DNA from: Thermoanaerobaculia bacterium
Lineage (GTDB): Bacteria; Acidobacteriota; Thermoanaerobaculia; Gp7-AA8
Length of the DNA stretch: 64,000 bases
Assembly: GCA_044866315.1 (NCBI GenBank)
Contig: JBIOTX010000044.1
Span: 10,596-74,595 of the forward strand
Reading direction: 5' to 3'
Shown: in pieces, positions 1 through 64,000 of the stretch
How the letters are laid out: each line of letters opens with the position of its first letter
How positions within the stretch are numbered: position 1 is the stretch's first letter
Made by a program: the position numbers and the translations under genes
The notes under the pieces: generated by a model
The model's input: only the letters and a program-made list of their open reading frames with translations
Told to the model about the DNA's origin: nothing
Database searches by the model: none

Positions 1-683
1 TTGAGCGTTCCCAAATGGCGCGCCGCTGCGTCCACTGCTCACGCACCCTGGTCAGAAGTACACTTGTCACAAACGGTACGATGACTACTGTGCAGACGAG
101 CAGGACCCCGTCCGCGATGAGCGCGAAGACTGCGCCGCGGTCTTCGCGGTTCGAAGGCGTGGCGTCGTACATGACGCTCGCTCTCGCAAGGCCGACGGCG
201 CATGCGAGTGTCACGTAGCTAATGACAGCCAGCTTACGGTACGTCCGGTTCTCGGACTCTCGTATGTAATGAATGAGACCTATGAACGCGACGCTGAGCA
301 CAAAGACGTATGTCCAGCGGCTTTCCGGCGGCACGCCGAGGCTCTGAAACACCCGGAAATTGAGCGACGGTTCGGCCACGAGAAGAACAAGCAACACGGC
401 CAACGGCAGCACGAGGGGGCGCAGCTTCTTCCTGTCTCTGGCATTGTCCTCGTCATAGTCGCGTGCACGGGCGTCGGGTTGCAGGCGCTGGGCGATCTGC
501 CGATGATCCGCTCGCGCTGCCGCATCGAAATCGTCAGGACGTGGTCCCAGCTGCTCAACGATTATCGGATCTGCGTCGCTCTCACGCATGCGGGCGCTCA
601 GAGCTCCAAACCGCCGGACGGCTTCCACAACCTCGTCTTCAACACGAGGCTTTTGTCGATTACCGCGCAGCAGCAGCATGGCC
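1..683 (-). CDS. Partial CDS (N-terminal part; gene continues beyond window start): polytopic membrane protein of unknown function
   Basis: ATG at complement 681-683 opens a frame that stays open to position 1 and lacks a stop, so it is absent from the ORF track. The translation (MLLLRGNRQKPRVEDE...LVLPLAVLLVLLVAEP...WTYVFVLSVAFIGLIHYI...LAVISYVTLACAVGLA...VFALIADGVLLVCTVVIVPFVTSVLL) shows at least four hydrophobic helices. Its start overlaps the stop of the upstream lipoprotein gene by about 24 nt. Confidence 0.4.
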
Positions 684-1625
684 CACCTCCTCCGCGGCGA
701 AGTCCGGAACTCCGGAGGTGATCCGGACGCCAGAGGCGCCGGCCGCGCCGAGAACCGAGCGCCACGCGGCACGCACGGCTTCCTCCCGCGCGACGGTTGA
801 CTCGCAACGCCGACCGTGAACGGGCCCCGCGCCCACAAAGGTCAGATGAACGCTAATGCCTCGCAGCGACCCAGGCAGAAGTACGTCGGCTTCCTCTAGA
901 CGTCGTTCGAAATTTCCGGAGCCAACCTCACCGCATTCAAGGTCGCCGCCCACGCGAGACACCTCGCGAAGATCCGTGAGCACCACGAGATGGCGCTCGA
1001 CGCCGGGCGGGCCGGTTTCAAGCGCAATGCGGGCGACGGTCTCCGCAATCGGCGACCGTCTTGGCCGCCTGGAAAGGATGGGACGCGCCTTCCCAAGGAT
1101 TACCAGCGCTTCGCCTTTCACCCAATCCTCGCGTGCAGTGGCGAGTTGCCGAGGCGTCGTCTGCTTCAGCGGTGGCGACGTGCTCGTATGAAGGAGCACC
1201 GCTTCCTCTCCGCGCTCGCCTTGCAGGAACACGCGCACCAAGCTACCGGTGCTTCTGACAGCGTGGCGAAGCGACTCCGCGACCGCAGCGCTCAGCGTCG
1301 CCTCAGAACAGCTCGATCCCTCGCTGTGGTCACAGGAGAGATCGATTACCACCCGGGGAGGAGAAGCAGGGTCGATCACGCCGAGCGCGATTGCGAGCTT
1401 CGCGACGGGAAGGTCCCGCGACTTCTCTCCGCACGCCGCGAGCAGCAAACAACAGGAGCCCGCGATCGCAAGCGCGAGCGGCGTGAGACGCAAGGGGCCT
1501 AGAAGTGCAATCCAGGCACCCTTGACGGAATACGTCGTAAGTGGTCTACGAGCAACAACTTGCAGTGCACTCGGTCTTTTGGCATAAAGAGAGTGGTACC
1601 ACCGGATCCCGTGGGGTGTCTTCAT
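660..1625 (-). CDS. Putative lipoprotein, possibly vWA-like; function unknown
   Basis: N-terminal signal/lipobox-like stretch (LALAIAGSCCLLLAAC). Motifs VVIDLSCDHSEGSS and LVVLTDLRE faintly resemble vWA (MIDAS-like) elements. The gene appears translationally coupled to the downstream membrane-protein gene. Confidence 0.45.
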   Translation of the reverse strand: MKTPHGIRWYHSLYAKRPSALQVVARRPLTTYSVKGAWIALLGPLRLTPLALAIAGSCCLLLAACGEKSRDLPVAKLAIALGVIDPASPPRVVIDLSCDHSEGSSCSEATLSAAVAESLRHAVRSTGSLVRVFLQGERGEEAVLLHTSTSPPLKQTTPRQLATAREDWVKGEALVILGKARPILSRRPRRSPIAETVARIALETGPPGVERHLVVLTDLREVSRVGGDLECGEVGSGNFERRLEEADVLLPGSLRGISVHLTFVGAGPVHGRRCESTVAREEAVRAAWRSVLGAAGASGVRITSGVPDFAAEEVGHAAAAR

Positions 1626-2022
1626 CGGGCTAGCTCCATTAGCCTGTTAGGCCACCCGTCCGGGTTCCGGGCGTGCCGTGGGAGGGTGTTCGGACCCTCC
1701 CCGGCAACATCCCGCAGCCTTCATAGGCGGGCGGGGTCTAATCTTCACGGCCACGCGATATCGCGTTCAGGCCGTCTTTTTTTCTCTTCAAACTCTCGCT
1801 TTGGCATTCTCCATGTCGTACAAATTCATGACGCGCGTCGCGGGAGCATTTTCCAGGATCGCGTGGACCGAGTCGCTCCGTTCCCGAACGGGTGCGGTTT
1901 TTCGTGCCGCTTCGGGCACCCTACAGACCCGTGGAGGACAGGTCGACGGCTCCTGCACAGCCGTCAGGTGTAGTGCCACACGTCGGCCCACGCGATTCGT
2001 GCGTCAGCACTTGTTTGGTGGG

Positions 2023-4197
2023 TCAACGCGTGGCGACGGACAGCTCTAATGGCTGGTCGGCGAGTCGCGGCCACCATCCCGTCGCAACCGTGCGATTGGG
2101 CGTGGCGGCAACCTCTCGAACAAAAAACCCGGCGTCCCGCGCCGGCTCGAGCAACATGATTTCACGGCCCATATCGAACAGTCGACGTGTTCGCCCGGAG
2201 GAAAGCTCAGCTTCCATGACGCTGGAGCCTCTGGCGAAGTACACATGTTTTCCGTCATCGCTCCACCGCACTCTCCAGCCGTCGCCGTCGATTGCCTGCT
2301 TCGCGAGTCCGTGGACAGGCGGAAAATTCGCGATATAGACGCTGTAATGCTCACCGCGTTTAGCGACGAACGCCACGCGACTTCCGTCCGGGGAGAAACG
2401 CGCCGATTCCCCCTCCTCGTCGGGCGTTACGACAAATCGCTCAACGCGCCGAGGGTCACCGACAGGCATGAACCACAAGCTGCCGTCGCGATTTTGCCAC
2501 CTCTCAAGAAGCAAGAAGCCGCCATCCGGCGATATGTCTCTCGGCGCAACAATGTCAGATGAGGAAAGAACGGTACGAGGCCGGCCTCCGCTCGCGGAAA
2601 CGTCGACCGCGTAGATGTTTGCCCAGCTCTTGCCGACGTCTGCGTAGTACACAGTGCGATCGTCAGGCGAGAAGACTGGCGAACTCGGTCGATCAGCGTT
2701 GGCAACGAGGCGAACTCGTTCCCTGCCGTCAAGCGGATAGAGCCACAGGCTCGTTCTATCCTTAACATCGCCCCGTGCGACCAGGACCAGTTGATCTGTA
2801 GTCCGGCCGACAGCAACGTAGCGTATATCCTCCGGGTCAGAAATCGTCGCCCGGATAGTTCCATCTACGCCAAGAAGGTAAAGCGGCGGAATATGAGGCG
2901 GCGGCGTCACCACGAGCGCTGCCTCCGAAACCGAAAACCCAGCCTCGCCGGACAGATGATCCGCCCATACGGGCGATGCCACTGGCCGCTCCGGCGCCGT
3001 AAACCGTAATTGGCGGATGTCGAACCGTCGTGCGAAAAGGGTTCGCTCGCGTACGTAGAGCAAGTGCCCGTTGGCATACTGGACGCCGGTTGCAATCGGG
3101 AAGAGCAACTGCGTTGCCCGCGAGCGAAGGGAATACACCGCCGCCAGTCGACTCACCGTCCCGTTCGGAGCCTTCCTCGTGATGGTGAAAAGGATGCGGT
3201 CATCATCAGGCAGGAAGAACGGCAGCGAGTGGGCAATTTCATCTGGACGTACCTTGGTCAGTGCTTCCTCCGCGCCAGAGTCCGTCACTCTCAGCAGTCC
3301 CCGGCGAGAGCCCAAAACGATCGTGTTGCGGCCGTTCACAGTGCCTTTCAGCGCTTCAACGATGTTCGCCACGAGTTCCGGCGCGCCGCCATCGATACCG
3401 ATCTTCACGAGCCCTTTCTTGCTGATGAAAAAGATTGACCGGCTGTCTACGTTCCAGAAGAAATCGGTATAGGGACCTTCACTTGCGGGCAGCGGCCGCG
3501 TTCTGCGATCAGTAACCGAGTGGATGAAGAGCATCTGCTTCTTCGAAGGAAGCGCACGTGCCAAAAACGCGATCTGCGAGCCATCCGGTGACAGCTCCCC
3601 TCCAAATGCGCGGTCATAGACGTGGGACGCCTCTGCGGGAAGATCGAAGGTGACCAGAGGCGACACGTTTGTGGGTGAAGCAGCCGAGTGCCAAAGGCCG
3701 ATGAGCAATGCTGCGGTCACGCCGAGCGCAACGAAGAGAAAAAGTAACGTCCAGAGCCGGGCCGAGGCAGTCCATGACTTAAGCCGCGACCCAATATGAG
3801 TTTCCATATCGAGTGATCGGCTGTCGTACCTCGCATCGAACGAGATGAGATCGGGCGGAACGTCGCCATCTGAATGGCTCTTCGGTTCCTCCTCGGTTAT
3901 TTGGAGCGCCGGTCCGTCGGATGTTGGTTGCGCGGCGGACGTCGAACGGTATCCGGCCTCGTATGCCCTTGCTGCCGCCCGGAAGTCCTCTTGGGTCAGA
4001 CTCAGTTCCGCGCACAGATCGCGCAGGTTCTCGACACGGGGGTGCCGCGGCCGAGGGAACCTCATCCAGTTCCGGACCGTACGGGGCGTAACGCGCAACT
4101 GGCGAGCGAGCACCTCCACTCGGAGACCCTGCTCCTCTAGCGTTCGTCGGAGTAACTCGGCTGCGCCCTCATTCCAAAAACCGACGAGACGGGTCAT
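2023..4197 (-). CDS. Single-pass transmembrane transcriptional regulator: N-terminal XRE-type HTH, one TM helix, periplasmic TolB-like (PD40) beta-propeller
   Basis: Track ORF 2023..4320; the likelier start is MTRLVGFW (cat at 4195-4197). HTH segment LRDLCAELSLTQEDFRAAARAY. TM helix WTLLFLFVALGVTAALLIGLW. Repeated PD40-like motifs (SPDGSQIAF, FSPDDRTVYY, ISPDGGFLLL, FSPDGSRVAF). Confidence 0.6.
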   Translation of the reverse strand: MTRLVGFWNEGAAELLRRTLEEQGLRVEVLARQLRVTPRTVRNWMRFPRPRHPRVENLRDLCAELSLTQEDFRAAARAYEAGYRSTSAAQPTSDGPALQITEEEPKSHSDGDVPPDLISFDARYDSRSLDMETHIGSRLKSWTASARLWTLLFLFVALGVTAALLIGLWHSAASPTNVSPLVTFDLPAEASHVYDRAFGGELSPDGSQIAFLARALPSKKQMLFIHSVTDRRTRPLPASEGPYTDFFWNVDSRSIFFISKKGLVKIGIDGGAPELVANIVEALKGTVNGRNTIVLGSRRGLLRVTDSGAEEALTKVRPDEIAHSLPFFLPDDDRILFTITRKAPNGTVSRLAAVYSLRSRATQLLFPIATGVQYANGHLLYVRERTLFARRFDIRQLRFTAPERPVASPVWADHLSGEAGFSVSEAALVVTPPPHIPPLYLLGVDGTIRATISDPEDIRYVAVGRTTDQLVLVARGDVKDRTSLWLYPLDGRERVRLVANADRPSSPVFSPDDRTVYYADVGKSWANIYAVDVSASGGRPRTVLSSSDIVAPRDISPDGGFLLLERWQNRDGSLWFMPVGDPRRVERFVVTPDEEGESARFSPDGSRVAFVAKRGEHYSVYIANFPPVHGLAKQAIDGDGWRVRWSDDGKHVYFARGSSVMEAELSSGRTRRLFDMGREIMLLEPARDAGFFVREVAATPNRTVATGWWPRLADQPLELSVATR

Positions 4198-4467
4198 GGC
4201 ATCTCTCGCAAGCTTTCCTGATGTTTCCGAACGTTTCCGTCGGCATTTCCGATCATCGGCTCGACGTGGAAGGAGTAATGGACGAGTTTGGAGTCTAGTA
4301 CGAGGTATGGAAGGACACAAAGCCGAACGTCAGGAGACGAGACTGCACGGATCGTACACCTACATTCAGACAGCCATTCCCTCGGTGCAGGCGCACCTTT
4401 CGTCGCCGACGTCGTTTAGTAGACAGGATGCTAAAGCATCCAGCGTGTGAGTAAAAAAAGGAGGAGC

Positions 4468-6168
4468 ATGAACTCCGAGCTGGAAGAGGCGCTCACGTCT
4501 GTTCGGATCGGCAACCACGAACGGGCAAAGGCTCACCTGAAGGCATCCGGCATCGAGATACCGCGAGGCTATGTGGACGAGCGGCCCACTACGATGGAAG
4601 ATGTCGAGCGGCTGCGAGCGGTCACGCTCGCGGCCGAAATCGCCGAACACGACGGCGCATACGACCGCGCAAAGGCTTACCTCGCGCCGTTTCAGGAGGC
4701 GATCACGCCCACGCTCGAGGAAGAGGCACGAGCGCAAACACCAGATGTCGTGTTCAGCTCGCGTAACTTGCGGTGGCAGATCGTCCGGCAAGAGTTGTAC
4801 TACCTGTGGCAACTCTCGGTGGCCTCGTATCGCGCCGGCGAGTACCAAGAGAGTAGGCGTCAACTGCAGATCGCGCTTCGACTCGCGGAGAAATTGCGGC
4901 CCGACGCTGAGGGGCTTCTCACGCAGCTGTACTATGGCGCCGCCAAGCTCGCCTTTCACGAATCGGACTTCAGCCGTTCGATCGAGATGTATCGTGCTTC
5001 ACTTTCCAAAGCTGCGGAGCGCATCAGCGAACGACAACATCGGAGCCAAGTTCGTCCTGTGGACAGGAGTGCGGCCCGCTACAACATCGGCAAGGCGCTC
5101 GCGCTTGGACTCGGACAGTGCATGCGCGAGCAGGGACGATTGGCAGAGGCGCGGACCGTGGTCATCGCCGGCCGCCTCCTTCTTGACCTAACGCCGGACA
5201 CGGTACTCAGACATCATGCGCGCATGTTGCTTGGCTCGATCGAGCGTGGTTCGGCAGGCGAGGATAATGTGGAACTTTTGACGTCCGCGCGCGAAAACCT
5301 AAATGCATGTGTCGCCTTTTTTGACGAACATGGTGGAGATCCGTGGTTCCGTGCGCACTACGAGCTTGCCCTCGCTATGATGCAACAGCGCCAGACCGCG
5401 GAAGCTCGCCGCGAAATTACTACTATGCTGCACAAGGCACAAACAGTGCGGCCACCCAAAGCCAAGTGGATCGCGAACGCACAGATCGCGCTTTCTCGAA
5501 TTGAGCGGCGGGCGGGAAATCATGTAAGCGCAGTGGCCGCGGCTCGCACCGGCTTACAGGTAGCTTCGTGCGCCATGATTGATCGCATCGCGCGCCGTGC
5601 ACGCACGACGTTGGCAATTGCACTCGGCGACATGGCGATGAGCAACAATCCGATTGAGATTGATCGTCTCGATGAAGTCGAGAGCGAGCTCAAAAACGCG
5701 CGTCGGGCTTTGGACGATGGAGATACTCGAAACCAAGTTATGCTGCTTCTCGTCGGTGCCCGCGTACGAATCGCGCGCGGAGATATGGCGGAGGCGCAGC
5801 GCCAATATGATGACTACAGGAAAATCGGCCGATCAGTGGAGGGCGGTCGAGTCAGGGAGATGGCGGAAGAAGTTCGTCGCGCGCTAGAACGCGGCACAAC
5901 GCTCTTTTGCGCTCCGGTAGACCAGCCTGAGGCTGATTTCGATTACGCCCGCAACATTGCAGCCTTCGAGCAATATCTTCTTCAAAAAGTGCAGCGCGTG
6001 ATGCCGAACGCACGCCCGGGAGCTCTCGCAGGGAAGCTCAGGATGTCAAAGAAGTCGCTGAAGTCTTTGGAAAGGAGAGTCGTTGATGCTGGATCGTCTC
6101 GAAGCGATACACACGGTGAGTTCACGCTCGAGGCCACGGCTAGTAATCGAGCCGATCCTGCATGTTAA
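4468..6168 (+). CDS. TPR-like helical repeat protein with C-terminal Fis-type HTH-like tail (putative regulator)
   Basis: Strong SD aaggagg lies 5 nt before ATG 4468, and the track start 4447 would sit inside that SD. The protein is all-alpha with TPR-like repeats. The C-terminal segment ALAGKLRMSKKSLKSLERR resembles the HTH_8 (Fis/NtrC C-terminal) pattern. Confidence 0.5.
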   Translation: MNSELEEALTSVRIGNHERAKAHLKASGIEIPRGYVDERPTTMEDVERLRAVTLAAEIAEHDGAYDRAKAYLAPFQEAITPTLEEEARAQTPDVVFSSRNLRWQIVRQELYYLWQLSVASYRAGEYQESRRQLQIALRLAEKLRPDAEGLLTQLYYGAAKLAFHESDFSRSIEMYRASLSKAAERISERQHRSQVRPVDRSAARYNIGKALALGLGQCMREQGRLAEARTVVIAGRLLLDLTPDTVLRHHARMLLGSIERGSAGEDNVELLTSARENLNACVAFFDEHGGDPWFRAHYELALAMMQQRQTAEARREITTMLHKAQTVRPPKAKWIANAQIALSRIERRAGNHVSAVAAARTGLQVASCAMIDRIARRARTTLAIALGDMAMSNNPIEIDRLDEVESELKNARRALDDGDTRNQVMLLLVGARVRIARGDMAEAQRQYDDYRKIGRSVEGGRVREMAEEVRRALERGTTLFCAPVDQPEADFDYARNIAAFEQYLLQKVQRVMPNARPGALAGKLRMSKKSLKSLERRVVDAGSSRSDTHGEFTLEATASNRADPAC

Positions 6169-6294
6169 ATGATCATCCGGATACCAGGACTCGACGGATT
6201 CGAGGTGATCGCCGCGTCCGGTTGGCGAAGGGAAAGCAGCCTGACGGCTCACACTTGTCCGGTGATCGCGAGCGCTGTCTTCGAGGGAGGATGA
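6169..6294 (+). pseudogene. Remnant of a response-regulator receiver domain (41-codon fragment)
   Basis: An ATG immediately follows the TAA stop of the upstream gene. The translation MIIRIPGLDGFEVIAASGWRRESSLTAHTCPVIASAVFEGG carries the receiver-domain mid-section signature (MPGMDGFE...T.PVIMLTA-like) but lacks the N-terminal acidic pocket and the C-terminal Lys. Confidence 0.3.
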
Positions 6295-6458
6295 ACGACT
6301 ACTTCGGCAGCCGCCATCATATCAACCACTTTGTTATTGCTGACCTCCTAGCCCCTTGATTTCCGTGCGCCGCCTGTCACGGGATGATCCGGTGCTGTGA
6401 TGCCGTTCGCGCGACGGTGTGGATTCGACCGTGTAGTCGTCTCCACAGGTCTCGCGAT

Positions 6459-7259
6459 CTAAGTTTTTGAAAACGCTGCCACTTCGTCGCTGCCGCCGAG
6501 GAGAGGCTTCTGGAAAAAGGAAGTGGTGTTCCTTCGAAGGAAGTCATGAAGAGCGGTGAAACGTCCCTCTGCTTCTGCGGAGCACGGAAGGGTCGTTACT
6601 AAGATTGGTGGTTCAGCTTGCCGGACGCACTCATTGATTGCCAATGCTCTTCGCTCCGAGACGGTGAACACGATCCCGAGCGCGGGCGCGTCCGCCGCCC
6701 ACTCCGCGAGCTGCAGGCGAAGGCGCTCCAGTTTCGGCTGAAAGACGCCACGAATCGATTCGCCGCCGAGATCGACTTCGCACGCGAGCACGCCGCCGCG
6801 AATTCCATCCGGTTGCCAGATGCAAAGGAAGTCCGGAACAACCGGTACCCTCTTACCCAAGCGCCTTTGCAGCGTCCACGCGGGAAGCGCTACGTCGGGA
6901 ACTGGTGACAGCCGCGCGGCAGCCACCCGAAGGTCGTTTATCCAGAGGAGATGAGCGAGATCTTTGAGTGCTGTCGGACGACGCGGCGCGAAGAGATCCG
7001 TCGATCGAACGCCGGAGGACACGAGGAAGTCACGACCCGCAGGCGTAAGTCGCAGCCGATTCACGCCGGTACGATTCAGCCGCTCCACTGCGATCAGTTT
7101 GCGCGCCGTCCACCGCTTCACGAAGCGCGAAACCACCGTCGGCGCGCGGCCGGCGAATACCGACGCGTGCAATTGATACTGAGCGACCTCGTAGCCTCTG
7201 CCGATGAAAGCCAGTCCTTCGAGGTCGCGTCCGCTGAGTCGAAGCGTACTAGTCGTCAT
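6459..7259 (-). CDS. Winged-helix protein, possibly replication-relaxation family or PD-(D/E)xK-like; function unknown
   Basis: N-terminal wHTH-like region (LSGRDLEGLAFIGRGYEVAQYQL...LIAVERLNRTGVNRLRLTPAGRDFL). Mid-region VPDFLCIW...VLACEVDLGGES hints at nuclease-like acidic residues. It is the last gene of an operon that also holds the MTase pseudogene. Confidence 0.45.
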   Translation of the reverse strand: MTTSTLRLSGRDLEGLAFIGRGYEVAQYQLHASVFAGRAPTVVSRFVKRWTARKLIAVERLNRTGVNRLRLTPAGRDFLVSSGVRSTDLFAPRRPTALKDLAHLLWINDLRVAAARLSPVPDVALPAWTLQRRLGKRVPVVPDFLCIWQPDGIRGGVLACEVDLGGESIRGVFQPKLERLRLQLAEWAADAPALGIVFTVSERRALAINECVRQAEPPILVTTLPCSAEAEGRFTALHDFLRRNTTSFFQKPLLGGSDEVAAFSKT

Positions 7260-7346
7260 CGACTCGTGTTAACCGCGGCAATACACGCATCCACATCGGT
7301 CCGGGAACAGAAGCCGATTCTGGCGAATCGAGCGAATCCGGGGGGT

Positions 7347-8375
7347 TCACTCCGCGCCATGTCGTTCGCGCCGCGAGCGCGCGCGCCGAGATCGACGCGC
7401 CGGAGCCGGGCGGCGGGATGCGACGCAGGTGTTGTTTGTGGCGAGCACTTGCGCCTCGCGACTCGCTCGAGCGATGCGTGAAGCCGCGATCGAGAAGTAG
7501 TGCGCGTCGAGCTCGATGCCCACATAGCGGCCGCCGAGGAGCTTCGCCGCAACGCATGTCGTCCCCGATCCCAGGAAAGGATCGAGGACGCAATCACCGT
7601 TCGTGGTGAAGAGTTGGATGAAGAAGAGTGGCAAGGCGAGCGTGAAGGCCGCGCTGCGTCCCCGATTCTGGCATTCGGTCGCGACATGCAGTACGTTCGT
7701 CGGATACACGAGCTCTCGCCCGACACACGCCTTAAGCCGGCGTCCGAAGCCGCTTCCGCTCGCTGAAGCCGTCCGGGTGTTATCCGCGGCGCTCAGGTGC
7801 GCCAGCCGCTTGCGCGTCGCAAGTGCCGCTGGTACCCGCACCGCGTCCTGGTACATCGCGAAATGGGGCACCTTGTTGAATTGCAGCAGCCGCTCCCACG
7901 CGTTGCGGAGTCGGTTTCGCCAACGTCCGGGAAAGCAGTTGCGCTTGTGCCAAATGAACTCCTCCGTCCAGAGCCATCCTTGCGCCGGAGGGCAAGGATG
8001 AGTTCGAGGACATACGGGTGCCGTTCGCCACGCGCGGCGTGCTCGCGGATGTTCAAGATGAAGGTTCCGGTGGGCTTCAGGACGCGCTTTAGCTCATGGG
8101 GCGATGGGCAAGAACCAGGCGATGTAGTCCTCGGCCTTCACGCCGCCGTACGTTGCCTTTCGCTGTTCGGCGTAGGGCGGCGAGGTGAAGACGAGATCGA
8201 CCGTCTCGTCTCGCAGTTCACGGAGGCGCCGCGCGCAATCGCCGATAAGGAGCGTCTGATCCATCTTGGTCGTCGTGCCGCGAAGCCAAGCGGCGCTCCG
8301 CACGCGACTCAACGTACGACTAAAGGCAACGACGGACCAGACGCGCTGGTCCCAGACAGGAAATGTGCCGTTCAA
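7347..8375 (-). pseudogene. N4/N6 (beta-class, pfam01555-like) DNA methyltransferase disrupted by two frameshifts
   Basis: Motif IV DLVFTSPPY sits in ORF 8094..8375. The continuation ELKRVLKPTGTFILNI is in a second frame (track ORF 7793..8056). The remainder, WLWTEEFIWHKRNCFPGRW...HVATECQNRG...LALPLFFIQ...DPFLGSGTT (motif I), is in the third frame and ends at 7347. So two frame changes occur, near 8094 and near 8030. Confidence 0.6.
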
Positions 8376-8482
8376 GAGAATTACGACTGGCGAACGTTTT
8401 ACCCGCCACAGACTGATGGAGGTGCGGGCGACGAGTGGCCGCCGTCCGCGTGGTCCCTGCGCTTACGCCGCAGAGGGGCGTG

Positions 8483-8728
8483 TCATGGAGCAACTACCGT
8501 CATCCGGTTTTGAACGCGAAGGGCGACTTTCCCCGGGATCCGAATGTTGCGGTACGTTCGCCTGCCGGTCACCTGTATCCGAAAGATCAGGGTACCCGGC
8601 TCCCGGACGAAGAGGCGCCGGATTGATTCGGGTGACATGTTCCAGAGAAAAGCCAATTCCTTCACCGAATAGCAGTAATTCGGATCGAGGATGGACGTTT
8701 GTTCCAAGCCGAACCTCCATACGGGCAA
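8483..8728 (-). CDS. Excisionase/MerR-like HTH_17 DNA-binding protein
   Basis: YSVKELAFLWNMSPESIRRLFVREPGTLIF...RRTYRNIRIPGKVAL matches the Xis/HTH_17 pattern (helix-turn-helix followed by R..RIP). A longer overlapping ORF, 8463..8996, sits in another frame and has no recognisable features. Confidence 0.5.
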   Translation of the reverse strand: MPVWRFGLEQTSILDPNYCYSVKELAFLWNMSPESIRRLFVREPGTLIFRIQVTGRRTYRNIRIPGKVALRVQNRMTVVAP

Positions 8729-9111
8729 GTTCGGTGTCCCCGCTTACCCCGATCCGAGCGGGTGAGTCCGGGCCACTCCGGACGCAGAAAGAATAGCTGA
8801 GTTGTGGCAGCGTTTCACACGTCCTGCCCGGCTCATGGCCGTCTTGTGAAACCGCGCGATGGGTAAGCTGCCGAGGAAGCGCCGCGATTTCCTCGCCGAT
8901 CGCGCCTTGCGCGAGTTTCGCGATGAAGATGTTCCCCTCCTCCATCATGGCCCCGAAAGTCGATCCTGTTCTCGCGCTGCACCACCATCTGGCCACGATC
9001 TCGGCCAGAGAACGAATCGACCCGTGTGACGATCCGCCCCCCCCCCGGCGGGCGGCTGTGGGGGCGGCCGTGGGGCTCGGGAGTGGTGTCTGCGGTGGAC
9101 TTGTCTACAGA

Positions 9112-9675
9112 TCAACTGTAGCTTTGTACGAGCCGAAACATCTGATCCGACAAATCCTCTGGGTCACCGACATTCAACAAGACATGGTCGAAGAGTGAAA
9201 TGTTGTCCACATAATAACGAAACACAACCCACACCTTGTTCTTGCGAATTCGCGTTTCATCTTGATCGGTCGCGCCGATCAGTATTTGATTTGACTCGGT
9301 AGATTCCGGGTCTGGCGGCGCGTATAGATAGACGAGCTTCATGAGCGGGCCGAGGGCCGCCTTTAACGCAGGGATCGCCGACTTCATATTGCTGCAGATC
9401 AGCATGCAATGTCGACCTAACCGCAATGCAGCGTAGATGTCCTCAGTCGAGATGCCATAATGTGACTTATAGTTGCCGTATACCACATGGTAACGTTTTC
9501 GATCAATTCGTCTAACGTGAATCATCTCGGGACCGTCAGTCGTCTTGCGTCTTCGTGTGGTCACCTTCGGGATGACGATCATGTGTCGCTCGCCCATGTC
9601 TCGGACGGATCGCAAGAGAACCCCCTTGCCCGCACCGGAGGCCGCGACAATGACGAAAAGCGTTGGTTGCCGCAT
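9112..9675 (-). CDS. Guanylate-kinase-like P-loop kinase paralog (GK-like 1)
   Basis: Walker A VIVAASGAGKGVLL; NMP-binding-like KVTTRRRKTTDGPEMIHV; Y..YG.S (YGNYKSHYGIST); C-terminal NISLFDHVLLN (GMPK-like FDyvivN). Confidence 0.6.
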   Translation of the reverse strand: MRQPTLFVIVAASGAGKGVLLRSVRDMGERHMIVIPKVTTRRRKTTDGPEMIHVRRIDRKRYHVVYGNYKSHYGISTEDIYAALRLGRHCMLICSNMKSAIPALKAALGPLMKLVYLYAPPDPESTESNQILIGATDQDETRIRKNKVWVVFRYYVDNISLFDHVLLNVGDPEDLSDQMFRLVQSYS

Positions 9676-9682
9676 GTCCGCG

Positions 9683-10525
9683 CTACTCCGTTAGGTCTTC
9701 CTTTACGACGATCCGTTGAAAACGATCAGGCCGCCGCATAACAATACCGCGCATCTGGCGAAGCAGCTCAAGTCTGCTTCTCCGATGATTGATGATCACG
9801 TGGTCAAACAGTTCGATATTCTCGATATACCTACGCAAAATCACCTTTGCCTTTTCCGCGCGGCGAAGGATCTGTTCCTTGTCAATACCGCCTGTGGCAT
9901 CTGTGGCGGCGCGAGCAGTCTGCAACTGTTCAACGTCAATGGATTCAAGCGGTGAGAACACAAAGATAAAAACTGCTTGCTGCCCGAACATCGAACGCAA
10001 CTCTCGCAGGACTCTAATGTCGTTGACGATCGCAACGGGGGAGATGCCAGCGCATAGCAGCGAAATCAGCTCTGACGATGCCAACCCATAACGCACATTG
10101 TACTGTTCGTAAATCAGATCATAGCGTTGCGGAAAAGTGTTCGCACGTTTGGCTAGGCTCTCGATTTCTCGCAAAGCCTTACCGCGGCGACGCTCAGGGA
10201 GCTTCGCGACGAGCGCCTTCTTGATCTTTTGCAGCTCCTCGTGCGGCAGGGGTCCTCGCACCGTCAGCGTTCCAACACTGGAGTCGTAGGAATAGAACGC
10301 CGCATGCTTCTGGACAAAGTCGAGGAGCGCGGCTGTGCTTGGCAGCGGTGCGGCATTGGTATGCTCGACAGGTAAAATTTCGCTGCCGTCATCTCTTCGA
10401 CGACGCCGGGTCGTAATTTTCGGGACCACTTGGCACGTGAGGCCGCGAATACGTGGCAAAACGGCCAGCAGCGTGGATTTCCCCGATCCGGGAGCGCCCG
10501 TGAGGATGTATAGCCGACGCGCCAC
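9683..10525 (-). CDS. Guanylate-kinase-like P-loop kinase paralog with C-terminal extension (GK-like 2)
   Basis: LTGAPGSGKSTLL; KITTRRRRRDDGSEILPV; YNVRYGLAS; NIELFDHVIIN. A C-terminal tail of about 80 aa follows. A 7-nt gap separates it from GK-like 1. Confidence 0.6.
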   Translation of the reverse strand: MARRLYILTGAPGSGKSTLLAVLPRIRGLTCQVVPKITTRRRRRDDGSEILPVEHTNAAPLPSTAALLDFVQKHAAFYSYDSSVGTLTVRGPLPHEELQKIKKALVAKLPERRRGKALREIESLAKRANTFPQRYDLIYEQYNVRYGLASSELISLLCAGISPVAIVNDIRVLRELRSMFGQQAVFIFVFSPLESIDVEQLQTARAATDATGGIDKEQILRRAEKAKVILRRYIENIELFDHVIINHRRSRLELLRQMRGIVMRRPDRFQRIVVKEDLTE

Positions 10526-11752
10526 TCAGCCCCCAAACACGAATCGTACCGCCTGCGATACCTCCTCTAGGACTTCGCGAAGCGGTCCGGACATGACGTA
10601 GCGGAGATCGGGTGACGCGAGAAATCCGGATGTAGATGAGGCGCCTGGTTCAAGCGCTGGACTGCGATCAATTTCGGACTTTAGATCCGTGACGCGCACA
10701 AGGCGAAACTGAGAGTTCTTGAGGTTTTCGACGCGCAGATCCCTGTTTGCAATGAAGAGGTAGATATCGGCGATCACTCTGAGCCGCTTGACTCGATCTG
10801 TGAAATAGCGCGGCGTATCAAGCTGCAGCTGGTCACGAAGGCTGAAGTAGGCCCATTCGTTACCCTTAAAACCTCGAATCTCCTCAAGCGGCCGTCGGCC
10901 TCGTTTGTCGGGCCGCCAGTCACCCATGTAGATCACGTTCGCCTCACTCTCCGTGAAGTGAGCCATGCTCTCCTTATTCAGCTCGTCTTCAAATAATTCT
11001 TCGATCAGCTCACGCACCGCCGTTCGGGCGCTCGTCAGTTCTCTGCTCCAGTCAACGTGGCCGCCAACCGATTTATCCCACATCCCACGGTTGTCCTTCG
11101 CATTCTGGGCGCGTTGATGTATCAAGAGATTGCCGGCCCGGTCAAAAATGAAATCCCAAATAACGTACTGATGATAATCGGTGTCGTAGAAACAACCTCT
11201 CGGAAAGAGTCCCCGCGGCGCCCGTTCCTGATCGTAGAGCTCAATGACTTCAGCATCGCGTGCAGCGGTGAACCGAGCGCCATACCCGGCACGCAGATAC
11301 TCTTCATAGTGAACAACGGATCTGTGCCACGGATGTCGTTCGTCAATTTCTTCATAGAGATCAGCGTCAGCGAGCGTGTCCACGACGGGCACGCAGTAGA
11401 ATCGGCTGTCGAAGCGGGCGAGATTCAACGTGAGGGGCGCGTAGGCATTTCGAATGTCGATCCGCTCCTTGGCGGCCGCCGTAAAGTTATCGGCGAGCTC
11501 GTGAAAGAGGTCGCGACGGAAACGTAGCTCGCGAAAACTCAGCCGCTGTTCGGCGTCTGCTGTATCGAGACTTAGCGAACGACGAAAGAGTTCGTCGTCA
11601 GACTCGCAGAGAATCAACACCGAGGCTTTCGTGGCGCGTAGGTGCTGTGAGAAACGCTCAAGCGTTGACGCTGAGGCAACGTGAAGCGGCAGAACACCGA
11701 CCAGCGTCACCTGTTCCGTTGCGTTCGACAAGCAGTTCCACAGATCAAGCAT
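10526..11752 (-). CDS. Nudix-hydrolase-domain protein with N- and C-terminal extensions
   Basis: Nudix-box-like RGMWDKSVGGHVDWSRELTSARTAVRELIEELFEDE (GG..E...A.REl.EE pattern, with one-residue insertions relative to canonical GX5EX7REUXEEXGU). The probable start is MLDLWNCL, giving an 8-nt overlap with the kinase gene stop; the track ORF extends to 11833. Confidence 0.55.
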   Translation of the reverse strand: MLDLWNCLSNATEQVTLVGVLPLHVASASTLERFSQHLRATKASVLILCESDDELFRRSLSLDTADAEQRLSFRELRFRRDLFHELADNFTAAAKERIDIRNAYAPLTLNLARFDSRFYCVPVVDTLADADLYEEIDERHPWHRSVVHYEEYLRAGYGARFTAARDAEVIELYDQERAPRGLFPRGCFYDTDYHQYVIWDFIFDRAGNLLIHQRAQNAKDNRGMWDKSVGGHVDWSRELTSARTAVRELIEELFEDELNKESMAHFTESEANVIYMGDWRPDKRGRRPLEEIRGFKGNEWAYFSLRDQLQLDTPRYFTDRVKRLRVIADIYLFIANRDLRVENLKNSQFRLVRVTDLKSEIDRSPALEPGASSTSGFLASPDLRYVMSGPLREVLEEVSQAVRFVFGG

Positions 11753-13781
11753 TCGCGCTCGCCTCTGGCATTGTTTGAATGACGAAGTGAAGGACTTTGG
11801 CGACAGCATCCTCGAGTGTCGCAGGATGCTCATTCCAGGTCACGAGCGGATATGCCATCCGCATTCTGCTCTTGTTCGCCATGATGTACTGCACGTCCGC
11901 ACGCATTTCAGCAATGCGCCGCCGTGCATCGTCGACATGAAGGCCCCGGCTGAACATCCGCCGTTCCAGCTCATCGGGCCGAGCGAGTATCAGGATTGGA
12001 ATGGCGGCGACCCCGGCACGCTCGAAGGCTGAGGTCGCCGCGTCGAGGCGGGTGAACTCGGAAAAGATGCAGAAACGTACCGGATCGCCAGAAGGTCCCA
12101 CTGTGTCCGCTCCGAATGCGTACTTGTTCCCGTATTTTGTGTAACTCATGATGAGTCGCTCATCCCTCACCCACTTCTCGAACTCGACGGGATCTAATTG
12201 GCGTTGATACTCGAGCCGGCCCGGAATCGTGACTGTGGTCGGCTGCTCCATAGGTCGAAGGTCACGTGTACTGTATTTTGTGATGCAGTCGGCACGAATG
12301 CCCTTCGACAGCAGGCGGGGAATGACATCGCCGATAATCCGGTCCTTCCCGGCTGCAGACGGACCCGATACAACGTACAGCCTTGGGCGACTGTCAGTAG
12401 GATGGGGAATCCTAGTGTGACGTCGATCCACAACCGGCGATAGGATGGGATCATACGTGGCTTCGAGCCACTGCCGCCAGCGGGCGAATGCGACCGCGAC
12501 CATTTCCGCCGCCGACGCGGCGCCTTGGAGTAGATCATGATGGCCAGGTGTGGAACGAGCCAGCAACGTTGCGGCTTCGCACAGCGACATAGCATCGCTA
12601 TAGAGCCATTCGATCTGGGTGTCAGAGGGTGCGGGATCAACCAAGCTCAATGTAATGCGGAGATGCTCCAGCGCTTGCCCCATGTCTCTGGCGGCAGGAC
12701 CTACCACGCGCTGCACATTGTCTGCGACAACCACGAGCGCTCGAAGCGCGCTAATTGCGTCGGCGGCGCGGCGATCGGCACTGAACCGTTCAACGCTGCG
12801 CAGGAGCATCTCAAGTTCTTGTGCAGGGCCGGACGCGGGCTGTAAATCGTTGATGAAGGCTGGGGGCACAGCAATCGCGATGGGTTTCGTCCGAAGCAGG
12901 AGATCGAGTACTTCGGCAGCCCGCGTCGGCCGTTTGGTGGGGTCCTGTTGCAAACATTGGTGAAGCGTCTGCTGCCATTCGAGAGGCAGCGTCTTTAGTT
13001 CGTCGGGCAGTGGTGCTTTTCCAAGAATCGCATCGACGGTTTCCGCTTCGGTTGTTTTTCGGAATGGATGCACACCTGTCGTCGCAAGAAATATCAACAC
13101 TCCGAGCGCCCAAATATCTGATGCCATGGTTGCTTCTTCCCGGCGTACTTGCTCGGGTGCCATGTAGGCGAGCGTACCAAGCCATTGACCGGGCATGCTG
13201 ATAGGCGATTCACTTGGTTTTCTGGCGCCAGTGAATCGTGCTAAACCGAAATCCATGATTTTGGGAGCGGGAGGATCTCCTACGATCATCACGTTCTCAG
13301 GCTTAAAGTCGCGGTGCGTGATGCCCACTCTATGAATCTCATCAAGACCAGCGGCGATCGGCAGGAGAAGGCGCAATGCTCGATCTGCCGATAGTGGCCC
13401 CGTCTCATGTAGGTGGCGAGCTAACGTAACACCTTCAAGGAATTCCATAGTGTAGAACGTCTTATCGTCACTTAAGTGAAAAACTTTACAAACGTTTGGA
13501 TGAGTAACGTTTTTTGCTGCGCGCACCTCGCGCGCAAAACGCCGAATGAGATCCGGCCGGACAAGCAGATCGCGGCTTAAGGCCTTCAGCGCAATGCGCT
13601 CACTCTCCGCGTCGTCGTACGCTTCGTATACTTCGCCCATCCCACCCGCTCCTACGAAACTCACGATCTTGTACCGCTTCGCTAGGACTTGCCCAGGCGT
13701 AAATCGGTGGACGGGAATGGTATCCACGGCAGTCCCTGAGCGTCTTCTGGCACGAGCGCCGGGCCGTTCTTTCTTCGCCAT
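11745..13781 (-). CDS. Ser/Thr protein kinase fused to a C-terminal guanylate-kinase-like P-loop domain
   Basis: Hanks kinase motifs: VAIK-like ALKAL, HRDFKPENVMI, DFGLAR, APE (MAPEQ). A helical middle region follows. The C-terminal segment LYVVSGPSAAGKDRII...KYSTRDLRPMEQ...YTKYGNKYAF is a GMPK-like fold. Confidence 0.75.
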   Translation of the reverse strand: MAKKERPGARARRRSGTAVDTIPVHRFTPGQVLAKRYKIVSFVGAGGMGEVYEAYDDAESERIALKALSRDLLVRPDLIRRFAREVRAAKNVTHPNVCKVFHLSDDKTFYTMEFLEGVTLARHLHETGPLSADRALRLLLPIAAGLDEIHRVGITHRDFKPENVMIVGDPPAPKIMDFGLARFTGARKPSESPISMPGQWLGTLAYMAPEQVRREEATMASDIWALGVLIFLATTGVHPFRKTTEAETVDAILGKAPLPDELKTLPLEWQQTLHQCLQQDPTKRPTRAAEVLDLLLRTKPIAIAVPPAFINDLQPASGPAQELEMLLRSVERFSADRRAADAISALRALVVVADNVQRVVGPAARDMGQALEHLRITLSLVDPAPSDTQIEWLYSDAMSLCEAATLLARSTPGHHDLLQGAASAAEMVAVAFARWRQWLEATYDPILSPVVDRRHTRIPHPTDSRPRLYVVSGPSAAGKDRIIGDVIPRLLSKGIRADCITKYSTRDLRPMEQPTTVTIPGRLEYQRQLDPVEFEKWVRDERLIMSYTKYGNKYAFGADTVGPSGDPVRFCIFSEFTRLDAATSAFERAGVAAIPILILARPDELERRMFSRGLHVDDARRRIAEMRADVQYIMANKSRMRMAYPLVTWNEHPATLEDAVAKVLHFVIQTMPEASANA

Positions 13782-14003
13782 TCCGATATCCGAGCCTTGA
13801 GATTATCCATCGGCCGGGTCAACTCCGGTCCGAAGAATCCGTGCCACACCAAGGGTTATTTAGAGCTAAGTTACGAGACCGAGTCGATTCACAAAGTTCG
13901 TGAGTCATATTCTACTAAAGGAGTGACAAAAACGGTCGGATCCCTACCCGTGTGAACAACCCAGGACATCGTTTCATTGCGGGGCACTCCGTCGCCGTGC
14001 ATC

Positions 14004-14039
14004 TCCGAGTTGACGTTATTGAGGGTTGTCGTCAACTCG
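14004..14039. promoter_or_regulatory. Palindromic operator-like site CCGAGTTGACG-N14-CGTCAACTCGG, about 240 bp upstream of the kinase operon start
   Basis: Perfect 11-bp inverted arms with a 14-nt spacer. A near-identical site is present at 24298..24333. Confidence 0.4.
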
Positions 14040-15021
14040 GCGATCGAGCCATCGCCAACCACCACACCGCGGTCGAGTGATCGCATTGCTGGCCAGCTCG
14101 TCATGACAGACTGAACGGATGCCGCAAACGCCGGGCCTTCCACAGGCTCGACAGAGGTGTTTCCGGTGTTAGTGTTGAGTTGTCGACCACACCGCAACTC
14201 CACCTTATGTGGCGAGACTTGGCTCCAGACCTTCTTCGACAGCGCTATATAATTGAAGATACAACGCAGGAATCGTCAAACCGGCGGGTATTAAGGCGTA
14301 CCTGTCGGGCCTTGCTAGTGTGGCAGAGATGGAAATACTCCCGGTCCGTTTGCTTATTCTGCACATGAATGGGCTACGGTGGGTGGGTGCACGGGAAAAC
14401 ATCGGGCAGCCACGTCTACAGCTACCCAACCACCCCCGCCGCTCTTCACTGCTGATGTTTATACATGCAAACGCTGCTCCGTTACTGACGTAGTTCAGTT
14501 CACGCACGAATATTTCGACGCAGTTGAAATTGTGTGGAGGACGATTCCTACCTGAATCAGCGGGGCGCTTCATGCGGGATGTGATTGATGAGTACGAGGA
14601 AGCGCGAAGAGTGGCGGCGGAGCTTCGCGGTGACTACGAGATCATGTTCAACGACGAGCACAAGCACTTCACGCATCGATTGGCCGTTCTAGTCTCGCTG
14701 CTGCTCGACCGACGGTCATAAGAGCCACGTCGAAGGCGCATCGGTCAATCATGATCGCCTCCAAACGCGATGATTGCGCTCGGTCGTAGGTCCCGGTGCA
14801 TGCACGATTGACCGTGGCTTGAGTCGGCTCTGCTCGACGCCACTGAAGTGGTGGCGATGAAATTGGCGGTGTGCCGTCGTGACGCGGGAACGGCGCCGGC
14901 GTGGGACCCTGCACGGGCAACTTGCGCAGATTAAAGCTGCACGACAGGCCGTATAACCTCGACTTCGATGTCGAAACAAAGCAGCCACTATTCAGTACTA
15001 ACCCCCGCCGGGCGGCGTTCG

Positions 15022-15873
15022 TCACCGTACGATCTCTTCAAGCGCCGTGGCGGCGTCGGTCTTACCGTCACGATACTTGACGATTACGGGTGTTGAGATG
15101 GCGAGGGCGTGATTCGCGGCGAAGGGACCGTTGATGGCCCTCGCTCCGGGTACGACGACAGCGCCTGAAGGAATCTCCAGGGCGGTCTCGGCTGTCCGTC
15201 GATAGAGCTGCGCACGCGGAACGTCATACACTGGCGTTGATCCTGTAATGATTACGCCAGCACCGATTATCGCTCGGGATCGAATAATCGTACCTTCGTA
15301 GATCCCGCAGTTTCCGCCGACGACGACGTCGTCTTCTATAATGACTGGTAGCTCGCCTATCGGCTCGAGAACTCCGCCAACCTGTGCAGCAGCGGACAGG
15401 TGAACACGCTTCCCGATCTGTGCGCACGATCCAACGAGCGCGTGAGAGTCAATCATGGTGTCATCGTCTACAAACGCGCCGATATTCACGAAAGACGGCG
15501 CCATTAGAACGACGCGGCGCCCGAGATGCGCTCCTCGTCGGACGGAAGAACCACCGGGAACGACTCGGATCCCTTCGTGTGCGTGGAACCGCCGCGTCGG
15601 CAAAGTATCCTTGTCTACGAAGGAAAGCCCCCCTGCCGTGTACTCGACGGCTGTTCCTAACCTTATCGCCGCGAGAATCCCCGTCTTAACCCAAGATTGG
15701 ACTCTCCATACTCCGTTAGGATCGCGGAACGCGGCGCGCACCCGACCCGCTTCCAGCTCCGCTAGCAAGAGACTGATCGTCTCTAGTGCTTCCGTACGAT
15801 GCGTCAGGTCTCCCAGCGCCGCGACGCGTTGTTGAATTGAAACCATGTTATTGTGCAGTCCTTCGCACCGCAC
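15022..15873 (-). CDS. dapD: 2,3,4,5-tetrahydropyridine-2,6-dicarboxylate N-succinyltransferase (hexapeptide-repeat acyltransferase)
   Basis: Left-handed beta-helix hexapeptide repeats (VVLMAPSFVNIGAFVDDDTMIDSHALVGSCAQIGKRVHLSAAAQVGG...). The length and N-terminal domain are typical of DapD, and it lies next to dapF and lysA. The start may be the internal MVSIQQ (15846). Confidence 0.7.
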   Translation of the reverse strand: MRCEGLHNNMVSIQQRVAALGDLTHRTEALETISLLLAELEAGRVRAAFRDPNGVWRVQSWVKTGILAAIRLGTAVEYTAGGLSFVDKDTLPTRRFHAHEGIRVVPGGSSVRRGAHLGRRVVLMAPSFVNIGAFVDDDTMIDSHALVGSCAQIGKRVHLSAAAQVGGVLEPIGELPVIIEDDVVVGGNCGIYEGTIIRSRAIIGAGVIITGSTPVYDVPRAQLYRRTAETALEIPSGAVVVPGARAINGPFAANHALAISTPVIVKYRDGKTDAATALEEIVR

Positions 15874-15955
15874 TCCCTCGTTTTGACGGTGGCCGCGCCG
15901 AAGGAGAGAGGTCCGCTTCGTCTTAGCAACGCATCACCGCGCCACGGCACGCGCG

Positions 15956-16795
15956 CTAGATGTCAATTTCACCCAGAAATACCTCAGCTGCGGGCCCAGT
16001 CATGATCACGTGATTATTTGTGGCCAGCCATGTAACGCTTAGGTCGCCCCCGGCTAGACGGACAGCGACCGTGCGGTCGGTGCGGTTGTTCAGCACGGCA
16101 GCAACAACTGCGGCACAGGCCCCAGTGCCACAAGCGGCCGTCTCCCCCGACCCGCGCTCCCAAACGCGCATGCGCAGCTCCGCACGACCAGAAACATGAA
16201 CGAACTCCGTGTTCACGCCCTCGGGAAAGAACGGGTGCGCCTCAAACATCGGTCCAATACGATCCAGCGGAAGGCTGTCTAAGTCATCCACGAAGACAAC
16301 GCAATGTGGGTTTCCAACCGAAACGCACGTGATCCGGTACGGTCGCCCGAGAACGTCGATCGCACCGTTGATCGCCAGTCCCTCGGCGGCCACAGGAATC
16401 TCGCTACCCGAAAGTATCGGCTCCTCCATGTCAACCGTTACGGTATCGACCCGCCCTTTCACCGCGTGGAGCACCAGATGCCTGATGCCGCTATCTGTCT
16501 CGACGCTAAGTCGGTCCTGACGCAAGCGCCGGCGCTCAAACATGTACTTACCCACGCACCGGATGCCGTTGCCACACATCCTCCCACGACTACCATCGGC
16601 GTTGTACATCACCATGCGGCAATCCGCCACCGCCGAGGGACAGATCAGGATCAGACCGTCGGAGCCAACACCCGTGCGTCGTGGGCTGACCCGTCGTGCA
16701 AGCGCGGCTGGATCGCTGATCGAATGCGCAAAGCAATCGACATACACATAGTCATTGCCGATTCCGTGCATTTTGGCGAAGGGCAGTCGTCCCAT
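15956..16795 (-). CDS. dapF: Diaminopimelate epimerase
   Basis: FAKMHGIGNDYVYVD, GNGIRC, ERGSGETAACGTGACAA are the catalytic Cys-containing DapF motifs. Confidence 0.85.
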   Translation of the reverse strand: MGRLPFAKMHGIGNDYVYVDCFAHSISDPAALARRVSPRRTGVGSDGLILICPSAVADCRMVMYNADGSRGRMCGNGIRCVGKYMFERRRLRQDRLSVETDSGIRHLVLHAVKGRVDTVTVDMEEPILSGSEIPVAAEGLAINGAIDVLGRPYRITCVSVGNPHCVVFVDDLDSLPLDRIGPMFEAHPFFPEGVNTEFVHVSGRAELRMRVWERGSGETAACGTGACAAVVAAVLNNRTDRTVAVRLAGGDLSVTWLATNNHVIMTGPAAEVFLGEIDI

Positions 16796-16801
16796 GGGTC
16801 A

Positions 16802-18139
16802 TCACCTCTCCGAAGGGCCGAAGTGAGGGACGCTCCGCGCGCGTCCGTCGTGGGAGGCGACAACATTTCGATCATCATCACCGGACGCCTCATTCTCACG
16901 CATCATGATGTCATCCAAGGTCCCGTGCCGTTCAATAAGCGACGACCGGCCGTCCGACCCAACCAACACAGACGCGGGCATGTTCATGGAGTTGTAGTCG
17001 CTCTTCATGGCGTGCGAGTACGCACCTACGCAGCCCATCACCATGAGGTCGCCCACAGCCACCTCAACAAACGTGCGCGGCGCCAGTACACCATCGCTAT
17101 CGACGGTGAAAACATCTCCTGACTCGCACAAGTATCCGGCGACGACGTAGGTCCGCGTCGCGTTCGACACCGGCGTGCCGCGCCGCACGAAGCGAATCGG
17201 ATGAAAGGAGCCATACATAGCGGGGCGAATATTGTGATTAAGTCCTGTATTCACGATGATAAAGTTGTAGAGAGGTGTGGACTTTACTGACTGCACATTC
17301 GCCAGAAGAGTGCCGGACTGTGCGACGACAAACCGTCCGGGTTCGATCTGCAGCGCGATTTCACGACCAGCAATCTTAGAAAAATCCCTCATGCTGGCCG
17401 ACAGCATCCGGCCCCAGTCGCCGACAGGCATTGGCTGTTCTGTTGCTTCGTTATAGACAACCGGCAGCCCTCCACCGAGGTTGATGAACTGCAGATCAGG
17501 AAATGCCGTCGCTATCTCAAGAGTTCGATCTTTGATGCGAAGCCACGGGGCAATGTCGTGGCTTCCTGAGCCGATATGCGTATGCACGCCGACGATTTTC
17601 ATGCCGACGGCCTCGGCTAAGGCCAAAGCCTCGTTGACCTGATCAAAATATATTCCGTGCTTGCTGCTGGGGCCACCAGTATTAGTCTTATTGCTTTCCC
17701 CATCGCCCTCTCCAGGGTTAACGCGGATGGAGCAGTAAGAGCGGCCGGGCACTGTGCCGAGCAAACGCAATTGGTCAAGTGACGCGCAATTGATGAAAAC
17801 ACCGCGATCAACCAGCTCTTTGTATACTTCGAATGTTGCGCCTTCGCCGGTATAGAACACCTCGGCCGGCGCGAAGCCAGCGCAGATCGCTCTGCGCACT
17901 TCGTTAACAGACGAAGCGTCGATCCACAGACCTTCGCTGCGAACGATCTTCAGAATGGCCTGCAGGGTTAACGCTTTGCAAGCGTAACGGATGACGGTCC
18001 GCGGGTAGGTTAGGGCGGATCGCAGCTCGCGACACCTGGCGCGAATGACAGCCTCCTCAAAGACATATAGTGGTGTCTTATAGGTGTCGGCGAGCTCAAG
18101 GAGGCGTTGTGTCGACAACTCAGTCGTGACGCTACTCAT
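16802..18139 (-). CDS. lysA: Diaminopimelate decarboxylase (PLP-dependent fold III)
   Basis: YACKALT (PLP lysine), GGGLPV, EPGRFVVA and YLCESGDVF motifs. It sits in an operon with dapF and dapD. Confidence 0.8.
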   Translation of the reverse strand: MSSVTTELSTQRLLELADTYKTPLYVFEEAVIRARCRELRSALTYPRTVIRYACKALTLQAILKIVRSEGLWIDASSVNEVRRAICAGFAPAEVFYTGEGATFEVYKELVDRGVFINCASLDQLRLLGTVPGRSYCSIRVNPGEGDGESNKTNTGGPSSKHGIYFDQVNEALALAEAVGMKIVGVHTHIGSGSHDIAPWLRIKDRTLEIATAFPDLQFINLGGGLPVVYNEATEQPMPVGDWGRMLSASMRDFSKIAGREIALQIEPGRFVVAQSGTLLANVQSVKSTPLYNFIIVNTGLNHNIRPAMYGSFHPIRFVRRGTPVSNATRTYVVAGYLCESGDVFTVDSDGVLAPRTFVEVAVGDLMVMGCVGAYSHAMKSDYNSMNMPASVLVGSDGRSSLIERHGTLDDIMMRENEASGDDDRNVVASHDGRARSVPHFGPSER

Positions 18140-18166
18140 AGATCACCTCCAATCGTAAGGCAAGGC

Positions 18167-18889
18167 TCAAAGTGTGGACGGTGTTGTGACGGTGGCCGCG
18201 GCCAGCCGAGCGACGGCGACCCGACGGCGTACGGTTCCAATTGTCGGCCGCTCGTAGTCAAACGCATGAGTTGCTTGAAGGAGAAATCCTGCGCTTTGTA
18301 ACTCCCGAGCGAGCGCGAGCGCGGAGAGCCGCAAGTGAGACATCAGATCGTGCACCTCATAATCAATAGGGCGATAGGGAGGATCATCGGATGTAATAAC
18401 AAGTGCGTCGGGCGACATGTTGGCGCCAAGGATGGAAAGTATCGTGTTCAAGCAGCCGATGAATGGTTGTTTGTACGTGGTCGCGAGATGTCCTAGTGAG
18501 CCGTCTAGATAGACGCGATCGAAGCGTCGCCCAAGCTTGGACAGATCAAAGGCGCTGAGCTTGATCGCGTTGAGCCCCAGCCGACGTTGGTGCTCGACGA
18601 ACGTATCGAAGACTTCGAGCGAAACGAGATTCGTGTAGCCGCGCGCGTGCAGGTCGGTTTCGACTGTGCCGGAACCTGATCCAATCGAGACAATGGCGCG
18701 ATCAAAAGGCAGGTGACCACCATCGGTAAGAATGTCTATGATGAACTCTCTATAGCCTGGCACGTACACGGACGGCACGATCCGCGCGCCAACAGGAAGC
18801 GCTTCGTTCCAACGTTCAGCGATCGAGGATTTATCCTGGCCTGAGGTGTAAAAGGACTCTATCGTCTTGTCAATTGTTGATGTGCTCAT
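18167..18889 (-). CDS. Class I SAM-dependent methyltransferase (first gene of the lysA-dapF-dapD operon)
   Basis: Motif I VSIGSGSGTVE in a Rossmann-like layout; 28 nt upstream of lysA. Confidence 0.55.
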   Translation of the reverse strand: MSTSTIDKTIESFYTSGQDKSSIAERWNEALPVGARIVPSVYVPGYREFIIDILTDGGHLPFDRAIVSIGSGSGTVETDLHARGYTNLVSLEVFDTFVEHQRRLGLNAIKLSAFDLSKLGRRFDRVYLDGSLGHLATTYKQPFIGCLNTILSILGANMSPDALVITSDDPPYRPIDYEVHDLMSHLRLSALALARELQSAGFLLQATHAFDYERPTIGTVRRRVAVARLAAATVTTPSTL

Positions 18890-19465
18890 GGGTCAGCCCC
18901 TTATGTCGACGCTGGTGTTGTTGAGCTGAAGTGAATCGCCAACCTCCCGCACTTCCGCGTGACTCGTCTGATAGCTACTCAGGAACGAAGTCTCCGAGGT
19001 GGGTTACGCGCCTGGTGAAGTCTTGTGCGGCTTGGTCGCCACGCTACGGACGGGGGCGACCGCCGCGTTGAACGACGCGAATCCCCCCAGAAGCGTTCTT
19101 GCGTCGTCTTGAAGGCAGAGTGTCGGGACCGACCCATCTCCGCGCAGCGTTCTACTCTCGTCGCCACGAGCACTTCGGCTCGGAGGTGGTGTTGGCGCGC
19201 CCCTCCTAAGCGACATCTGGTGATAGAGTCCCACCCATACCGCGTGAAGGAACACGGCGAATGCGATACTGGTTTCCTGCATTGCGCATGCAGAATCGGC
19301 TTCATCGGTCACCTCTAAAATGTAAGTAGGCGTGCGATTTGGCAGCGGTAACATGCTCGTATGCGGTCTGGTCGTCGCTTTGTCGCCCCACGTGGGAAGG
19401 GTCGCGGAAGAGCGAGGATGGAAACCGTGAGGTCCTAGTTCGGTTGAGCGAGGAGTGAGGGAGGA

Positions 19466-22462
19466 GTGACTACAACGCGAGAAGAAGCGAGGAGGGACGA
19501 GATCCTCGGGCTCCCCGATGACGCGCTCGATTTCCGCGAGTGGTGGCAGGAGCTCACGGGCCGAAAGCCGGGAAGATCACTCATTGTCCGGCTGCGCTAC
19601 GCGGTGGCAGCGGGGACGCTCGGTGGGATAACTGAGAGTTGCGAGACAGGCTGGAAGGATGTTGCCAACAACTACGGCGGACGCCGGGAGGCCAACATCC
19701 TTGAATGCGCGCTTCTGTGCGCGCGTGTGGCTGCCATCGATCCTGGCGATAGCTTCGCGGTGGATGCGCTGTGCGATAGGTTGTCGTCATTCGGGCCATC
19801 CCGTCAACGCCACGGCATCGACCGGAGGCAGTGGCCGGCGATGGTTGCAGAATTGATCCACCAGAGCCCGGAGGGCTCGCTTTTTCGCCCTGAGGATTCC
19901 TCGTTCTCTCCTGCCATCGCATGGGATCTGGTGAACCGTTTCTGGGCAGATCGCGAAGATCGTGCTCCCTGGGCCCGCCGCCCTCTGCCCGGCTTTAAGA
20001 CGCTAGTCGCATTGCTCGTGGATCGCAGACTGGAGAAGATAAGCGACGGCAAGAACGCCTACTCGGAACGCGGAGCCACGGCAGAGTTGATGCTGGAGTT
20101 ACTTCCCCAAGGCCGAGGCCAAATTTTCCCCGATCCAGGAAAACTCCTGTTCGTGAAGCAGGATCGTGGCTTCCGTGAAGCGATAGTCGCCGCTCAAGAG
20201 AGCGTTCGAGAGCTGCTTGGCGGCGATATCCAAGGGTACGACGTGCGCTGGGGCCTGAAGAGCCACGGCGACGGGCAATTCACAGAGTTGGCTAAGGACT
20301 CGGCCGGAGGGGCGTTCGCCCTGGGATTGACCGTGCTCTGGCCACAAAGCAGGGATGCGAAACTCTTCAAGCGAGTTAGGAGACTGGATGTAAGCAGAGT
20401 CGCAGTTACTGCGAAGCTGAAACAGGAGGAAGGCACTTGGCGATTCGCCCACGTCGATGCGATCTCGGCGAAGATGTGGGCGGCGGTACAGCGTCCCGAG
20501 CAAATAACCACGGTCTACGTGGCCCCTGGCCAGCCGCGCGACGATTTTCCGACTCTACGTGTGGCGGAAGCGTCGACACTGTTCGAGCTCGTAGACAAGC
20601 TACACAAAGAGCCAAAGGACAAGTCGACACCCCGCTGGTCATCACAGGCCGTCCGTCGATTGATCTCAGTAATTCTCCTGACGTCCATCGCAACCGGAGT
20701 ATGGGTTTATCGCTTGGGACAGCTACGCCAAGCTCAGCGCGACGTCGATCATTGGCGCGACAAGACGCTTGTTTCGGTGCTTCCCAGCCGATACTCGCCT
20801 TCTGAGATCACCAAGGCCTACATAGACGATAGCGACCCGCTGGATCTAGCCCAAGTACTCATTCACCGTCGCGACTTCATTAAGGCAGAGCGCGCGCTCG
20901 CAAAGGCGGCTCAACAAGGTCAAGCCGATCGTTCGCGGTTCTACACGCTTGCGGGTGACATCCACTACTTTCAAAATCAGTACGACAAGGCCGCGCCCTA
21001 TTACGAGCAAGCGGTGGTGCGATCTGGTCCGGATGATGTTGAGACACAATCCGACCTTGCGCTTGCCCTGCTGCAGTCTCAAGGACCCGACGCAACCGAA
21101 AGGATCGAGCGTGCACTACGCATCCAACGCCACGTAATCGCCGTACTGGAGTCAGACACCTGGGCTTGGCCATCGACCGCTCATAGACAAAAATGGGCCT
21201 GCGCTCACCTAAACTTGGCGAGACTATTGGTCGACCGACCACGGTACAGAGCGCGTAGCATCGAGGGCGCTCTCCGATCTCTAGAAAAGGCACTAACAGT
21301 TTTTACGAAGGAAACCGATCCCAGGGCCTGGGCATATATCACCAGCATGCAAGGAGTGGCGTGGCAGAATAAACCGGACGGTAATAGAACGGCCAACGTC
21401 AAGCGCTCGCTCAAGTATCTCGAGGACGCGTTGGCGGTGTACAAGCACCAGCAAATGCGTCGCAAGGTCTACTTCAATAGTTACATGCTAGGGGTTGCGT
21501 GGGGCCAATTGCGGGAAGGCGATCGGACGTACAACTTCGAGAAAGCACTCGGCTTCTTTCGCGACGCTGAGGACGCCCTCGCGGGAGACCCAGCCAATCA
21601 ATATCCTGCTGACAAGGCAAAGATTATGCGAGCTCGGGGCCTCGTTCTGGTCTATCGGCGTACGGGCGATCGGGCAACAAATCTCGAGCAGGCTATCGGC
21701 AACTACAGCATGGCTTTGAACGTATTCGAACACCTCGGTCAGGGGATCGACGCGGCTAAGACCAGGACCGACCTTGCCCGTGCGATCCTGCGACGGAATC
21801 GGGGGAATTCGGAAGACGTCGAGACGGCAATCGAATACCTGCAGCAAGCTGCCGATTTCCTAAAGAAAGGCAAATTTGAAGTCGAGTGGTCGCAGACCCA
21901 GGACGACCTAGGTACCGCGTACCGACAGCGGCTCGCTGGTGATCATTTTGCCAACCTTAAGAAGTCCAAGACTTACTATGAAAACGCGTTATCCGTTCGA
22001 GTACAAATGGGACGCGCTGGACGGCTCGCGGATACGTTGAACGGGCTTGGACGTACGATGCTAGCCATGGCAGATCGCGACGGAAGCGTTGCCACTGAGA
22101 AGGCTATCTCACTGTTCACGGACGCCCTTAGCCTGTTACCGAAAGACGTGAAACACCCCTACAACGGCCACCCTAGATCGATGTTGCTGCAGGAACTTAC
22201 TGCTAGCGAACTGTCGCCGGCGGAGGCTCCCGAATACTTGGCGGAAACGTCAGTCAATCTAGGAGACGCGCTTTCTAGCCTGACTACCGGTGATCTGAAA
22301 CACAATCGTAGGATTGCCGAGGAGTATTACCGGATAGCGGTGCGGTTCTATGGCGGAATTCCATATTACTCGCCCGAGTATTCAGCCCTCCGCCGCAAGC
22401 TAGGGTTAGTGTCGGAGAGGAAGTCTTTCCCTAGGCGGCGCATGTCGGCACGGAGTGATTGA
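19466..22462 (+). CDS. Large TPR-repeat protein with an N-terminal ~400-aa uncharacterised domain and one TM helix
   Basis: TM helix LISVILLTSIATGVWVY at about residue 400. The C-terminal 550 aa are repetitive TPR-like helices (YYEQAV, ALGFFRDA, AIEYLQQA...). The N-terminal domain contains SAGGAFALGLTVLW, which has no obvious assignment. Confidence 0.6.
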   Translation: MTTTREEARRDEILGLPDDALDFREWWQELTGRKPGRSLIVRLRYAVAAGTLGGITESCETGWKDVANNYGGRREANILECALLCARVAAIDPGDSFAVDALCDRLSSFGPSRQRHGIDRRQWPAMVAELIHQSPEGSLFRPEDSSFSPAIAWDLVNRFWADREDRAPWARRPLPGFKTLVALLVDRRLEKISDGKNAYSERGATAELMLELLPQGRGQIFPDPGKLLFVKQDRGFREAIVAAQESVRELLGGDIQGYDVRWGLKSHGDGQFTELAKDSAGGAFALGLTVLWPQSRDAKLFKRVRRLDVSRVAVTAKLKQEEGTWRFAHVDAISAKMWAAVQRPEQITTVYVAPGQPRDDFPTLRVAEASTLFELVDKLHKEPKDKSTPRWSSQAVRRLISVILLTSIATGVWVYRLGQLRQAQRDVDHWRDKTLVSVLPSRYSPSEITKAYIDDSDPLDLAQVLIHRRDFIKAERALAKAAQQGQADRSRFYTLAGDIHYFQNQYDKAAPYYEQAVVRSGPDDVETQSDLALALLQSQGPDATERIERALRIQRHVIAVLESDTWAWPSTAHRQKWACAHLNLARLLVDRPRYRARSIEGALRSLEKALTVFTKETDPRAWAYITSMQGVAWQNKPDGNRTANVKRSLKYLEDALAVYKHQQMRRKVYFNSYMLGVAWGQLREGDRTYNFEKALGFFRDAEDALAGDPANQYPADKAKIMRARGLVLVYRRTGDRATNLEQAIGNYSMALNVFEHLGQGIDAAKTRTDLARAILRRNRGNSEDVETAIEYLQQAADFLKKGKFEVEWSQTQDDLGTAYRQRLAGDHFANLKKSKTYYENALSVRVQMGRAGRLADTLNGLGRTMLAMADRDGSVATEKAISLFTDALSLLPKDVKHPYNGHPRSMLLQELTASELSPAEAPEYLAETSVNLGDALSSLTTGDLKHNRRIAEEYYRIAVRFYGGIPYYSPEYSALRRKLGLVSERKSFPRRRMSARSD

Positions 22463-22554
22463 TCGGTTCGTCGGATGTCGCATCTTACCTTCCGCACCCC
22501 TTCACCTTGGCCTTCGATGACGGCGCTTCATCAGCGCAGATGCATCCGATAGCT

Positions 22555-23271
22555 TCACTCGGAGGAATACTCCTCGAACGCGTCAATCTCGAGCTGGATG
22601 ACATCCGCCGCGCTAACGGTTCCGATCTGAGTCTTGGAGAAGACAACGGTGCCGACGATCCTTCCCGCGCACCTCGCGAATGCAACATCTTCGACAGCCT
22701 CACCAAAGAGCAGGCGAATGGCAGGCATTTCAACTAAGTCTTCAACCTCGCTATCAAAGGTCACAACAACATCGTTTCCCTCGTCTATCATCTTCCAACG
22801 CAGCCGTTGGTCCGGTGTGCTTGCTTCGAAGGAAGCACCTGTGTCGAAGGCCTGCGCTTCGAACACGGGCCTGAATTGCTCGGAAACCGCCAAGGGTAGA
22901 CGGATCGTCCGGCGAACTGCACTTCTTCCGAATGCCGTAGAACGCATGCGTTCGGAAAGCTGCTCCATGAGTGGGGCGCCCAGCTGCCGGAACTGATCTG
23001 TCAGCCAAGGCAGCAGGCGACGCTTCCTTTCGTACTCACCCAAACCATCAACGATACCGCCTAGGAACTTCGCGCACGTGTCGCAAGACTCGCAATGTCG
23101 CTTGACGGCACGCCCGCGGTCCAGATCGAGCTCGCCCTTGGCATACTGAATCGCCTCGTATGGGTCGACACAATCGTCACGCATGTCGTCGTGAAGCGCG
23201 AGGAGCTCATCCAGGAAGCGCTCCGCAGCCGTAATGGCTGACGTTTCTCCTGGGTTGTTTTTGGTGTTCAT
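22555..23271 (-). CDS. Anti-sigma factor with zf-HC2-type zinc-binding N-terminus
   Basis: H-x3-C-x2-C pattern (KRHCESCDTC); 4-nt overlap with the upstream ECF sigma gene. Confidence 0.55.
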   Translation of the reverse strand: MNTKNNPGETSAITAAERFLDELLALHDDMRDDCVDPYEAIQYAKGELDLDRGRAVKRHCESCDTCAKFLGGIVDGLGEYERKRRLLPWLTDQFRQLGAPLMEQLSERMRSTAFGRSAVRRTIRLPLAVSEQFRPVFEAQAFDTGASFEASTPDQRLRWKMIDEGNDVVVTFDSEVEDLVEMPAIRLLFGEAVEDVAFARCAGRIVGTVVFSKTQIGTVSAADVIQLEIDAFEEYSSE

Positions 23272-24098
23272 AGTGCTCCCATCGTTTCGAGAATCCCCTT
23301 AAGTTCGTTTCTCGCATTGTGTACGAGTTGCTTAGCGGCCATCTTGCCTATGACGAGTTGCTGACCGATTTGTTCGTCGGTCAACCCCTCCTTGTAACGC
23401 ATGCGAAGTGCATGGAATCTCCTCGAAGGAAGGGTGCTCTCCGCTATACACCAAACGAACTTGGCGAGAGACCTCTTTTCCATTTCGTCTTCCGGGCTTG
23501 GTCTGTCATCAACAATGTTGCTAAGAAGATCCTCGGCATCCTGTGTACCAGTTGCCGCCAACGGTTCCGCTCCGCCGGATCGCCGCCAATGCTTCACGCA
23601 AGCCCGCTTGAAGCAAAAGAGAACATAACCTAGGAGTGACCTGCAGAGTGGATCATAGCTTGCTAGAACCGCGTCCAACGGGCCAAGCCCGATGAACTCC
23701 TGGACGATATCTTCGAGCAAGTCAGTATGGATCGAACGACCACCAGATTGCTGCCGCAGAACACCCCAGGCGACTAGCCTCATCTCTTTCCACTGATTCT
23801 CTGCTAGCCAAACGAGAACCCTGCGACGCTCGTCGTCATCGGCAACCCTGGCCGGGCAAGAACGTGTGCGCCCAGGTACCAGGGTCGCGCAAAACTCATC
23901 AAGGCTCTTAAGCATCGTGTCGACGCACTCCAAGGATGCTGTTAGGGGCGCGGCAGGTTGTTCGCCGGCGGCCATGCGAAACGCACTCACTGCTTCGAAT
24001 GCAATTGGCTTTTCGCCGACACGCCACAGTGCGGTACGGAGCAATAGCCAGTCGGTGATGGTCGGATCTGAAACCATAGTTTGTCTCAGCGTGGTCAA
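23268..24098 (-). CDS. ECF-type sigma-70 family factor with N-terminal extension
   Basis: C-terminal region-4 HTH (RFHALRMRYKEGLTDEQIGQQLVIGKMAAKQLVHNARNELKGIL) and a region-2-like segment; coupled to the anti-sigma gene. Confidence 0.65.
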   Translation of the reverse strand: MTTLRQTMVSDPTITDWLLLRTALWRVGEKPIAFEAVSAFRMAAGEQPAAPLTASLECVDTMLKSLDEFCATLVPGRTRSCPARVADDDERRRVLVWLAENQWKEMRLVAWGVLRQQSGGRSIHTDLLEDIVQEFIGLGPLDAVLASYDPLCRSLLGYVLFCFKRACVKHWRRSGGAEPLAATGTQDAEDLLSNIVDDRPSPEDEMEKRSLAKFVWCIAESTLPSRRFHALRMRYKEGLTDEQIGQQLVIGKMAAKQLVHNARNELKGILETMGAL

Positions 24099-24297
24099 CT
24101 TGCCTCAATCCAGGAACTCACAGCTCCGAAGGCGGATGAGCGTGATATCTCATTCGAAAGCAGACCATTCTCTGCCTGCGCCCGCTGTACTGATATAGGA
24201 CAGTCCGACCGCGCAGGTAACACCCCACGCCATGATTCCGCGGCAGCCGTCTGGGCAGCTCTCATTTCGTTTGTCCGAGGGAGCGGGACCAATTCAA

Positions 24298-24333
24298 GCC
24301 AGTTGACGTTTTTGGGTAGAACCGTCAACTCGC
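24298..24333. promoter_or_regulatory. Second copy of the palindrome GCCAGTTGACG-N14-CGTCAACTCGC; about 215 bp upstream of the ECF sigma gene and overlapping the stop of the integrase remnant
   Basis: Same GAGTTGACG/CGTCAACTC core and 14-nt spacer as the site at 14004..14039. Confidence 0.4.
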
Positions 24334-24975
24334 GTTATTTGCAGCAATCTCGTCGGACAGAAGCGCTTCCTCATACTTCGCCTCCCGGCGTTTGTTGGTG
24401 ACAGCGGCGTAGACCATCGTCGAGGCGATGTCGCGATGGCCGAGCCAGTCCTGAACATCCGCCGCGTCCCACCCGGCGTTCATGAGATGTACGGCGATCG
24501 AATGGCGGAAGACGTGGGGGTGCCTGCGGTCCTGCGGCAGCCCGGCGGCTTCCGCGTACCCGCGGAAGAGCTGGTAGATTGTGGAGGCAGACATCGGTCG
24601 ACCGGCGCTCTGGCGTGTGGCGAACAGGTACGGCCGTGACCTTGGCCCTAGCTGCTCCAGGTACTCCCAGAGTAGTCGCCGCGTGGTGGGATGAATCGGG
24701 TACTCGCCCGAAATACCTCCCTTGATCCGCGTGATCCAGATGCGCTCTCCGACGTGCTCTCGCCGGATAAGCGCCACTTCCTGGCGGCGGAGCCCGTAGC
24801 GGTACATGACGTCGAAAAGCAGCCGATTCCGTCCGTCCATACGTGGGATGGCGGCGAAAAGCCGTTCGACTTCCCCTTTGGTGAGGTAGGCAAGGTGGTG
24901 CGCGGCTTGGCCCCCGACGACGTGCATTCCGTGTCTCTGTCCTACGTGGAACGTGATCTTGACGCTTTTACCCAT
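24325..24975 (-). pseudogene. Tyrosine recombinase (phage-integrase family) catalytic domain only; N-terminal core-binding domain missing
   Basis: Catalytic segment LTKGEVERLFAAIP...R..., HVFRHSIAVHLMNAGWD...LGHRDIASTMVYAAV (HxxR ... Y). At 216 aa it lacks the SAM-like N-domain, and an in-frame stop lies upstream. Confidence 0.6.
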
Positions 24976-25060
24976 TTTCGTGAACTGGCCGAGCTTAGAT
25001 CTGAGTGTTCCTTAACTATACCCCCTCACTAAACATGGTAAAGATTTCAGGCCTAAAGTA

Positions 25061-26113
25061 ATGCCAGGTATGGCGTACCCGGTGAAAGGTGTGTGTGCCG
25101 TAACAAGAAGGAACTTCCTGCGATCCGTCATTGCCGCGGGCGTATGCGCAGCCCTGCCGAAAAGACGAGGATTGGCACGCCACAGCCCGCATGTAGGCCA
25201 CGTGTTGCACATGTTCCGCATTCGGGGCACAGAGGCTACTTCCTTTGTGACCTTCGAACGGGGCCTCGCCCGTGGGGTAATTCATACTCCCGATGGGTCT
25301 ATTCTCGTAGAAGATCGCGGCGAAGGAATCTCGCGCTTTGTGGTGATCCCCCCGGCCTTTGTGTGCTGTGTTCACCCTAAGACCGAAACGCAAGCGGCCA
25401 AGCCCGGCAAGCGCCGTTCGGTGCGCCATCCGCCGCCGCCAAACCCTCTTGCAATCGAGGTTCGGATCATGGTCGCGGTTTCGGCAGAGTCCTTCGCGGC
25501 TGCCGGCGGCGCCGATCAGGTGCGGGTGGAAGCGCAGGCTCTGGTGGACCAGGCTTCGGTAATGGCGCGAGACAGTGGTTATCCGGATACGACTTTTGTC
25601 CTGACCGGCACGCCGCTCGTGAGCCTCACGCCGACCGGCGATCCCTGGGCGGACTTGAGGAGCCTGTCCCGCGACCCGATGATCGCCGCGGAGCGCAAAG
25701 TGGAGCAGGCGGATATTGTTGCTTTCATGACCGAAAGCGACAACGGCGTCGCGGCAAGTCCCCGGAGTCTTGCTGGCTTCGGATGCGACAACGGCTACTT
25801 CGTTTTCCCCCGGAAATACGCGCTCGTGAGCTACGTCTTTGCTCATGAGCTCGGGCACAACCTCGGGATGCAGCACAACGTGGAGGATGCCGGCCAGACC
25901 CAAATCCCGTACTCGTTCGGTTTCCACAACGACGAACTGGAGCGGAACTGCGTGATGTCCGTTTTCCGGAATTGGCGCCGCGTGCCGCTCTGGTCCACAA
26001 CCGCCGCCATGTGGCAGGGCAAGCCCATGGGCAAAACCGGTGAAGCGGACGCCGCACGGCTTCTCAAGGAAGGCGCCAAACTTGTTTCGCAGTATCGCTA
26101 TCAGCTGCCCTGA
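25061..26113 (+). CDS. TAT-secreted zinc metalloprotease, reprolysin/M12B-like (HEXXHXXGXXH)
   Basis: Twin-arginine signal TRRNFLRSVIAAGVCAAL; zinc site FAHELGHNLGMQHN. An alternative start is MAYPVKG at 25070. Confidence 0.7.
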   Translation: MPGMAYPVKGVCAVTRRNFLRSVIAAGVCAALPKRRGLARHSPHVGHVLHMFRIRGTEATSFVTFERGLARGVIHTPDGSILVEDRGEGISRFVVIPPAFVCCVHPKTETQAAKPGKRRSVRHPPPPNPLAIEVRIMVAVSAESFAAAGGADQVRVEAQALVDQASVMARDSGYPDTTFVLTGTPLVSLTPTGDPWADLRSLSRDPMIAAERKVEQADIVAFMTESDNGVAASPRSLAGFGCDNGYFVFPRKYALVSYVFAHELGHNLGMQHNVEDAGQTQIPYSFGFHNDELERNCVMSVFRNWRRVPLWSTTAAMWQGKPMGKTGEADAARLLKEGAKLVSQYRYQLP

Positions 26114-26779
26114 GAGTAAAGCGGGATGGGGCATGTATGGCGGTTCTTCATAAACTTCTGGTGGTCCACCACCAGATTCCCGAGTACTATTCTGTTGCGG
26201 GAAGCGAGTAGCGGGGCGACGCCCCGCCAAAGACTCACCGTCGCCCCGAGCTACCCGCCTCATCGCATACGGGCATTTCCCTGCCCTCTATGAGAAGGCC
26301 CGTCTGTCAATGGCCGACGTGGCGGCCACCGTTCCTTCTGTCGTTGGCTCTCGCTGTGCGATCAGAGCAAGATCGACGTGTGGACCGCGCCTCCATCCGC
26401 ACGTATTGGTGAGCAGGCGACTCGGTGAGATGCTGATCAGCGTCAAGTCTCCAGGCGATACTGCTTCACGAAAGCATCCAAACAGAAATAGGATAAATAC
26501 TGCGGCACGTTCATCACTGCCGGAGCGAAAAACCCGCATGCTTGCGCATGCGGGGTACTGCTGTTCCACACTGAACCGTTCGTTCTTCCTTGCCCTTCGG
26601 CTCGTTCTCCTTTCCGATTCAAGTTGCGGTTGTAGAGCCGCGTGGCTCCGGCCTCGTGTTGCGGTGGGACTTCCGCGCTAAGTCGCATCCTCCTTTCACG
26701 CCTCCTCGACTGTGGTGAGGAGCCTCCTTGCACTCGGGGGTGGCTTCCCCCGGTCACGCACTTCGATGTGCCCCTCCCT

Positions 26780-27187
26780 TCAATGCTCGGAGGGCAGCAG
26801 CACGACGCTGCCTTCGACATAGAGTTTTACGTACTCAAGCGGAAAGTCCGTCCACTTGATCTCCTGCCGGAACGCCACGTCCTCGGAATCGCGGGAGCAG
26901 ACGGCCGTGGCTGTCCGGTCCGGGCGCACGAAGAGTTCCCATAGTTGGAACTCGCTGAGCCAAGGGTCGTGCAGCGCTTTGAGCTGCCACGATGCGATGA
27001 GATCGAGCAGCCAGTATGCCTTCGCCCTCTCGACAAGGAACTCGACGCCATCGGTGTACCGCATCCCGCTCCAGTGCCGGTGATATTCGATCGTTCCGGT
27101 GAAGGAGCGGAGCATGGCCCGGAGCTCTGCGGCTTCCGCGTTCGTTCCCTCGCCCTTCTCTTGGGTGATCACTTCAGGGTCAGACAT
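26780..27187 (-). CDS. Conserved plasmid/ICE-associated protein (DUF6876-like; tentative)
   Basis: FTGTIEYHRHWSGMRYTDGVEFLVERAKAYWLLDLI resembles a family common in conjugative-element leading regions. The family name is recalled from memory, not searched. Confidence 0.45.
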   Translation of the reverse strand: MSDPEVITQEKGEGTNAEAAELRAMLRSFTGTIEYHRHWSGMRYTDGVEFLVERAKAYWLLDLIASWQLKALHDPWLSEFQLWELFVRPDRTATAVCSRDSEDVAFRQEIKWTDFPLEYVKLYVEGSVVLLPSEH

Positions 27188-27211
27188 TCGCTCTCCTTCT
27201 GAGCCGCCGCC

Positions 27212-27430
27212 TTACGGCTTCGGCCTGAACTCCGTGCAGCCGCATTCGTGGCAGCGGCCCTTCCGGTGCGCTTTCTTGCCGTGGCCGCACTTCGGCACGT
27301 CGCATTGCTTTTCCGGGCTGAAGGCGCGGCAGCCGCACGCAGTGCAGGGGCCGTTGGCGTGTTGTTTCGTGATTAGGTGGACGCGCTTCAGGTGCGCGCA
27401 GTCGCACACCACGACTATCTGGGCAAACAT
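27212..27430 (-). CDS. Small Cys/His-rich zinc-ribbon-like protein (72 aa)
   Basis: Eleven Cys in 72 aa with CxC, CxxC and CHECGC spacing (VVCDC...CTACGC...CDVPKCGHG...CHECGC). Confidence 0.4.
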   Translation of the reverse strand: MFAQIVVVCDCAHLKRVHLITKQHANGPCTACGCRAFSPEKQCDVPKCGHGKKAHRKGRCHECGCTEFRPKP

Positions 27431-27465
27431 CGGGACCTCCTGGTAGGGCCGCCGGACGCAGCGAG

Positions 27466-28107
27466 CTAGAGCCGCCGCTTGTCGCGGAAGGAGTAGTAGG
27501 ACTTCCGGCCGACGACGATGTGGTCGAAGAGCTCGATGTCCATCGTTGTGCAGGCCGTCTTGAAGTTCGCGGTGAAGGCCGAGTCATCCGGCGACGGACT
27601 CGGGTCACCAGTCGGGTGGTTGTGGAAGAGGATGACCGCGGTGGCGTCCTCTACGATCGCGTCTTTGAGGAGCCACCGGGGGCTGCCGAAGACGTGATCG
27701 TGCTCGCCGATGTAGACGGTGCGTTCGGCCACGAACTGCCGCCTCGAGTCGAGGAGGACCACTCCGAGATGCTCCTGCGGCTCCCGGGAGTACTTGGCCA
27801 TGAGGTGCGGCGCGATGTCCTGCGCGCGGAGAACGACCCGCTGCGGTTTGGCGGTCAGGGCTTCGAGGCGGCGGGAGATTTCGAGGAGGGAAACAATTCG
27901 TGCCTGACGTATTTCTGAAAGCAACGGGCTTCTCGCGCGTTTTTGGAGTCTTGCGAGACCTTCCGCGAGCGCGACGTGCGCCGCTTCGAGCGCGGTCTGG
28001 CCGCCGAGGATCACCGCGAGAAGTTCCGTGTCTTTAAGGGCTTGGGGGCCGAGGCGGGCGAGACGATCCATCGGTCGCTCGCCCGGCGGTAGGTCGCGGA
28101 CGAGCAT
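27466..28107 (-). CDS. radC: RadC-like JAB-domain protein
   Basis: JAMM motif ILFHNHPTGDPSPSPDDSAFT plus an N-terminal HhH-like region. This is the usual RadC found on mobile elements. Confidence 0.75.
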   Translation of the reverse strand: MLVRDLPPGERPMDRLARLGPQALKDTELLAVILGGQTALEAAHVALAEGLARLQKRARSPLLSEIRQARIVSLLEISRRLEALTAKPQRVVLRAQDIAPHLMAKYSREPQEHLGVVLLDSRRQFVAERTVYIGEHDHVFGSPRWLLKDAIVEDATAVILFHNHPTGDPSPSPDDSAFTANFKTACTTMDIELFDHIVVGRKSYYSFRDKRRL

Positions 28108-28267
28108 AAGGGAGTCTCCGTTTTCAGACGCTTCAACGCGTCACATCGGTTGGCGTGAACTCAATAAACAACAAAGACTTAGGCGAAGGCTGCATGGTGC
28201 GATCGACATTTGTGCAGAAGACTGCGCAGCTCGGTTTCGTAAAACGTCAATTCGGAACGGCCGCCGC

Positions 28268-28784
28268 CTGTCGCTCAATTCGTGCGACTCTGACTAGTCT
28301 CGTCTCCAGCCGTTCCTTCACCATGTTTTGCGCCCTTCTTGTAGACAGTGACGCAGACAAGCTCGTCTCCGTCGTACACGGCCCAGAACCGGGTCTTTCG
28401 GTATCGCTCGATTGTGATCACCGCTTTCCTCCTTCATACAGGTCATGCAGATGTTGAGGCGCATGAGGAGCCGACCGCCCTGCTCCTCGATCGCGCCGCA
28501 TTTCTCACAGGTGGACCGCTTCGCGTTCCACGACGGCCGAATGAACCGCACGCGCGCCAGCCGTCGCTTCCTCATGACGGTCTTCCAAAGCAACACGTCT
28601 CATCGACGACTGACCACCGGAGACAATCCGGACAGACCGCCGGCACGAGCTGCCAGCCGCTTTGATACGCCGCCTCGTCCGACGCGACCGCTCCACAATC
28701 GACGCAAGTCACGGTGTCGTCGTCCTCAACGCACGTTTCCTCGCCCACATCCTTGCCGCTCCTGAATGCCGCGATATCGGTCAT
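28268..28784 (-). CDS. Cluster of 2-3 small overlapping ORFs (Cys-pair zinc-ribbon-like peptides and a GTG-initiated ~45-aa ORF); calls uncertain
   Basis: 28572..28784 has TCVDCG...CPDC. 28318..28596 has TCEKCG...CMTC, but its distal half is Arg-rich and looks out-of-frame. A perfect SD AAGGAGG sits 5 nt before a GTG near 28400 and opens VITIERYRKTRFWAVYDGDELVCVTVYKKGA. Confidence 0.25.
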
Positions 28785-28867
28785 GGGTTACGCTCCTTTC
28801 TTTTTCCGTTGTGAAGTTGCGCAGCGGCTTGTCATCCGCTGACCGCTCGCGCTCCGGCGCGAGTGCG

Positions 28868-29362
28868 TCAAAGGAGGACTGAGGTGCGGTCGCAGGCGTG
28901 AATCGCGAGCGAGGTGGCGTCGAAGACGTTGATGCGCGGATCCTCGCTATCGCCGGGCCTGCGAGGCGGCGGTAGGGCAGCGCGCAGCTCCTCGAACCTT
29001 GCCGCTATCGCGGCGGCCATCGCCTGCTTGTTCGCGACCCCGCGCGCCGCCCACGCGCTCCGCACCTCTTCGCGCGACACCGTGATGACCCGTATGTCGC
29101 GCTGGCGCGCGTGCTTTGCGATCGCGCGGAGGAGCGTCCTGACGCGCGGGCGCCGCTTGCATCCCTGGGTGTCCGGGTCTTCGATCACAAGAAGGTCCGC
29201 CGCGCAACCGTCGAGGAGCGTATCCACCGCGTGCATTTCGTCCTCGGACGATCTGAGGCGCTCGCCCCAATCAAGCGGCGTACCGTTTTCGAGGAACACG
29301 AAGGCGAGACCGCGCGTCGTGGGATCGATCGCCACTATCGAGCGACCGTCGGAAAGTCGCAT
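28868..29362 (-). CDS. RuvC/YqgF-like (RNase H fold) resolvase-like protein
   Basis: IVAIDPTTRGLAFVFL (first catalytic Asp), LLVIEDPD, DIRVITVSREEV give the acidic-residue spacing typical of RuvC-like resolvases. Confidence 0.45.
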   Translation of the reverse strand: MRLSDGRSIVAIDPTTRGLAFVFLENGTPLDWGERLRSSEDEMHAVDTLLDGCAADLLVIEDPDTQGCKRRPRVRTLLRAIAKHARQRDIRVITVSREEVRSAWAARGVANKQAMAAAIAARFEELRAALPPPRRPGDSEDPRINVFDATSLAIHACDRTSVLL

Positions 29363-29365
29363 CGG

Positions 29366-29692
29366 TTACGGGAGAAGTCGTTCCAACGACCTTTGGCGGT
29401 GCACGCTGCGAGCGCTCGGAACAGCCTTCGAGACAGTTTCCACCCGCCGCCTCGCCCGCCGGACAAGGTTTCGGCGTGCCGCCACGTATGCCGCTGGAAA
29501 AAGCTCCGCGACGGCTACACCGAGCATCGCCTCATAGGTGAGCGCGATCGTGAGTGGCGGCAGGTGCTTACCTCGTTCGTACCGTGAGACTTTTGTCTTC
29601 GCTCGTGCACCGAGAAGATATGCCACGTCCGCCTGAGACAACCCGGCGCGTCTGCGTTCTTGTCTCAAATATTGTGCAAGTCTCCGGGGCAT
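29366..29692 (-). CDS. XRE-family HTH transcriptional regulator
   Basis: LRQERRRAGLSQADVAYLLGARAKTKVSRYERGKHLP is a classic Cro/C1-type HTH. Confidence 0.65.
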   Translation of the reverse strand: MPRRLAQYLRQERRRAGLSQADVAYLLGARAKTKVSRYERGKHLPPLTIALTYEAMLGVAVAELFPAAYVAARRNLVRRARRRVETVSKAVPSARSVHRQRSLERLLP

Positions 29693-29952
29693 GTGTGCGA
29701 AGAGCGTAAACGCTCGTCCTGCGGCCGCCTAGGCGGCAAAAGGGAACACTAGTGTCCACCTTTCTTCCGGAACCCTTACGGAACGGGCGCGGCGGACAGC
29801 CGCAACGACACCAGAACCTTGCCAGGTGCACTACTTTATTGTGTGCTCATGTGTCAGGACGGCCGCTATCTTGCCACGCGACACCTCAAGAAATCCTCAA
29901 GGAAAAATCAAGAGGAGATGAACCGCCCGCTCTCAAGTGGCTGGCCATCGTC

Positions 29953-31215
29953 TTACCCGAGAGCTTCGGTGCTGGAACACTGCCTCTCGGATGACATGTT
30001 CGTCGCCCGCTTACCCGCGATTCGCACTGTCCCACCCGCAGTCTCGCCGTCAGTGAGCAGGATGGTTTGCCCAGTGAACGCCTCGACTGACTGCCCATGC
30101 ACAAGCAGACGTATCCAGAACATGCGGTTCGGTAGGAGCGTCAATTCGTACGGCTCGAGATCGGGCAAGAGTTCTTTCGCGAGCCTCGCCGCATCCAATG
30201 CACCGACCCGGAAGACAAGGAGCGTGCCTACGTTCCCGAGGATCGCGCTACGGAGCTCCGCATCAATCTGATCCAGGAATTGATTCGCGAGCACGAATCC
30301 CAGCCCGTACTTTCGGAGTTCCGCGAGCATGTTCACCAAGGCGAGTGTGGTGAAGGTCTGGAATTCATCGAGGTACAGGTAGAAGTTGCGGCGTTCCGCC
30401 GTAGCCACGTCAGCTCGGGCGAGGCCGGCGAGGCCGAGCATCGTAACGAGCAGACCGCCGAAGAGCATCGCAGGCGCCTCGCCGATCTTGCCCTTGGCGA
30501 GGTTCACGATGAGGACCTTGCCGCTGTCCATCACCTCCCGCGGATGGAAGGTGCTTTTCTTGATCGTGAGGATGCGGGAGACGAAGGGGTCGACGAGGAG
30601 GCTGCCGAGCTTGTTCTCGATCGGGGTCACTGCTTCGGAGCGGTGGCGGCCGTACTTCTCGAACTCCGTCGTCCAGAAATACTTCACCTGCTCATTGGTG
30701 ACCCGCTCGGCCGCTTCCCTGCGAAACTCCTTCTCGTGGAAGAGCCGGACGACGTCCGCGAGGGTGGCTTCCGGTTGTTCCAGGAGCAGGAGGAGCGCGC
30801 TCCGCAGGATGTACTCGAGCCTCACGCCCCAGGCGTCATCGAAGAGCTTCTTCAAGGCCTCCACGATGCCGTTTGCGGCGAGCGACCTGCGAAGACGCGG
30901 CACGCCCTCGAGCGGGTTGAAGCCGAAGGGCTGCTCCGGATCGGGAACGTCGAGGTAGATGAGATCGCGCTTCCTCGATTCCGGTATCCAGGCGTAAAGA
31001 CGCTCGGCGAGGTCGCCATGCGGGTCGAAAAGCGCGAGGCCGTTCCCTGCCAGCACATCCTGCCGCACCATGCCTTCGAGAAGCGAGGACTTCCCCGTCC
31101 CGGTCTTGCCGATCACGTACATGTGTGCCCGCCGGTCTCCCGCATGGAGGCCGAACGGCTTATCGAGATCTCGCCACTTCGTCCGGCCGACATAGATGAG
31201 CGGTTCTCCGCTCAT
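29953..31215 (-). CDS. FtsK/HerA/TraD(VirD4)-superfamily P-loop ATPase (conjugative coupling-protein-like, no TM)
   Basis: Walker A MYVIGKTGTGKSSLL; Walker B YLYLDEFQ; 4-nt overlap with the upstream gene. Confidence 0.55.
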   Translation of the reverse strand: MSGEPLIYVGRTKWRDLDKPFGLHAGDRRAHMYVIGKTGTGKSSLLEGMVRQDVLAGNGLALFDPHGDLAERLYAWIPESRKRDLIYLDVPDPEQPFGFNPLEGVPRLRRSLAANGIVEALKKLFDDAWGVRLEYILRSALLLLLEQPEATLADVVRLFHEKEFRREAAERVTNEQVKYFWTTEFEKYGRHRSEAVTPIENKLGSLLVDPFVSRILTIKKSTFHPREVMDSGKVLIVNLAKGKIGEAPAMLFGGLLVTMLGLAGLARADVATAERRNFYLYLDEFQTFTTLALVNMLAELRKYGLGFVLANQFLDQIDAELRSAILGNVGTLLVFRVGALDAARLAKELLPDLEPYELTLLPNRMFWIRLLVHGQSVEAFTGQTILLTDGETAGGTVRIAGKRATNMSSERQCSSTEALG

Positions 31216-32585
31216 GCCGCGGCATCGGAGGTTTCGTTCTCGACCGGGATCTCGGCGCTTGCGACCGGCTCAACACCGTAGCGTAAGTAGAGCGTCGCGA
31301 GCCGCGCCACGTCTTCCGGCCCGAGCGTGAAGATGCCTGTTGATCGTGAGGGCTTGAGACCGAGCCTGCGCCTCACGAGCGACCCAATCCAGCGGGGTGT
31401 CACACGCCGTTCGTACTGATCCCCGTAACGCGCGAGGAAGAGCCGCGTGATGTCCTGGATCGCCAGGCGCGCGTCCGGGCCCTTGGCGACGAGGTCGCGA
31501 ATCACCTGGAGGACCTGCGCCTCGGCGGCCTCCGAGCGCTCCTCCACGAGGTCTTCGTTCAGCTTCGATATGAGCGCTATGACCTTCTCCCGCTCGGACG
31601 CATCGCTGATCACCGAGCAAAGAGGCCCGAAAATTTGTTGCAGCCTCGGCTCGAGATCGCGACCGCCCGCGCGGACTTCCGCCCGCGCGTCCTTGAAGTG
31701 CCTCAGGCGGTAGAGGAGGAGCTGGTTCCGGATCTCCCGGGCCTCCTCGTGGAAGCGCTCGTCGAGATTGAGCGGGATCCCGCTCTGTATTTGCCCGCCT
31801 CGCATGTCCTCCGTGACGCAGCGGCTCTCCAGCGCCCGATCCTGGAAGAAGCCGCGCGTCGCGACGATCTTCGGGCCGAAGACATGGTAGGCCCGCGGGT
31901 TGAACTCCTTCTTCGAGGAGACTTCCGTGCGCAGGACGGGGAAGCCCCTGGCGTTCCCGTTATTCAAGATTTTCACGATCTCGCTTTTCTCGTCCGAGTA
32001 TCGGAAGTCTCCCTCGTCGAGGATCAAGGTTCCGTGAAAGCTGTCCAAGAGCCGGAAGATCGGTGAGACGGTCGAGGCGGCGCTGGCGAATATCGGGAGG
32101 CGGCAAAGGGAACCCACGGTTAGCAAGAACCGTGTTTTACCGCTCCCGTATCCACCGCGAACTCGGACATAGGGGACTTCGTGGAAGGCGTCGTAGACCC
32201 AGGAGAAAAGCACGTAGTAGGTAGCGATCAATTCGAATTCTTCCGAGACCTCCACGTGCCTTCGCACGAAGTCCCGGACGCGGGAGACAAGCGCGGACTC
32301 GTCACCGTACTCGGCCGGCTCGGACGGAAAGAGCACCACGCCGTGCTTCACAAGATTGTTGGTCGGCGAGTACGGCACGAGCCGCTCGGCCGGCGAGACA
32401 GTGATGCTCTCCTCGTACCCCCAGGCGTCGGCTATACCGCAGACGAACTGCGTCTTGCGTTCGGCAGGCTCGTAGACCATGTCTACCAGCTCACCGGTTG
32501 GAAGGACAGCCGACGCGGTCGGTATGACGGTAGGCTTCTTCTCCTGCTCGTGCTTTGGAGCGTCAGGAGGTGCCATAGAGTTCAT
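31212..32585 (-). CDS. P-loop NTPase, primase-associated helicase-like (DUF3987/D5-like, tentative)
   Basis: Walker A VRGGYGSGKTRFLL, Walker B LILDEGDF. It lies immediately downstream of the primase gene, with an overlap. Confidence 0.5.
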   Translation of the reverse strand: MNSMAPPDAPKHEQEKKPTVIPTASAVLPTGELVDMVYEPAERKTQFVCGIADAWGYEESITVSPAERLVPYSPTNNLVKHGVVLFPSEPAEYGDESALVSRVRDFVRRHVEVSEEFELIATYYVLFSWVYDAFHEVPYVRVRGGYGSGKTRFLLTVGSLCRLPIFASAASTVSPIFRLLDSFHGTLILDEGDFRYSDEKSEIVKILNNGNARGFPVLRTEVSSKKEFNPRAYHVFGPKIVATRGFFQDRALESRCVTEDMRGGQIQSGIPLNLDERFHEEAREIRNQLLLYRLRHFKDARAEVRAGGRDLEPRLQQIFGPLCSVISDASEREKVIALISKLNEDLVEERSEAAEAQVLQVIRDLVAKGPDARLAIQDITRLFLARYGDQYERRVTPRWIGSLVRRRLGLKPSRSTGIFTLGPEDVARLATLYLRYGVEPVASAEIPVENETSDAAA

Positions 32586-33537
32586 GGGTGAACTGAAAGC
32601 GCTCCAAAGCTTCGAGTGCTTGACCCCAGGTCATCGACTCTTTGTCCATCAGGAACCTCACCACGTCACCCTCCGCGCCGCAAATGCTGCACTGGTAGGT
32701 ATCCGTCTTCGGAAAGACGATGAAGGACGGTGACGGATCGTTGTGGAACGGACAGTGTCCGACCAGGCTCGTGCCAGACGCCTGGAGATCGACGTAATTT
32801 GCTACGACATCATGGAGCCGGACGGCCCGCCTCGCCCGTTCGGCGCGGCGCCTCGCTGAATTGTGTAGCGACCGGAACGCACGGATTTTCGGCGGCTGGT
32901 TTGCACGTGTGCCGCCCGCCGCGCCTTCCGCAGCGGCGAGCAACACCTCGAAATCAATCCTCGTGCGTCCAAGTCCCACGAAAAAGTCCGTGACGCTGCC
33001 ATTCTCTCCCACCTCAGCCGGCAGCATGACGATGCGAGTGCGTGGAAAGAGGCTCTGGACCTTCTTGGCGGCTGCAGCTCCTGCGAGGTCCCGGTCGAAG
33101 CAGAGGTAGACTTGCTTTATTGGCGCGAAGTACGGCAGCCATTCTTCGAGGAATGTTGATGCGCCGCCAGTCGACGTCACGGCGGGAAAGCCGTTTGCCT
33201 CAAGCACGAGCCTGTCGAATTCCCCATCGCAGATCACGACTCGCTGCGGACTGCGCATGAGTGTTTCCCAGCCGTAGAGTTCTGTGCCGGAGCGGAAGTC
33301 CTCGAGCATCGCCGGACTGTCGCTTGTATCGTCAGGCACCTTGGCGTACTGGAACCCGAGCACCTCACGCTCGCGCCCGAAGATGGGAATGGTGATTCGC
33401 TGGCCGCTCCAGCCGAGTAGCTGTCGCTCGATCACGGTCGCCGGTATGCCTCGGTCTTTCAGATACGTCCGGATCTCGTCCGGGAGCGCGCGGTGGTACC
33501 GCTCGGCGATTTCTCGCCGGATGTTTGGATGAAGCAT
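32563..33537 (-). CDS. DnaG-like primase with permuted domain order: N-terminal Toprim, C-terminal CHC2 zinc finger
   Basis: Toprim segments VVICDGEFDRLVLEANGF...TSTGGAS and YLCFDRDLAG. The C-terminal stretch GHCPFHNDPSPSFIVFPKTDTYQCSICGAEGDVVRFL is a canonical CHC2 finger, which in DnaG is normally N-terminal. Confidence 0.7.
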   Translation of the reverse strand: MLHPNIRREIAERYHRALPDEIRTYLKDRGIPATVIERQLLGWSGQRITIPIFGREREVLGFQYAKVPDDTSDSPAMLEDFRSGTELYGWETLMRSPQRVVICDGEFDRLVLEANGFPAVTSTGGASTFLEEWLPYFAPIKQVYLCFDRDLAGAAAAKKVQSLFPRTRIVMLPAEVGENGSVTDFFVGLGRTRIDFEVLLAAAEGAAGGTRANQPPKIRAFRSLHNSARRRAERARRAVRLHDVVANYVDLQASGTSLVGHCPFHNDPSPSFIVFPKTDTYQCSICGAEGDVVRFLMDKESMTWGQALEALERFQFTHELYGTS

Positions 33538-33644
33538 GCCGCCACTCTACCGGACGCGCAGAAATGAAAAAGGCTACATAAGTGATCACAAGCAGCAACC
33601 TTTGCACTCTTCCCTCAGCTGGTGTGGCCGGTAACCTGCCATGG

Positions 33645-33890
33645 ATGGCTGAGTCATTCGACACTGACGTGCGTAAGACCATTGCCCGCTGCTTTCCGCA
33701 ACTGACGCAGGAGGAGCTTTCCACCGCGGTTGAGACGTTTCTCGGCTACATCGACATCGTCAACGACGTAGACGACGCGCTACAAGCCGATCCGAAGCGG
33801 TTCGCCGCATTGACAGCGAACGTCCACCGGGCTACGGTCGAAGCGGGCCAGGTCGAGCCCACAAACCAACAGTTTCCTCTCCATGCATAA
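33645..33890 (+). CDS. Small ORF (81 aa) overlapping the serine recombinase start; possible accessory or directionality factor
   Basis: MAESFDTDVRKTIARCFPQLTQEELSTAVETFLGYIDIV... has a non-repetitive composition and an 8-nt overlap with the recombinase gene. There is no motif support. Confidence 0.25.
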   Translation: MAESFDTDVRKTIARCFPQLTQEELSTAVETFLGYIDIVNDVDDALQADPKRFAALTANVHRATVEAGQVEPTNQQFPLHA

Positions 33891-35403
33891 GGTCTTCGCC
33901 TACGTGCGCGTCTCGACGACGCGTCAAGGCGAGAAGGGCGTCTCGCTTGCCGAGCAGGCCGACGGGATCCGCCGGTTTGCCGTCCGCCAGAATCTGGAAA
34001 TCGTCCGCTGGTTCGAGGAGCAGCAGACCGCAGCGAAGCGTGGGCGACCCATGTTTTCCGAGATGGTTCGGTTGCTTCGGCGCGGCTACGCGCACGGCGT
34101 TGTCATCCATAAAATCGACAGAAGCGCCCGGAATCTTCGCGATTGGGCCGATCTCGGGGAACTGATCGACGCCGGCGTGAAAGTCTATTTCGCAAACGAA
34201 AATCTCGATCTCGCGTCGAGGGGCGGTCGGCTGACGGCCGATATCCAAGCGGTCGTTGCCGCGGATTTCATCCGCAACAATCGCGAGGAGGTCAGGAAGG
34301 GTCTCACCGGTCGCTTGAAACAAGGGCTTTGGCCGTTTGCCGCGCCGCTCGGCTACCTCGACCGCGGCAAGGCCAAAGAAAAGACGATCGATCCGAAGAA
34401 CGCGCCGCTCGTGCGCGAAGCGTTCGAGCTGTTCGCCACCGGACACTACACGATCGAGACGCTCCTCGACGAGATGACTCACCGAGGCCTTCGTAACCGC
34501 AACGGCCGGCCGCTTTCCAAGGACGGCATGTGGATCATGCTCCGGAATTCCTTCTACATCGGCATCATGCGCATCCGTCGCACGGGCGAGCGTTTCCCTG
34601 GTGTGCATGCGCCACTTCTACCTGTCTCCGTTTTCGAACGCGTCCAGGCGGTACTCGACGGTCGCAGTTTCACGCATGTTGAGAAGCACCACTTTCTCTT
34701 CCGGCGGCTCTTTACCTGCGCCGCCTGCGGGCGCTCGCTTACCGGATCGCTGCAGAAGGGCCGCGTGTACTATCGCTGCCACACGAAGGCATGCGCTGGC
34801 GCGTCAGTTCGGGAGGATGTCATCGACCAGCGTGTCCGGGCGATCCTGCGGCGCATGACGTTCGCCCAGGAACTCCGTGCACTTCTCCACGTCGGCCTTC
34901 GTCACCGCAAGGAGGCTAGCCGCGAAGCCGTGCGAGCCCGTCGTCATTCTCTCGAAGCGGAACTCGCACGCGCCGAGGCCCGCCTTGCCAGGCTGACCGA
35001 CGCCTTCCTCGACGGCATAATCGATCGAGATCTCTTCGACTCTCGAAAGGCGGCTCTCCTGCTTGAGCGAGCCCAAGTCAACGAAAGAATCGAGGAACAC
35101 GCGTCCGATGGGAGTACTTTCAGGCAGAACGCCGAACAAAAGTTGCAACTCGCCGAGTCTGCGATTTTCCTATACGAAATCGCCTCTCCTGACGAAAAGC
35201 GCCGTTTGCTGAACAGAATCAGTTGCAACCGGGTGGCAGCCGGTAAGAACGTAGATATATCGCTGCTTCCGCCGTTCGCCGACATTGCCGATGTGCTCGA
35301 TTTTCGGAAATGTGCACATTACCAGGATGAGGTTGCAACCGCCGAGGCAATCCTGGCGGTCCTCCTCCCGCCTGACTCACCGCAACATCCACTACGTCCT
35401 TGA
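33883..35403 (+). CDS. Large serine recombinase (resolvase catalytic domain, recombinase domain and zinc ribbon)
   Basis: YVRVSTTRQ (catalytic Ser); recombinase domain; Zn ribbon CAACGRSL...YYRCHTKAC; C-terminal coiled coil. Confidence 0.85.
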   Translation: MHKVFAYVRVSTTRQGEKGVSLAEQADGIRRFAVRQNLEIVRWFEEQQTAAKRGRPMFSEMVRLLRRGYAHGVVIHKIDRSARNLRDWADLGELIDAGVKVYFANENLDLASRGGRLTADIQAVVAADFIRNNREEVRKGLTGRLKQGLWPFAAPLGYLDRGKAKEKTIDPKNAPLVREAFELFATGHYTIETLLDEMTHRGLRNRNGRPLSKDGMWIMLRNSFYIGIMRIRRTGERFPGVHAPLLPVSVFERVQAVLDGRSFTHVEKHHFLFRRLFTCAACGRSLTGSLQKGRVYYRCHTKACAGASVREDVIDQRVRAILRRMTFAQELRALLHVGLRHRKEASREAVRARRHSLEAELARAEARLARLTDAFLDGIIDRDLFDSRKAALLLERAQVNERIEEHASDGSTFRQNAEQKLQLAESAIFLYEIASPDEKRRLLNRISCNRVAAGKNVDISLLPPFADIADVLDFRKCAHYQDEVATAEAILAVLLPPDSPQHPLRP

Positions 35404-35730
35404 CGTCCGGTTCTGTCGTATCGGGTGGATAGCTTATGACACGGATCGAACTTTTTCCCCCGAGGAGCTGAAATCGTGGGGAAAGGACTGGCCGGAAAAA
35501 ACTTGTCCGCTGCCTTGATAATAGCGGATTCAGGCGAGGAATCCAGACTGCAGCCTAGCAGAGACACGGACGTTAAGATCCGCCGCCAGCGGGTCTTCTG
35601 CTTCCCGCAACGTCCACAACGTCACCAATGTCCGGTTTCACGCGACCTCAGCGCACGCGCTGGCCCTCTGCGCAGTTATCGGATACGCTTATATATCCAC
35701 TTCAGCAATGTTAGTGCGTAGGGGGAGGCG

Positions 35731-38700
35731 ATGATGAAGCGTCTCGCCGGTAGCCGGATGGTCGTTTTGCTGCTCGCTTGTCACGTCATCTGCGGCGAGC
35801 TGCAAGCCAGTGCGCTAGATGATGCATTTCGCGCTGAACAGCTGCTTCGACAGCTGCAACAGATCCATGGCTCGGGCGACCACTGCGGAGCAGCCTGTTC
35901 GTCGCAGCCGCTACAGGAGGCGCTCGCCCTGCGCCTCTCCGCGTGTCTCCGCTCACGGCGCAAGGTCTATCAAGAACGCGACGTCCGCTCGGCCGGTCTT
36001 CGTCCCTGCCTCATGTACGCTGGCGATTCGATCGTCGCGCCCGGGCAGGCGGTGGCGCTTCTCGGCAATGTCATCGAGCCGTTCTTCATCCTCGAGTCGA
36101 ATCGGGCCGCCGTGTCGTTTCTCGAGAGAGGACGCCGCGAGCTGATCGCCCGGGCGGCACACGACGCGGAGACGGTGGCCGAGGCGGTGGCAGTCGCGGC
36201 GGTGTTTCAGTCCGCGCCTACCGCGGTACTCGACCTCCTCGGCTTCTCCGCTCTTCGCGAACCGCTCGCCGCGGTCGGTGACGCAAAGACCCCTCTAGCA
36301 CAGCGGGTGGACGCGGCGGTGCGGATCGTGGCCGCGACTGAGGCCGTCATGGGGAAGCAGGTGACTTCGCCCGCGCTCGATCGCTGGCACCGGTTCCGGA
36401 AGGAGGGCCTCGCCATTGGGCGCTGTTCGCCTCAAGCCATTTGTGCCGTGTTCCGCCCCGAGGCGGGGAATCCGGGGGAGTCGACGGCGGTGTCGGCGTT
36501 CGCAGTCGGCCCGGCGGTGGAGCTCCCGCTCGGCCTCACAATCCGGAACACCCGCTTCGTCGACGACGCGAATGGCGGACATCTCGTGTTTCCGCCGTCT
36601 GGACTCGTGGCGAACGTCCGGGAAGACGCCGGACAACTGCGCCGGTCGCTCGCATTAATGGGTATTCCGCCTCTCCTCGCGGACCGCGCCACGTTCTCGG
36701 GCTTGGCTGCCGGCCCGCAGGCGCTGTCGATCGCTGTCCACCTCTTCGTGGCGGGCAGAACGGGCGCCGTTCACGGCGAGTTGCCTCTCCAATCGCTGAT
36801 CCGCTCAGCGAACGAGCGGGGCCTCTCGTCAGCCGGACAGGCTTTCGCCGAGCGCTTTCAGGCGCGCATCGCCGAGGCGCTCAACTCGGCCGGATTCCAG
36901 TGGACGCTCCGCGGCGTGCCGCTGAAGGCGACGTTCACCGCAAAAGCGATTGGGAACGGACGCATTCATCTCGCCGGACGATGGTCTGCCGGCGAGCTCG
37001 GCGAGGTCGAGTTCCCGGTCGACCTCGTCCCGGGAGTGGACGGAGCGCTGCAGGTGATGCCCGGCGACCACCTCGTTCCCCCTGCCGCGGTCGAGAAGTG
37101 GATCGCCTCCGTACGCCGGCCACTGGTGACCGCGCTTCAGGCGGCGGTGCCACCCGAGATGCGGCCGCGCCACTCCGGAATGCTCGTCATCCAGCGGGCG
37201 AAGGCTGTCGTAAACGCGCTGACCGTCGACTCCGTCACCTTCGACGAAGCCCTCGCTGTCTACACTGCACACATCTCGGTCGCGCTTCCGGCGCCCTACG
37301 GCGGGACCCTAACTGTTACCTTCGGGCCGTCGCAGCCACTGCCCGATGTCGGCGCACGTGTCCGCGACGCTCTCCAGCGCGCCCTCCTCGCGGAGCTGGC
37401 CGCCAGCGCGGTGGCGAGCGCGATTACCGCGCCCGCTGATCTTGCCGGCAGGAGCTTCGAATTCCTCGGCGGGAGGATCGAGATCCTCTCCGATCCTCCG
37501 CCCCGCTTCGAGGACGGTGCGTGGTCGGCATCAGTGCGAACAACATTCGGTGCGGTCAGCCGAACACTGCTGCGCCTGCGCATCGCTCCCTCTGCCATCG
37601 GCTCACCGGCTATCTCGCCCGCCGACCTCGACTTCGCCGCGGTCCAGGTGACGGGAGGCACGTTCATCGATCTAGTGGCCGACATTCTTGCAGCGCGAGG
37701 GCTGGCCCTGCAGAGCGCCAAATCGCTGATCTCCATCCGGGACGTGCGGCCGATACGCCGTGGGCTTGCCTTCCGGCTGGTGCTGCGGAACCTGCCGATA
37801 CTCCCGAACGGAATCGACCTGGGCGACTTCGAACTCGGTGAGCGCACCACGGCCAACATCGCCGAGCGCATCGGCGCACCGATCCAGAATGCGCTGCTGG
37901 GACTGGGTGAAATTGAGCAGGTGGGACCGGTCCGCAACATCGCTCTCGACACCCAGCGGACGAACCTGCTCCTCGCTTCCCGGTCCCGGCAGATCGTACT
38001 GAAGGCAGAGGTGATCTTCGATGCACCGATCAGCGGCACGCTGAAGGTGCGGATCACGATTCCCGAGAGCGGGCCGCTGGTGGTCGAGCCCGAGCAGCGC
38101 CTCGAGACGTGGCTCGCCGGCGTCCTGCCCGCCCTCGTGCCGGTGCTATCGGTCGATCACGTGCTCTCCGTCAAGCTCTCGCGAGTCTCGGAGACGTTCA
38201 TCGCGATGTCGCCGCTCCGCTTCGACGCCGACATCGACGTCACGCTCTTCGACTCCGTCCCTCTGCCGACGGCGCGCATCGTGATCTCCCCATCCGGCAT
38301 GGATTTCAGTCAGTTCAAGCCATCGATCGACTATCCGGCCGCCTTCATCGTGGCGCCCGCTGCTCCGCTCTCCCTATACGCGGTGAACAGCACCCTCGCC
38401 GTCGACCTGACGCGAGGCGCGCTTACAGTGAGCACTGAGCTGACGTGCGCAGCCACGCCGGCAGAGGCGAAGCTCGTTGCCCTCGCCGCGCACATTAAGG
38501 GCAGTCTCACGGTCGAGGTCCGCGAGGCGACCGCGAAATTGCGCGGAGACGTGAAGCTCGCGAGAAGCATGACCATCATGACGGTCACCGGAACGCTGGA
38601 CATTCCGCATGCCCACTTCGAGGGAACTCAGCAGACCGGCGATTTCCTTCGGTCGATCGCCGACGTCGGGAGCACAGTGGTCATTGACGCGCCGACGGCG

Positions 38701-40764
38701 ACGATGAGCGGCGGCACGCACTTCAAGGCTCTCGGCCTGAACATGCAGGCGACCCTCACGATCGTCCTCCGGCCACCGCCCGTCATCGCGCTGCGAGGCA
38801 TGGCGAGCATTCTCGGCGCCGAGGTGGCGGTTGACGTGTCCGCAGGAGTGGCTCCCCCGACCCTTAGTGCCTCGGCGAACCTCCAGCTTCCGACCGTCCT
38901 CGGCATTGATCTCGGCGGCGGCCATCTCGACATTAAACCCTCGTTCGTTCGCCTGAGGTTCCATGCTCTCGGCGCGAACGTCACGGTCCTCGTTCCGAAT
39001 CTCTCCCGGCTCGATATCGCACTGCTCGAGGAAATCGTCCGCAGTCGCCTGCAGCATCCCGAGCTGAACCTCTCGGACATCATCGACGCGCTGCGGGACC
39101 GGAACATTACGGTGTCGCTCGTTGAGAGCGGCAGTGGAGAAAACGAAGACATTTACACGCAGCGCACCGGCGGCAGCGACGGCGGAGGCGAAGAGAGTCC
39201 CGGCCTGGAGCACGGCGGCAACCCGTCGCCGACCGTCGGGCCGAACCGCGGCCCCCGGGAAGCAACCGGCGGCGGTGAGGACAAGAGCGAGAGCTCGGCG
39301 GCGAGCCGATCCGGCGGTCAGGGAGACGTGCAGACGACGCAGGCTAACGGCTGGTTCTACCGCGTTCGGCAGAATGGCACGGCGTGGATATTGGTCTCCG
39401 TCTTCGGGGACCATGAGTCGGCACCGCGCCTCCTCAGTGAGGAGACGCGCGCCCATCTTGTCAGCCCCAACGTTGTAACGCTCTTCGACACTTGGTTGTT
39501 CATTGTGACGGCGGACATCGAAGCTGGCACGCTGCACGCCATCTGGTTCGAGCCGCCGCGAAACTCTCCTATCGAGCACTTCCCGCTCGCGGAGAAGGTT
39601 GATCTCTTCGAGTGGCTGGACGGCTGCCGAAAATCGAAGAACTGCGACATCAACGCGCGGCTCGGGTATCTCCCGTTTCTCGCTGACTACGAGCACCACA
39701 TCGAGGTACGAGAGACCGCGCTGCTGCCGCAAGACCCCGAACAGTCGCAGCCGCGCGGCTTCGTCATCGCCTGGAGTGGCGAGGGATCGAAAGCCGAATG
39801 CCGCGGCATCGCGCTTTGGCCCGAGTATCCGAAACGCGACGAAAAGAACCTCGCCCGGTCCGTTCCGTTCGTGCCTACCGACCTGCAGGATGCCCGCTGT
39901 GCGCCCCCGTCACCGGGAGCGGCTTTCCCTCCCCTAGGCGCCGCACCTCCCGACTGGTTCCGGTACCGGCCGGTCAGGATCGTTTCGGCGCAAGGCAACG
40001 TCGTGGAGAGCCTCAGCGGCGATGCCGCCCGGCGCAATCGAGTCCTGCGCCTCCTATCGAAGGACTTGCGGGCGACCGAGGTCCGCGAATACGGCACCAG
40101 AGTGCTCGCGGTGACCGATCTGCAGCCGATCGAGCCGCCGGGCCGAGCGCGGCGAGGCGGCCCGGAACCTTCGCAAGGTCCACCACCGCAAGGTGCGCCG
40201 CCGCAGACGGTCCTTCCGCTGCCGGCATCACTCGCGCCGCCGCCGGGGTTCGCCCCGGCTCCGGTACGATTCGCGAAGACGGTCAGCCTTATCGGACCGT
40301 CCGCCGCAGTGCAAGTTCCGGTGATTTTCGCCCACGACGCGGGAGGCGGACAGGCGACAGGCCTAGCTCTGCCCGAATGCGTCGCCCGCTCGGCGCCGAT
40401 GGCGGCCGAACTGGCCGGGCTGCTCGACAAGGCCGACGAGCATGCAGTGGCGCTGCTCCTGGAAACGCCGCAGACCTGCAGCGCATCGCTGATCACCCTC
40501 GACCCGAAAACCAGCGCCTGGATGGCCGCTGGCATCACCCGACTGCCTGACGACCGGACGAAAGCGTATCGGATCGACGGGGCGCGCTTCACGAAGCTGT
40601 TCAACCAGTGGGCGGCCGACGGGCTCTATCACGGCGCGCGCCCACCGGAAGGGGCAATGTGGGTCCCCACTGTCCTGCGCCAAGTGTTGACCCCCGGACA
40701 CGACTGGCCGAAAACCTTCCGTGCAAATCCGCTGGGCCTCATCGGGCTAAGTGCAATGCAGTGA
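35731..40764 (+). CDS. Giant secreted/anchored protein (1677 aa) of unknown function
   Basis: N-terminal signal/anchor MMKRLAGSRMVVLLLACHVICGELQA, with SD gggggagg upstream. About 1100 aa are Ala/Leu/Gly/Val-rich. A Gly/Ser/Glu-rich disordered linker (SGSGENEDIYTQRTGGSDGGGEESPG...) follows. A Pro-rich segment (PPGRARRGGPEPSQGPPPQGAPPQTVLPLPASLAPPPGFAPAP) precedes a ~165-aa C-terminal domain. Confidence 0.7.
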   Translation: MMKRLAGSRMVVLLLACHVICGELQASALDDAFRAEQLLRQLQQIHGSGDHCGAACSSQPLQEALALRLSACLRSRRKVYQERDVRSAGLRPCLMYAGDSIVAPGQAVALLGNVIEPFFILESNRAAVSFLERGRRELIARAAHDAETVAEAVAVAAVFQSAPTAVLDLLGFSALREPLAAVGDAKTPLAQRVDAAVRIVAATEAVMGKQVTSPALDRWHRFRKEGLAIGRCSPQAICAVFRPEAGNPGESTAVSAFAVGPAVELPLGLTIRNTRFVDDANGGHLVFPPSGLVANVREDAGQLRRSLALMGIPPLLADRATFSGLAAGPQALSIAVHLFVAGRTGAVHGELPLQSLIRSANERGLSSAGQAFAERFQARIAEALNSAGFQWTLRGVPLKATFTAKAIGNGRIHLAGRWSAGELGEVEFPVDLVPGVDGALQVMPGDHLVPPAAVEKWIASVRRPLVTALQAAVPPEMRPRHSGMLVIQRAKAVVNALTVDSVTFDEALAVYTAHISVALPAPYGGTLTVTFGPSQPLPDVGARVRDALQRALLAELAASAVASAITAPADLAGRSFEFLGGRIEILSDPPPRFEDGAWSASVRTTFGAVSRTLLRLRIAPSAIGSPAISPADLDFAAVQVTGGTFIDLVADILAARGLALQSAKSLISIRDVRPIRRGLAFRLVLRNLPILPNGIDLGDFELGERTTANIAERIGAPIQNALLGLGEIEQVGPVRNIALDTQRTNLLLASRSRQIVLKAEVIFDAPISGTLKVRITIPESGPLVVEPEQRLETWLAGVLPALVPVLSVDHVLSVKLSRVSETFIAMSPLRFDADIDVTLFDSVPLPTARIVISPSGMDFSQFKPSIDYPAAFIVAPAAPLSLYAVNSTLAVDLTRGALTVSTELTCAATPAEAKLVALAAHIKGSLTVEVREATAKLRGDVKLARSMTIMTVTGTLDIPHAHFEGTQQTGDFLRSIADVGSTVVIDAPTATMSGGTHFKALGLNMQATLTIVLRPPPVIALRGMASILGAEVAVDVSAGVAPPTLSASANLQLPTVLGIDLGGGHLDIKPSFVRLRFHALGANVTVLVPNLSRLDIALLEEIVRSRLQHPELNLSDIIDALRDRNITVSLVESGSGENEDIYTQRTGGSDGGGEESPGLEHGGNPSPTVGPNRGPREATGGGEDKSESSAASRSGGQGDVQTTQANGWFYRVRQNGTAWILVSVFGDHESAPRLLSEETRAHLVSPNVVTLFDTWLFIVTADIEAGTLHAIWFEPPRNSPIEHFPLAEKVDLFEWLDGCRKSKNCDINARLGYLPFLADYEHHIEVRETALLPQDPEQSQPRGFVIAWSGEGSKAECRGIALWPEYPKRDEKNLARSVPFVPTDLQDARCAPPSPGAAFPPLGAAPPDWFRYRPVRIVSAQGNVVESLSGDAARRNRVLRLLSKDLRATEVREYGTRVLAVTDLQPIEPPGRARRGGPEPSQGPPPQGAPPQTVLPLPASLAPPPGFAPAPVRFAKTVSLIGPSAAVQVPVIFAHDAGGGQATGLALPECVARSAPMAAELAGLLDKADEHAVALLLETPQTCSASLITLDPKTSAWMAAGITRLPDDRTKAYRIDGARFTKLFNQWAADGLYHGARPPEGAMWVPTVLRQVLTPGHDWPKTFRANPLGLIGLSAMQ

Positions 40765-40781
40765 GAAAGAGGAGAGCGTTC

Positions 40782-42320
40782 ATGGCAAAATCTGGTCCGG
40801 TCCATCCGTTTCACATGTCCATCGGCGCGGTGTTCCTATCGTTCCTCGTCGCGCTGGGGATCACGGCGGTCTCCTACGCCGTCGGTACGCTGTGGATCGT
40901 TCACAACCTCGAGCGGAGGTATCTCGAGGACCGCACGATCGTGCCGGAGCTTCGGGGACGCGATACTCCCAATGCGCCGGTGTCGGCGCAGCTGAACGAA
41001 GAGAGCGTCTGGGCGGCGATGCTCAACCGGCTTCGAGAGGACGGGAACATTGCCACGATGAGCGACGAGCAGGTCAAGCAGCTCGTCGCGACGCTTGCGC
41101 ACGGAGCGCGGCCGGAGCCGGTCGATTCCCTCTCACCCCTCTCCCTCGCCGTGACCATCGCCCAGATCTCCGGCAACACGCGCGACACTGAGACGCCGCC
41201 GCCGGGAAAGCGCCTGCAGTACGAGCCGATCATGGCGCTCCTCATGGCGGGCGTTCCGGGCCAACTCCAAGCTATCGAGGACTGCGTGGGAAGCCTGCGG
41301 CAAGGCGCCGCTGCCAAAACCTCCGTGGGCGCCAATGAGCGCTGCAACGGTGCCCGAAGCTCGCCCCTCGCCAGACTGTGGTCGGGCGTGCGGATGCAGG
41401 GGCTGAATTGGACTCCGCGGCGCGAGATCGCCAAGGCGGCCTTCGAGCTGACCGGAGCGTGGTCGGATCCGCCGACGCAGCAGATGACAAAGGACGTCCG
41501 CCGCAATGCCTTCTTCCTCACCGAGGCGCTCCTGCAGCGGAGCGACACAGCGACGGCCGTGAAGCACGCGCGGATCTACTTCAACATCTTCGTCGGGCCG
41601 ATTCAGTTCGCCCTCTATTTCTTCTTCGTCTTCCTTCTCGTTCTCCTCGTCGTCCGGGCTGGCACCCGGTACGACCTCGAAGGGATCTGGAGAGGGAAGA
41701 TCCGGCGAGAGATCGTGAGGGAGCGCAAGGAAGAGGATCCGGAGCTTCTCGCCACGAAGCTTCGTAATCTCGCCAAGGCCAGCCACCGGACGTTCTTCGA
41801 GCAGTCGCTGCAGACGGTGGCGCACGAGCTGGAGGCGATCAGGGACCAGGCGCGGAATCTCACCGACCGCAACGATCCGGCGCTCATTCACGCAAGGATC
41901 AGCAACACGGCGAATCAGCTTGCGGAGGCGGCCATCGCCCACATGTGCACACTCTTCGCGAACCTCACCGACAACTCACGCTGGTTGATCCGCTGGCTGG
42001 CCCGATCCCTTCCCGCACTCGGCTTCCTGCACACGGTGCTCGGCATCGCCTTCGCGCTCGTCAAGGCTGACCTGCTGGTCCGGGCCAACTCGCCCGCTGC
42101 GCGCGCCACAGCGATGCTGGAGGTCTCCAGCGTGCTGGGCGTCGCTTTCACGACGACCTTCCTTGCCCTCTTCGCCGGGCTGATCGCGGGACTGATCATC
42201 GACTGGGAGTTCTCCCGCGAAGACCTCTTTCTGGACGACTATGAGAACGTCCTCACCGTGAACATTAATCCGATGTACTTCGCCCCGGAGCGTCAGAAAG
42301 AGGAGCCGCATGTTGCGTAG
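40782..42320 (+). CDS. ExbB/TolQ/MotA-family proton-channel protein with N-terminal TM plus ~230-aa periplasmic extension
   Basis: C-terminal signature LPALGFLHTVLGIAFAL...ATAMLEVSSVLGVAFTTTFLALFAGLIAGLI matches the MotA_ExbB TM2-TM3 consensus (LGLLGTVxGM...ALxTTxxGLxVAIP). Four TM helices. ATG 40782 is preceded by gaggagag, 17 nt after the giant-protein stop. Confidence 0.65.
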   Translation: MAKSGPVHPFHMSIGAVFLSFLVALGITAVSYAVGTLWIVHNLERRYLEDRTIVPELRGRDTPNAPVSAQLNEESVWAAMLNRLREDGNIATMSDEQVKQLVATLAHGARPEPVDSLSPLSLAVTIAQISGNTRDTETPPPGKRLQYEPIMALLMAGVPGQLQAIEDCVGSLRQGAAAKTSVGANERCNGARSSPLARLWSGVRMQGLNWTPRREIAKAAFELTGAWSDPPTQQMTKDVRRNAFFLTEALLQRSDTATAVKHARIYFNIFVGPIQFALYFFFVFLLVLLVVRAGTRYDLEGIWRGKIRREIVRERKEEDPELLATKLRNLAKASHRTFFEQSLQTVAHELEAIRDQARNLTDRNDPALIHARISNTANQLAEAAIAHMCTLFANLTDNSRWLIRWLARSLPALGFLHTVLGIAFALVKADLLVRANSPAARATAMLEVSSVLGVAFTTTFLALFAGLIAGLIIDWEFSREDLFLDDYENVLTVNINPMYFAPERQKEEPHVA

Positions 42321-42807
42321 GCGACGGCCTGATCAGCCCGCCATTACGCTGAGCTTCATCGACATGGTCAGCGGCGGCATGGCCGCGTCGCTTCTGCTCT
42401 TCCTCTCCGTCGCGGCTGTTAGCGGCTCGGCCGGCGGTATCGGTCCGACCCGAGCACACGGTCGAGGGGATGACGCCCGGGCCAGCAGCGGCCGGGCCTA
42501 CGCCCGCTTGGCGGTCATCGAGATGAAGGTGCGCGGCGAGGTCGCGCCAGGAGACCTCTCTGTCCGGCCGGCCGAAGGCGTGGAGGCTTTCCGGACGCCC
42601 GGCAGCGAGGGAACCACCATGCTCACAGTCGTCGTCACGGCGCAGGAGCCGGTGACCATCTATCTCCGCAACGGGGTGACGGTAGAAGGGATCGAGACGC
42701 GGACGTGCGGCGCGGAAGGCTGCGGGCGGCCGATACCACGCACGCTGTTGGCCACCGACGCCGGCCAGGCGGTAATGACGTTCGATCCGCTGGAGGTGCA
42801 GCCATGA
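42310..42807 (+). CDS. ExbD/TolR/MotB-like stator subunit, paralog 1
   Basis: MLRRRRPDQPAITLSFIDMVSGGMAASLLLFLSVAA is the conserved N-terminal TM with the Asp (FIDMV) of the ExbD/TolR family. 11-nt overlap with the ExbB-like gene. Confidence 0.65.
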   Translation: MLRRRRPDQPAITLSFIDMVSGGMAASLLLFLSVAAVSGSAGGIGPTRAHGRGDDARASSGRAYARLAVIEMKVRGEVAPGDLSVRPAEGVEAFRTPGSEGTTMLTVVVTAQEPVTIYLRNGVTVEGIETRTCGAEGCGRPIPRTLLATDAGQAVMTFDPLEVQP

Positions 42808-43424
42808 TGCGACGCCGCGCGAAGCAGGAGGCGTCGGAAGAGATCCTGACCCTCAGTTTCATCGACACGCTCTGCTGCTGCCTCGGCGCGACCGTCCTGC
42901 TCTTCGTTGCGCTGGTCAGCAACTCCCAGAATCAGGGCGGAGCCGTGCAGCGCATCCGGGGAGAGTTCCTGCGCATCACCTATACGGCCGGCGACCCAGA
43001 CGCCATCCTGCACTTCATCATCCAGCCGCCGTCCGGACGGCAGATCGAGCTCTCGCCCGCGGAGATGAACGGCACGGGCTACTTCCGGGAGAGTACGCCC
43101 TACTGGCGCGCCCTGCGCGTAGTCGGCTTTTCCGCCGCCACCCGCCCGCTCGCGGCGGGCGTGGCCCACCGCTACGAGATCCTCGTCTTTGATCCGGCAG
43201 TCGGGAAATGGCAGTTCTCGGCGCGCTACACCGACCGCCGCGACGTCGAGCTGCTCCTAGGCCGCGCTCCGCTCGTCGATGTCGAGCGACGGGCCTCCGC
43301 CAGCTTCCCCATACGCACACGACTGGTCAGCCAAAAACTTGCGTTCAGCGAGGCGACCTGCAGCGGCACCCCCTGCGATACCTTGGAGGTCCCGCCCGAT
43401 CCTTCGCTGCTCGCGGCAAAATGA
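42805..43424 (+). CDS. ExbD/TolR/MotB-like stator subunit, paralog 2
   Basis: MMRRRAKQEASEEILTLSFIDTLCCCLGATVLLFVALVS. ATGA overlap with paralog 1. The periplasmic C-terminal domain differs from paralog 1. Confidence 0.65.
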
Positions 43425-43448
43425 AACTGAGAAAGAGAGGAACTCACC

Positions 43449-43949
43449 ATGAACCGCATCGCCTGCATTGTGGTCGCCGCAATCGTCGTCGCCGTTGCGG
43501 CCGACTTTTCCGCGGCACCGAGGACGTTCACCCTCACCGTTCAGCGCAACATGACGTGCAAGGACGGCTCAACGAACGGGCGTCTGCTGGTGGGAGGCAA
43601 CGAGATCGCCCGCACCCTCGAGCCGGCACTTCCCGGCAACCGCATTCCGGCCGGCAGCTACCAAGGAGTCATCCGTACCGATGGCGATCTCGGCTGGCGG
43701 GTGGAGCTGAAGGACGTGAAGGGATGGGAGGCCGTCCAGATCCACAAGGGTAATTACCCGAGTAACACGAAGGGATGCATTCTCGTCGGCACCGGAATCA
43801 CGGGAGCGACCGATCCGAAGACCGGCCAGGAGACCTGCATGGTCACCAACTCCGCCGACGCGCTGGCGAAGATTCAAGCAGCCATGCAGAAGGCGAGTGA
43901 TAGCGGTGTCTCAAGCCAGGGGCTAGCCATCACAATTACAGTCGAGTAA
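43449..43949 (+). CDS. N-terminally anchored/secreted DUF5675-like protein (tentative)
   Basis: Signal/anchor MNRIACIVVAAIVVAVAADF. Motif NRIPAGSYQGVIRT...VQIHKGNYPSNTKGCILVGTG resembles the DUF5675 pattern (RIPAGTY...IHgGN...T.GCIlVG). It is the last gene of the operon. Confidence 0.45.
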   Translation: MNRIACIVVAAIVVAVAADFSAAPRTFTLTVQRNMTCKDGSTNGRLLVGGNEIARTLEPALPGNRIPAGSYQGVIRTDGDLGWRVELKDVKGWEAVQIHKGNYPSNTKGCILVGTGITGATDPKTGQETCMVTNSADALAKIQAAMQKASDSGVSSQGLAITITVE

Positions 43950-44290
43950 GCACGGATACTGCTTCAATACCTAATCCGCGAAAGGCCGACTCTCGCAACT
44001 CATACTTATCATTGCGGTTGGTCTCTGTGGACCTTATTGGTACGCCTCCGACTTTACCGTTCTGGAAGTACTCACCTGGAGCGATGGTAGGCCCGAGGAA
44101 CTGGGCCAACGCCTCGATAGCAGAGGGTTCCGGGCGAAAAGCCACGCGTGATGGAGAGCCACGGAATTGGAGGCCTGCCTACGGGGGGCTGCATCTCCCA
44201 TGTCTATAACGTCCACGACGTGGGGGCTTCACGAGCCTCGGCAAGGAATCACAGCCTATCGAGTTAGGAGCGGGGAACAGCAGACGTCCC

Positions 44291-45619
44291 CTAGGGCGGT
44301 GGAGCAGGCGGGGTAGACCATGCACAAGCATTCGGGCATCCCGACAGAGTCCACTCATAAAACCCAATCACTTTGCTGGTGTCATAAGCACGTCCACCCA
44401 GTGAGCTAAAGATATTCTCATAGTACGTGCCGTTCACCGTCGCGCCGCCGAGGCCCATGGCTTGCGGCCACGTTTCTCTCAAGCCCCAATCGTAACTGCT
44501 GTTACACGAAGCCCGGGCTGTAGAGGGATACGTTCCGCAGGTATAGGGTGCGCCGGTACCGGGATCACGTGGATAGGTGTCGGGAACCAAAACCGTATCC
44601 AGACCTGTGCCTTCGATATGGCCGAAGTATTGAAGGGGACTCGACTGCGGAACCCCAACGAACGTCTGCAACCCTCCTCCTAGTGCTTGTCCACCAGCGC
44701 AATGACCGGAGCCGAACGAGCAAATGTACGGGCGTACGAAATATCGCTGTCCTCTCAATAACGTGATTGCGCTGGCACCGCTGAACTTGAATTCCTGTCG
44801 CACCATGCCCGCTCCGTACGGCGGTGGAATGCCGATCCCGTACGTTGGGTCGGATGTAGCCAGTAATGCGTCTGCAGGGCAGCCTCCGTAGTACCCACCG
44901 TCGACCGCGCAGATTACGTAATATGCCGGCCCACCACAGGACCCGTTCGCACACATGAACAGCTCTGACGTAACGCTTGCCAGCTTGCCTGAAACGTTCG
45001 GAACCAGTACTAGCCAGTTGTACACGTAGTAGTTTCCGCTCCACCCACCGGCATTAAAAGTTGCAAGTGTTACGGGTGTAGTATCGACGCATGGATGACG
45101 AAGGTCCGCTGCATCGCCACGCATCTCATTGACGTGGAACGTAGTGACATTTGGCACCCAGTGTTCGCATCCCTCACCGCAGTATTTCGCGCCAATGAGA
45201 GAGATTGTTGTATAACCTTTGTTCAAGTAGCCGCGCCGAATCCCCCGAGTTACAGTTTCTATGCCCGCGCTCCAGTTTGAAAACGGCGACAGCCCGCATC
45301 GGACGCTGACCGGATCGCTTCCACCACAATCACCGGTGGATGCGCACCAGAACCAATTCCATGCGTTGTACTCGCCGCAAAGATGCTTGCCGAACCCCGT
45401 CTCCTGCCCCGAAATCCCTACGATGAGGCGGGGATCGACGTCAAACTCTCTGCCCGATTCGAGCAGCGTTGTGACGGTGTCACTCGTGTCGATCATAGGC
45501 GACGACTTACGCTCCAGGTAACTCTGCAGCTGCTCAGCCGAGACGCATGTCGCCGCAAACGCCTCCAACGACGCATTCACTAGGTGGACAAGCAGAAGAA
45601 GGCGTACGCTTCGAAGCAC
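44291..45619 (-). CDS. Secreted Cys-rich protein with N-terminal glucosaminidase (GH73)-like region (tentative peptidoglycan hydrolase)
   Basis: Signal peptide LLLLVHLVNASLEAFAA. The segment LIVGISGQETGFGKH...YNAWNWFW resembles the FlgJ/GH73 motif. More than 20 Cys are present; the C-terminal region is Gly/Tyr/Cys-rich. Confidence 0.4.
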   Translation of the reverse strand: MLRSVRLLLLVHLVNASLEAFAATCVSAEQLQSYLERKSSPMIDTSDTVTTLLESGREFDVDPRLIVGISGQETGFGKHLCGEYNAWNWFWCASTGDCGGSDPVSVRCGLSPFSNWSAGIETVTRGIRRGYLNKGYTTISLIGAKYCGEGCEHWVPNVTTFHVNEMRGDAADLRHPCVDTTPVTLATFNAGGWSGNYYVYNWLVLVPNVSGKLASVTSELFMCANGSCGGPAYYVICAVDGGYYGGCPADALLATSDPTYGIGIPPPYGAGMVRQEFKFSGASAITLLRGQRYFVRPYICSFGSGHCAGGQALGGGLQTFVGVPQSSPLQYFGHIEGTGLDTVLVPDTYPRDPGTGAPYTCGTYPSTARASCNSSYDWGLRETWPQAMGLGGATVNGTYYENIFSSLGGRAYDTSKVIGFYEWTLSGCPNACAWSTPPAPPP

Positions 45620-45630
45620 TTAGCACATCC

Positions 45631-46470
45631 TCATTCGCTGAAGCGCGCAGTCGAGAGCACTTTCTCGAATGTCGCTATGTGGTCCGACGCGGCCGGATCG
45701 CCTTCGGAGTATGTCAGGAAGAACTTGTAGATCCATCCGCCGTGCGGAACATAGACGACAGTTGTGACTTCCGCTGCCGTGTTAGTGGCGTCGACGTACG
45801 TCAGTCGACGTCCTGCTCTCGCAGCCACTGCGACATTCGTGGCGCTCACCGGCTCTGTGTCGCTGAAATCGTGCTCGATGACATCTTCCAAGGATTCTCC
45901 ATCGTGCGTCCGAGTGATGTCGATTTCAGCGCCACCGAAAGGGCGGACGCCTCCCCGCGAATACTCCGCGAAGGACCTCAGTGCGACTGGACCTCCCAAA
46001 TCGGCGACTGCGCTATTAAATCGCCACTCGGGAGGATAGCCCACGGCGACGCCTGCCGCCGGGGTTGTGAGGGCTCGCCAGATACTTAATCGAATCGGGA
46101 ATGGCCTCGACACAGTCGCACTCCGGTCCCGAAGATGCAGCGTTCCTTCAACCACTCCTGGGTCAGTATTCTCTGAGACAGCGACCATAATCGTGATCTG
46201 GAACGAAGATCCTGCTGCACTACTTACGACCTGTGGCGTGACGGTGATATATGGCCTGAGTGCTGGAGTAACCTCGGCCCGCACGGCCTCAAGGGGACGC
46301 GTTGACGTCCCACTTATGCTGAGCGTGTGTGTTCCGCCTGTAGCCACCGTCATATCGCTTCGCCCGGGAGACCACGTCACTACCGGGGGTGCGGAGGATG
46401 CTACGAAGGCCAAACCTGCGACCCCCACTGTCACCACCACGAACGTCAAACGGCGAGCTTTTGACATCAT
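45631..46470 (-). CDS. Secreted hypothetical protein
   Basis: Likely start MMSKARRLTFVVVTVGVAGLAFVASSAPP (signal peptide); the track ORF extends to 46677. Composition is beta-rich (TVTPQVVSSAAGSSFQITIMVAV). Confidence 0.5.
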   Translation of the reverse strand: MMSKARRLTFVVVTVGVAGLAFVASSAPPVVTWSPGRSDMTVATGGTHTLSISGTSTRPLEAVRAEVTPALRPYITVTPQVVSSAAGSSFQITIMVAVSENTDPGVVEGTLHLRDRSATVSRPFPIRLSIWRALTTPAAGVAVGYPPEWRFNSAVADLGGPVALRSFAEYSRGGVRPFGGAEIDITRTHDGESLEDVIEHDFSDTEPVSATNVAVAARAGRRLTYVDATNTAAEVTTVVYVPHGGWIYKFFLTYSEGDPAASDHIATFEKVLSTARFSE

Positions 46471-46715
46471 GGATGAATTATACCGCGTTGCGTTATCAGT
46501 AGTTGCGTTGCCGCCACTGCCCCGGTTAAGCCGACCGGCCCATGTATCATGACGACGCTCACGAATGTCTGTGCGTGTGATCACCGCGCGGCCCCTGTTT
46601 CTCGCAACGGGAAATCCTCGAAGCATATCGACATTCCTCTTTTCCGATCCGTAGCAAGGCGTCATCCCCAATCTCACTGATGTCCGACTCTGCGGAGCCC
46701 GAGTTGTCCAACAGG

Positions 46716-47609
46716 TTACAGTGTCGTCGAGGTCCTCTTGCTTTTACGACGGCGCGCCCTCATATCTTCGGCAATCGGCAACTTTGCATCAGCATCGAGA
46801 ATGAGCTCCGTATCAGTATTTACGATCTTCATGCCGTGCGTAGCCGGTACGAAAACCTCAAAATCTCGATCCATGAACAGCACGCGTTCCCGGCCTTCCA
46901 TCCTGATAACCAGGCGTTTCGGTCTCGTTGGCGACGCCGTGGACTTCGCACGCGAAAACGATAGCTCACCATACGGTGTCTGCACCGAGTCGCTTACACT
47001 GACAAAAAACTCGCCTTTGTGATTCAGCCCGAAAGTCGCCGGCGAGCCCACCGGCTGAAAAGAGATCGCGAACGACTGGGCTAGTAATTCTTTCGGTGGA
47101 GACTGACGCCTTACCACCGCCTGCTCAAATGCCGCGAACTGCGAACAGGTATTGCTCGCGATCTGTGCCAACTCCGCTGCACGCTGGTCACCCGTAAGCT
47201 TCGATTGCGTATCGCCAAGTGCCTGTTGCGCCGCAAGAGTGTCGAGTAACGACTGATGCAATTCCGCGAGGTCGGCCGGGGGCAAAAGGTCCGTCATGCG
47301 TTTCTGCGTATCTCGCCAATACTGATCACCGTTCTCCGATGGCGCGGGGAGTGACACGCTCCGCGTGCCGTACAGCGGGACATTTCTCATTCCACCCGGG
47401 CAGTTCTCACCGTAGCCGCATCGGACATTCGCGTAGCTCACGACAACTCGCTCAGGAGGCTTAACTGAGCACGCCGCCGTGACCACCGGCATGACTTCGC
47501 CATACCACCCTGCCTCCTCTGCCGTCATCCGTTGTTGGACCTGTTGCTGAACACAGGAGAATGCCAGGAGGGATAGTGCGAATGCTGGTTTGAATCCGAT
47601 GGTCTTCAT
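46716..47609 (-). CDS. Putative lipoprotein
   Basis: Lipobox-like MKTIGFKPAFALSLLAFSC. It is the first gene of a three-gene minus-strand cluster of exported proteins. Confidence 0.5.
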   Translation of the reverse strand: MKTIGFKPAFALSLLAFSCVQQQVQQRMTAEEAGWYGEVMPVVTAACSVKPPERVVVSYANVRCGYGENCPGGMRNVPLYGTRSVSLPAPSENGDQYWRDTQKRMTDLLPPADLAELHQSLLDTLAAQQALGDTQSKLTGDQRAAELAQIASNTCSQFAAFEQAVVRRQSPPKELLAQSFAISFQPVGSPATFGLNHKGEFFVSVSDSVQTPYGELSFSRAKSTASPTRPKRLVIRMEGRERVLFMDRDFEVFVPATHGMKIVNTDTELILDADAKLPIAEDMRARRRKSKRTSTTL

Positions 47610-48016
47610 CTTACATCCTCCGTCAAGCTAATCTGCCGTGTCGATCCTTCGCTACCCGAAAAATGCAAGCACGATCACGATAACGGCGGCCACGCCATGT
47701 CCAAGTGTCACCACCACGACTCGCGTTGAGATCTGCCCAAGCTGCGACTGTCCAACGCTGTCTTTTATCGTTACCCTCCCTCGAACCACCGTCGTCGAGG
47801 CGACTGGGTGGTCTCCGTTCCTCACCGCGCAGTTAACAGTCAGCGATGCGTGCTCCGCAACCCTCGGAGATGCCTACCGAACGTGGAACATCACGTTCCT
47901 CATTTGGTTGGACGCTTCGGTTGACTTCGAACGATTGCTGCCGATAATGTGTGACTCACATTCCCCATCAGCTGTCAGCAACTGATGCAACACCAGATGC
48001 ACGAAGGTAATCGTCG

Positions 48017-48994
48017 TTGCGAGTAGTCTGCATTCTCGAAGAACTGCTTCGTGAACACACCGAGTTAGACGACGCAACTCTCGCGTCGCGAATCGGTGTG
48101 GTCGAGAGAACGGCCGCCAAACTCCGCCGGAACGCGCGCAACTGGAGGCTGACCCGCGAGAACCTTGAGAAACTAACGATCCTTGCGTACGAATTCGGCT
48201 ACGAGCACGGGATTTTCGAGATTCGACACCATCCTTTGTGGTCGACGTTCGCAAATTCAAACGTCACCTTGTATCGGGGTGACCAAGTCTCCGATGCCAA
48301 AGTTGAGGCGGATATTCGGGAGTTTCTCAGCCGCATTCATGCCCGACAGCAGATAACGCTTGTCAACGAGGCTACTCCGGCTGTCGCCAAAGCTATCGCC
48401 GATGCAATGCGCGGAACGAATTGCATTTTCATAGGCTCACCACGACATAACCCAGCGACGGAGATTGCACTAGCCCTCCTCTGGTCTGCAAAACCGTTCG
48501 ATTCCAATGCGGCGAACCGCGAAAAGCTGCCGTTTCACATGATTCGGTCCGATGGCGTCCCTGAAACTGCTGTGATCAGTCGTGGTAAACATGCTGGTTT
48601 TGATGTTCGCAGCGTCGACGGTCGCAAGAATTGCCTTGTTCCGGTAAGTTGGCTCGCCGCCGATGAGTACAACAAGTGGAGCGGCGAGGGCAACGACGCC
48701 GCTATGGTTGCCATATGCAGATCGCCGCTCAACTCCGCACGCCCAGTGACCTCCATCGTTATCTGTGGCTACACCGGCTTGGCTACAAAACGCGTTGCAC
48801 ATGAACTCATCGCAGGTGAACCTCCGCTCACGGCGTCCGATCTCGAGCGCGCTGGTGACCCGCGTTTGCTCGGATACTCTTTTGCCTTCAGCAAGCCGCG
48901 CGGGCAGCGTCGCGCCGGGTTCGGCGATCAGCGGAAGTTCATCGAGCGAACCGGGCGCTGGGCGCCACCGTGGGATGAAATTGCGGAGTTTTGA
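48017..48994 (+). CDS. Hypothetical protein with N-terminal HTH-like segment
   Basis: LASRIGVVERTAAKLRRNARNWRLTRENLEKL is HTH-like. The remaining Rossmann-like alternation (NCIFIGSP...IALALLW) is unassigned. Confidence 0.45.
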   Translation: MRVVCILEELLREHTELDDATLASRIGVVERTAAKLRRNARNWRLTRENLEKLTILAYEFGYEHGIFEIRHHPLWSTFANSNVTLYRGDQVSDAKVEADIREFLSRIHARQQITLVNEATPAVAKAIADAMRGTNCIFIGSPRHNPATEIALALLWSAKPFDSNAANREKLPFHMIRSDGVPETAVISRGKHAGFDVRSVDGRKNCLVPVSWLAADEYNKWSGEGNDAAMVAICRSPLNSARPVTSIVICGYTGLATKRVAHELIAGEPPLTASDLERAGDPRLLGYSFAFSKPRGQRRAGFGDQRKFIERTGRWAPPWDEIAEF

Positions 48995-49724
48995 CAACCG
49001 TACGGCTGCTTTCTCTTCCCACAATCTCACCAATGATCGCCCTAATCTGCTGTCGGCATTTCACGGGTAAATATATGGTGAATCAGAGGTTAAGTTACCG
49101 CCGGCCGCTAACTCGACTTACGTCCGACTTACCAGCTGCGAGCACCTCTACCGCGACGTGCTCTCCGGATTCGGCAAGCATTGCGCGGAGGGATTCCTGA
49201 CGCCGCGCACACGGCACCAGCGCGAGAATCGTCCTGAGCGCATTGGACATTCACGCCTTGAAGGTTCCGCTCAAACGTCCGCAGCTTCGGAAGTAGGACG
49301 CTACCCAGCGGCTCGGTTGCGAGGTCGACCTCGACCGCAAGGGCGGCGGCGGTCCTGCGCCGACGGGCCGCCTAACGCGAGAAGATCCGGCAGGACAGAG
49401 AGCGTGCCGCCGAAGAGCCGCGCGACCATCCAGGCGGGCAAGAGCTCGTCCGGTGCGGGCGCTCGCTGCGCGAGCCACACCGCTACGTCCGCGGTTGCGG
49501 TGGTGTGCTGGAAGTCCTATGCCGCTGCAGGCCCGCCAAACGCTCGACGCCGAGGTAGCCCGAGGTCAGCAAGCGCTGCAAGAACCGGGTGACGGCCGGC
49601 TCGGAGACGTCATCGAAGAACCAGCGCTTCACTGCGGACGGATGAGCATGCGGAAGCGCCCGATCGCGGCGAGGACTAGCGAAAAACTTACGCGTGATCC
49701 TGCTGTTTCCTGGCCATCGCGTCT

Positions 49725-52700
49725 TTAGAACTCCAGTCCTTTGTGGAGTGCCGCACGCTCATCCATGCGCCGCGCATGATGGTCGTAGTGGTCGGCAATC
49801 TCATTCACAACTGCAGCCGCCCCCGGCCAACGGGTCGCGAGCGCCGCAGCATGTGCTCGGTATGTCGCAGCGAGTGCCCGCTCCTGTTTTCCTCCGTCCT
49901 CCAGCCCGCGGCTCGTCACGCCGCGGCGGTTGTAGACGCCGATTGTGAACCCGTGGCGGAGGTCGTCGCTTTCGATTTCCTCCAGCACATCGCACACCGC
50001 TGGAGGAGGCCAAGGCGTGCCTCTGGAACCGCGGCCGAGCATCTCACCGATCTCGAGGTCGGCGATCTCTGCGCGATCGGCTGCAGCAGCAAGCGTTCGC
50101 GTTTCGACTACCCACGCCATGAGCCGTGCCGAATCGATTCCATTCTCGCCCCTTCCTGGGATGTGATCCCAAGTGTCGAGGAGCTCGTACGCCGCGCGCG
50201 CTTTGTTTGCCTGCTCCGCGGAAACCTCGACGTCCACGCCTCGTTCGCTTGCCGGCCGGAATATGAGCGAGATCATGTCGATGAACAGCTGCGGTTCATC
50301 TGCAAGTGCGCGATGCAGGAACTTCGGCCGCCGGATGAAGCGGCTCAGCGCCGGGAGATATGCCCACTCCAAAGCCGCGGCGCGACCAGTCGGCAATCGT
50401 CCCGGTTCGGTCACCACGTCCAGCAGTTGGCCAATGTTGTGTCCTTCGATCTGTCCGGGACGATCATCGCCTTCCCCGGGCTGCAGCAAACGCTCGAGGA
50501 CTGCCGCCGCCACTTCTGCATCGAGTGGCCGTTTCCGGCGGTGGTGCGTCGCGAGCACTTCGAGCGCCATGTGCGGTCGTTGGTATGCGAGGAGTTTCTG
50601 CGCGATCCTCTCCGCGCTCGACTCTGTTGCGCTATAGGGCAGCATGCGCCGCCAGTACTCACGCTGGACATGCTCGTCCTGTGCATCGACCAGCGCAAGC
50701 ACTTCATCAACGGGATCGCACATCGCGAGGAGGATCGCCTGCTGGTCGGCGCGCAGCGGCGGATCTGCACGGAGCCACTCTCGCACCCATTTGAGGCTAC
50801 CACGTGCGAGATCCCATGTGACTGACTGCGCCAGTTGCGCTGCGACCGGATCGTCGGAGCTCAAGTGCTCACGAATGAGCGTTTCCTTGATCTCCGGCGA
50901 CAAGTTGATCTTCGCAAACGCATTCCCTACCTCGTACGGAACAGCGACAGTACGCGCGAAATTGAGTACCGCGTCAACGCCACCTCCGTCATAGATGGTC
51001 TGGATGACCTCGTGCTGGAGAGCCGACACAGCCTCTCGCTGTTCGTCGAAGTCGCCGCTCGGCGGGTCAATGAGCTGTGCATGATGCGTAAACAACCAGC
51101 CGAACTGATCTTCCGTTCGCTCCGGCTCGAAGAGCGGCAGCAGCGTCGCAAACTGTTGGACGATATCCCCCGGCAACGCCCACTCCGCATCTTTGAAACT
51201 GCGATGCTGGGCAACCACCTCTCGAAGAGCTTTCCAGAGAACCGTTCGGTCACGGTCGCCTAGTTCTTCGCGAACCGTTTTGACCCTATCGAGGATGAGT
51301 TGTCGCTCATCAGGCGGGAGATTGGGAGCGGCCTCAATGAGTTCGGCAAGGCACGCCGCATTCGTCCCAGCCGCGTTTAGGAGCCGTTGTGTCATTTCGT
51401 GTGCGCTCGTCAGGAGATCACCGGTCGTGGTCGGCACTGCGCCCTCGGCCCACGGTTGCCATTCCGGCTGCGGGTTATGCGGTGCCGTGTCGTATCCCCG
51501 TGGCAGGAGGGTCTTTAGCAGCTTCCACGCGACCTCCGGACATCGCTTTTGAACGATCTCTAACACGGCCAACCGCGTGGTAACGCTCGCTGCAGTCTGC
51601 GGGAACCAGGGCAAGAAAATGTGCCGGAGACTCGCCATGGGGCGATTTGCCATACGGCCTCCCGGATCACGCTCCGCGAGTCGAGCGAGGGCCACAGCGG
51701 CTCGCGCAAGGTGTTCTGGGCTCCATGCGAGCCGCTCGAGCGCCCATAGAAGGCCCGTGTGCGGGGTCGGCGCAGTGAAATTTGTGTCGTCAGGCAGGAA
51801 CAGATGAATGAGCGTCGGATCGCCGCCAGAGAGGCCGGCCTCGACGGCGCTCAGAAAGACCTGCGGCGCCGCTTCGGCAAGGAGGGGCAGGCAGTGCGAG
51901 AGAGCCGCCCAGATTCTCCAGTTGGTGTTCGCGGTCGAGAGCACCTTCCCGACGGTCGTCGCAGCCACATGAGCGCCTGTCACGCTGCCGGCCCGAACAC
52001 GCTTGGCGCCCACCGTGCCGAGAACGGCGAGCGACTCCGCGATGCCTTCGGCCAAGTAGCCAGAGCGCGTGAGTACGTGGTTCGTCAGCGAGGCGCGCCA
52101 TTGCTCATCGCGTGGCAGGTCATACCTCGGGTCAGGTTCGACGAGAACGCGTTCGGCAACCGTGCGAAATCGCGTGAGGTGGTCGTTCGTGACATACGGA
52201 GCGAGTAGTGTCCACGCGTCTTCCTTGGTCGGTAAGAACCATGTCCCATCGACTTCGCGGATTGGCGAATCAGGCTCGTGTAGCCATCGCCGCAGATCTC
52301 CAATGGCTGCATCGTACGGCTTGCCGGTTAGATCTTCGACCGCTGTGCGATCCGCCGTTTTCCCTCCACTCCACGATCCGAGGAGAAGAGACGGTACGAG
52401 CGTTGGTCCGTTGACCGGATCGGACCAGGCTGGACGCTGTGTCTCTGGCCGAACGGCGAGCTTGCGGTAGAAGGCGGCGAAGCTCCTCGCGGCAACCCGC
52501 GCAAGAGTCCGGGCTTCCGTGTCCTTCTTTCCGGCGGCTCTCAGAAACGCTTTGGCAGCGTCACGGTTCAGCCCCTCTAACGGATCGAGAAGATCGCGCG
52601 GCGCGTTGCGTTCCGCCGGCAACAATAGGCGGTGCCGAGCAGCGCGAACGCGTCCAATCTCGATCCCCTGGAACGTCGGGATCAGAATCAGGGGCGACGC

Positions 52701-53519
52701 AGTGGTCGCAAGGTGCCGGACTGATTCCGCATCGTGGACCATGAGTGTTCGTGCGAGAACGTCCTCGTGGTCCGCCTGCGGCAGCGTGAGGAGCGCCGAG
52801 ACGATGATTCCGATCGCTTCATGACGTGTCTCACCGACGACCGCATGCGTTTCTTGGTCACCCGACGCTACGGCCCGAATCGCCGCAACCACAGCATCAC
52901 GGCCCGCAATCAAAAGCTCCGGCTTAAGCGGCGGTTCCGCTGCTGCGGTGTACGCCGCCCAATACCGCTCGAGGTCTTCAGCTCCTGCAGGATGCTTCCC
53001 GAGCAAGTGGGAAATCCAGAAGTGGACCGCAGGCGCAGCTTCGAGCCATTGCTCCAAATCGTCCGCGTCGAGAACGCGGATGCCCTTCCAGATTCCCTCA
53101 GCCGCCTTTTCCCTCGCCCAATCGTATTTCTTCTGCCATCGCCGCGGCGTGACGGCGACGTACACAGTATCTTTGGGGATCACTCCCGCCGGGTTCTTGC
53201 TGCGTTTCGCGTAGTCGGCTTCTGCTTTCGAACGCGGATTCGTGTCCGCGCCCATTTCCCAGACGGACCCACCGGCAGAAACGAATGCCGTCGCCTCGCG
53301 CGCGCGCACGATGCCATCCCATCCTGGCCGTCCAACGCTGTCGCCGCCGGGGAATGCTGCGCGGTCAAGCGTGGGTGTTGTGGCCCGAACAAGACGGCGA
53401 ACGAGAATCGGAAGTGTGGTCTGCGCATCTTTCGTTGCAGCCCACCGGGCTAGATCCGTTGCAGTTGCGAAGGTAAGGAGTGTCATCTGCTTGTCCGTGC
53501 TTCTGTGTGAGGGCGCCAC
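49725..53519 (-). CDS. Large (1264 aa) alpha-helical repeat protein with uncharacterised N-terminal domain
   Basis: N-terminal ~180 aa (TFATATDLARWAA...PGWDGIVRA...GGSVWEMGADTNPRSKAEADYAKRS...IRVLDADDLEQWLEAAP), then more than 1000 aa of HEAT/ARM-like helices. It is divergent from the adjacent NACHT-like gene. Confidence 0.6.
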   Translation of the reverse strand: MAPSHRSTDKQMTLLTFATATDLARWAATKDAQTTLPILVRRLVRATTPTLDRAAFPGGDSVGRPGWDGIVRAREATAFVSAGGSVWEMGADTNPRSKAEADYAKRSKNPAGVIPKDTVYVAVTPRRWQKKYDWAREKAAEGIWKGIRVLDADDLEQWLEAAPAVHFWISHLLGKHPAGAEDLERYWAAYTAAAEPPLKPELLIAGRDAVVAAIRAVASGDQETHAVVGETRHEAIGIIVSALLTLPQADHEDVLARTLMVHDAESVRHLATTASPLILIPTFQGIEIGRVRAARHRLLLPAERNAPRDLLDPLEGLNRDAAKAFLRAAGKKDTEARTLARVAARSFAAFYRKLAVRPETQRPAWSDPVNGPTLVPSLLLGSWSGGKTADRTAVEDLTGKPYDAAIGDLRRWLHEPDSPIREVDGTWFLPTKEDAWTLLAPYVTNDHLTRFRTVAERVLVEPDPRYDLPRDEQWRASLTNHVLTRSGYLAEGIAESLAVLGTVGAKRVRAGSVTGAHVAATTVGKVLSTANTNWRIWAALSHCLPLLAEAAPQVFLSAVEAGLSGGDPTLIHLFLPDDTNFTAPTPHTGLLWALERLAWSPEHLARAAVALARLAERDPGGRMANRPMASLRHIFLPWFPQTAASVTTRLAVLEIVQKRCPEVAWKLLKTLLPRGYDTAPHNPQPEWQPWAEGAVPTTTGDLLTSAHEMTQRLLNAAGTNAACLAELIEAAPNLPPDERQLILDRVKTVREELGDRDRTVLWKALREVVAQHRSFKDAEWALPGDIVQQFATLLPLFEPERTEDQFGWLFTHHAQLIDPPSGDFDEQREAVSALQHEVIQTIYDGGGVDAVLNFARTVAVPYEVGNAFAKINLSPEIKETLIREHLSSDDPVAAQLAQSVTWDLARGSLKWVREWLRADPPLRADQQAILLAMCDPVDEVLALVDAQDEHVQREYWRRMLPYSATESSAERIAQKLLAYQRPHMALEVLATHHRRKRPLDAEVAAAVLERLLQPGEGDDRPGQIEGHNIGQLLDVVTEPGRLPTGRAAALEWAYLPALSRFIRRPKFLHRALADEPQLFIDMISLIFRPASERGVDVEVSAEQANKARAAYELLDTWDHIPGRGENGIDSARLMAWVVETRTLAAAADRAEIADLEIGEMLGRGSRGTPWPPPAVCDVLEEIESDDLRHGFTIGVYNRRGVTSRGLEDGGKQERALAATYRAHAAALATRWPGAAAVVNEIADHYDHHARRMDERAALHKGLEF

Positions 53520-53697
53520 CTAGTCCCCTATCTGATGACGCCGGAAGCCGCTTGTTTTAAAGGTTACGGTTGGCCGAACATTAAGTCGAGTTCATGCTCG
53601 AATTCACGCTCAAGACTTCGCTGATCCACGCGCTGGCCACGGCCGAAGCCGCGTTCGTCCGATTGCGATCCCGCTGTGACTTTCGTAAAACGGTGGC

Positions 53698-56600
53698 ATG
53701 AGCTCTTCATCGAGTGCCGGCGGTGCAGCTGCGGCTGGCGGGACGACGTTTGAAGCGCGCGTCGCCGGGTGGTACGGCGCGCACATGCTGGCCGAAGCCG
53801 GCGCTCCGAGCGTCCCCGGTCACGCTTCCACTGCTCGGGTGCAGTACCTGCGTTGCCAGAGCGGCGAAGCCGTAGACGACATCCTCGTCGGGTTCTCAGA
53901 CGGCGGACATGACTTCGTACAGGCTAAACGGTCGTTGAGCCTCAAGGTCGGCGAAAATTCCGAGCTTGCGAAGGCCCTCGACCAGTGCGTTCGCCAGGTC
54001 GTTGGAAGCCGGGGCGACGACAAGGGTGGGCGACCGTGGGATCGTCCCCTCGATCCTGCGCGCGATCGTTTAGTGCTCGCCGTGGGCGCGTCGAGTTCAA
54101 AGCCGATTCGCGACGATCTTGCGGCTGTGCTCCCGCGGGTACCTGACCTCCGGCCCCAGCAGCCGCTGACCGATGCCGCCCTCACCACAGCGCAGTCGAA
54201 CGCGCTCGCTGTCGTCTCGGATCACGTTCGGCGGAGCTGGAAAGCAGCAACCGGCGTCGATGCAACCGACGACGACCTGCGCACGCTGCTATCACTCCTC
54301 TCCGTCCTAGAGTTCGACGTTGATCCCGGCGGCGCCAACGAGCGCGAGGCGTTGTTGCTGCTCCGCAGTGCCGTCGTGCACGAGCCGACACACGACGCGG
54401 CTGCGTGGCACGTCGTCTGGAGTACGACGGCGCAGTGCGCGCAAGACCAATCGGGCCTTGACCGCCGCGGACTGGAAAAGGCGGTGCGGAACGCTGGCAT
54501 CAGGATGCGCGGCGTTCGGAGCTACGAGCAAGACGTCAACCGGCTCAAGGCGACGTCGATGCAGGCGATGGCGCTCGTTGAGCGCTTCGCCTCCTTCGAG
54601 AGCGGCGGTGCAGTGATCAAGCTTCCGCGCGACGTAAGCGACACAATCGGCACGCTTGCGATGCACCACTCGTTTGCGATCGTGGGCGAGCCGGGCGCCG
54701 GGAAATCTGCGGCGCTGTACGAAGCTGCTGCCGCGCTCGCGCCGAACACCGCGGTCGTGGTTCTCCAAGCGCTCGACGTGGCGTGCCGGAACCTCGCAGA
54801 ACTCCGTCAGCAGCTCGGCCTCGAGCACCACCTCGTTGAGGTGCTCGACAACTGGCGCGATGCCGACGTGGGCGTCCTGTTCATCGATGCCCTCGATGCC
54901 GCCCGGGATGAAGCCTCCGCGCGGACGTTGCGGGATCTTATGGATTTGGTGTTGAAGAAGGCGTCGCGCTGGCGAGTCGTGGCATCTATCCGGTCATTCG
55001 ACCTGAAGCAAGGTACGCACTACCAGCACGTCTTCCATGGATCGCTCGCGGATGTGCCGGCGGAATTTCAGCGGTCTGAATTCGCGCAGGGGCGGCACGT
55101 CTTCGTGCCACGGTTGAGCGATCAGGAACTGGCGGAGCTCGCGACACTCGCGCCGCTCCTTCGTCCGCTCATCGACTCCGCGTCCGGACCGCTGAAAGAC
55201 CTCCTGCGCGTCCCGTTCAACGTCCAGCTGCTCGCGCAGCTCGTGGACGATGGCGCGGAGCTCTCCGCGCTTCAGCCCCTGCGAACGCAGGGCGAGCTCC
55301 TCGACTTGTACTGGTTGCGTCGCGTGCGACGGGACGCGCACGGAGATGCGCGCGAAAGCCTCCTCCGGCGCGTCTGTGAGCAGATGGTCGCCGCGCGGCA
55401 ACTGCGGGTGGACCGCACGAGTTTGTCGCTCGGGTCCACCGAGTCGAGCCTCCTCCACGACCTGTTGTCCGCACACGTCGTGATGGAACTTGACAGCCCG
55501 CACGCACGCGTGTTGACGTTCTCGCATCACGTCCTGTTCGACTACGCTGCGGCGCGACTCCTCCTCCCCGTAGAGCCCGGGGATCTCGCGACCTATCTTG
55601 CGTCTGAGCCTTCGCTCGTCTTCGTGCTCCGGCCGAGTCTCGTGCTCGCGTTTCACGAACGGTGGTGCCACAGCCGAGAGGCCTTTTGGGCGACGACGCT
55701 GCGCCTAATCGCCGACGATCGGATCGAGGCGGTGGGGGAAGTCATCGGTCCGGTGACAGCGGTTGACCTCGCGACGAGCGACGAGGACTGGAATCCCGTC
55801 TTTGAGGCGCTCGCAGGTGCCAATCCTAGTATGCAGGCTGCGGCGGCGAAGGCGTTGCAGTACGTCGTTGGCTCGCTCCTCGCGGGGAGCCTGAGGCCGA
55901 CGGTCGGCGCAGATGCGGCTCCGTGGGCGGCGCTCGCGGAACGCATCGCCGCATCCCTACGGCCGGACCTCACGGGCGCGCTTCGAGTGCTGCTGTACCA
56001 GCTTACCGAGAAGGATGGTGAGATGACGCCCGAGGAGCGTGCCAGCGCCGGCCGTGCGGCACGCCTGCTGTTGCAGTACGCAGAACGCGAGCTGCCGAAC
56101 AACCGGAACCTCGTCAACGCGAGCATCGTGTTCGTTGCTCGCACGATTGCGACTGCCCCTTCGGCGTCGACGCTGCTCCTGCGGCGTTCCTTGGAGCCTG
56201 ATCGTGTGCAACAGTTCGGCTATCACGAACTGCCGGCGCTCGCGCGCGAAGTGCAGCACCTCATGGCGGATCCAGCTTTCGTAGCGGATCTCTACGTAGC
56301 CACCTTCTCGTTCACGGAGAAATCGAAGGAAACGACGGCAATCGGCAGGAGCGCGATCCTCCCGTTGAGTTCGAACCGTGCTCAGGACTACGAAGGAGCG
56401 TACTACGCACTCGCGGAAGCGTTCCCCGCGTTCTTCGAAGCGTCGCCGGTTCACGCTACGGGCGCGCTAGTCCGTGCCATCGATGCGTTCATTCAGGAGG
56501 AGCACCCACCCGCGTCGGGCATCATCGAGGAGGAGACGTTCACAGTTGGCGAGGCGCCTGTCCGCCTCCGAACCGACTACAGCGAGATTTGGGACAAGAC

Positions 56601-58662
56601 GCCGCACGACGACGCCCAGCGGCTGCTGATCGCGTTTGAGGAAGGCCTGCTCGCCCTCGCCGACGCCGGAGCAGCACAGACACTCCGAGACGTGCTCATG
56701 GTCGTTGTCGGCAGCAACCGCATGGCGGCTGTCTGGCGGCGGCTGCTCCGTGCGGGCGCGCAACGGCCCGGCACGCTGGGCGTCCTGCTCGCCCCGCTGC
56801 TCCAGCGGCCTGTGTTCGACGCATACGACACGTCAAGGGCGGCTGTGCGTCTCGCGCAGGCCGTGTACCCGCACCTTGCGGCGCCGGAGCGCGAAAAGCT
56901 CGATGAGGTTTTGCTTTCGCTCTCCGACACCGCGGACAAAGGACGGCCTGCGCGTGAGCGGCTTCGGGATGAGTGCGTCGGCGGCCTGCCGCAGGAGCTG
57001 CTCCAGAAGCAGGAGTTGCGCGATCTTGCCGGTCGCCTCGCGGCCACGAGGGACCGTGCGGGTGATGCGGCGGCTCGCCACCCCTCCGCAGCCGCCGATG
57101 ACGTCGACAAGGACGACGAGGACGACGATGATGAGGACTTCACGATGTCCACGGGTTGGCTCGATCCCGATGATGCGATGCTCCAGCTAGAAGGAGTCAA
57201 CGTGGCTGACGAAGCGAGTGCATACCTTCGCTCGCTGGTCGCACCGGTGCAAGCGTTCGCCAACAAACACACGAACACGGAGCCTGAACTGGGTGAGGTC
57301 GAGCAGATCCTGCCCGAAATTACACATTTGGAAGAAGCCGCAATCGATGGTGAATGGCGCAGGATACACGTACGAGTGCTGAAGCTCGCGCGTGTCGTAG
57401 TAGCCGAAGCATACTCCGTCATCCCGAAGTGCCGCGCGCTCCCGCCGGACCATGCCGCGCTGCAGCGCGCGCGGCAGGGCTTGCTTCAGGCGGCAACGAG
57501 CGCATCACCTGAAGTGGACGACAAAATCGAAGCAAATTGGGACATGAAGGGTAGCGGCTGGGGGCCCGCGGATCGGATCGAAGCGGGACAAGGGCTGCTG
57601 TACCTCGCTCGCCGGAAGGAGACGTGTGACTCCGAAGTTCTCGACGCTTTAGAAACATTGGCGGCTGATCCGGTTGCAGCAGTTCGATACCAGATTGCGG
57701 CAAACCTGAATCTCCTTTACTACACGGCGCGCGACCGCATGTGGAGCATCCTCGAGCGGCGCATCGCTGAAGAGCAGCGCGGGGGCCTGGCGAACGCCCT
57801 CCTCGCGTCCTTGCGCAGGTTGATTCCTGCCGACGAGGAGCGGGTGGCGGGGCTCGCGATTCAACTCGCAACGCGCTTCGCTGCACACAAAGAGGTGGCA
57901 CGCTCCTCCACGAAACTCCTCACCGCGATGTGGATCTGGCGAAAGACTGCCGGAGCCCGGGCGCATGTGGACCGCGCGATCGCCAACGTCAGCACTGCAC
58001 CGGAGGTCGCGGGTGCCGTTTTCCACGTCATTCGGAAGCCGCTCGCTCATGGCGCGCTCGGCGACCCAGAGGTGGAAGACGTCCGCGAACGGACCTTCGA
58101 AGTCACGAAACAGCTCCTCGCGAATGCGCTCGAATCCTACCGTACCGGTATCGAGGGGCAGGACTTCTCGGTACGCGGTGAAGCCGAGGTCGAGAATGCA
58201 CGCGCCATCGTTGGGATCATCGATGGGGTTGCGCGCGAACTGTACTTCGCCTCGGGCGCGCATGATCGATCAGAACGACGGCCCGCTGACGAACCGAAGC
58301 AGCGCCGGTTCTATACGGAAGCGGGTGGGGTGATCGACCTCCTCATCACGACCGGTCTGCCACCGGCGACGCACTCACTCGTGAAGATGTTCGAGTCGAT
58401 GATCGACCTGCAGCCGGCGGAAATCTTCTTCCGTATTCGCGATCTGATCCGCGCTGGCCACGCAGCAGGCTACTCACAAGAAGGTCTGGCGATCGACTTG
58501 GTCGTGAGGATTGTCGAGCGATACCTCGCCGACTATCGGCACCTCTTTCAAGCGAGTGCGGAACTGCGTGCGGCGCTGAGCGAGATTCTCAACCTCTTCA
58601 TCGCTGCTGGGTGGCCTCAGGCGCTTCGTCTGGCCTCACGTCTCGAAGACATCTTCCGCTAA
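53698..58662 (+). CDS. Bacterial NACHT/STAND-like P-loop NTPase (1654 aa) with N-terminal nuclease-like (DUF4297/Cap4-like, tentative) domain and C-terminal helical repeats
   Basis: Walker A FAIVGEPGAGKSAALY. Walker B VLFIDALDAARDE has the NACHT-like hhhhD[GA]hDE form. The N-terminal segment GEAVDDILVGFSDGGHDFVQAKRS looks like a PD-(D/E)xK unit (D ... QxK). An acidic stretch DDVDKDDEDDDDED is followed by about 700 aa of ARM/HEAT-like repeats. Confidence 0.65.
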   Translation: MSSSSSAGGAAAAGGTTFEARVAGWYGAHMLAEAGAPSVPGHASTARVQYLRCQSGEAVDDILVGFSDGGHDFVQAKRSLSLKVGENSELAKALDQCVRQVVGSRGDDKGGRPWDRPLDPARDRLVLAVGASSSKPIRDDLAAVLPRVPDLRPQQPLTDAALTTAQSNALAVVSDHVRRSWKAATGVDATDDDLRTLLSLLSVLEFDVDPGGANEREALLLLRSAVVHEPTHDAAAWHVVWSTTAQCAQDQSGLDRRGLEKAVRNAGIRMRGVRSYEQDVNRLKATSMQAMALVERFASFESGGAVIKLPRDVSDTIGTLAMHHSFAIVGEPGAGKSAALYEAAAALAPNTAVVVLQALDVACRNLAELRQQLGLEHHLVEVLDNWRDADVGVLFIDALDAARDEASARTLRDLMDLVLKKASRWRVVASIRSFDLKQGTHYQHVFHGSLADVPAEFQRSEFAQGRHVFVPRLSDQELAELATLAPLLRPLIDSASGPLKDLLRVPFNVQLLAQLVDDGAELSALQPLRTQGELLDLYWLRRVRRDAHGDARESLLRRVCEQMVAARQLRVDRTSLSLGSTESSLLHDLLSAHVVMELDSPHARVLTFSHHVLFDYAAARLLLPVEPGDLATYLASEPSLVFVLRPSLVLAFHERWCHSREAFWATTLRLIADDRIEAVGEVIGPVTAVDLATSDEDWNPVFEALAGANPSMQAAAAKALQYVVGSLLAGSLRPTVGADAAPWAALAERIAASLRPDLTGALRVLLYQLTEKDGEMTPEERASAGRAARLLLQYAERELPNNRNLVNASIVFVARTIATAPSASTLLLRRSLEPDRVQQFGYHELPALAREVQHLMADPAFVADLYVATFSFTEKSKETTAIGRSAILPLSSNRAQDYEGAYYALAEAFPAFFEASPVHATGALVRAIDAFIQEEHPPASGIIEEETFTVGEAPVRLRTDYSEIWDKTPHDDAQRLLIAFEEGLLALADAGAAQTLRDVLMVVVGSNRMAAVWRRLLRAGAQRPGTLGVLLAPLLQRPVFDAYDTSRAAVRLAQAVYPHLAAPEREKLDEVLLSLSDTADKGRPARERLRDECVGGLPQELLQKQELRDLAGRLAATRDRAGDAAARHPSAAADDVDKDDEDDDDEDFTMSTGWLDPDDAMLQLEGVNVADEASAYLRSLVAPVQAFANKHTNTEPELGEVEQILPEITHLEEAAIDGEWRRIHVRVLKLARVVVAEAYSVIPKCRALPPDHAALQRARQGLLQAATSASPEVDDKIEANWDMKGSGWGPADRIEAGQGLLYLARRKETCDSEVLDALETLAADPVAAVRYQIAANLNLLYYTARDRMWSILERRIAEEQRGGLANALLASLRRLIPADEERVAGLAIQLATRFAAHKEVARSSTKLLTAMWIWRKTAGARAHVDRAIANVSTAPEVAGAVFHVIRKPLAHGALGDPEVEDVRERTFEVTKQLLANALESYRTGIEGQDFSVRGEAEVENARAIVGIIDGVARELYFASGAHDRSERRPADEPKQRRFYTEAGGVIDLLITTGLPPATHSLVKMFESMIDLQPAEIFFRIRDLIRAGHAAGYSQEGLAIDLVVRIVERYLADYRHLFQASAELRAALSEILNLFIAAGWPQALRLASRLEDIFR

Positions 58663-58931
58663 GTCGCTCGCCGAGTGATCGCCGTTGCCCGTTCTGTCAC
58701 CGACCACCGTCCACGCCTCCGACGCGTTCGTACTCATCTGCCGCTTCCCTGTCCGTGCTCGTGCCGGAGCACACCGGCGAAGCATCGGGTGATAGAATTC
58801 CGCGTGTGCAATACGTGTGTGGAGGGGCGATTTTGAGCATTTTTGGGAGTTCGGGAGCCTCACGTTCTCAATAACTTACTGAGCCCACGAAGGTTGTCGG
58901 AATCCGAGTCCCGTTTCCCGCTCCAACTAGC

Positions 58932-58961
58932 TGACCTGATCCGAAGGGCCGCGAGAGATCG
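58932..58961. terminator. GC-rich perfect hairpin (13-bp stem, GAGA loop) between convergent genes
   Basis: cgaagggccgcga-gaga-tcgcggcccttcg lies 16 nt downstream of the Uma2 gene stop on the minus strand. No U-tract follows. Confidence 0.3.
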
Positions 58962-58976
58962 CGGCCCTTCGTGCGC

Positions 58977-59588
58977 TTAGTCCTGTTCCGGCGCGAGCTC
59001 GGAAAGTTTCCGCCAAAGCGCGTCGAGGTCGATCGAAAATCCCTCGCATCCCGGAACGTTCGTCATCGTTCCTTCCGTTGCGTAGGCGGCGCGCGCATAG
59101 CGACCATCCGTCAGCTCCCAGACTTCCAGCGACTGCAGCCGCGGATCGAGAATCCAGTAGTAACGAATTCCGAACGATGCGTACTCGGCCATCTTCTCGA
59201 TGCGATCGCGCCGTTCATCGCGCGGCGTGGACGACACCACTTCGACGGCGATGTCCGGGGGCGTGCTGAGGGCTCCGTTACGCGGAATCTTCTGATTCCG
59301 ACCGGGCAGATAAACGGTGATATCGGGTTTGCGTCCCCGATCATCCCCAACCGCATATTTGGCATCCGAACCGAGAATCCAGCCCTGTTCTCCAAGCCAA
59401 TTTCCGAGCACGCGTCCCAGCCACATCACCACGATCTCGTGCACGGCACTCGACACTTCCTCCTCCTCCAGGCGGCCGTCGACGAGCTCTCCCGGCTCAT
59501 CCTCGTCCATCGCCGCCCACTCTTCGAGAGTGAGGTGACGGCCGAGGATGGGGCGTGGGTCTTCGACAGAGGCAAGCGACATGATCAC
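58977..59588 (-). CDS. Uma2-family (DUF820) PD-(D/E)xK endonuclease
   Basis: Core KPDITVYLPG...PPDIAVEVVSSTP (D...EVxS) and the typical ~200-aa length. Confidence 0.7.
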   Translation of the reverse strand: MIMSLASVEDPRPILGRHLTLEEWAAMDEDEPGELVDGRLEEEEVSSAVHEIVVMWLGRVLGNWLGEQGWILGSDAKYAVGDDRGRKPDITVYLPGRNQKIPRNGALSTPPDIAVEVVSSTPRDERRDRIEKMAEYASFGIRYYWILDPRLQSLEVWELTDGRYARAAYATEGTMTNVPGCEGFSIDLDALWRKLSELAPEQD

Positions 59589-59751
59589 AAGATGTTAGCA
59601 CCGTGGAGTGCCCGGCCGTAGCCGTCGTTGAGGGTATTCTTCATGCAGCGGACGGGCGGAAACCGCTGGTTCGCAGCGTATGGTTCGTGGTCCGGGACGG
59701 CGACGCAGCGACGCTGGTCACTGCCTACCCACTGGAGGGGAGGTCGAAACG

Positions 59752-59979
59752 ATGATCCGAGAGCTTGATCGTGTGGTCCTGAACACACGGCTCGACGCAT
59801 TGAGCCTCGAGCCAGGCGACGTCGGAACCGTCGTGCTCGTCCATGACGGTGGCCGAGGATTCGAAGTCGAGTTCGTGACGCTCGGCGGCGAAACCTACGC
59901 CGTGACCACCCTCATGCGCGACGACGTCCGTCCGATCGACCGCAACGAGATCGCGCACGCGCGCGTGGTCGCGGCCTGA
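59752..59979 (+). CDS. DUF4926-domain small protein
   Basis: MIRELDRVVLNTRLDALSLEPGDVGTVVLVHDGGRGFEVEFVTLGGETYAVTTL matches the DUF4926 pattern. The SD ggaggggagg precedes ATG 59752; the track ORF starts earlier at 59680. Confidence 0.55.
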   Translation: MIRELDRVVLNTRLDALSLEPGDVGTVVLVHDGGRGFEVEFVTLGGETYAVTTLMRDDVRPIDRNEIAHARVVAA

Positions 59980-60004
59980 AGATCCAGCGAGCTCTCATGA
60001 CGGC

Positions 60005-60280
60005 ATGAGCGACCTCGCCAACCGCATCGTCCAGAAGCTCTGGTCCTACTGCAACGTCCTGCGCGACGACGGGCTCTCGTACCAGGACTACCTCGAGCAG
60101 CTCACCTTCCTGCTCTTCCTCAAGATGGCCGACGAGCGCGCGCGGCTCACCGGCGAGGAGCAGGCCATTCCCGCCGGCCATCGCTGGGCCGACCTGGCCG
60201 CGCCGCAGATGGAAGGGGTCGAGCTCGTGGCGTGTTACCGGCCCGGCGACCGCCACACCTCCCCGACCCGCACATCCTGG
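60005..60280 (+). pseudogene. hsdM: N-terminal fragment of a type I restriction-modification HsdM subunit
   Basis: MSDLANRIVQKLWSYCNVLRDDGLSYQDYLEQLTFLLFLKMADERA...IPAGHRWADLA matches the HsdM N-terminal domain. The frame then degenerates into Arg/Ser-rich nonsense, and no methylase catalytic domain follows. Confidence 0.5.
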
Positions 60281-60396
60281 CGCAGGAGGTCGCCGACGAT
60301 CTGCGATCGGCTCTTGCCCAGATCGAAGACGTCCTGGGGGACCTGGAGCAACGAGCGGTCGCGACCGCCTCTTCGGAGTGACAGCGGGCACCGTGC

Positions 60397-60438
60397 GCGC
60401 AGCACCGGCGATGGTCCTCGGATCTGACGCTCAGATCC
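60397..60438. repeat. 42-bp direct repeat copy 1 with internal perfect hairpin (GGATCTGA-cgc-TCAGATCC)
   Basis: gcgcagcaccggcgatggtcctcggatctgacgctcagatcc; 38/42 identical to copy 2. Confidence 0.6.
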
Positions 60439-60544
60439 AAAGATCACCGCGATCGAAAAGGCGAGAGGAGGCCGCGGTCCGCGTGAGAGACGGGACTCGT
60501 TTCACGAATACGAGCATCGCTCGTCGTCGCCCTGCGCCGGGTCG

Positions 60545-60586
60545 GCGCAGCACCGGCGATGGTTCCCGGATCTGAGGCTCAGATCC
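60545..60586. repeat. 42-bp direct repeat copy 2 with internal hairpin (GGATCTGAG-g-CTCAGATCC)
   Basis: gcgcagcaccggcgatggttcccggatctgaggctcagatcc; lies 106 bp downstream of copy 1. Confidence 0.6.
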
Positions 60587-60636
60587 GGCCCATACGACAG
60601 CGCATGGGCGTAAGGCCTGACATGCCGCCGCTGCCG

Positions 60637-60891
60637 CTACGCTGTGTTTCTTGGGGTGAAGTAAGAACACACGGTCGAGCCACAAGTGCACGCGCAGCAA
60701 TTTTGATACTGCACGCACTGATTGTATTGATAGTTGATGCACTCCCAGCCGGTACACCCCGCATCCCGGCACTGTACGAGCATGTCACTGGCGTCGGACT
60801 CCGGCGCCAGGGCGAGAGCGCCCACGGCGACGGCAAGCAAGAGCAGGTTGATCCATAACCGGCGAGAGGAACGGATCGCGATCGATTTCAT
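60637..60891 (-). CDS. Small secreted Cys-rich peptide (84 aa precursor; 9 Cys in ~48-aa mature region)
   Basis: Sec-type leader MKSIAIRSSRRLWINLLLLAVAVGALALAPESDA. The core is QCRDAGCTGWECINYQYNQCVQYQNCCACTCGSTVCSYF. Confidence 0.5.
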   Translation of the reverse strand: MKSIAIRSSRRLWINLLLLAVAVGALALAPESDASDMLVQCRDAGCTGWECINYQYNQCVQYQNCCACTCGSTVCSYFTPRNTA

Positions 60892-60945
60892 GGAAGGCCT
60901 CGGCGACGAGATCTCACATGGCGTTGTCGCGAGCCAGGCCCCCGT

Positions 60946-61185
60946 TCACTCCGCCAGCGGCGAGCACCTTGCGTAGTCTTCTTCGCACCCGATCAGACAA
61001 TAGAACTGTCCCTCCGGGATGCGCTCAACGTCGTAACAGCCTGCCTTGCAGGCGTCACGCTCCTTTTTGCAGTCTCTGGCCTCGCCACTCGCGGAGGGCG
61101 CCAGTGCCAGCGCACCCAGCATAATGCTGAGAATCAGCACGTTGATCAGAAGACGCCGGCGGGAGGAAGTCGCGATCCATTTCAT
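60946..61185 (-). CDS. Small secreted Cys-rich peptide paralog (79 aa precursor; 6 Cys)
   Basis: Leader MKWIATSSRRRLLINVLILSIMLGALALAPSASG is about 60% identical to the neighbouring leader. The core is DCKKERDACKAGCYDVERIPEGQFYCLIGCEEDYARC. SD GGAGG lies 7 nt upstream of ATG (complement 61183-61185). The track shows it only as the tail of the longer ORF 60946..61542. Confidence 0.5.
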   Translation of the reverse strand: MKWIATSSRRRLLINVLILSIMLGALALAPSASGEARDCKKERDACKAGCYDVERIPEGQFYCLIGCEEDYARCSPLAE

Positions 61186-61680
61186 GCTCAGCCTCCGTTT
61201 GGAAGAGTTTTTTGTTACTGCACGAGCCATGGATCTTAGGCGACATCGTCGCCATCTCTGCGCCCCGTTCGAGGGGGTTGGCCACCCCTCCCGATGAGGG
61301 GTTCGGGACCTGCCCGCCGTCCAATCGTGCTCCCATTGCCGCCGCACTCCAAAACGTGTTACGCGCGCGTGAACACGCCTGACTCGCGTGGCCGTGTTCA
61401 CAGCACAGTAGCGGCGGTCCTGATTCAAAAACCCGATCGCGCGAACGCGACTCTCCGAATGGAACGCCCGCCGTAACCTCCACGCACCACCACACCACGC
61501 CCCTGAAAATCCGTCTCGTCCCTCCCCGGCAGCGGTTCGCATCGCCGTCCCAGCGTCTCGTCACATTGCCCGCCTTCCTCGCCGAACCGGCAGCCCGATT
61601 GCCCTTCTGATCCGCGCACGCTGTTCGTTCGAGCGTTCACGCGAATCACCGAACCATCTCACTGATCAGAAGGAGTTTTC

Positions 61681-64000
61681 ATGAAATTCACGCATCGCAT
61701 GAGGATAGGACTCACCGCGCTGTGCCTGTTGTTGTCGTTGCCCACATTCGCCGCCGTGACAGGCAATCTGTACGGCGTGGTCACCGACTCGAGTGGAGCG
61801 GTTTTGCCGGGGGTGACCGTGACGGCCACCAGCCCGGTGCTGCAGGGCACGCGCACCTCGATCACCAATGAAGCGGGCGAATACCACCTGCAGCTTCTCC
61901 CCCCCGGCGTCTACCGCGTCGAGCTCTCGCTGTCCGGGCTGAACCCGGTGGTGAAGGAGAACATCAACGTCGGCCTCGATCAGACGACGAAGCTGGACGT
62001 GCAGATGCAGATGGGTGCGGTGTCGGAGGCCATCACGGTCACCGCTGATGCGGTGGTGGTCGATCCGACGCAGACGACGGTGCAGCAGAACTTCGGTCAG
62101 CAGCATCTGAAATACGCCGCCATCGGTCAGGCCGGGCGGACATATCAGTCCGTTCTGCAGCAGGCCCCCGGTGTGGCCGGCGCCGCCGGCGGCAATCCGC
62201 AGGTAATGGGTGCGAATCTCGGGCAGAACAACTACATGCTGGACGGCGTGAACACGACCGATCCGGTGACGCACACGTTCGGCTCGAATCTGCCCTTCGA
62301 CGCGATCCAGGAAGTCTCGATCCAGACCCTCGGCAAGGACGCCGAGTACGGGCGCGCGATCGGCGGCGTGGTCAACGTCGTCACCAAGACCGGCGGCAAT
62401 GAGTTCACCGGGACGCTGGACGCGCGCATCACCAACGAGGATCTGTCGGAGTCCGGCGATCACTTCGACGCCGACTCGCAGAACTTCCAGAACTTCGCTC
62501 CCTCCGCCACCCTCGGCGGCCCGATCAAGAGAGACAAGATCTGGTTCTTCGGCTCGGTCGACCGGCCGGACACCGCTCGCGACAACCCGGCCCGCCCCGG
62601 CGCGAACTGGCAGTCGGGAACGCGTACGTTCCAGGGCTGGAACTCGCTCGGGAAAATCACCGCGACGCCGGCCGCGAATCACACCCTGGCCTTCCGTTTC
62701 ACCGACAACCGCGCCGACATCGAGAACTCCCAGGACGACCCGCTGTTCCGTCCGGAAGCGGACTCGCTGCAGACCCAGGAGTCCACCATCTACAACCTGG
62801 GATATGACGTCATCATCACTCCCCAGTGGCTGGCCAGCGCCCAGGTCGGCGTGCGCCGCGGCTTCCTCGAGACCCGCCCGATGAACGGTGACCTGAACAC
62901 CGTGGGCATCACCAACAACACCACCGGCGTGCGCTGGTCCGCGTACACCAACCACCAGGGCGGCGACCGCAACCGCGATGAGCTCATCGCCTCGACGACG
63001 TACTTCTGGAACGGCATGGGCTCGCACACGTTCAAGCTCGGGCTCAACTTCGATCAGTCCGAGTTCTCCTCCTTCAACAACGTGACCGGCCTCGGCGTCG
63101 ACCAGTCGCTCTGCTCGACCGCCTTCGGCCACCCGGCCGGCTCGATCTGCGGCGCGACTCAGATCAACCTCGGCGGCGGCGTAAATGACATCGGCACCAA
63201 CCGCCGCCTGACGGTCACGAACGTCCTGCCGACGGAGACCTACGAGAGCGACCTGCAGGCCTATTACGTTCAGGACGAGTGGCACCCCATCGCTCCGGTG
63301 ACCCTGCGGCTCGGCCTGCGCTACGAGGCCGTCGACTTCTCCACTCCCGGCGCGGACACGCCGACCCTGGACAAGCTCCAGCCGCGCCTCGGCGCGGCCT
63401 GGGACATCTTCAACAACTCCAATACGATCCTTCACGGCTTCTGGGGCGAGGTCATGGACGACAACGGCCTGACCCTGGCGAGCTTCCTGAGCCAGCAGGG
63501 AGCGGTCAGCGCGCTCTTCGACTGGAACGCGGCTTCCAACAGCTGGGTCTATCTCACGACCATCGGCGGACCGTCCGGCAATGAGTTCGACGCGGACCTG
63601 AAGCCGACCTACGGCACGGAGATGAACCTCGGCTTCACCCAGCGCGTCTGGACCAACACGGCCATCGACGTCACCGCCATCTGGCGTGAGACCCACGACA
63701 TCTTCGAGGACGCATGCGCGGACGAGGAGTGCCATTTCTTCTCTCTGACCAACCATCCGCACGGCTTGGGCGACGCTCTCCGCGGTGAATACCAGGCGTA
63801 CATCGCCAAGATCGAGACCCGTCCGTATTCGTGGCTGAGCGGTCTCGTCAGCTACACCTATGCGACCTCGGAAGGCTCCGTCGAATACACCCAGAATGCG
63901 GGCGCGGATTTCGACGTGGCCCCCGATCACGTGGTGAATCGCTTCGGCTATCTGTCCGATGACGCGCGCCATCGCATCAAGGCGTCCGGCTTCGCCCGTG
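61681..64000 (+). CDS. Partial CDS (3' end beyond window): CarbopepD_reg-like and TonB-dependent receptor-like outer-membrane protein
   Basis: SD aaggag before ATG 61681. Signal peptide MKFTHRMRIGLTALCLLLSLPTFAA. GNLYGVVTDSSGAVLPGVTVTATSP is a carboxypeptidase-regulatory-like domain. A plug-like region follows (TVTADAVVVDPTQTT...). The frame stays open to the window end, and the antisense 768-aa ORF on the minus strand is spurious. Confidence 0.7.
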   Translation, partial: MKFTHRMRIGLTALCLLLSLPTFAAVTGNLYGVVTDSSGAVLPGVTVTATSPVLQGTRTSITNEAGEYHLQLLPPGVYRVELSLSGLNPVVKENINVGLDQTTKLDVQMQMGAVSEAITVTADAVVVDPTQTTVQQNFGQQHLKYAAIGQAGRTYQSVLQQAPGVAGAAGGNPQVMGANLGQNNYMLDGVNTTDPVTHTFGSNLPFDAIQEVSIQTLGKDAEYGRAIGGVVNVVTKTGGNEFTGTLDARITNEDLSESGDHFDADSQNFQNFAPSATLGGPIKRDKIWFFGSVDRPDTARDNPARPGANWQSGTRTFQGWNSLGKITATPAANHTLAFRFTDNRADIENSQDDPLFRPEADSLQTQESTIYNLGYDVIITPQWLASAQVGVRRGFLETRPMNGDLNTVGITNNTTGVRWSAYTNHQGGDRNRDELIASTTYFWNGMGSHTFKLGLNFDQSEFSSFNNVTGLGVDQSLCSTAFGHPAGSICGATQINLGGGVNDIGTNRRLTVTNVLPTETYESDLQAYYVQDEWHPIAPVTLRLGLRYEAVDFSTPGADTPTLDKLQPRLGAAWDIFNNSNTILHGFWGEVMDDNGLTLASFLSQQGAVSALFDWNAASNSWVYLTTIGGPSGNEFDADLKPTYGTEMNLGFTQRVWTNTAIDVTAIWRETHDIFEDACADEECHFFSLTNHPHGLGDALRGEYQAYIAKIETRPYSWLSGLVSYTYATSEGSVEYTQNAGADFDVAPDHVVNRFGYLSDDARHRIKASGFAR

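Follow-up and report, generated by a model that had tools for sequence, protein, structure and literature searches.

The window, i.e. the whole stretch of 64,000 nucleotides that was analysed, contains four intact open reading frames in close succession on the minus strand (11745-13781, 10526-11752, 9683-10525 and 9112-9675 in the ORF listing). They encode a Ser/Thr kinase fused to a guanylate-kinase-like (GK-like) domain, a Nudix protein and two further GK-like proteins. A base-by-base check reproduced exactly the tight packing described in an earlier note on this DNA: the TGA stop of gene 1 (11747-11745) and the ATG of the Nudix gene (11752-11750) lie in an 8-nt overlap, the Nudix stop codon (10528-10526) abuts the GTG start of GK-B (10525-10523) with a gap of 0, and 7 nt separate the end of GK-B (9683) from the start of GK-C (9675). 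All motifs quoted in that note were located in the four proteins. The features of the operon and of its immediate surroundings are as follows.

11745-13781, minus strand: gene 1, Ser/Thr kinase, helical linker and GK-like domain A, 678 aa (ORF, Pkinase match and weak PhnN/gmk matches)
12909-13673, minus strand: Hanks-type kinase domain (Pkinase match and complete catalytic motifs)
12417-12884, minus strand: helical domain of ∼155 aa between kinase and GK-A, function unassigned
11748-12416, minus strand: GK-like domain A, with P-loop GPSAAGKD as in PhnN, KYSTRDLRP and lid arginines
10526-11752, minus strand: gene 2, PLD-like domain and Nudix hydrolase, 408 aa (ORF from the ATG at 11752)
11258-11752, minus strand: N-terminal PLD-like domain, aa 1-165
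10529-11257, minus strand: Nudix domain, IDI/YfcD-like branch
9683-10525, minus strand: gene 3, GK-like kinase B, 280 aa, with GAPGSGKST
9112-9675, minus strand: gene 4, GK-like kinase C, 187 aa
8483-8728, minus strand: weakly excisionase-like ORF (PHROG E 0.007, no Pfam match); context
7347-8375, minus strand: N6/N4 DNA methyltransferase, frame-shifted, in two frames (7347-7871 and 8094-8375); context
6459-7259, minus strand: Replic_Relax gene, a mobile-element remnant; context (the region 6459-8728 lies outside the system)

The DNA methyltransferase reported as decayed beside the operon is indeed broken into two frames. The flanking HTH gene that was also reported exists as an ORF (8483-8728), but its product is weakly excisionase-like and matches no Pfam family. 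The G+C content is 55-57% over 8-15 kb, compared with 60-63% outside, and dapD, dapF and lysA are located 1.2 kb from the operon.

Domain organization of the four proteins

Pfam places the kinase domain of the gene 1 protein at residues 37-291 (E 6e-47), and its motifs are complete: the G-loop (44-51), Lys66, HRD (156-158), DFG (177-179) and APE (208-210), with HRDFKPEN at residues 156-163 and DFGLAR at 177-182. It matches generic kinase models only, scoring far below the family cut-offs of PADLOC and NCBIfam; the top PADLOC match is PD-T4-6 (231 bits). The helical domain has no sequence match in Pfam, PHROG or the PDB, and it also precedes GK-A in three other loci (L091, L016 and L020). The C-terminal part (residues 459-625), with GPSAAGKD at 473-480 and KYSTRDLRP at 502-510, gives weak, sub-threshold PhnN/gmk matches and belongs to a third GK paralog class (A). 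The nearest relative (P0045) is the same protein lacking the kinase domain, and in the only further variant with a kinase this is joined to the Nudix protein; the Ser/Thr kinase has been recruited twice, onto different subunits. Because the closest relatives have the gene 1 protein without it, the kinase, which had been counted as a component of the system, is a lineage-specific add-on outside the conserved part.

The second gene had been described as a Nudix protein of ∼410 residues. The Nudix box is present, at residues 230-254 of the 408-residue protein, and the Pfam NUDIX model scores 25.4 bits (cut-off 21.1), but the protein has two domains, the PLD-like N-terminus having been overlooked. 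The Nudix motif R247-E248-x2-E251-E252 (REx2EE) is invariant across 31 relatives and the AlphaFold model of the protein has a pLDDT of 91. The PLD-like domain (165 residues) lacks an HKD motif, is matched by no Pfam model and contains the invariant residues G19, E50 and D63; it may represent one of two adaptor domains of the family. The Nudix domain falls in the IDI/YfcD-like branch, which includes type 1 IPP isomerase. However, the catalytic Cys of IDI is Gly in gene 2, the metal ligand His25 aligns to Tyr, IDI lacks the true REx2EE motif that gene 2 possesses, and the PLD-like N-terminal domain is additional to both IDI and YfcD.

GK-B contains GAPGSGKST and KITTRRRRRDDGSE, GK-C contains ASGAGKG and KVTTRRRKTTDGPE, and both have an NI(E/S)LFDHV-type ending (NIELFDHV/NISLFDHV). 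GK-B has sub-threshold gmk/PhnN matches and an insert of ∼85 residues (roughly 50-130) that is missing in 190-residue orthologs, and GK-C exceeds the Pfam Guanylate_kin cut-off slightly (26.7 versus 25.2 bits). The GK fold was confirmed. Classes A, B and C group with the Gmk/PhnN branch rather than with Adk/Cmk/Tmk, and share with it the P-loop, the T-T-R-x-x-R loop and the lid arginines; GK-A and most GK-C proteins carry the GKD variant of the PhnN P-loop. All three classes retain the Walker A Lys, the T-T-R-x-x-R acceptor loop, a Y-G motif and the lid Arg. In contrast, the guanine-binding residues of Gmk are not retained, no phn operon is present and the scores fall well short of the family cut-offs, at no more than 30 bits with the NCBIfam gmk model for all three GK-like sequences (cut-off 160) and 20 bits with the PhnN model for the best of them (cut-off 156), in agreement with the earlier view that these are not housekeeping gmk genes. 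The three paralogs that had been recognized are each distinguishable as classes of the cassette's own, the class B profile scoring 238 bits on its own class versus 124 on class C and 68 on class A. Since Gly replaces the Walker A Ser/Thr/Asp in the window's GK-C subfamily (GKG, versus GKD in most others), the activity of GK-C is uncertain.

Conserved core and exchangeable modules

The PLD-like-Nudix family is very rare, with 102 clusters at E <= 1e-30 among 1.84 billion (1.84e9) representatives, and none of its members was found among 2.9 million viral contigs, 50,697 phage genomes and 72,556 plasmids. Two GK-like domains directly follow the Nudix gene in 47 of 55 non-redundant loci, in more than ten phyla, with a median Nudix-GK gap of ∼1 nt; the other eight loci comprise two with a gap of 400-480 nt, three cut by a contig end and three archaeal loci. 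As judged from gene content, the invariant core is the Nudix protein with two GKs, and the full set (third GK, Nudix, GK-B and GK-C) is present in L091, L016 and L020. The neighbourhood comparison proposed in the earlier note thus shows the Nudix and GK genes kept together across phyla. The flanks are not conserved (no Pfam family occurs in more than two of 129 flanking genes). ICE genes, relaxases and transposases are found near the loci of several relatives, ArdA adjoins the cassette in L001, and known defence genes occur among some neighbours of the sampled loci. This rare and patchy distribution, with no conserved housekeeping surroundings, bears out the idea of a dedicated accessory unit. 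PADLOC has no model for the Nudix and GK core and the Nudix and two-GK cassette was not found described in the literature searched, consistent with the assertion that no system of this composition has been described.

Immune-type modules are joined to paralogs of the core domains in other loci. The third GK is fused to an NDT/TIR-like domain (motif PNVYYELGYA) in 18 loci, where this domain matches the PADLOC CBASS TIR effector (E 3e-12), and to a cytidine deaminase in three. A second PLD-like domain is joined to TIR, SIR2, HD-CE or GT4-conflict modules, lying C-terminal to SIR2, TIR, HD or GT4, and is encoded directly upstream of the core Nudix gene in all three informative metagenome loci. 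By hhalign (77% probability, E 2e-5), the core and effector-linked PLD-like subfamilies are homologs; they conserve different residues, a pattern that may fit pairing better than shared ligand binding. The Nudix protein itself is joined to STAND+TPR, TPR or EAD7 in some loci. An HTH is joined to a second copy of the Nudix protein with a degenerate Nudix box, which suggests a ligand-sensing regulator. A stand-alone TIR-PLD-like-Nudix protein also exists in the absence of any GK. L016 and L020 have no classical toxic effector and the window operon has the kinase only; thus, either the core is sufficient by itself or its output lies elsewhere.

Proposed function and relation to known systems

We consider the operon to be most likely an undescribed anti-phage or anti-plasmid system built on nucleotide chemistry, because it belongs to a very rare, horizontally moving cassette with classic immune effector domains in other bacteria. 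The preferred reading, to which we give a probability of about one half, is that of a mobile cassette for biological conflict: its core enzymes would split a nucleotide-linked pyrophosphate compound and re-phosphorylate the products, with the kinase fusion as regulator or output. The invariant core would comprise three enzymes acting in series, their gene order matching that of the pathway. The PLD-like-Nudix protein would bind and cleave a pyrophosphate-linked nucleotide, most likely one related to NAD+/ADP-ribose or another nucleotide-sugar, and the GK/PhnN-like paralogs B and C would use ATP to re-phosphorylate the resulting phosphomonoesters. The product may be a non-canonical nucleotide that signals alarm or works as an antimetabolite; alternatively or in addition, precursor and ATP may be drained, the probable outcome being abortive infection. 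Variable modules would attach through paralogs of the core domains, with a class A GK or a second PLD-like domain as docking or ligand-binding adaptor. The class A protein of the window, unique in its class in combining the helical domain with a predicted-active Ser/Thr kinase, may provide a regulatory input or a second output by phosphorylating proteins of the host, the phage or the system itself once activated.

The NAD/ADP-ribose substrate is probable from the fusion partners in other loci rather than from the window operon. The ribose/ADP-ribose alternative raised in the earlier note becomes stronger because of the TIR and SIR2 fusions and the stand-alone TIR-PLD-like-Nudix protein. Its broader proposal of a nucleotide-centric defence pathway is favoured by the TIR, SIR2, HD-CE, deaminase, GT4-conflict and STAND modules of other loci, but its kinase is not conserved. 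The pyrophosphatase and the kinases, sharing an operon, could simply work against each other, and the window operon lacks a classical toxic effector; both observations weigh against the preferred reading.

It is possible, if doubtful, that GK-B and GK-C synthesize a linear phosphorylated nucleotide as second messenger, with PLD-like domains and GK-A as receptors on the effectors (TIR, SIR2, HD, deaminase or kinase) and the Nudix enzyme as an off-switch that degrades the signal. The fixed core with exchangeable outputs, the resemblance of the HTH-linked degenerate Nudix paralog to a ligand-sensing regulator and the position of the PLD-like domain C-terminal to SIR2, TIR, HD or GT4, which is that of the SLOG, SAVED and STING sensors in Thoeris/CBASS effectors, would all fit. 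However, GK-A retains all catalytic residues and is thus not a dead sensor, the conserved residues of the PLD-like domain differ between core and effectors, STAND/TPR and EAD7 are joined to the Nudix protein as though it were itself the effector, and several loci have no separate effector.

Direct depletion or a futile cycle appears unlikely. Here, the Nudix enzyme and the kinases would consume ATP while destroying or cycling an essential metabolite (NAD+/ADP-ribose, PRPP or (d)NTPs), N-glycosidase, deaminase or HD domains would make the loss irreversible, and the protein kinase would sense infection and switch the enzymes on. Most partner domains (TIR, SIR2, NDT-like, deaminase and HD) do degrade or alter nucleotides or NAD+, TIR-PLD-like-Nudix proteins stand alone without a GK, and the GKD P-loop typical of PhnN is present in GK-A and GK-C at most loci. 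Hydrolysis of PRPP to ribose 1,5-bisphosphate, the substrate of PhnN, is known for some Nudix enzymes. Three conserved, distinct kinase classes are nevertheless hard to justify on this basis; the known depletion defences dCTP deaminase and dGTPase consist of one protein each, and the GK-deaminase proteins are not hit by PADLOC's models for dCTP deaminase.

An enzymatic toxin-antitoxin (or addiction) system belonging to a mobile element is improbable. The toxic agent would be a phosphorylated metabolite produced by the GK-like kinases, comparable to what zeta toxins make of UDP-GlcNAc, and the Nudix hydrolase encoded upstream would clear it. Such a system would account for the location within mobile-element DNA and for the TA-like order of overlapping or abutting genes with the putative antidote first. 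The Pfam Zeta_toxin match of GK-C (E 0.08) is weak and under any threshold, however, the kinases are always two and usually three and distinct, and the STAND/TPR sensors, EAD7 and the range of fused effectors are left unexplained. We regard as very improbable a counter-defence or salvage module of a mobile element, restoring nucleotides or NAD+ precursors that the host's immune systems have destroyed. The Nudix enzyme and PhnN-like kinases could together bring ADP-ribose or ribose phosphates back into use, the cassette lies on ICE-like DNA and adjoins ArdA in L001, and phage pathways that reconstitute NAD+ from ADP-ribose are known, but fusion to NAD+-consuming TIR/SIR2 domains and STAND sensors runs directly counter to salvage, and the family is absent from the viral contigs, phage genomes and plasmids searched. 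Housekeeping nucleotide or phosphonate metabolism, where a MutT-like sanitiser and additional copies of gmk/PhnN would just happen to be neighbours, could appeal to the weak gmk/PhnN similarity and the nearby dapD/dapF/lysA, but is already contradicted by scores 5-10 times under the cut-offs, an extremely rare and patchy family, surroundings without conserved housekeeping genes, and a G+C content below that of the flanks with mobile-element remnants adjoining.

Among known systems, Stk2, PD-T4-6 and MADS Mad6 have an active Hanks-type kinase domain, and that of the window operon is predicted to be active too. The likeness is confined to this generic domain, which is an add-on in the window; these systems have no Nudix or GK partners, unlike the window operon. 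The dCTP deaminase/AvcD-type depletion defences combine a P-loop kinase-like domain with a deaminase. Three cassette loci have a GK joined to a cytidine/dCMP deaminase in a similar layout beside the core, and the nucleotide-centred theme is shared. In the cassette, however, the deaminase is optional and always accompanied by the Nudix and two GKs, it is not matched by the PADLOC depletion-system models, and the window has a protein kinase in its place.

[quoted passage not shown] As would be the case for the cassette, immunity centres on nucleotide-kinase activity and uses a linear, not a cyclic, messenger. The components of Kongming are not homologous to those of the window, its kinase is phage-derived whereas the operon encodes three host or element kinases, and the operon lacks the adenosine deaminase and the SIR2-HAM1 pair. 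The NTP-dependent conflict systems of Kaur et al. 2020 (PMC7159879) contain STAND NTPases, effector-associated domains and GT4 effectors, with Nudix, S/T kinases and glycosyltransferases among the effector domains. Their nSTAND2/STAND+TPR, EAD7 and GT4-conflict building blocks are also joined to the cassette family; a Nudix and GK-like kinase cassette was not found in that searched text and the window operon has no STAND, vWA or EAD component.

The cassette differs from Thoeris, CBASS and Pycsar in having no CD-NTase, cyclase or ThsB-type signal synthase. Its core is a Nudix hydrolase with Gmk/PhnN-like kinases, its signal molecule is hypothetical, and its attached domain is PLD-like or a GK rather than SLOG, SAVED, STING or cNMP-binding. 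The SIR2 domains of the cassette family nevertheless resemble ThsA (E 1e-14) and its TIR domains resemble CBASS/Pycsar effectors (E 3e-12; PF10137, E 4e-28). Common to both are a fixed enzymatic core with swappable effectors, an extra non-catalytic domain on the SIR2/TIR effectors and a patchy, mobile distribution.

The four-gene operon and its proteins

The operon occupies the minus strand of the window and comprises four tightly packed genes. The 8-nt stop/start overlap and the following gaps of 0 and 7 nt that had been claimed in the earlier note were borne out base by base, and all of the motifs quoted there were located at the expected positions of the four proteins.

Genes of the operon (window coordinates)
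11745-13781, minus strand, gene 1, ORF of 678 aa, Ser/Thr kinase, helical linker and guanylate-kinase-like (GK) domain A
10526-11752, minus strand, gene 2, ORF of 408 aa with ATG at 11752, PLD-like-Nudix protein
9683-10525, minus strand, gene 3, ORF of 280 aa with a GTG start, GK-B
9112-9675, minus strand, gene 4, ORF of 187 aa, GK-C

A promoter and terminator scan of the operon gave nothing exceeding the shuffled expectation. The ∼1.2 kb between the start of the operon and dapD (13782-15021) contains only short unsupported ORFs and has no Rfam match; a terminator-like hairpin at 13950-13937 on the minus strand would stop upstream transcription just ahead of the operon. Approximately 70 nt past the GK-C stop codon is a run of ten C residues (9037-9046), read as ten G on the operon's coding strand; it may be prone to slippage or may stem from an error in the assembly.

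Gene 2 matches the Nudix model PF00293 narrowly above its cut-off (25.4 versus 21.1 bits), and both the fold and the metal-binding REx2EE of the Nudix box place its product in the Nudix superfamily. The AlphaFold model, built from an alignment of 31 homologs, is confident (pLDDT of 91). The R-E-x2-E-E metal-binding motif is invariant throughout the family and thus the protein should be a hydrolase. The catalytic residues of type 1 isopentenyl-diphosphate isomerase are Cys67 and Glu116, with metal ligands His25, His32 and His69 (E. coli numbering). An isomerase assignment was rejected: Cys67 is replaced by Gly and His25 by Tyr, only His69 (His232 here), with His32 left aside, is kept in the alignment, and the score of 23 bits from the NCBIfam isomerase model falls far short of its cut-off (127). 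The N-terminal PLD-like domain has no Pfam model, its single match in Pfam being a sub-threshold one to NARF (E = 0.015), and no sequence relatives are present in the PDB. It does not belong to the phospholipase D superfamily as defined by fold together with the HxK(x)4D motif.

The GK proteins fall into three paralogous classes, in which class B is the first GK after the Nudix gene, class C is the second and class A is fused to other domains. The class profiles score 208-254 bits within their own class versus 64-124 bits between classes. Each of the three classes retains a Walker A lysine (K16 in GK-B, K17 in GK-C and K479 in GK-A), an acceptor loop of the form K-x-T/S-T-R-x-x-R, a Y-G motif and lid arginines. 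In a coarse comparison with E. coli reference sequences, the classes group by score with Gmk and PhnN and not with Adk, Cmk or Tmk. A PhnN-like GKD P-loop is found in class C and in the class A domain of the window, and a GKG P-loop is invariant in class C of the window's own subfamily. The Guanylate_kin model (PF00625, cut-off 25.2) is exceeded only by GK-C (26.7 bits), with sub-threshold gmk/PhnN matches in Pfam and NCBIfam for GK-B and, in the gene 1 product, for residues 459-625.

A housekeeping gmk or PhnN role was rejected. The earlier note had already doubted that any of the GKs is a housekeeping gmk; although the fold and phosphate-binding motifs of Gmk are retained, the curated NCBIfam cut-offs are far off: TIGR03263 (Gmk) gives 15.8, 29.7 and 20.1 bits for the three GKs against 160, and TIGR02322 (PhnN) gives 20.1 bits for GK-A and GK-C alike against 156. 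The resemblance of the window GKs to PhnN is limited to the GKD P-loop, no phn genes are present near the operon, and the genes lack a conserved housekeeping context. Nor do the genes qualify as a kinase toxin-antitoxin module of the zeta/epsilon type (Zeta_toxin 12.8 bits versus a cut-off of 22.3).

Gene 1 begins with a Hanks-type kinase domain (PF00069, 160.8 bits versus a cut-off of 31.7, E = 6e-47) with a full catalytic set: the G-loop, catalytic Lys (K66), HRD (with D158), DFG and APE are all present. A helical linker of ∼155 residues separates it from GK-A; scans of Pfam, PHROG and PDB sequences gave no match to this linker, and no relatives were detectable beyond its own family. The kinase domain is not a conserved part of the family. 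Only one protein closely related to the C-terminal half of gene 1 is known here, a kinase-less protein of 366 aa with a two-TM protein ahead of it. This relative is in L091, a soil metagenome locus closest to the window operon, where the protein ahead of the class A gene (3784-4581) has 265 aa and two predicted TM helices. L016, a related locus of an Anaerohalosphaeraceae MAG, likewise has a small multi-TM ORF upstream (5752-6078). These TM proteins may be membrane modules substituting for the kinase. A second Ser/Thr kinase, 31% identical to that of the window, is fused to the Nudix protein in P0048, with two GK genes following, and was acquired independently.

A fixed core with variable modules

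The Nudix protein family is very small and widely scattered. A word-based search returned 33 members among 5.8 billion proteins and an exhaustive profile search returned 102 at E ≤ 1e-30 among 1.84 billion representatives, and scanning 185,579 species genomes turned up 54 loci with full-length or near-full-length Nudix proteins (L011-L064). The hosts of these loci are Anaerolineae, Ignavibacteriales, Acidobacteriota, Gammaproteobacteria, Bacteroidota, Clostridia, Erysipelotrichales, Planctomycetota, Verrucomicrobiota, Treponema, Omnitrophota and Methanosarcina. Overall, the cassette family comprises ∼100 sequence clusters in more than ten phyla, and its carriers include two cultured gut isolates. 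Relatives with a TIR or SIR2 module occur in the cultured strains Merdimonas faecis BR31 (L043, with SIR2-PLD-like, Nudix and two GKs) and Otoolea muris DSM 111138 (L059). ORFs in the related loci were called simply as the longest ORF and domains were mapped by iterated profile searches.

A GK-like gene immediately follows the Nudix gene in 47 of 55 non-redundant loci, with a median gap of ∼1 nt. The other eight comprise two with a gap of 400-480 nt, three truncated at contig ends and three archaeal loci (L054, L055 and L056, from Methanosarcina and related archaea) in which, unlike nearly all bacterial loci, the PLD-like-Nudix homologs have no adjoining GK-like gene. This GK pair is encoded either by individual genes of ∼190-200 aa or within fused proteins that have two to four GK-like segments. 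The full set (class A GK with helical domain, Nudix, B and C) occurs again in three places, L091 (Nudix 64% identical to that of the window), L016 and a Flavobacteriaceae MAG (L020). The refuting condition set in the earlier note, a gene set that is not conserved as a unit in related genomes, therefore does not hold.

Two further gene families recur near the cassette. Four unrelated loci have a canonical Nudix gene of small size (141-154 aa; PF00293 E = 1e-22 in L025) close by, which may encode another hydrolase of the system or be there by chance. In four loci the GK genes are immediately followed by a member of a ∼200-aa family, which may be a further cassette component; the two members scanned, from L022 and L053, have no Pfam match.

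Recurrent genes near related cassettes (coordinates within each locus)
L025 6499-6963, small canonical Nudix gene
L028 6429-7016, small canonical Nudix gene
L031 11234-11644, small canonical Nudix gene
L091 2846-3271, small canonical Nudix gene
L022 2686-3291, ∼200-aa downstream family
L052 4117-4422, ∼200-aa downstream family
L053 11382-12002, ∼200-aa downstream family
L058 11735-12337, ∼200-aa downstream family

The extra genes across the family split into two series. In the first, class A GK is fused to a domain of 135-170 aa with a PNVYYELGYA motif (18 loci), to a cytidine/dCMP deaminase (three loci) or, in the subgroup of the window, to the helical domain. The PNVYYELGYA domain matches Nuc_deoxyrib_tr weakly and the PADLOC CBASS TIR effector model with an E value of 3e-12. 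In the second series, a divergent PLD-like copy is placed C-terminal to another domain: a GT4-conflict glycosyltransferase (six genome loci and three metagenome loci), TIR (four loci, two of them exceeding the Pfam cut-off), SIR2_2 (three loci, with ThsA-like similarity at E = 1e-14) or HD-CE (one locus). Homology between the core and effector-linked PLD-like domains spans the entire domain (hhalign probability 77%, E = 2e-5), but the residues conserved in each are different. A metagenome scan seeded with the effector-linked domain yielded five loci, and the core Nudix gene directly follows the effector-linked gene in all three of those with continuing DNA. Roughly half of the loci carry an added domain of N-glycosidase type (TIR, SIR2 or NDT-like). 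The extra modules bear GK and PLD-like paralogs of the core domains, which suggests that they dock to the core, share a ligand with it or do both.

The Nudix protein itself is also fused: to a STAND ATPase and TPR in L011, L013 and L014 and in P0047 (with nSTAND2), and to TPR alone in P0051; an HTH occurs with a second copy bearing a degenerate Nudix box in L001 and L006. Two distant relatives stand alone, a CAP12/Pycsar-type TIR-PLD-like-Nudix protein amid transposases (L101 8001-9704) and an EAD7-PLD-like-Nudix protein beside a two-component system (L099 155-1717), and thus the PLD-like-Nudix unit is used without the kinases as well. Judged by the STAND/TPR and EAD7 fusions, the Nudix protein occupies the effector position of other conflict systems. 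In the TIR and PLD-like protein of L019 (1408-2625), the PADLOC model 'TIR-TM' (PDLC03016, E = 8e-19) covers residues 7-316 and reaches well into the PLD-like domain, so that such proteins may already sit unrecognised in a PADLOC effector family. Large paralogous proteins flank the cassette in two Firmicutes loci (L036 2364-6640 and L038 13504-15294), one of them with an RyR domain (PF02026, E = 1e-7).

Genomic context and mobility

The window operon lies inside an island of ∼8 kb with a GC content of 55-57% versus 60-63% outside, adjoined by dapD, dapF and lysA. The island also contains a mobile-element remnant (6459-8728), downstream of the operon.

Mobile-element remnant (window coordinates)
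6459-7259, intact Replic_Relax gene
7347-7871 and 8094-8375, N6/N4 DNA methyltransferase in two frames
8483-8728, 81-aa weakly excisionase-like ORF

The methyltransferase had been read as decayed, in agreement with its split across two frames. The flanking 'HTH gene' is present as an ORF, but it resembles excisionases only weakly. Neither an integrase nor a tRNA nor direct repeats at its flanks could be found for the remnant, and the surroundings of the operon likewise gave no regulatory RNA, no att repeats and no tRNA integration site.

Other cassette loci lie in ICE-like DNA with a relaxase, TraG-like coupling protein, ArdA, Fic and integrase, beside SymE and large helicases, or amid transposases. 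Each Pfam family was seen at most twice among the 129 nearest flanking genes of the non-redundant bacterial loci, which indicates that the cassette moves as a unit. A phage or plasmid origin was rejected, since IMG/VR contigs, INPHARED phages and PLSDB plasmids all lacked a relative. Known defence genes account for a few of the neighbours (three cases of MADS mad2, a type I methyltransferase, SoFic, PD-Lambda-2_B and AriA), and two PADLOC candidate families are also among them; in this sample they are suggestive of a defence context.

Proposed mechanism and comparison with known systems

A short enzymatic line is suggested by the fixed core, by active sites that are intact in all four enzymes and by the order of the genes. 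The Nudix enzyme, aided by the PLD-like domain, whose fold binds sugars in TrmB, would cleave a pyrophosphate-linked nucleotide compound, and the Gmk/PhnN-like kinases would then re-phosphorylate the cleavage products. Known enzymes of the Gmk/PhnN type phosphorylate a phosphate acceptor. The N-glycosidase-type domains in about half of the loci and the TIR-PLD-like-Nudix relative point to substrates derived from NAD+ or ADP-ribose, a pointer that comes from other loci and not from the window operon itself. The outcome could be a new nucleotide, acting as an alarm signal or antimetabolite, irreversible depletion, or both. A kinase was acquired independently in two subunits of the family, and the simplest reading of the window kinase is that it provides regulatory input or a further output.

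A putative role in prokaryotic defence or conflict has only indirect support, from the immune-type fused modules, the mobility and the patchy distribution. We give a probability of roughly 0.5 to a mobile conflict cassette in which Nudix cleavage is followed by GK re-phosphorylation, with substrate, reaction order and adaptor model all being conjectural. It competes with a strict second-messenger system, a depletion system, a toxin-antitoxin pair, a counter-defence function and housekeeping. A more specific reading, a new class of prokaryotic immune pathway, is tentative and rather unlikely as a whole: the PLD-like-Nudix protein would open an NAD+/ADP-ribose-derived or other nucleotide-sugar, the kinases would convert the product to a linear phosphoribosyl-nucleotide messenger or antimetabolite, and kinase-like and PLD-like adaptors, linked to TIR, SIR2, HD, deaminase, glycosyltransferase and protein kinase modules, would read or channel it. 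The pRib-AMP and pRib-ADP signals of plant TIR immunity are chemically reminiscent of such a product. The cassette itself offers a bacterial setting for a question of plant immunity, the processing of TIR products by Nudix enzymes and kinases. Its study could bring to light a new immune nucleotide or a new route to irreversible depletion of NAD+ or nucleotides. Experiments are feasible, given the span of more than ten phyla and the two cultured isolates.

No described system of this composition had been known to the earlier note, and in PADLOC-DB v2 the core proteins fit no system model: the Nudix protein and GK-C have no match, GK-B has P-loop-level matches only and the gene 1 kinase matches generic kinase models. 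Searches of full-text literature on Nudix, guanylate kinase/PhnN, defence and conflict did not turn up the cassette; a 2015 paper on nucleotide-centric systems (Burroughs et al. NAR), outside this scope, may mention it. The searched text of a 2020 eLife survey of NTP-dependent conflict systems includes Nudix proteins, S/T kinases and glycosyltransferases among the effectors and does not mention the cassette. No synthase of Thoeris, CBASS or Pycsar (ThsB TIR, CD-NTase or cyclase) and no SLOG, SAVED, STING or cNMP sensor is present in the window, nor did domain maps and Pfam/PADLOC scans detect a synthase or sensor of these systems in the related loci. Of their components, the cassette has only effector domains in common with them and lacks the defining synthases and sensors. 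Regarding known nucleotide-depletion defences, the GK-deaminase proteins do not fit the PADLOC dCTP-deaminase models.

If the cassette is a defence system, its core chemistry, a Nudix hydrolase with three dedicated NMP-kinase-like enzymes, would be new among described systems, as would two adaptor domains, the HKD-less PLD-like fold and the GK domain, which would couple TIR, SIR2, HD, deaminase, GT4 and protein kinase to that core. With a logic like that of Thoeris, CBASS, Pycsar and nucleotide-depletion defences, and with some of their effector domains, the cassette is rated as a modular conflict system centred on nucleotides, in which the core is without precedent.

Follow-up and report, generated by a model that had tools for sequence, protein, structure and literature searches.

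The two long palindromes in this stretch of a Thermoanaerobaculia bacterium contig (JBIOTX010000044.1; 64,000 nucleotides, hereafter the window) raise the question of what they are for. Each lies upstream of a minus-strand operon, one encoding a kinase, a Nudix protein and GK, the other an ECF sigma/anti-sigma pair, and a sequence-only reading had proposed that they either bind one dimeric regulator that controls both operons or form the core site of a recombinase. We consider it probable (roughly 80%) that they are lox-like core sites for recombination by the 216-aa tyrosine recombinase (Int) encoded next to the second copy, that an inverted pair of such sites makes the recombinase's own gene flippable, and that they are not a shared operator.

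Results

The palindromes and a degenerate third copy

A search of the window for AGTTGACG-N14-CGTCAACT returned exactly two exact matches, both reported on the + strand (copies 1 and 2, which are sites C and B of Table 1), where none was expected by chance (0/100 dinucleotide shuffles contained a match). Both sites proposed earlier are therefore real, although copy 1 had been placed one base off. Its arms, CCGAGTTGACG/CGTCAACTCGG, are perfect over 11 bp, within the 9–11 bp claimed for both copies, whereas those of copy 2 have only 8 perfect bp (10/11 overall). The claimed 14-nt spacer proved correct in length, but it has internal structure: two 4-nt tracts, the first of them A/T, enclose a 6-nt centre, and the T-rich stretch common to the two copies comprises the outer tract together with the initial bases of the centre. 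A better description of each site is two inverted arms of 12 bp, each made up of (CG)AGTTGACG and its 4-nt A/T tract, flanking an asymmetric centre of 6 bp. When the sequences flanking copies 1 and 2 were aligned pairwise, no similarity was found outside the 32-nt repeat. Both copies do lie upstream of a minus-strand ORF start (the kinase at 13781 for copy 1 and a sigma70_r4 protein at 24098 for copy 2), at ~200–225 bp rather than 215–240 bp.

The window had been thought to hold no other copies. A third, degenerate one (site A, 3 arm mismatches) overlaps the start codon of the integrase gene in inverted orientation to site B, so that three family sites occur in the 78 kb of the source contig searched. 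The overlap of copy 2 with the stop codon of this gene, noted earlier, is confirmed: the TGA (24325–24327, − strand) lies within the inner arm of site B, and the start codon (CAT on the + strand, 24973–24975) straddles the boundary between the centre and the outer tract of site A. The centre of site B is the reverse complement of that of site A. Copy 1 is 10,293 bp from site B and has the same orientation.

Table 1. Coordinates and sequences of the features discussed (window positions; site sequences are given on the + strand)
Feature	Coordinates	Strand	Sequence or size	Basis
Site A	24957..24986; centre 24969–24974		TCTTGACG CTTT TACCCA TTTT CGTGAACT	3-mismatch match
Site B (copy 2)	24298..24333; core 24301–24330; centre 24313–24318		AGTTGACG TTTT TGGGTA GAAC CGTCAACT	Exact pattern match
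Site C (copy 1), solo	14005..14040; core 14008–14037; centre 14020–14025		AGTTGACG TTAT TGAGGG TTGT CGTCAACT	Exact match
int, tyrosine recombinase	24325..24975	−	216 aa	Pfam PF00589, XerD alignment, homologues
Predicted invertible segment	24313..24974		662 bp, centre to centre	L166/L171, L165 homology, 31-cassette spacing
Reprolysin-like metalloprotease gene	25061..26113	+		Pfam Reprolysin_5
Sigma-70-like promoter candidate	25015..25042	−	TTTACC-16-TATAGT	Consensus scan alone
Native junctions			GGCCAGTTCACGAAAA-TGGGTA-AAAGCGTCAAGA and AGTTGACGGTTC-TACCCA-AAAACGTCAACTGGC	
Predicted flipped junctions			GCCAGTTGACGTTTT-TGGGTA-AAAGCGTCAAGA and AGTTGACGGTTC-TACCCA-TTTTCGTGAACTGGCC	

Palindromes of this length might act as single-strand hairpins, be it as intrinsic terminators, REP-like elements or folded attC-type sites, and copy 1 does fold into an 11-bp stem (−12.3 kcal/mol, z = −5.0). 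We regard this explanation as practically negligible: the fold of copy 2 is weak (−7.3 kcal/mol, z = −2.4), site A gives none, and no Rfam match was found. An intrinsic terminator (GC-rich stem, 3–8 nt loop, T-run) was rejected because the loop would be 14 nt and the T-run is absent, and no terminator was called at either copy. As an integron attC site, the arms GTTGACG/CGTCAAC misfit GTTRRRY/RYYYAAC in direct reading, apart from site A being unfolded. Frequent occurrence as a REP-like element, which would have counted against any specific role, does not agree with three copies in 78 kb of contig and, among the GTDB matches listed, one match per locus.

A small tyrosine recombinase with intact catalytic residues

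The integrase gene had been taken for a remnant. Its 216-aa length is conserved in the family, however, and the catalytic residues R, K, H-x-x-R, H and Y are intact in an alignment to XerD (1a0p), with the pairs GLRRQE/GLRVSE, HVFRHS/HVLRHA, LGHRD/LGHSD and MVYAAV/QIYTHV (Int/XerD) and IKGG at the K region. The Pfam PF00589 match is strong (108.2 bits against a gathering cut-off of 27.1) and spans residues 30–195, so that Int consists of the catalytic domain preceded by only 29 residues. The core-binding domain (~100 N-terminal aa) of XerC, XerD and XerA is absent, and at least 275 homologues of similar size (198–230 aa) were found in soil metagenomes and metagenome-assembled genomes (MAGs). 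Judged from these alignments, Int is a complete tyrosine recombinase with an Xer-like catalytic domain and a FimB/E-like size.

Int fell below the NCBIfam equivalog cut-offs for XerA (103.7 vs 220), XerC (92.6 vs 335) and XerD (88 vs 330), matching only the C-terminal halves of the Xer profiles. It was also below both FimB/FimE-type cut-offs (NF007370, 63.4 vs 221, with positions 11–184 of the 200 in this invertase profile covered; NF007371, 51.6 vs 222) and those of the integron integrase models (56.8 vs 265 and 40.5 vs 435). Searches with tblastn found no relatives in PLSDB plasmids and nothing beyond XerD-like matches of ~30% identity in INPHARED phages, and no description of the family was found in the literature searched. 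The gene caller preferred an internal start at 24927, giving 200 aa. Met17 is a possible start in either orientation of the gene. Just outside site A, a putative sigma-70-like promoter is directed into int.

The sites belong to the recombinase gene

Site B directly follows the int stop codon in ~40 related loci, regardless of the downstream gene, and site A is present at the int start in all related loci that include the 5′ end. This A-int-B arrangement was found in Acidobacteriota, Gemmatimonadaceae and Polyangiaceae MAGs and in 38 metagenome contigs. A sigma factor follows site B only here; elsewhere its neighbours include PfkB-TIR, an ABC transporter, a pseudouridine synthase and an ion channel, and in some loci the gene after site B is convergent. 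On the other side, the metalloprotease gene next to site A is divergent from int and carries a TAT-type signal (TRRNFLRS), and most related loci have a divergent ORF homologous to it. A scan of GTDB genomes with the 16 specified bases gave at least 118 stretches, none of those listed from the source genome and most of them single unrelated matches, and 5–6 of the matches listed share flank and spacer with copy 2.

These comparisons bear on the proposal that one dimeric transcription factor co-regulates the kinase-Nudix-GK and sigma/anti-sigma operons. It has in its favour the similar distance of both copies from a minus-strand ORF and a TTGACG in the arms that resembles a −35 box. Yet the site stays with the int stop codon and with no particular downstream gene, a further copy lies on the int start, and the half-sites are 22 bp apart, centre to centre. 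Conservation upstream of the same operons in relatives, which the proposal called for, was not what we observed: in the loci with int that we compared, the site is linked to the int start and stop instead. As it overlaps the int stop in relatives whatever follows, the position of site B upstream of the sigma operon is incidental.

The cassette lies inside a composite mobile island. Copy 2 was also considered as the attL of the element to its right, but this was dropped as the main reading because that element has its own large serine recombinase (33883–35403); no second matching site was found to the right of copy 2. Other loci have a separate 554-aa integrase.

Centres match within cassettes

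We compared sites A and B across 31 distinct cassettes, in which the two centres are 653–669 bp apart. In all but one, the centre of A is the reverse complement of the centre of B (30/31), even though 14 centre variants occur; none of 100,000 shuffles reached this number of matches (mean 5.8, maximum 15). The int gene of the sole mismatched cassette is frameshifted. The identity between A and the reverse complement of B is 0.97–1.00 at the 6 centre positions, 0.06–0.13 in the outer tract and 0.48–0.74 in the inner tract. By this comparison, identity of the centres without covariation of the adjacent tracts is the pattern expected of a homology requirement in a crossover region, and not of a nucleic-acid stem. 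A stem formed by A and B would always contain a 4x4 A·A internal mismatch, with identity maintained in the 6-bp centre alone. A folded site of the attC or CTX type, or an RNA stem joining the 5′ and 3′ ends, was rejected because the tracts next to that centre are constantly mismatched. An operator model likewise predicts no covariation between a variable 6-bp centre and a partner 0.66 kb away, and we regard a shared operator as very improbable. The two cassettes found on a single 45-kb contig have unlike centres (TGGGTA and TGAGGA), which fits the centres acting as orthogonal addresses.

A predicted flipped state

One of ~41 distinct loci (L166) has the arrangement expected after inversion. 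At its 5′ end, a B-type outer arm (AGTTGACGTCTT) is followed by TGGGTA and an A-type inner arm, with TTG in place of the ATG; at its 3′ end, a B-type inner arm is followed by TACCCA and TTTTCGTGTACT, the reverse complement of the A-type outer arm. When L166 is compared with the native locus L098, int is in the same orientation (+/+) and the adjacent metalloprotease gene (77% aa identity) in the opposite one (+/−); in L166 a gene of this metalloprotease family sits downstream of int and is co-directional with it. Homology between L166 and the native locus L171 ends exactly at both centres. The recombinase closest to that of L166 is 86% identical, and the next closest (82%) has unrelated flanks; a close native-orientation counterpart of L166 was not found among its relatives. 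L166 is thus the predicted flipped state, with the outer arms exchanged exactly at the centres and int inverted, and the comparison of loci points to segment inversion between inverted repeats of the FimB/FimE type. The Logan assembly of SRR30692730, which contains an identical locus, spans both sites in the reference orientation; together with the single flipped locus, this limits what is shown to inversion over evolutionary time rather than active phase variation in this organism.

We also considered whether the 0.69-kb A-int-B unit is a minimal transposon-like element, with the sites as its terminal inverted repeats and copy 1 as a target or footprint. Homology among relatives is indeed cassette-limited (that between the window and L165 is restricted to 24300–24992) and is broken sharply at the outer arms, and in L150 and L158 a 2.2-kb flank, outer arm included, is 98.9% identical although the centres and int 3′ ends are unlike. 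L158 may be an assembly chimera, however, and at 66–88% protein identity flanking non-coding DNA would be unalignable anyway. The flipped locus turns only the centre-to-centre segment while the outer arms stay, which indicates inversion in place and not reinsertion, and we saw no target duplications, empty sites or multi-copy identical cassettes. Such an element is distinctly unlikely.

Copy 1 and other solo sites

The suggestion of a recombinase core site is supported as to the identity of the sites, although it is with site A, and not with copy 1, that copy 2 is partnered. The 6-bp centre of copy 1 differs from that of B at 3/6 positions, which makes it a poor partner. For its own centre (TGAGGG/CCCTCA), no partner was found at up to 6 arm mismatches in the window or at up to 8 in the 9.3 kb of contig to its left (contig positions 3.1–76.5 kb covered in all), and no int remnant or pseudogene was detected by tblastn (E ≤ 10) next to any of the solo sites, copy 1 included. 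Copy 1 probably belongs to another cassette, as its relic or its docking site. Solo sites in the same orientation recur downstream of B in four loci (10.3 kb away in the window, 7.6 kb in L121, 8.0 kb in L130/L155 and 173 bp in L145), which suggests a role beyond the present explanation.

Alternatively, copies 1 and 2 could be the att-type direct-repeat ends of a 10.3-kb segment (sigma/anti-sigma, a TPR protein and lysA-dapF-dapD) that Int would capture at site B or excise, making it integron-like or cis-mobilizable. Besides the direct orientation of B and C and the recurrence of solo sites, this would account for the conserved backbone upstream of int in close relatives whose cargo right after B varies. 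Against it, conservative insertion would leave identical centres, and the B and C centres differ every time (TACCCA vs CCCTCA or TCCTCA; in L145, TTCTCA vs TCCTCA), whereas the demonstrably recombining sites of the family show strict centre matching. Furthermore, a solo site is absent from most of the loci that extend 10 kb downstream, and no empty or excised form was found. We consider an excisable segment unlikely.

Discussion

For the cassette itself, we infer that the recombinase binds the arms of the sites and pairs site A with site B, with cleavage positioned so that strands are exchanged within the centre. This exchange would invert a 0.66-kb segment that is essentially the int ORF, and the outer arms would remain with the flanking DNA. 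Inversion would change the int start from ATG to TTG, cut the gene off from the candidate promoter on the A side and place it co-directional with the neighbouring gene for a secreted metalloprotease. The change from ATG to TTG may be without consequence, since Met17 could be used as the start whichever way the gene lies.

A broader scheme is conceivable, though we offer it tentatively and think it more doubtful than probable: the ~216-aa recombinases may form a widespread family of minimal Cre/lox-like modules of soil bacteria with at least 14 orthogonal centre addresses, acting as self-contained switches that toggle expression of themselves and of the metalloprotease and/or cargo, with solo sites as docking points for cargo in mobile or defence islands, much as in integrons or pdif modules but with a dedicated recombinase.

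At the level of annotation, an apparent shared promoter element and an apparently decayed integrase become an intact recombination module in a mobile island, and integrases of ~200 aa that comprise only the catalytic domain should not be written off as pseudogenes. If the mechanism is true, the family would supply very small tyrosine recombinases with 30–36-bp sites and a natural panel of non-cross-reacting centres, something that genome engineering has had to build into lox and FRT variants. It would also be a clean natural case of a recombinase ORF bounded by its own sites, raising questions of self-limiting or phase-variable expression, and would hint at how cargo is organised beside cassettes in Acidobacteriota-type mobile elements.

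Comparison with known systems

FimB and FimE, which act on fimS in E. coli, are likewise recombinases of ~200 aa that lack a full core-binding domain and invert a segment between short inverted sites. Int, however, scores far under the cut-off for that family (63 vs 221 bits) and is nearer in sequence to the catalytic domains of Xer proteins. In the Fim switch, inverted repeats of 9 bp enclose a 314-bp promoter element and the recombinase genes lie elsewhere, whereas here lox-like sites of 30–36 bp bound the recombinase ORF. The Hin gene, in the Hin/hix and Gin/gix class, does lie inside the segment that Hin inverts, but these are serine recombinases that need an enhancer and Fis, and the segment they invert includes a promoter or alternative gene ends as well.

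The Xer systems (XerCD/dif, XerS/difSL, XerH/difH and XerA) have the closest catalytic-domain similarity and share the layout of arms around a 6-bp centre. The gene for XerS adjoins its site difSL, and in the pdif modules of Acinetobacter inverted sites bound modules inside mobile DNA. Int departs from them in having no core-binding domain, in scoring below all Xer cut-offs, in arms unrelated to dif and in having two inverted sites per cassette, which would not resolve dimers.

Cre/loxP and FLP/FRT resemble the present sites in their inverted arms of ~12–13 bp around an asymmetric spacer of 6–8 bp. The spacers of lox or FRT partners must match, and engineered lox spacer variants behave as orthogonal sites. 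FLP of the yeast 2-micron plasmid offers the further parallel of a recombinase gene between inverted sites (FRT) on a mobile replicon. Unlike Cre (343 aa) and FLP (423 aa), Int has 216 aa and no N-terminal DNA-binding domain, its sites overlap its own start and stop codons, and 14 spacer variants occur naturally.

Palindromes in the window and a third site

A pattern search of the window for AGTTGACG-N14-CGTCAACT returned exact matches at 14008-14037 and 24301-24330 only, and dinucleotide shuffles of the window gave none. The arms of the first palindrome (copy 1, site C) are 11 bp and perfect, and those of the second (copy 2, site B) are perfect over 8 bp and match at 10/11 over its full extent. 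For both, a minus-strand ORF begins 200-225 bp downstream, and comparison of their flanks found nothing in common outside a 32-nt repeat. Searching with 3 mismatches gave a third, degenerate copy (site A); the Phage_integrase-domain ORF has its start codon in this copy and its stop codon in site B. The palindrome pair described in a sequence-only reading is real, with the coordinates of copy 1 one base off and the third copy missed. Hairpin readings were rejected (14-nt loop without a T-run, site A unfolded, three copies only), and no Rfam matches were found at 13-26 kb of the window.

An intact small recombinase

The ORF (int) encodes a 216-aa tyrosine recombinase that had been taken for an integrase remnant; the full-length protein is conserved, and its R-K-HxxR-H-Y catalytic residues are present and line up with XerD, with only 29 residues preceding the catalytic domain. 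The best NCBIfam E-values were to XerA/C/D, over the C-terminal halves of the profiles, and the FimB-type 'tyrosine-type DNA invertase' profile was covered end to end. All of these scores were far under the family cut-offs; judged by curated cut-offs, the protein falls outside the Xer, Fim and integron-integrase families.

A GTDB scan with the 16 specified bases (one genome per species) gave mostly unrelated single matches among those listed. A subset of the listed matches carried the copy 2 flank (GCAAATAACGCG) and spacer (nnCTACCCAAAAA), and came from Acidobacteriota (L018, L098; L-numbers are handles of related loci or contigs), a Gemmatimonadaceae MAG (L007) and a Polyangiaceae MAG (L003). 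By tblastn, a complete Int (66-88% identity) was found in all of these loci, frameshifted in L003. A protein search yielded at least 275 homologues, 198-230 aa long, and a metagenome scan gave 38 int loci; without exception, the int stop of a locus is overlapped by the palindrome and its int start by a related site. No close relatives were found in PLSDB plasmids or INPHARED phages.

Site anatomy and covariation of the centres

We aligned the sites of 31 distinct cassettes (A-int-B units). Each site, 30-36 bp at full length, is best described as a 6-bp centre between two inverted arms, the arm being (CG)AGTTGACG with a 4-nt A/T tract; architecture and size are similar to those of lox and dif. 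In the sense of int, site A reads AGTTCACG AAAA TGGGTA AAAG CGTCAAGA, where the A of the ATG closes the outer tract and TG opens the centre, and site B reads AGTTGACG GTTC TACCCA AAAA CGTCAACT, where the inner arm holds the stop codon TGA. As one centre is the reverse complement of the other, the sites are inverted relative to each other; the centre-to-centre distance is 653-669 bp across the cassettes.

The centre occurs in 14 variants (TGGGTA, TGGGGA, TGGGCA, TGAGAA, TGAGCA, TGAGGA, TGATTA, TGAAGA, CGAGGG, TGGCGA, TGCGGG, TGCGAG, TGCGTA, TGAACA), and the A centre is the reverse complement of the B centre in 30/31 cassettes, the single mismatch being L003, with its frameshifted int. Shuffled A/B pairing gave a mean of 5.8 and a maximum of 15 matches, with none of 100,000 shuffles reaching 30. 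Identity between A and the reverse complement of B was 0.97-1.00 at each of the six centre positions, 0.48-0.74 in the inner tract and 0.06-0.13 in the outer tract (always AAAA vs TTTT). Such centre-only identity is what a homology requirement in the overlap region of tyrosine recombinases would predict. A DNA or RNA stem joining the cassette ends was rejected, as the tracts would also have to pair.

A flipped locus

Flipped cassettes were sought among N-terminally extended gene calls, the native upstream peptide being ..FTKMGKS. Protein P0053, encoded on contig L166, reads ..QLTSLGKS, and the junctions on L166 are those that an inversion with its crossovers at the centres would leave. Its 5' end is CCAGTTGACGTCTT|TGGGTA|AAAGCATCAAGA, a B-type outer arm with TTG instead of ATG, and its 3' end, AGCTGATGCGAA|TACCCA|TTTTCGTGTACT, terminates in an A-type outer arm, reverse-complemented. 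Against the native locus L098, int aligns +/+ whereas the adjacent reprolysin-like gene aligns +/- (74% nucleotide, 77% protein identity). Against the native locus L171 (80% nucleotide identity), homology covers 436-1100 of L166, starting exactly at the first base of one centre and ending exactly at the last base of the other. Misassembly is unlikely because the repeat is far shorter than the assembler k-mer. Given one flipped locus among ~41 distinct ones, and a Logan assembly of SRR30692730 (a run with an identical locus) that crosses both sites in the reference orientation, the sequences demonstrate inversion over evolutionary time, not active switching in this organism. A recombinase core site, one of the two functions first suggested for the palindromes, was the right idea, except that the partner of copy 2 is site A and the reaction is inversion of int itself.

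Genomic context and cargo

To the right of int, the divergent metalloprotease gene is followed in order by DUF6876, RadC, coupling protein, primase and large serine recombinase genes. In another contig, the same backbone adjoins an int with 85% identity, and wholly different genes follow site B; the copy of that second locus in L165, which encodes the same int, matches the window in nucleotide sequence only at 24300-24992, which is the cassette. In most loci, the divergent ORFs on the A side are members of a single fast-evolving metalloprotease family. The other early suggestion, an operator shared by two operons, is not supported: the site is linked to int codons, and the downstream genes are unrelated from locus to locus. 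On the left, the island extends past the Replic_Relax gene to a 390-aa integrase that adjoins housekeeping genes outside the window; its neighbours there are a sigma54 regulator, HisKA and LpxC. The two palindromes are thus enclosed by a composite mobile island, which takes in window 1-36000 and L167 15119-16291 on the contig to its left.

The products of the copy 1 operon (9112-13781) are a Ser/Thr kinase, a Nudix protein, a P-loop protein and one that resembles guanylate kinase. PADLOC PD-T4-6 kinase models were matched by the kinase at E = 5e-69, although its generic kinase domain alone may account for this. Site B is followed by PfkB-TIR and guanylate kinase in L123, and by Maf, dTMP kinase, NDK and RelA/SpoT in L121. 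Together these hint at nucleotide-based defence cargo.

Features of the window and of related loci (window coordinates unless a locus is named)
Feature	Location	Strand	Remarks
Site C (copy 1)	14005-14040
Site B (copy 2)	24298-24333
Site A	24957-24986
int	24325-24975	-
Ser/Thr kinase ORF	11745-13781	-	downstream of copy 1
sigma70_r4 protein ORF	23268-24098	-	downstream of copy 2
Promoter candidate, sigma-70-like	25042-25015		just outside site A; consensus match only
Reprolysin-like metalloprotease			TAT signal; divergent, right of int
RadC, DUF6876			mobile island, right of int
TrwB/HerA-like coupling protein	29953-31215
Primase	32563-33537
Large serine recombinase	33883-35403
Kinase-Nudix-GK genes			left part of island
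N6/N4 methylase fragment	7347-7871		left part of island
Replic_Relax	6459-7259		left part of island
390-aa tyrosine integrase	L167 15119-16291		just outside left edge of window
lysA-dapF-dapD-like genes	15022-18139		within island
42-nt direct repeats (two)	60397-60438, 60545-60586		93% identical, 148 bp apart
Solo site, L121	7.6 kb downstream of B		centre TCCTCA
Solo site, L130/L155	8.0 kb downstream of B		centre TCCTCA
Solo site, L145	173 bp downstream of B		centre TCCTCA
Weak site, L130	4706-4735		ACATGACG CAAC TGAGGA TCTC CGTCGACT; upstream, inverted
Conserved 546-554-aa tyrosine integrase	L123 4367-6031, L007 540-2180, L125 13448-15088		N-terminal SAM-like domain

Solo sites and other elements

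Copy 1 is a solo site, oriented as B, with the centre TGAGGG; no int remnant was found beside it, and no site with a matching centre in 78 kb of contig. Solo sites in B's orientation also lie downstream of B in three further loci, and L108 has a B-type solo site without int. The centre TGAGGA recurs in other cassettes (L162, L170), and a 45-kb Logan contig (SRR28401763_688) holds two convergent cassettes (L169, L170) 21.5 kb apart with the centres TGGGTA and TGAGGA. We infer that the centres work as orthogonal addresses, with copy 1 part of a different set; it could be a relic or serve as a docking site. Alternatively, cargo segments could be captured or excised between B- and C-like sites, a reading kept alive by the recurrence of the B...C arrangement across loci; the mismatch between the centres of B and C speaks against it.

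In L130, the centre of the weak site is the exact reverse complement of that of the solo site at 18659, inverted and 14 kb apart. The pair brackets a coupling protein, Replic_Relax, the int cassette and cargo, and could delimit a second, nested invertible segment. The L169 and L170 cassettes enclose a set of genes that look defence-like (ORC/CDC6-like, GHKL ATPase, Mrr/helicase, DNA methylase, NACHT), with a ubiquitin-like Bil-type cluster and HigB outside the cassettes. L150 (285-2508) and L158 (1-2225) share a 2.2-kb stretch at 98.9% identity that takes in the site B outer arm; their centres (TCCGCA vs TTCTCA) and int 3' ends differ. Either one cassette naturally replaced another, the breakpoint lying at the centre, or this is a contig-end assembly chimera. 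A distance of 3-5 kb separates the 546-554-aa integrase from the small int. Compared with L123 and L007, both its side and its relative orientation are switched in L125, which suggests larger rearrangements around the cassette.

Other arm-like sequences were also seen. In Pyrinomonadaceae and other Acidobacteriota (L014, L020, L021, L071, L087), the 8-bp arms are likewise present and enclose a spacer that is GC-rich and palindromic in its own right (for example, AGTTGACG CTACCGCGCGGCGG CGTCAACT); this may be a separate palindromic element family. The Actinomycetota match AGTTGACG CTGCTSGGNCAGAA CGTCAACT (L004, L022, L043, L114; reversed in L047, L082, L120) is conserved across families and is probably a piece of conserved coding sequence, not a recombination site. 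Each 42-nt direct repeat in the window closes with a short palindrome (GGATCTGA.GCTCAGATCC).

Comparison with known systems

We consider this small-recombinase family a tyrosine-recombinase inversion module, of which we found no description in the literature searched. Three features set it apart: its sites overlap the start and stop codons of the recombinase gene itself, its centres form a natural panel of variants, and within mobile islands its linkage to a secreted metalloprotease is conserved. The module resembles Cre/loxP and FLP/FRT in site design and in the requirement for matching spacers, FimB/FimE in protein size and inversion, and Hin and the FLP of the 2-micron plasmid in that the recombinase gene lies within the flipped segment.

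Follow-up and report, generated by a model that had tools for sequence, protein, structure and literature searches.

To our knowledge, ion-driven motors of the MotA/ExbB kind power only a few processes: flagella, Ton import, Tol–Pal division, gliding and type 9 secretion, and Zorya defence. The Ton and Tol systems are housekeeping machines whose channel subunit has one kind of partner, and TonB combines an N-terminal transmembrane (TM) anchor and a Pro-rich rod with the TonB C-terminal domain. In Zorya, a long cytoplasmic C-terminal tail on ZorA signals to the cytoplasmic effectors ZorC/D/E, and ZorB carries a peptidoglycan-binding domain. AglRQS of Myxococcus and the ExbB–ExbD1–ExbD2 systems have one A-type subunit and two different B-type subunits; AglQ and AglS are recognisable homologues of TolR/ExbD. 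In Salmonella SPI-4, the MotAB-like proton channel pair SiiAB controls the giant adhesin SiiE (bioRxiv 10.1101/641415, PMC6272769). Lastly, vWA-type force transducers occur beside tolQR-like motors, including in Planctomycetes; these are TM-anchored and use a TM helix containing a conserved His to bind the motor (Mol Biol Evol 2025, PMC12204202).

Here we analysed a five-gene operon in a 64-kb window, the window being the whole stretch of DNA examined. The operon encodes a giant protein, a long channel subunit, two different partner subunits and a putative wall enzyme. Literature searches found no described system of such composition, in agreement with the initial annotation of this DNA.

Operon layout and the long channel subunit

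An open reading frame listing of the window confirmed five plus-strand genes, g1 to g5, within positions 35731–43949. The giant protein, predicted to be exported, is encoded by g1 (35731..40764, 1677 aa; supported by the reading frame and its orthologues) and the long ExbB/TolQ-type channel subunit by g2 (40782..42320, 512 aa). The first and second partner subunits, recognised in alignments, are encoded by g3 (42310..42807, 165 aa) and g4 (42804..43424, 206 aa), and a probably exported DUF5675 protein with a PF18925 match by g5 (43449..43949, 166 aa). Upstream of the g1 start lies AGGGGGAGG. A 17-nt gap with GAGGAG before g2 separates the first two genes, g2 and g3 overlap by 11 nt, again with GAGGAG, g3 and g4 share an ATGA overlap with GGAGG ahead of it, and a 24-nt gap with AGAGAGGA ahead of g5 completes the series. 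These junctions are exactly as the initial annotation described them, and sequence inspection supports its view of the five genes as one tightly coupled unit; in the window, the genes are translationally coupled. Promoter and terminator scans of the operon gave nothing beyond shuffled expectation, and Rfam and tRNA scans of the 64-kb window returned no matches. Because orthologues of all five genes are present on two other independent contigs (58% and 38% identity for g2, 41% and 26% for g1), the genes are real rather than chance reading frames. The operon has a GC content of 65–68%, against 57–60% in its flanks, and it encodes neither a cytoplasmic effector nor an outer-membrane component.

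From its N-terminus, g2 comprises TM1 (aa 13–40), a periplasmic domain (aa 41–264), TM2 (aa 265–297), cytoplasmic helices (aa 298–408), TM3 (aa 409–433, with P-A-L-G-F-L-H-T418) and TM4 (aa 445–475, with T457–T459), and only ~37 aa lie beyond the last helix. Both signature motifs that had drawn attention to this protein, LPALGFLHTVLGIAFAL and TTTFLALFAGLIAGL, are present. On its own, the window protein scored 13.3 bits against PF01618 (E=0.07; cut-off 22.9), which is below the Pfam threshold, and family membership therefore rests on orthologues, relatives and the predicted fold. All three g2 orthologues matched PF01618 at E<=0.1, the L003 orthologue, which shares 38% identity across 96% of g2, at E=9e-8, and 68 of 75 relatives did so at E<=0.001. 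The predicted structure has the ExbB/TolQ/MotA arrangement of a TM helix, a cytoplasmic helical bundle and a TM hairpin, with ExbB and TolQ as its closest folds; PDB profile searches with g2 returned nothing meaningful. By transitivity through these relatives and the modelled fold, assignment of g2 to the MotA/TolQ/ExbB (PF01618) family holds. Thr418, invariant or nearly so in the family, was aligned to ExbB T148 by hhalign, and Thr459, invariant in 75 sequences, may by its position be the equivalent of ExbB T181.

Orthologue matches and predicted fold thus bear out the earlier placement of g2 in this superfamily and the two features noted with it, an additional TM helix at the N-terminus and a large (~225-aa) periplasmic domain, which set it apart from Ton and Tol–Pal channels half its size. 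The ZorA extension is C-terminal and cytoplasmic, whereas that of g2 is N-terminal and periplasmic. A channel at the C-terminus of a 450–800 aa protein is found in 117 of 150 representatives of what is a distinct clade.

Two partner subunits and an exchangeable putative wall enzyme

The first partner, g3, has a basic N-terminus, an invariant L-S-F-I-D18 motif that opens its single TM helix (aa ~12–46), and a fast-evolving periplasmic domain of ~120 aa. The second, g4, has the same motif (L-S-F-I-D21), a TM helix at aa ~14–42 and a periplasmic domain of ~160 aa whose orthologues are found throughout the family. The FIDM (Asp18) and FIDT (Asp21) motifs reported previously were found in g3 and g4, respectively. 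Residues S15, D18, A26, L30 and F31 (g3 numbering) are invariant in 12 aligned sequences, and the membrane Asp, in a single N-in TM helix, is invariant in all 12 aligned partner sequences. A first-position partner is present in 13/13 loci, and two partners follow the channel gene in fixed order in each of the 12 loci with enough sequence; L010 and L012 have two partners each. Second-position periplasmic domains match one another across loci and never match first-position ones. The two proteins had been called paralogues, but they are not recent ones: their periplasmic domains form two separate lineages, in fixed gene order, at all loci.

The description of g3 and g4 as ExbD/TolR-type stands for the conserved membrane Asp, the topology and the gene position, on which the likeness rests, and fails for sequence homology. 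Neither protein matched PF02472 in Pfam, NCBIfam or PADLOC searches, the PDB profile search was empty, and when 12 family sequences were compared with E. coli ExbD by hhalign, only seven residues around the Asp aligned, with 0.35% probability; we detected no homology to ExbD, TolR or MotB. Ton and Tol–Pal have one partner, whereas this operon has two different ones lacking that homology. The suggested resemblance to AglRQS extends to the subunit count and no further, since recognisable TolR/ExbD-type B subunits are present there and not here, and the Glt partners are missing here. Unlike ZorB, the partners here have no peptidoglycan-binding domain, and everything encoded with the channel is predicted to act outside the cytoplasm. 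A covalent link between g4 and the wall by way of a C-terminal Lys, as in Lpp, was also considered but is not supported: just 4 of 11 g4-type proteins end in Lys.

The last gene product, g5, matched Pfam DUF5675 (PF18925) at 75.8 bits (cut-off 26.7; E=3e-21) over profile positions 2–113 of 114, so that an earlier "DUF5675-like" call now stands above the curated cut-off; it also matched phrog_1501 (3e-12). Sequence inspection located the N-terminal hydrophobic segment for which the protein had been called anchored, although this segment resembles a cleavable signal peptide as much as an anchor. An H99-x10-G-C110 motif recurs in the L002, L003 and L008 proteins. One preprint reports a structural likeness of DUF5675 to C82 (L,D-transpeptidase family) peptidases and names it a candidate lysin domain (bioRxiv 10.64898/2026.04.11.717860). 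We found no PDB relative of g5 by sequence, and regard it as a putative Cys/His enzyme acting on peptidoglycan. We recognised a wall enzyme at 5 of the roughly 9 loci whose context is available: elsewhere it is a YkuD protein (L008, E=2.7e-7, above cut-off; L002, E=0.0015, below cut-off) or a CHAP protein of the CHAP/NlpC-P60 type (L007, E=1.8e-5). Judged from these domain matches at five loci, the wall enzyme is swapped by non-orthologous replacement among DUF5675, YkuD and CHAP.

The giant protein and its conservation with the motor

No Pfam, NCBIfam or PADLOC family was matched by g1. Its first 27 residues (35731..35811, plus strand) resemble a signal peptide rather than a membrane anchor, with a hydrophobic core of ~13 residues behind a K/R-bearing N-terminus in the hydropathy profile, and all eight giant orthologues begin with a comparable short hydrophobic segment. 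Along g1 the cysteines lie in close pairs, which is consistent with export. From hydropathy, homology and cysteine pairing, we infer that g1 is exported by Sec through a signal peptide. Lipoprotein status (LLLAC) was rejected on the grounds that the Cys is not conserved among orthologues. A TamB/AsmA-like lipid bridge was likewise discarded, its lone weak Pfam match (E=0.056) being absent in two orthologues and four distant giants.

Two parts of the giant are conserved family-wide in our alignments. The ~230-aa core (about aa 920–1131, with matches reaching ~aa 1150; 38488..39123, plus strand), the sole internal region so conserved, is where distant giants gave HMM and BLAST matches (aa ~920–1180). 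It appears beta-rich with two helices at its end, had no PDB relative in a profile search, and gave an unusable single-sequence AlphaFold model (pLDDT 36). The other is the C-terminal module (aa 1588–1677; 40492..40761, plus strand), with the motif W-x3-F-R-A-N-P-L-G-L-I-G-L at aa 1659–1673 (nt 40705–40749); W1597, W1659, N1666 and P1667 are invariant across all eight giants. Between them, a low-complexity linker rich in Gly, Ser and Glu (aa 1132–1204; 39124..39342, plus strand), with 37% G+S+P in this 100-aa block, is found at the same place in g1 orthologues. The "TonB-like Pro-rich spacer" proposed earlier does exist (aa 1464–1512; 40120..40266, plus strand), but it is a window-specific insertion that aligns to a gap in both close orthologues, and therefore cannot be a conserved force-transmitting element. 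TonB_C was absent from g1 in Pfam searches. The candidate transducer here appears from sequence to be a soluble, Sec-exported giant of about 1600–2300 aa without a membrane anchor, unlike TonB and TolA. Systems with vWA-type transducers likewise join an Exb/Tol-like motor to a non-TonB periplasmic partner, but the giants have no TM anchor and no vWA match; group B loci, with short channels in Gemmataceae, may belong with those systems instead.

The module was compared across 13 independent loci from Planctomycetota, Alphaproteobacteria, Holophagales and metagenomes, and these retain the order giant, long channel, partner 1, partner 2 as far as their sequence allows. Wherever a related locus has enough sequence, a homologous giant of 1616–2276 aa is encoded immediately ahead of the channel gene (10/10 loci extending far enough, in Phycisphaerales, Mesorhizobium, Rhizobiaceae, Siccirubricoccus, Holophagales and metagenomes). 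Distant homologues of g1 at L007, L008, L009, L010, L012, L034 and L036 were detected with E values from 1e-11 to 1e-30. The giant gene is therefore co-conserved with the stator genes, which answers the concern, raised in the initial annotation, that the two might not belong together. Word-indexed searches with g1 alone or with an eight-sequence giant alignment recovered only the query, probably because words from the low-complexity linker swamped the index.

The module is conserved over at least three phyla, and the long-channel clade comprises at least 117 clusters at 50% identity; a weak MotA_ExbB match is the sole annotation across the family. A scan of 185,579 GTDB species representatives with three close g2 orthologues found no member of the exact orthologue group, and GTDB relatives were recovered only with a wider-family alignment. 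At least two carriers are in culture, Siccirubricoccus soli KC 17139 and Mesorhizobium sp. ISC25 (the latter with an IS-disrupted form), so the module is directly testable.

A candidate envelope machine and its alternatives

The window operon is flanked by a TraG/TrwB-type coupling protein, a primase and a serine recombinase, L003 by an integrase, TrwB and a relaxase, and L012 by an integrase; in Mesorhizobium the giant gene is disrupted by an IS66 element. The window operon sits on an integrated mobile element, and the module is accessory, patchy and horizontally mobile. Defence-type neighbours were seen in 3 of about 8 loci, which could be chance: PDC-M54A lies ~10 kb downstream of the window operon, a ThsA/LmuA-like SIR2 protein directly upstream at L002, and a helicase similar to HamB and to an "anti-bacteriophage protein B" chain (8zue_B) directly downstream at L009. 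Consistent with the initial annotation, the three close loci with Pfam annotation have no gene of the TonB, TolA, Pal or OmpA type within 10 kb; no gene within 10 kb at L001–L004 contains TonB_C, and the annotated neighbourhoods contain no tolA, tolB or pal Pfam families.

On balance, we lean towards reading the operon as an envelope machine, horizontally mobile and not described before, that has a divergent proton-driven motor of the ExbB/TolQ type at its base. By analogy with the solved ExbBD, TolQR, MotAB and ZorAB complexes, five copies of g2 would form a channel ring in the inner membrane, and one g3 and one g4 a heterodimeric "axle" at its centre, with Asp18 and Asp21 facing Thr418 and Thr459 of the channel and taking up protons. 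The accessory mass (the g2 periplasmic domain, both partner periplasmic domains, the giant and the wall enzyme) is predicted to lie entirely outside the cytoplasm, and for this reason we infer that motor movement would pass to g1 in the periplasm. The likely contact is the C-terminal module (W...NPLGL), which could reach the motor through the flexible Gly/Ser linker while the N-terminal body of ~1100 aa would cross the cell wall in the direction of the outer membrane. Whichever wall enzyme a locus encodes (DUF5675 in this operon, YkuD or CHAP at others) may locally cut or re-crosslink peptidoglycan, letting the giant pass through or be fixed to the sacculus. Such a function would resemble force transduction by TonB and TolA, with a soluble giant in place of a membrane-anchored rod; the Ton and Tol systems are housekeeping, whereas this is an accessory and mobile module that includes a wall enzyme.

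Four other explanations were weighed. It is unlikely that the operon is a Zorya-like anti-phage system with an abortive output, in which the motor would sense envelope damage at phage entry and then switch on the wall enzyme, possibly along with the giant, so that the cell is lysed or sealed; the giant would here be a sensor or barrier and not a force transducer. The defence-system check upheld the earlier report that Zorya partners are absent: PADLOC gave only weak partial ZorA matches (E=0.005) and no model matched by g1, g3, g4 or g5, and neither ZorB–D nor type 1 secretion genes were found at the three close loci. The long ZorA tail, the ZorB peptidoglycan-binding domain and ZorC/D/E are all missing, the phage, plasmid and viral collections contained no relatives, with nothing in the phage or viral ones to point to an arms race, and the neighbourhood statistics are too small to be conclusive.

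A surface-adhesin or gliding apparatus is less probable again. The giant would be an adhesin whose display, retention or movement the motor powers, as in SiiAB–SiiE, GldLM–SprB of Flavobacterium or AglRQS–Glt, and one A subunit with two different B subunits would fit the last of these. A giant exported protein paired with a MotA/ExbB-type channel has a precedent in the MotAB-like pair that controls a giant adhesin (bioRxiv 10.1101/641415, PMC6272769). However, SiiE is a repetitive Ig-domain adhesin secreted by the type 1 system SiiCDF, whereas g1 has no internal repeats or Ig-like adhesin domains and appears to carry a Sec signal peptide, not a secretion signal at its C-terminus, with no type 1 genes; the partners also differ from SiiA, which has a MotB-like wall-binding domain. 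No Pfam-annotated locus contains type 1 or type 9 secretion genes, an outer-membrane channel or Glt-like genes.

Interbacterial or self-directed wall attack, with the wall enzyme as toxin and the giant and motor as its delivery or activation apparatus, seems very improbable. YkuD-like and CHAP/NlpC-P60 enzymes are antibacterial effectors in other systems (T6SS Tlde1 and the Tae families), and the swapping of enzyme families between loci would suit such a role, but no immunity-gene candidate adjoins g5, the giant has a conserved C-terminus, not a polymorphic one, and no secretion system is encoded. Scarcely credible is an ordinary Ton/Tol-type paralogue with an unrelated giant gene adjacent by chance: the modelled g2 fold is indeed closest to ExbB and TolQ, but this reading is already contradicted by the co-conserved giant (10/10 loci), and the missing TonB, TolA, TolB and Pal genes, the failure of g3 and g4 in every sequence test for ExbD/TolR and the distinct clade of C-terminal channels also stand against it.

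For the undescribed envelope machine that we favour, the leading candidate role, and the most likely one, is envelope-level protection against phage or other incoming DNA; this is based on weak neighbourhood evidence, and is favoured because the module is accessory, patchy, carried on integrative elements and several times found beside defence genes. A bolder proposal is possible, if doubtful: a new class of ion-driven 5:2 motor that would rank beside Ton, Tol, Mot, Gld and Zorya. Its ExbB-like ring, extended at the N-terminus and paired with a heterodimeric axle that is obligate and not of the ExbD kind, would drive a giant soluble protein in the periplasm together with an enzyme dedicated to wall remodelling, and mobile elements would spread the system as an envelope barrier against phage or foreign DNA.

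Every newly recognised use of such a motor has revealed another way in which energy from the inner membrane reaches other parts of the envelope. This module is unusual in its apparently obligate pair of different axle-type subunits, which are not recognisable homologues of ExbD, TolR or MotB, in its candidate force receiver, a giant soluble exported protein instead of a membrane-anchored rod, and in a wall enzyme that is exchangeable between loci. If the envelope-barrier reading is true, the module would be the first defence system whose whole effector arm lies outside the cytoplasm.

Operon organization and conservation of the gene set

The operon comprises five plus-strand genes: g1 (35731–40764, 1,677 aa), which encodes a giant exported protein; g2 (40782–42320, 512 aa), a long ExbB/TolQ-type channel; g3 (42310–42807, 165 aa) and g4 (42804–43424, 206 aa), two small partner proteins; and g5 (43449–43949, 166 aa), a putative wall enzyme. 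These ORF calls match the coordinates in the initial annotation, and direct reading of the sequence bore out each junction that it described. The sequence upstream of g1 is AGGGGGAGG; a 17-nt gap containing GAGGAG precedes g2; an 11-nt overlap joins g2 to g3, with GAGGAG 5′ of the start codon of g3; g3 runs into g4 through an ATGA overlap with GGAGG ahead of it; and a 24-nt gap with AGAGAGGA lies ahead of g5. The GC content of the operon is 65–68%, about 5–8 points higher than that of its flanks (57–60%). Searches of curated family libraries returned one match above threshold, that of g5 to DUF5675 (E = 3e-21). The g2 protein matched MotA_ExbB at just 13 bits (E = 0.07) and ZorA models weakly (E = 0.005), g1 gave a single weak TamB match, and g3 and g4 gave none. 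PADLOC, Pfam and NCBIfam contain no models for g1, g3 or g4.

Among 5.8 billion protein clusters searched, just two other orthologues of g2 were identified, with 58% and 38% identity, and both contigs encode all five genes. At one locus (L001/L002), a giant of 1,673 aa is followed by proteins of 512, 171, 191 and 218 aa; at the other (L003), the DUF5675 protein (179 aa) has moved upstream of a 1,616-aa giant, which is followed by proteins of 480, 180 and 195 aa. Pfam annotation of 10 kb on each side of these loci revealed no TonB, TolA, TolB, Pal or OmpA-like genes and no type 1 secretion or Zorya partner genes, in agreement with the absence of TonB, TolA, Pal and Zorya partners first reported for the window.

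We extended the comparison to 24 loci from a family-alignment scan (one genome per GTDB species) and five new loci from a metagenome scan, in which ORFs were called and then searched with profiles from the window proteins. The neighbourhoods split into two groups, A and B. Group A channels are long (527–812 aa) and occur on a Phycisphaerales chromosome (L007), in Mesorhizobium sp. ISC25 (L008, NZ_CP135441.1), Siccirubricoccus soli KC 17139 (L009), a Holophagales MAG (L010) and a Rhizobiaceae MAG (L012), and on metagenomic contigs (L033–L037). The initial annotation had made its proposal depend on co-conservation of the giant with the stator genes, and we found the channel to be strictly co-conserved with a giant exported protein: a g1 homologue lies immediately 5′ of the channel gene in all ten loci that reach far enough upstream, a count that takes in the window, L002 and L003. 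The group A giants span 1,616–2,276 aa, with profile E-values of 1e-11 to 1e-30. Wherever the downstream sequence is long enough (12 of 12 loci), the channel gene is followed by genes for two small proteins with an LSFxD motif and a TM segment. The Mesorhizobium copy is probably inactive, because an IS66-family transposase (E = 4e-89) splits its giant gene into 748-aa and 983-aa parts (713–8543).

Group B, mostly from Gemmataceae, has short channels (250–310 aa) and no giant gene, and is a different system. A conserved cluster distinct from that of group A is evident here (L013–L030, mostly Gemmataceae and other Planctomycetota), in which a short channel of ~290 aa from the same clade is followed by proteins of ~366, ~573 and ~600 aa; the ~573-aa protein has a weak LSFxD-like TM motif. 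Group B may correspond to the vWA-type transducer system described in PMC12204202.

The channel, its Asp-bearing partners and the giant protein

The Pfam MotA_ExbB model matches g2 and both orthologues (best E = 9e-8). The g2 profile, run exhaustively with HMMER against 1.84 billion representatives, retrieved 722 proteins at E ≤ 0.001, of which 155 reached E ≤ 1e-10. Among the best 150 of the 722, 117 have a length of 450 aa or more, and the channel module lies ~94 residues from the C-terminus. MotA_ExbB was matched by 68 of 75 relatives tested, none of which contained another Pfam domain, and weak ZorA matches were found in just three. The g2 protein thus falls within a sizeable clade of ExbB-like proteins with N-terminal extensions, a clade that lacks annotation. 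Hydropathy analysis indicated four TM segments; TM1 and TM2 are separated by ~225 residues that would be periplasmic by homology with ExbB/TolQ, which agrees with the ~230-aa periplasmic insertion proposed earlier. An AlphaFold model built from three sequences was confident for aa ~265–500 only (pLDDT 70–87). The family motif PA[IL]GF[IL]GT aligned with residues 141–148 of E. coli ExbB (hhalign), so that the invariant Thr418 of g2 falls on ExbB Thr148. Thr459, in the last helix, is likewise invariant.

The divergent channel, with its large extension, is accompanied by two conserved Asp-bearing single-pass partners. Twelve sequences of the g3/g4 family share an invariant Ser and Asp (L-S-F-x-D) after a basic N-terminus; in the TM helix that comes next, an Ala, a Leu and a Phe are also invariant. 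This topology and charge placement are those of ExbD, TolR and MotB. Profile searches of Pfam, NCBIfam and PDB found no homologues, and hhalign against E. coli ExbD paired just LSFIDMV with TPFIDVM (ExbD Asp25) at 0.35% probability. The original assignment of g3 and g4 to the ExbD/TolR type thus rests on topology and the membrane Asp, not on detectable homology. Their periplasmic domains form two lineages: those in the second position (g4-type) match one another across all loci, those in the first (g3-type) are fast-evolving, and the two types never cross-match. These separate lineages indicate an ancient pair of fixed order; they disfavour a recent duplication and point to a putative obligate heterodimer. 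Four of 11 g4-type partners end in a lysine (AAK, TTK, TRK and SVK; window 43419–43421, L002, L009 and L034), which recalls the Lpp lysine joined to peptidoglycan by L,D-transpeptidases. This feature is inconsistent across the family and may be due to chance.

All eight giant N-termini carry a short, signal-peptide-like hydrophobic segment, not a TM anchor. The cysteines of g1 occur in close pairs, and no internal repeats were found. Just two regions are conserved family-wide: a core (window aa ~920–1150) directly ahead of the Gly/Ser-rich linker, and the C-terminal ~90 residues, which end in W-x3-[FYW]-x2-N-P-[LR]-[GI]-[LVI] with W1659, N1666 and P1667 invariant. The proposed TonB-like Pro-rich spacer (aa 1464–1512) lies opposite gaps in both close orthologues. 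A PDB profile search for the g1 fold was empty and a single-sequence model was unusable; a TamB reading was rejected because the weak match was not reproduced in other giants. The sole Pfam domain in any giant is DUF3238 (E = 5e-8), at aa 136–280, near the N-terminus, of the Phycisphaerales protein (L007, 3129–9959).

Putative wall enzymes, mobile setting and defence-type neighbours

The g5 protein contains the motif H99-x10-G-C110, as do the L002, L003 and L008 proteins. DUF5675 is reported to be structurally similar to C82 peptidases (L,D-transpeptidase family) and to be a candidate phage lysin domain (2026 preprint, bioRxiv 10.64898/2026.04.11.717860). DUF5675 was matched above cut-off downstream of the core in the window and upstream in L003, and YkuD upstream in L008 (E = 2.7e-7, above cut-off); downstream genes gave a weak YkuD match in L002 (E = 0.0015) and a borderline CHAP/NlpC-P60-like match in L007 (E = 1.8e-5). 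No wall enzyme was identified in L009, L010, L012 or L034. By these matches, the core is frequently associated (five loci) with a putative Cys/His wall-acting enzyme, variable in family and position. The evidence is incomplete, but the enzymes look like non-orthologous substitutes for one another that supply a wall-modifying activity which the system requires.

The module is accessory and mobile. The window copy is part of a mobile element that has integrated. The backbone of this integrative (conjugative or mobilisable) element spans 24325–35403 and encodes a tyrosine-recombinase-like protein (24325–24975), RadC (27466–28107), a TraG/TrwB-type coupling protein (29953–31215), a 457-aa protein without assignment (31212–32585), a DnaG-type primase (32563–33537) and a large serine recombinase (33883–35403). 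The operon looks like its cargo. An integrase, a TrwB/DUF87 protein and a relaxase are encoded 3′ of L003, and L012 has a related integrase. No relatives were found in PLSDB plasmids, GenBank phages or IMG/VR. Convergent with the operon are three consecutive minus-strand genes (44291–47609; 442, 348 and 297 aa), whose products begin with a hydrophobic segment and match nothing in Pfam or PADLOC. Further away, a short, truncated plus-strand ORF (60005–60427) is probably what remains of a gene; by eye, its start (MSDLANRIVQKLWSYCNVLRDDG...) resembles the N-terminus of HsdM, a type I restriction-modification methylase. On the minus strand, 9683–13781 encodes what we take by eye to be a 678-aa fusion of a Ser/Thr protein kinase and a guanylate-kinase-like P-loop domain, a 435-aa protein and a 280-aa P-loop kinase-like protein, adjoining presumed chromosomal lysine-biosynthesis genes (dapF-, lysA- and dapD-like, 15022–18139).

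Defence-type neighbours occur at three of about eight loci, an association that is suggestive but not statistically secure. In the window, a 1,654-aa P-loop protein (53698–58662, plus strand) matches the PADLOC candidate PDC-M54A over its full length (E = 0, 1,334 bits). L002 encodes a ThsA/LmuA-like SIR2 protein directly upstream. In Siccirubricoccus soli (L009), a 1,127-aa Ski2/Hel308-type helicase (13753–17136, minus strand) directly downstream of the module resembles the PDB chain 'anti-bacteriophage protein B' (8zue_B, E = 1e-25) and Hachiman HamB (E = 8e-13). A possible partner of the PDC-M54A match is the adjacent, divergent 1,264-aa gene (49725–53519, minus strand), for which neither Pfam nor PADLOC gave a match.

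A proposed motor with envelope partners

By analogy with solved 5:2 motors, g2–g4 may form a proton-driven A5:B1:B2 assembly. Because every accessory part is extracytoplasmic, the mechanical output of such a motor would lie in the periplasm, where the conserved module at the C-terminus of the giant protein would receive it. The wall enzyme would work on the sacculus that surrounds the giant, opening or re-crosslinking it. Among candidate biological roles, we rank envelope-level defence first because of the distribution of the module and its neighbours. A surface-adhesin or gliding-type function, for which SiiAB–SiiE is a precedent, ranks second, and a wall-attack system third. The data effectively rule out that the operon is an ordinary Ton/Tol paralogue.

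The papers that we found on 5:2 motors and periplasmic force transducers (PMC12204202 among them) recognise that the periplasmic extensions of Exb/Tol-like 'generic' motors are diverse and can be very large, and that further motor systems are to be expected. None of these papers describes the present gene combination. With g1, g3 and g4 also lacking models, we class the module as a putative ion-driven motor that acts on an envelope effector, in which the kind of motor is known and the partner set is novel.
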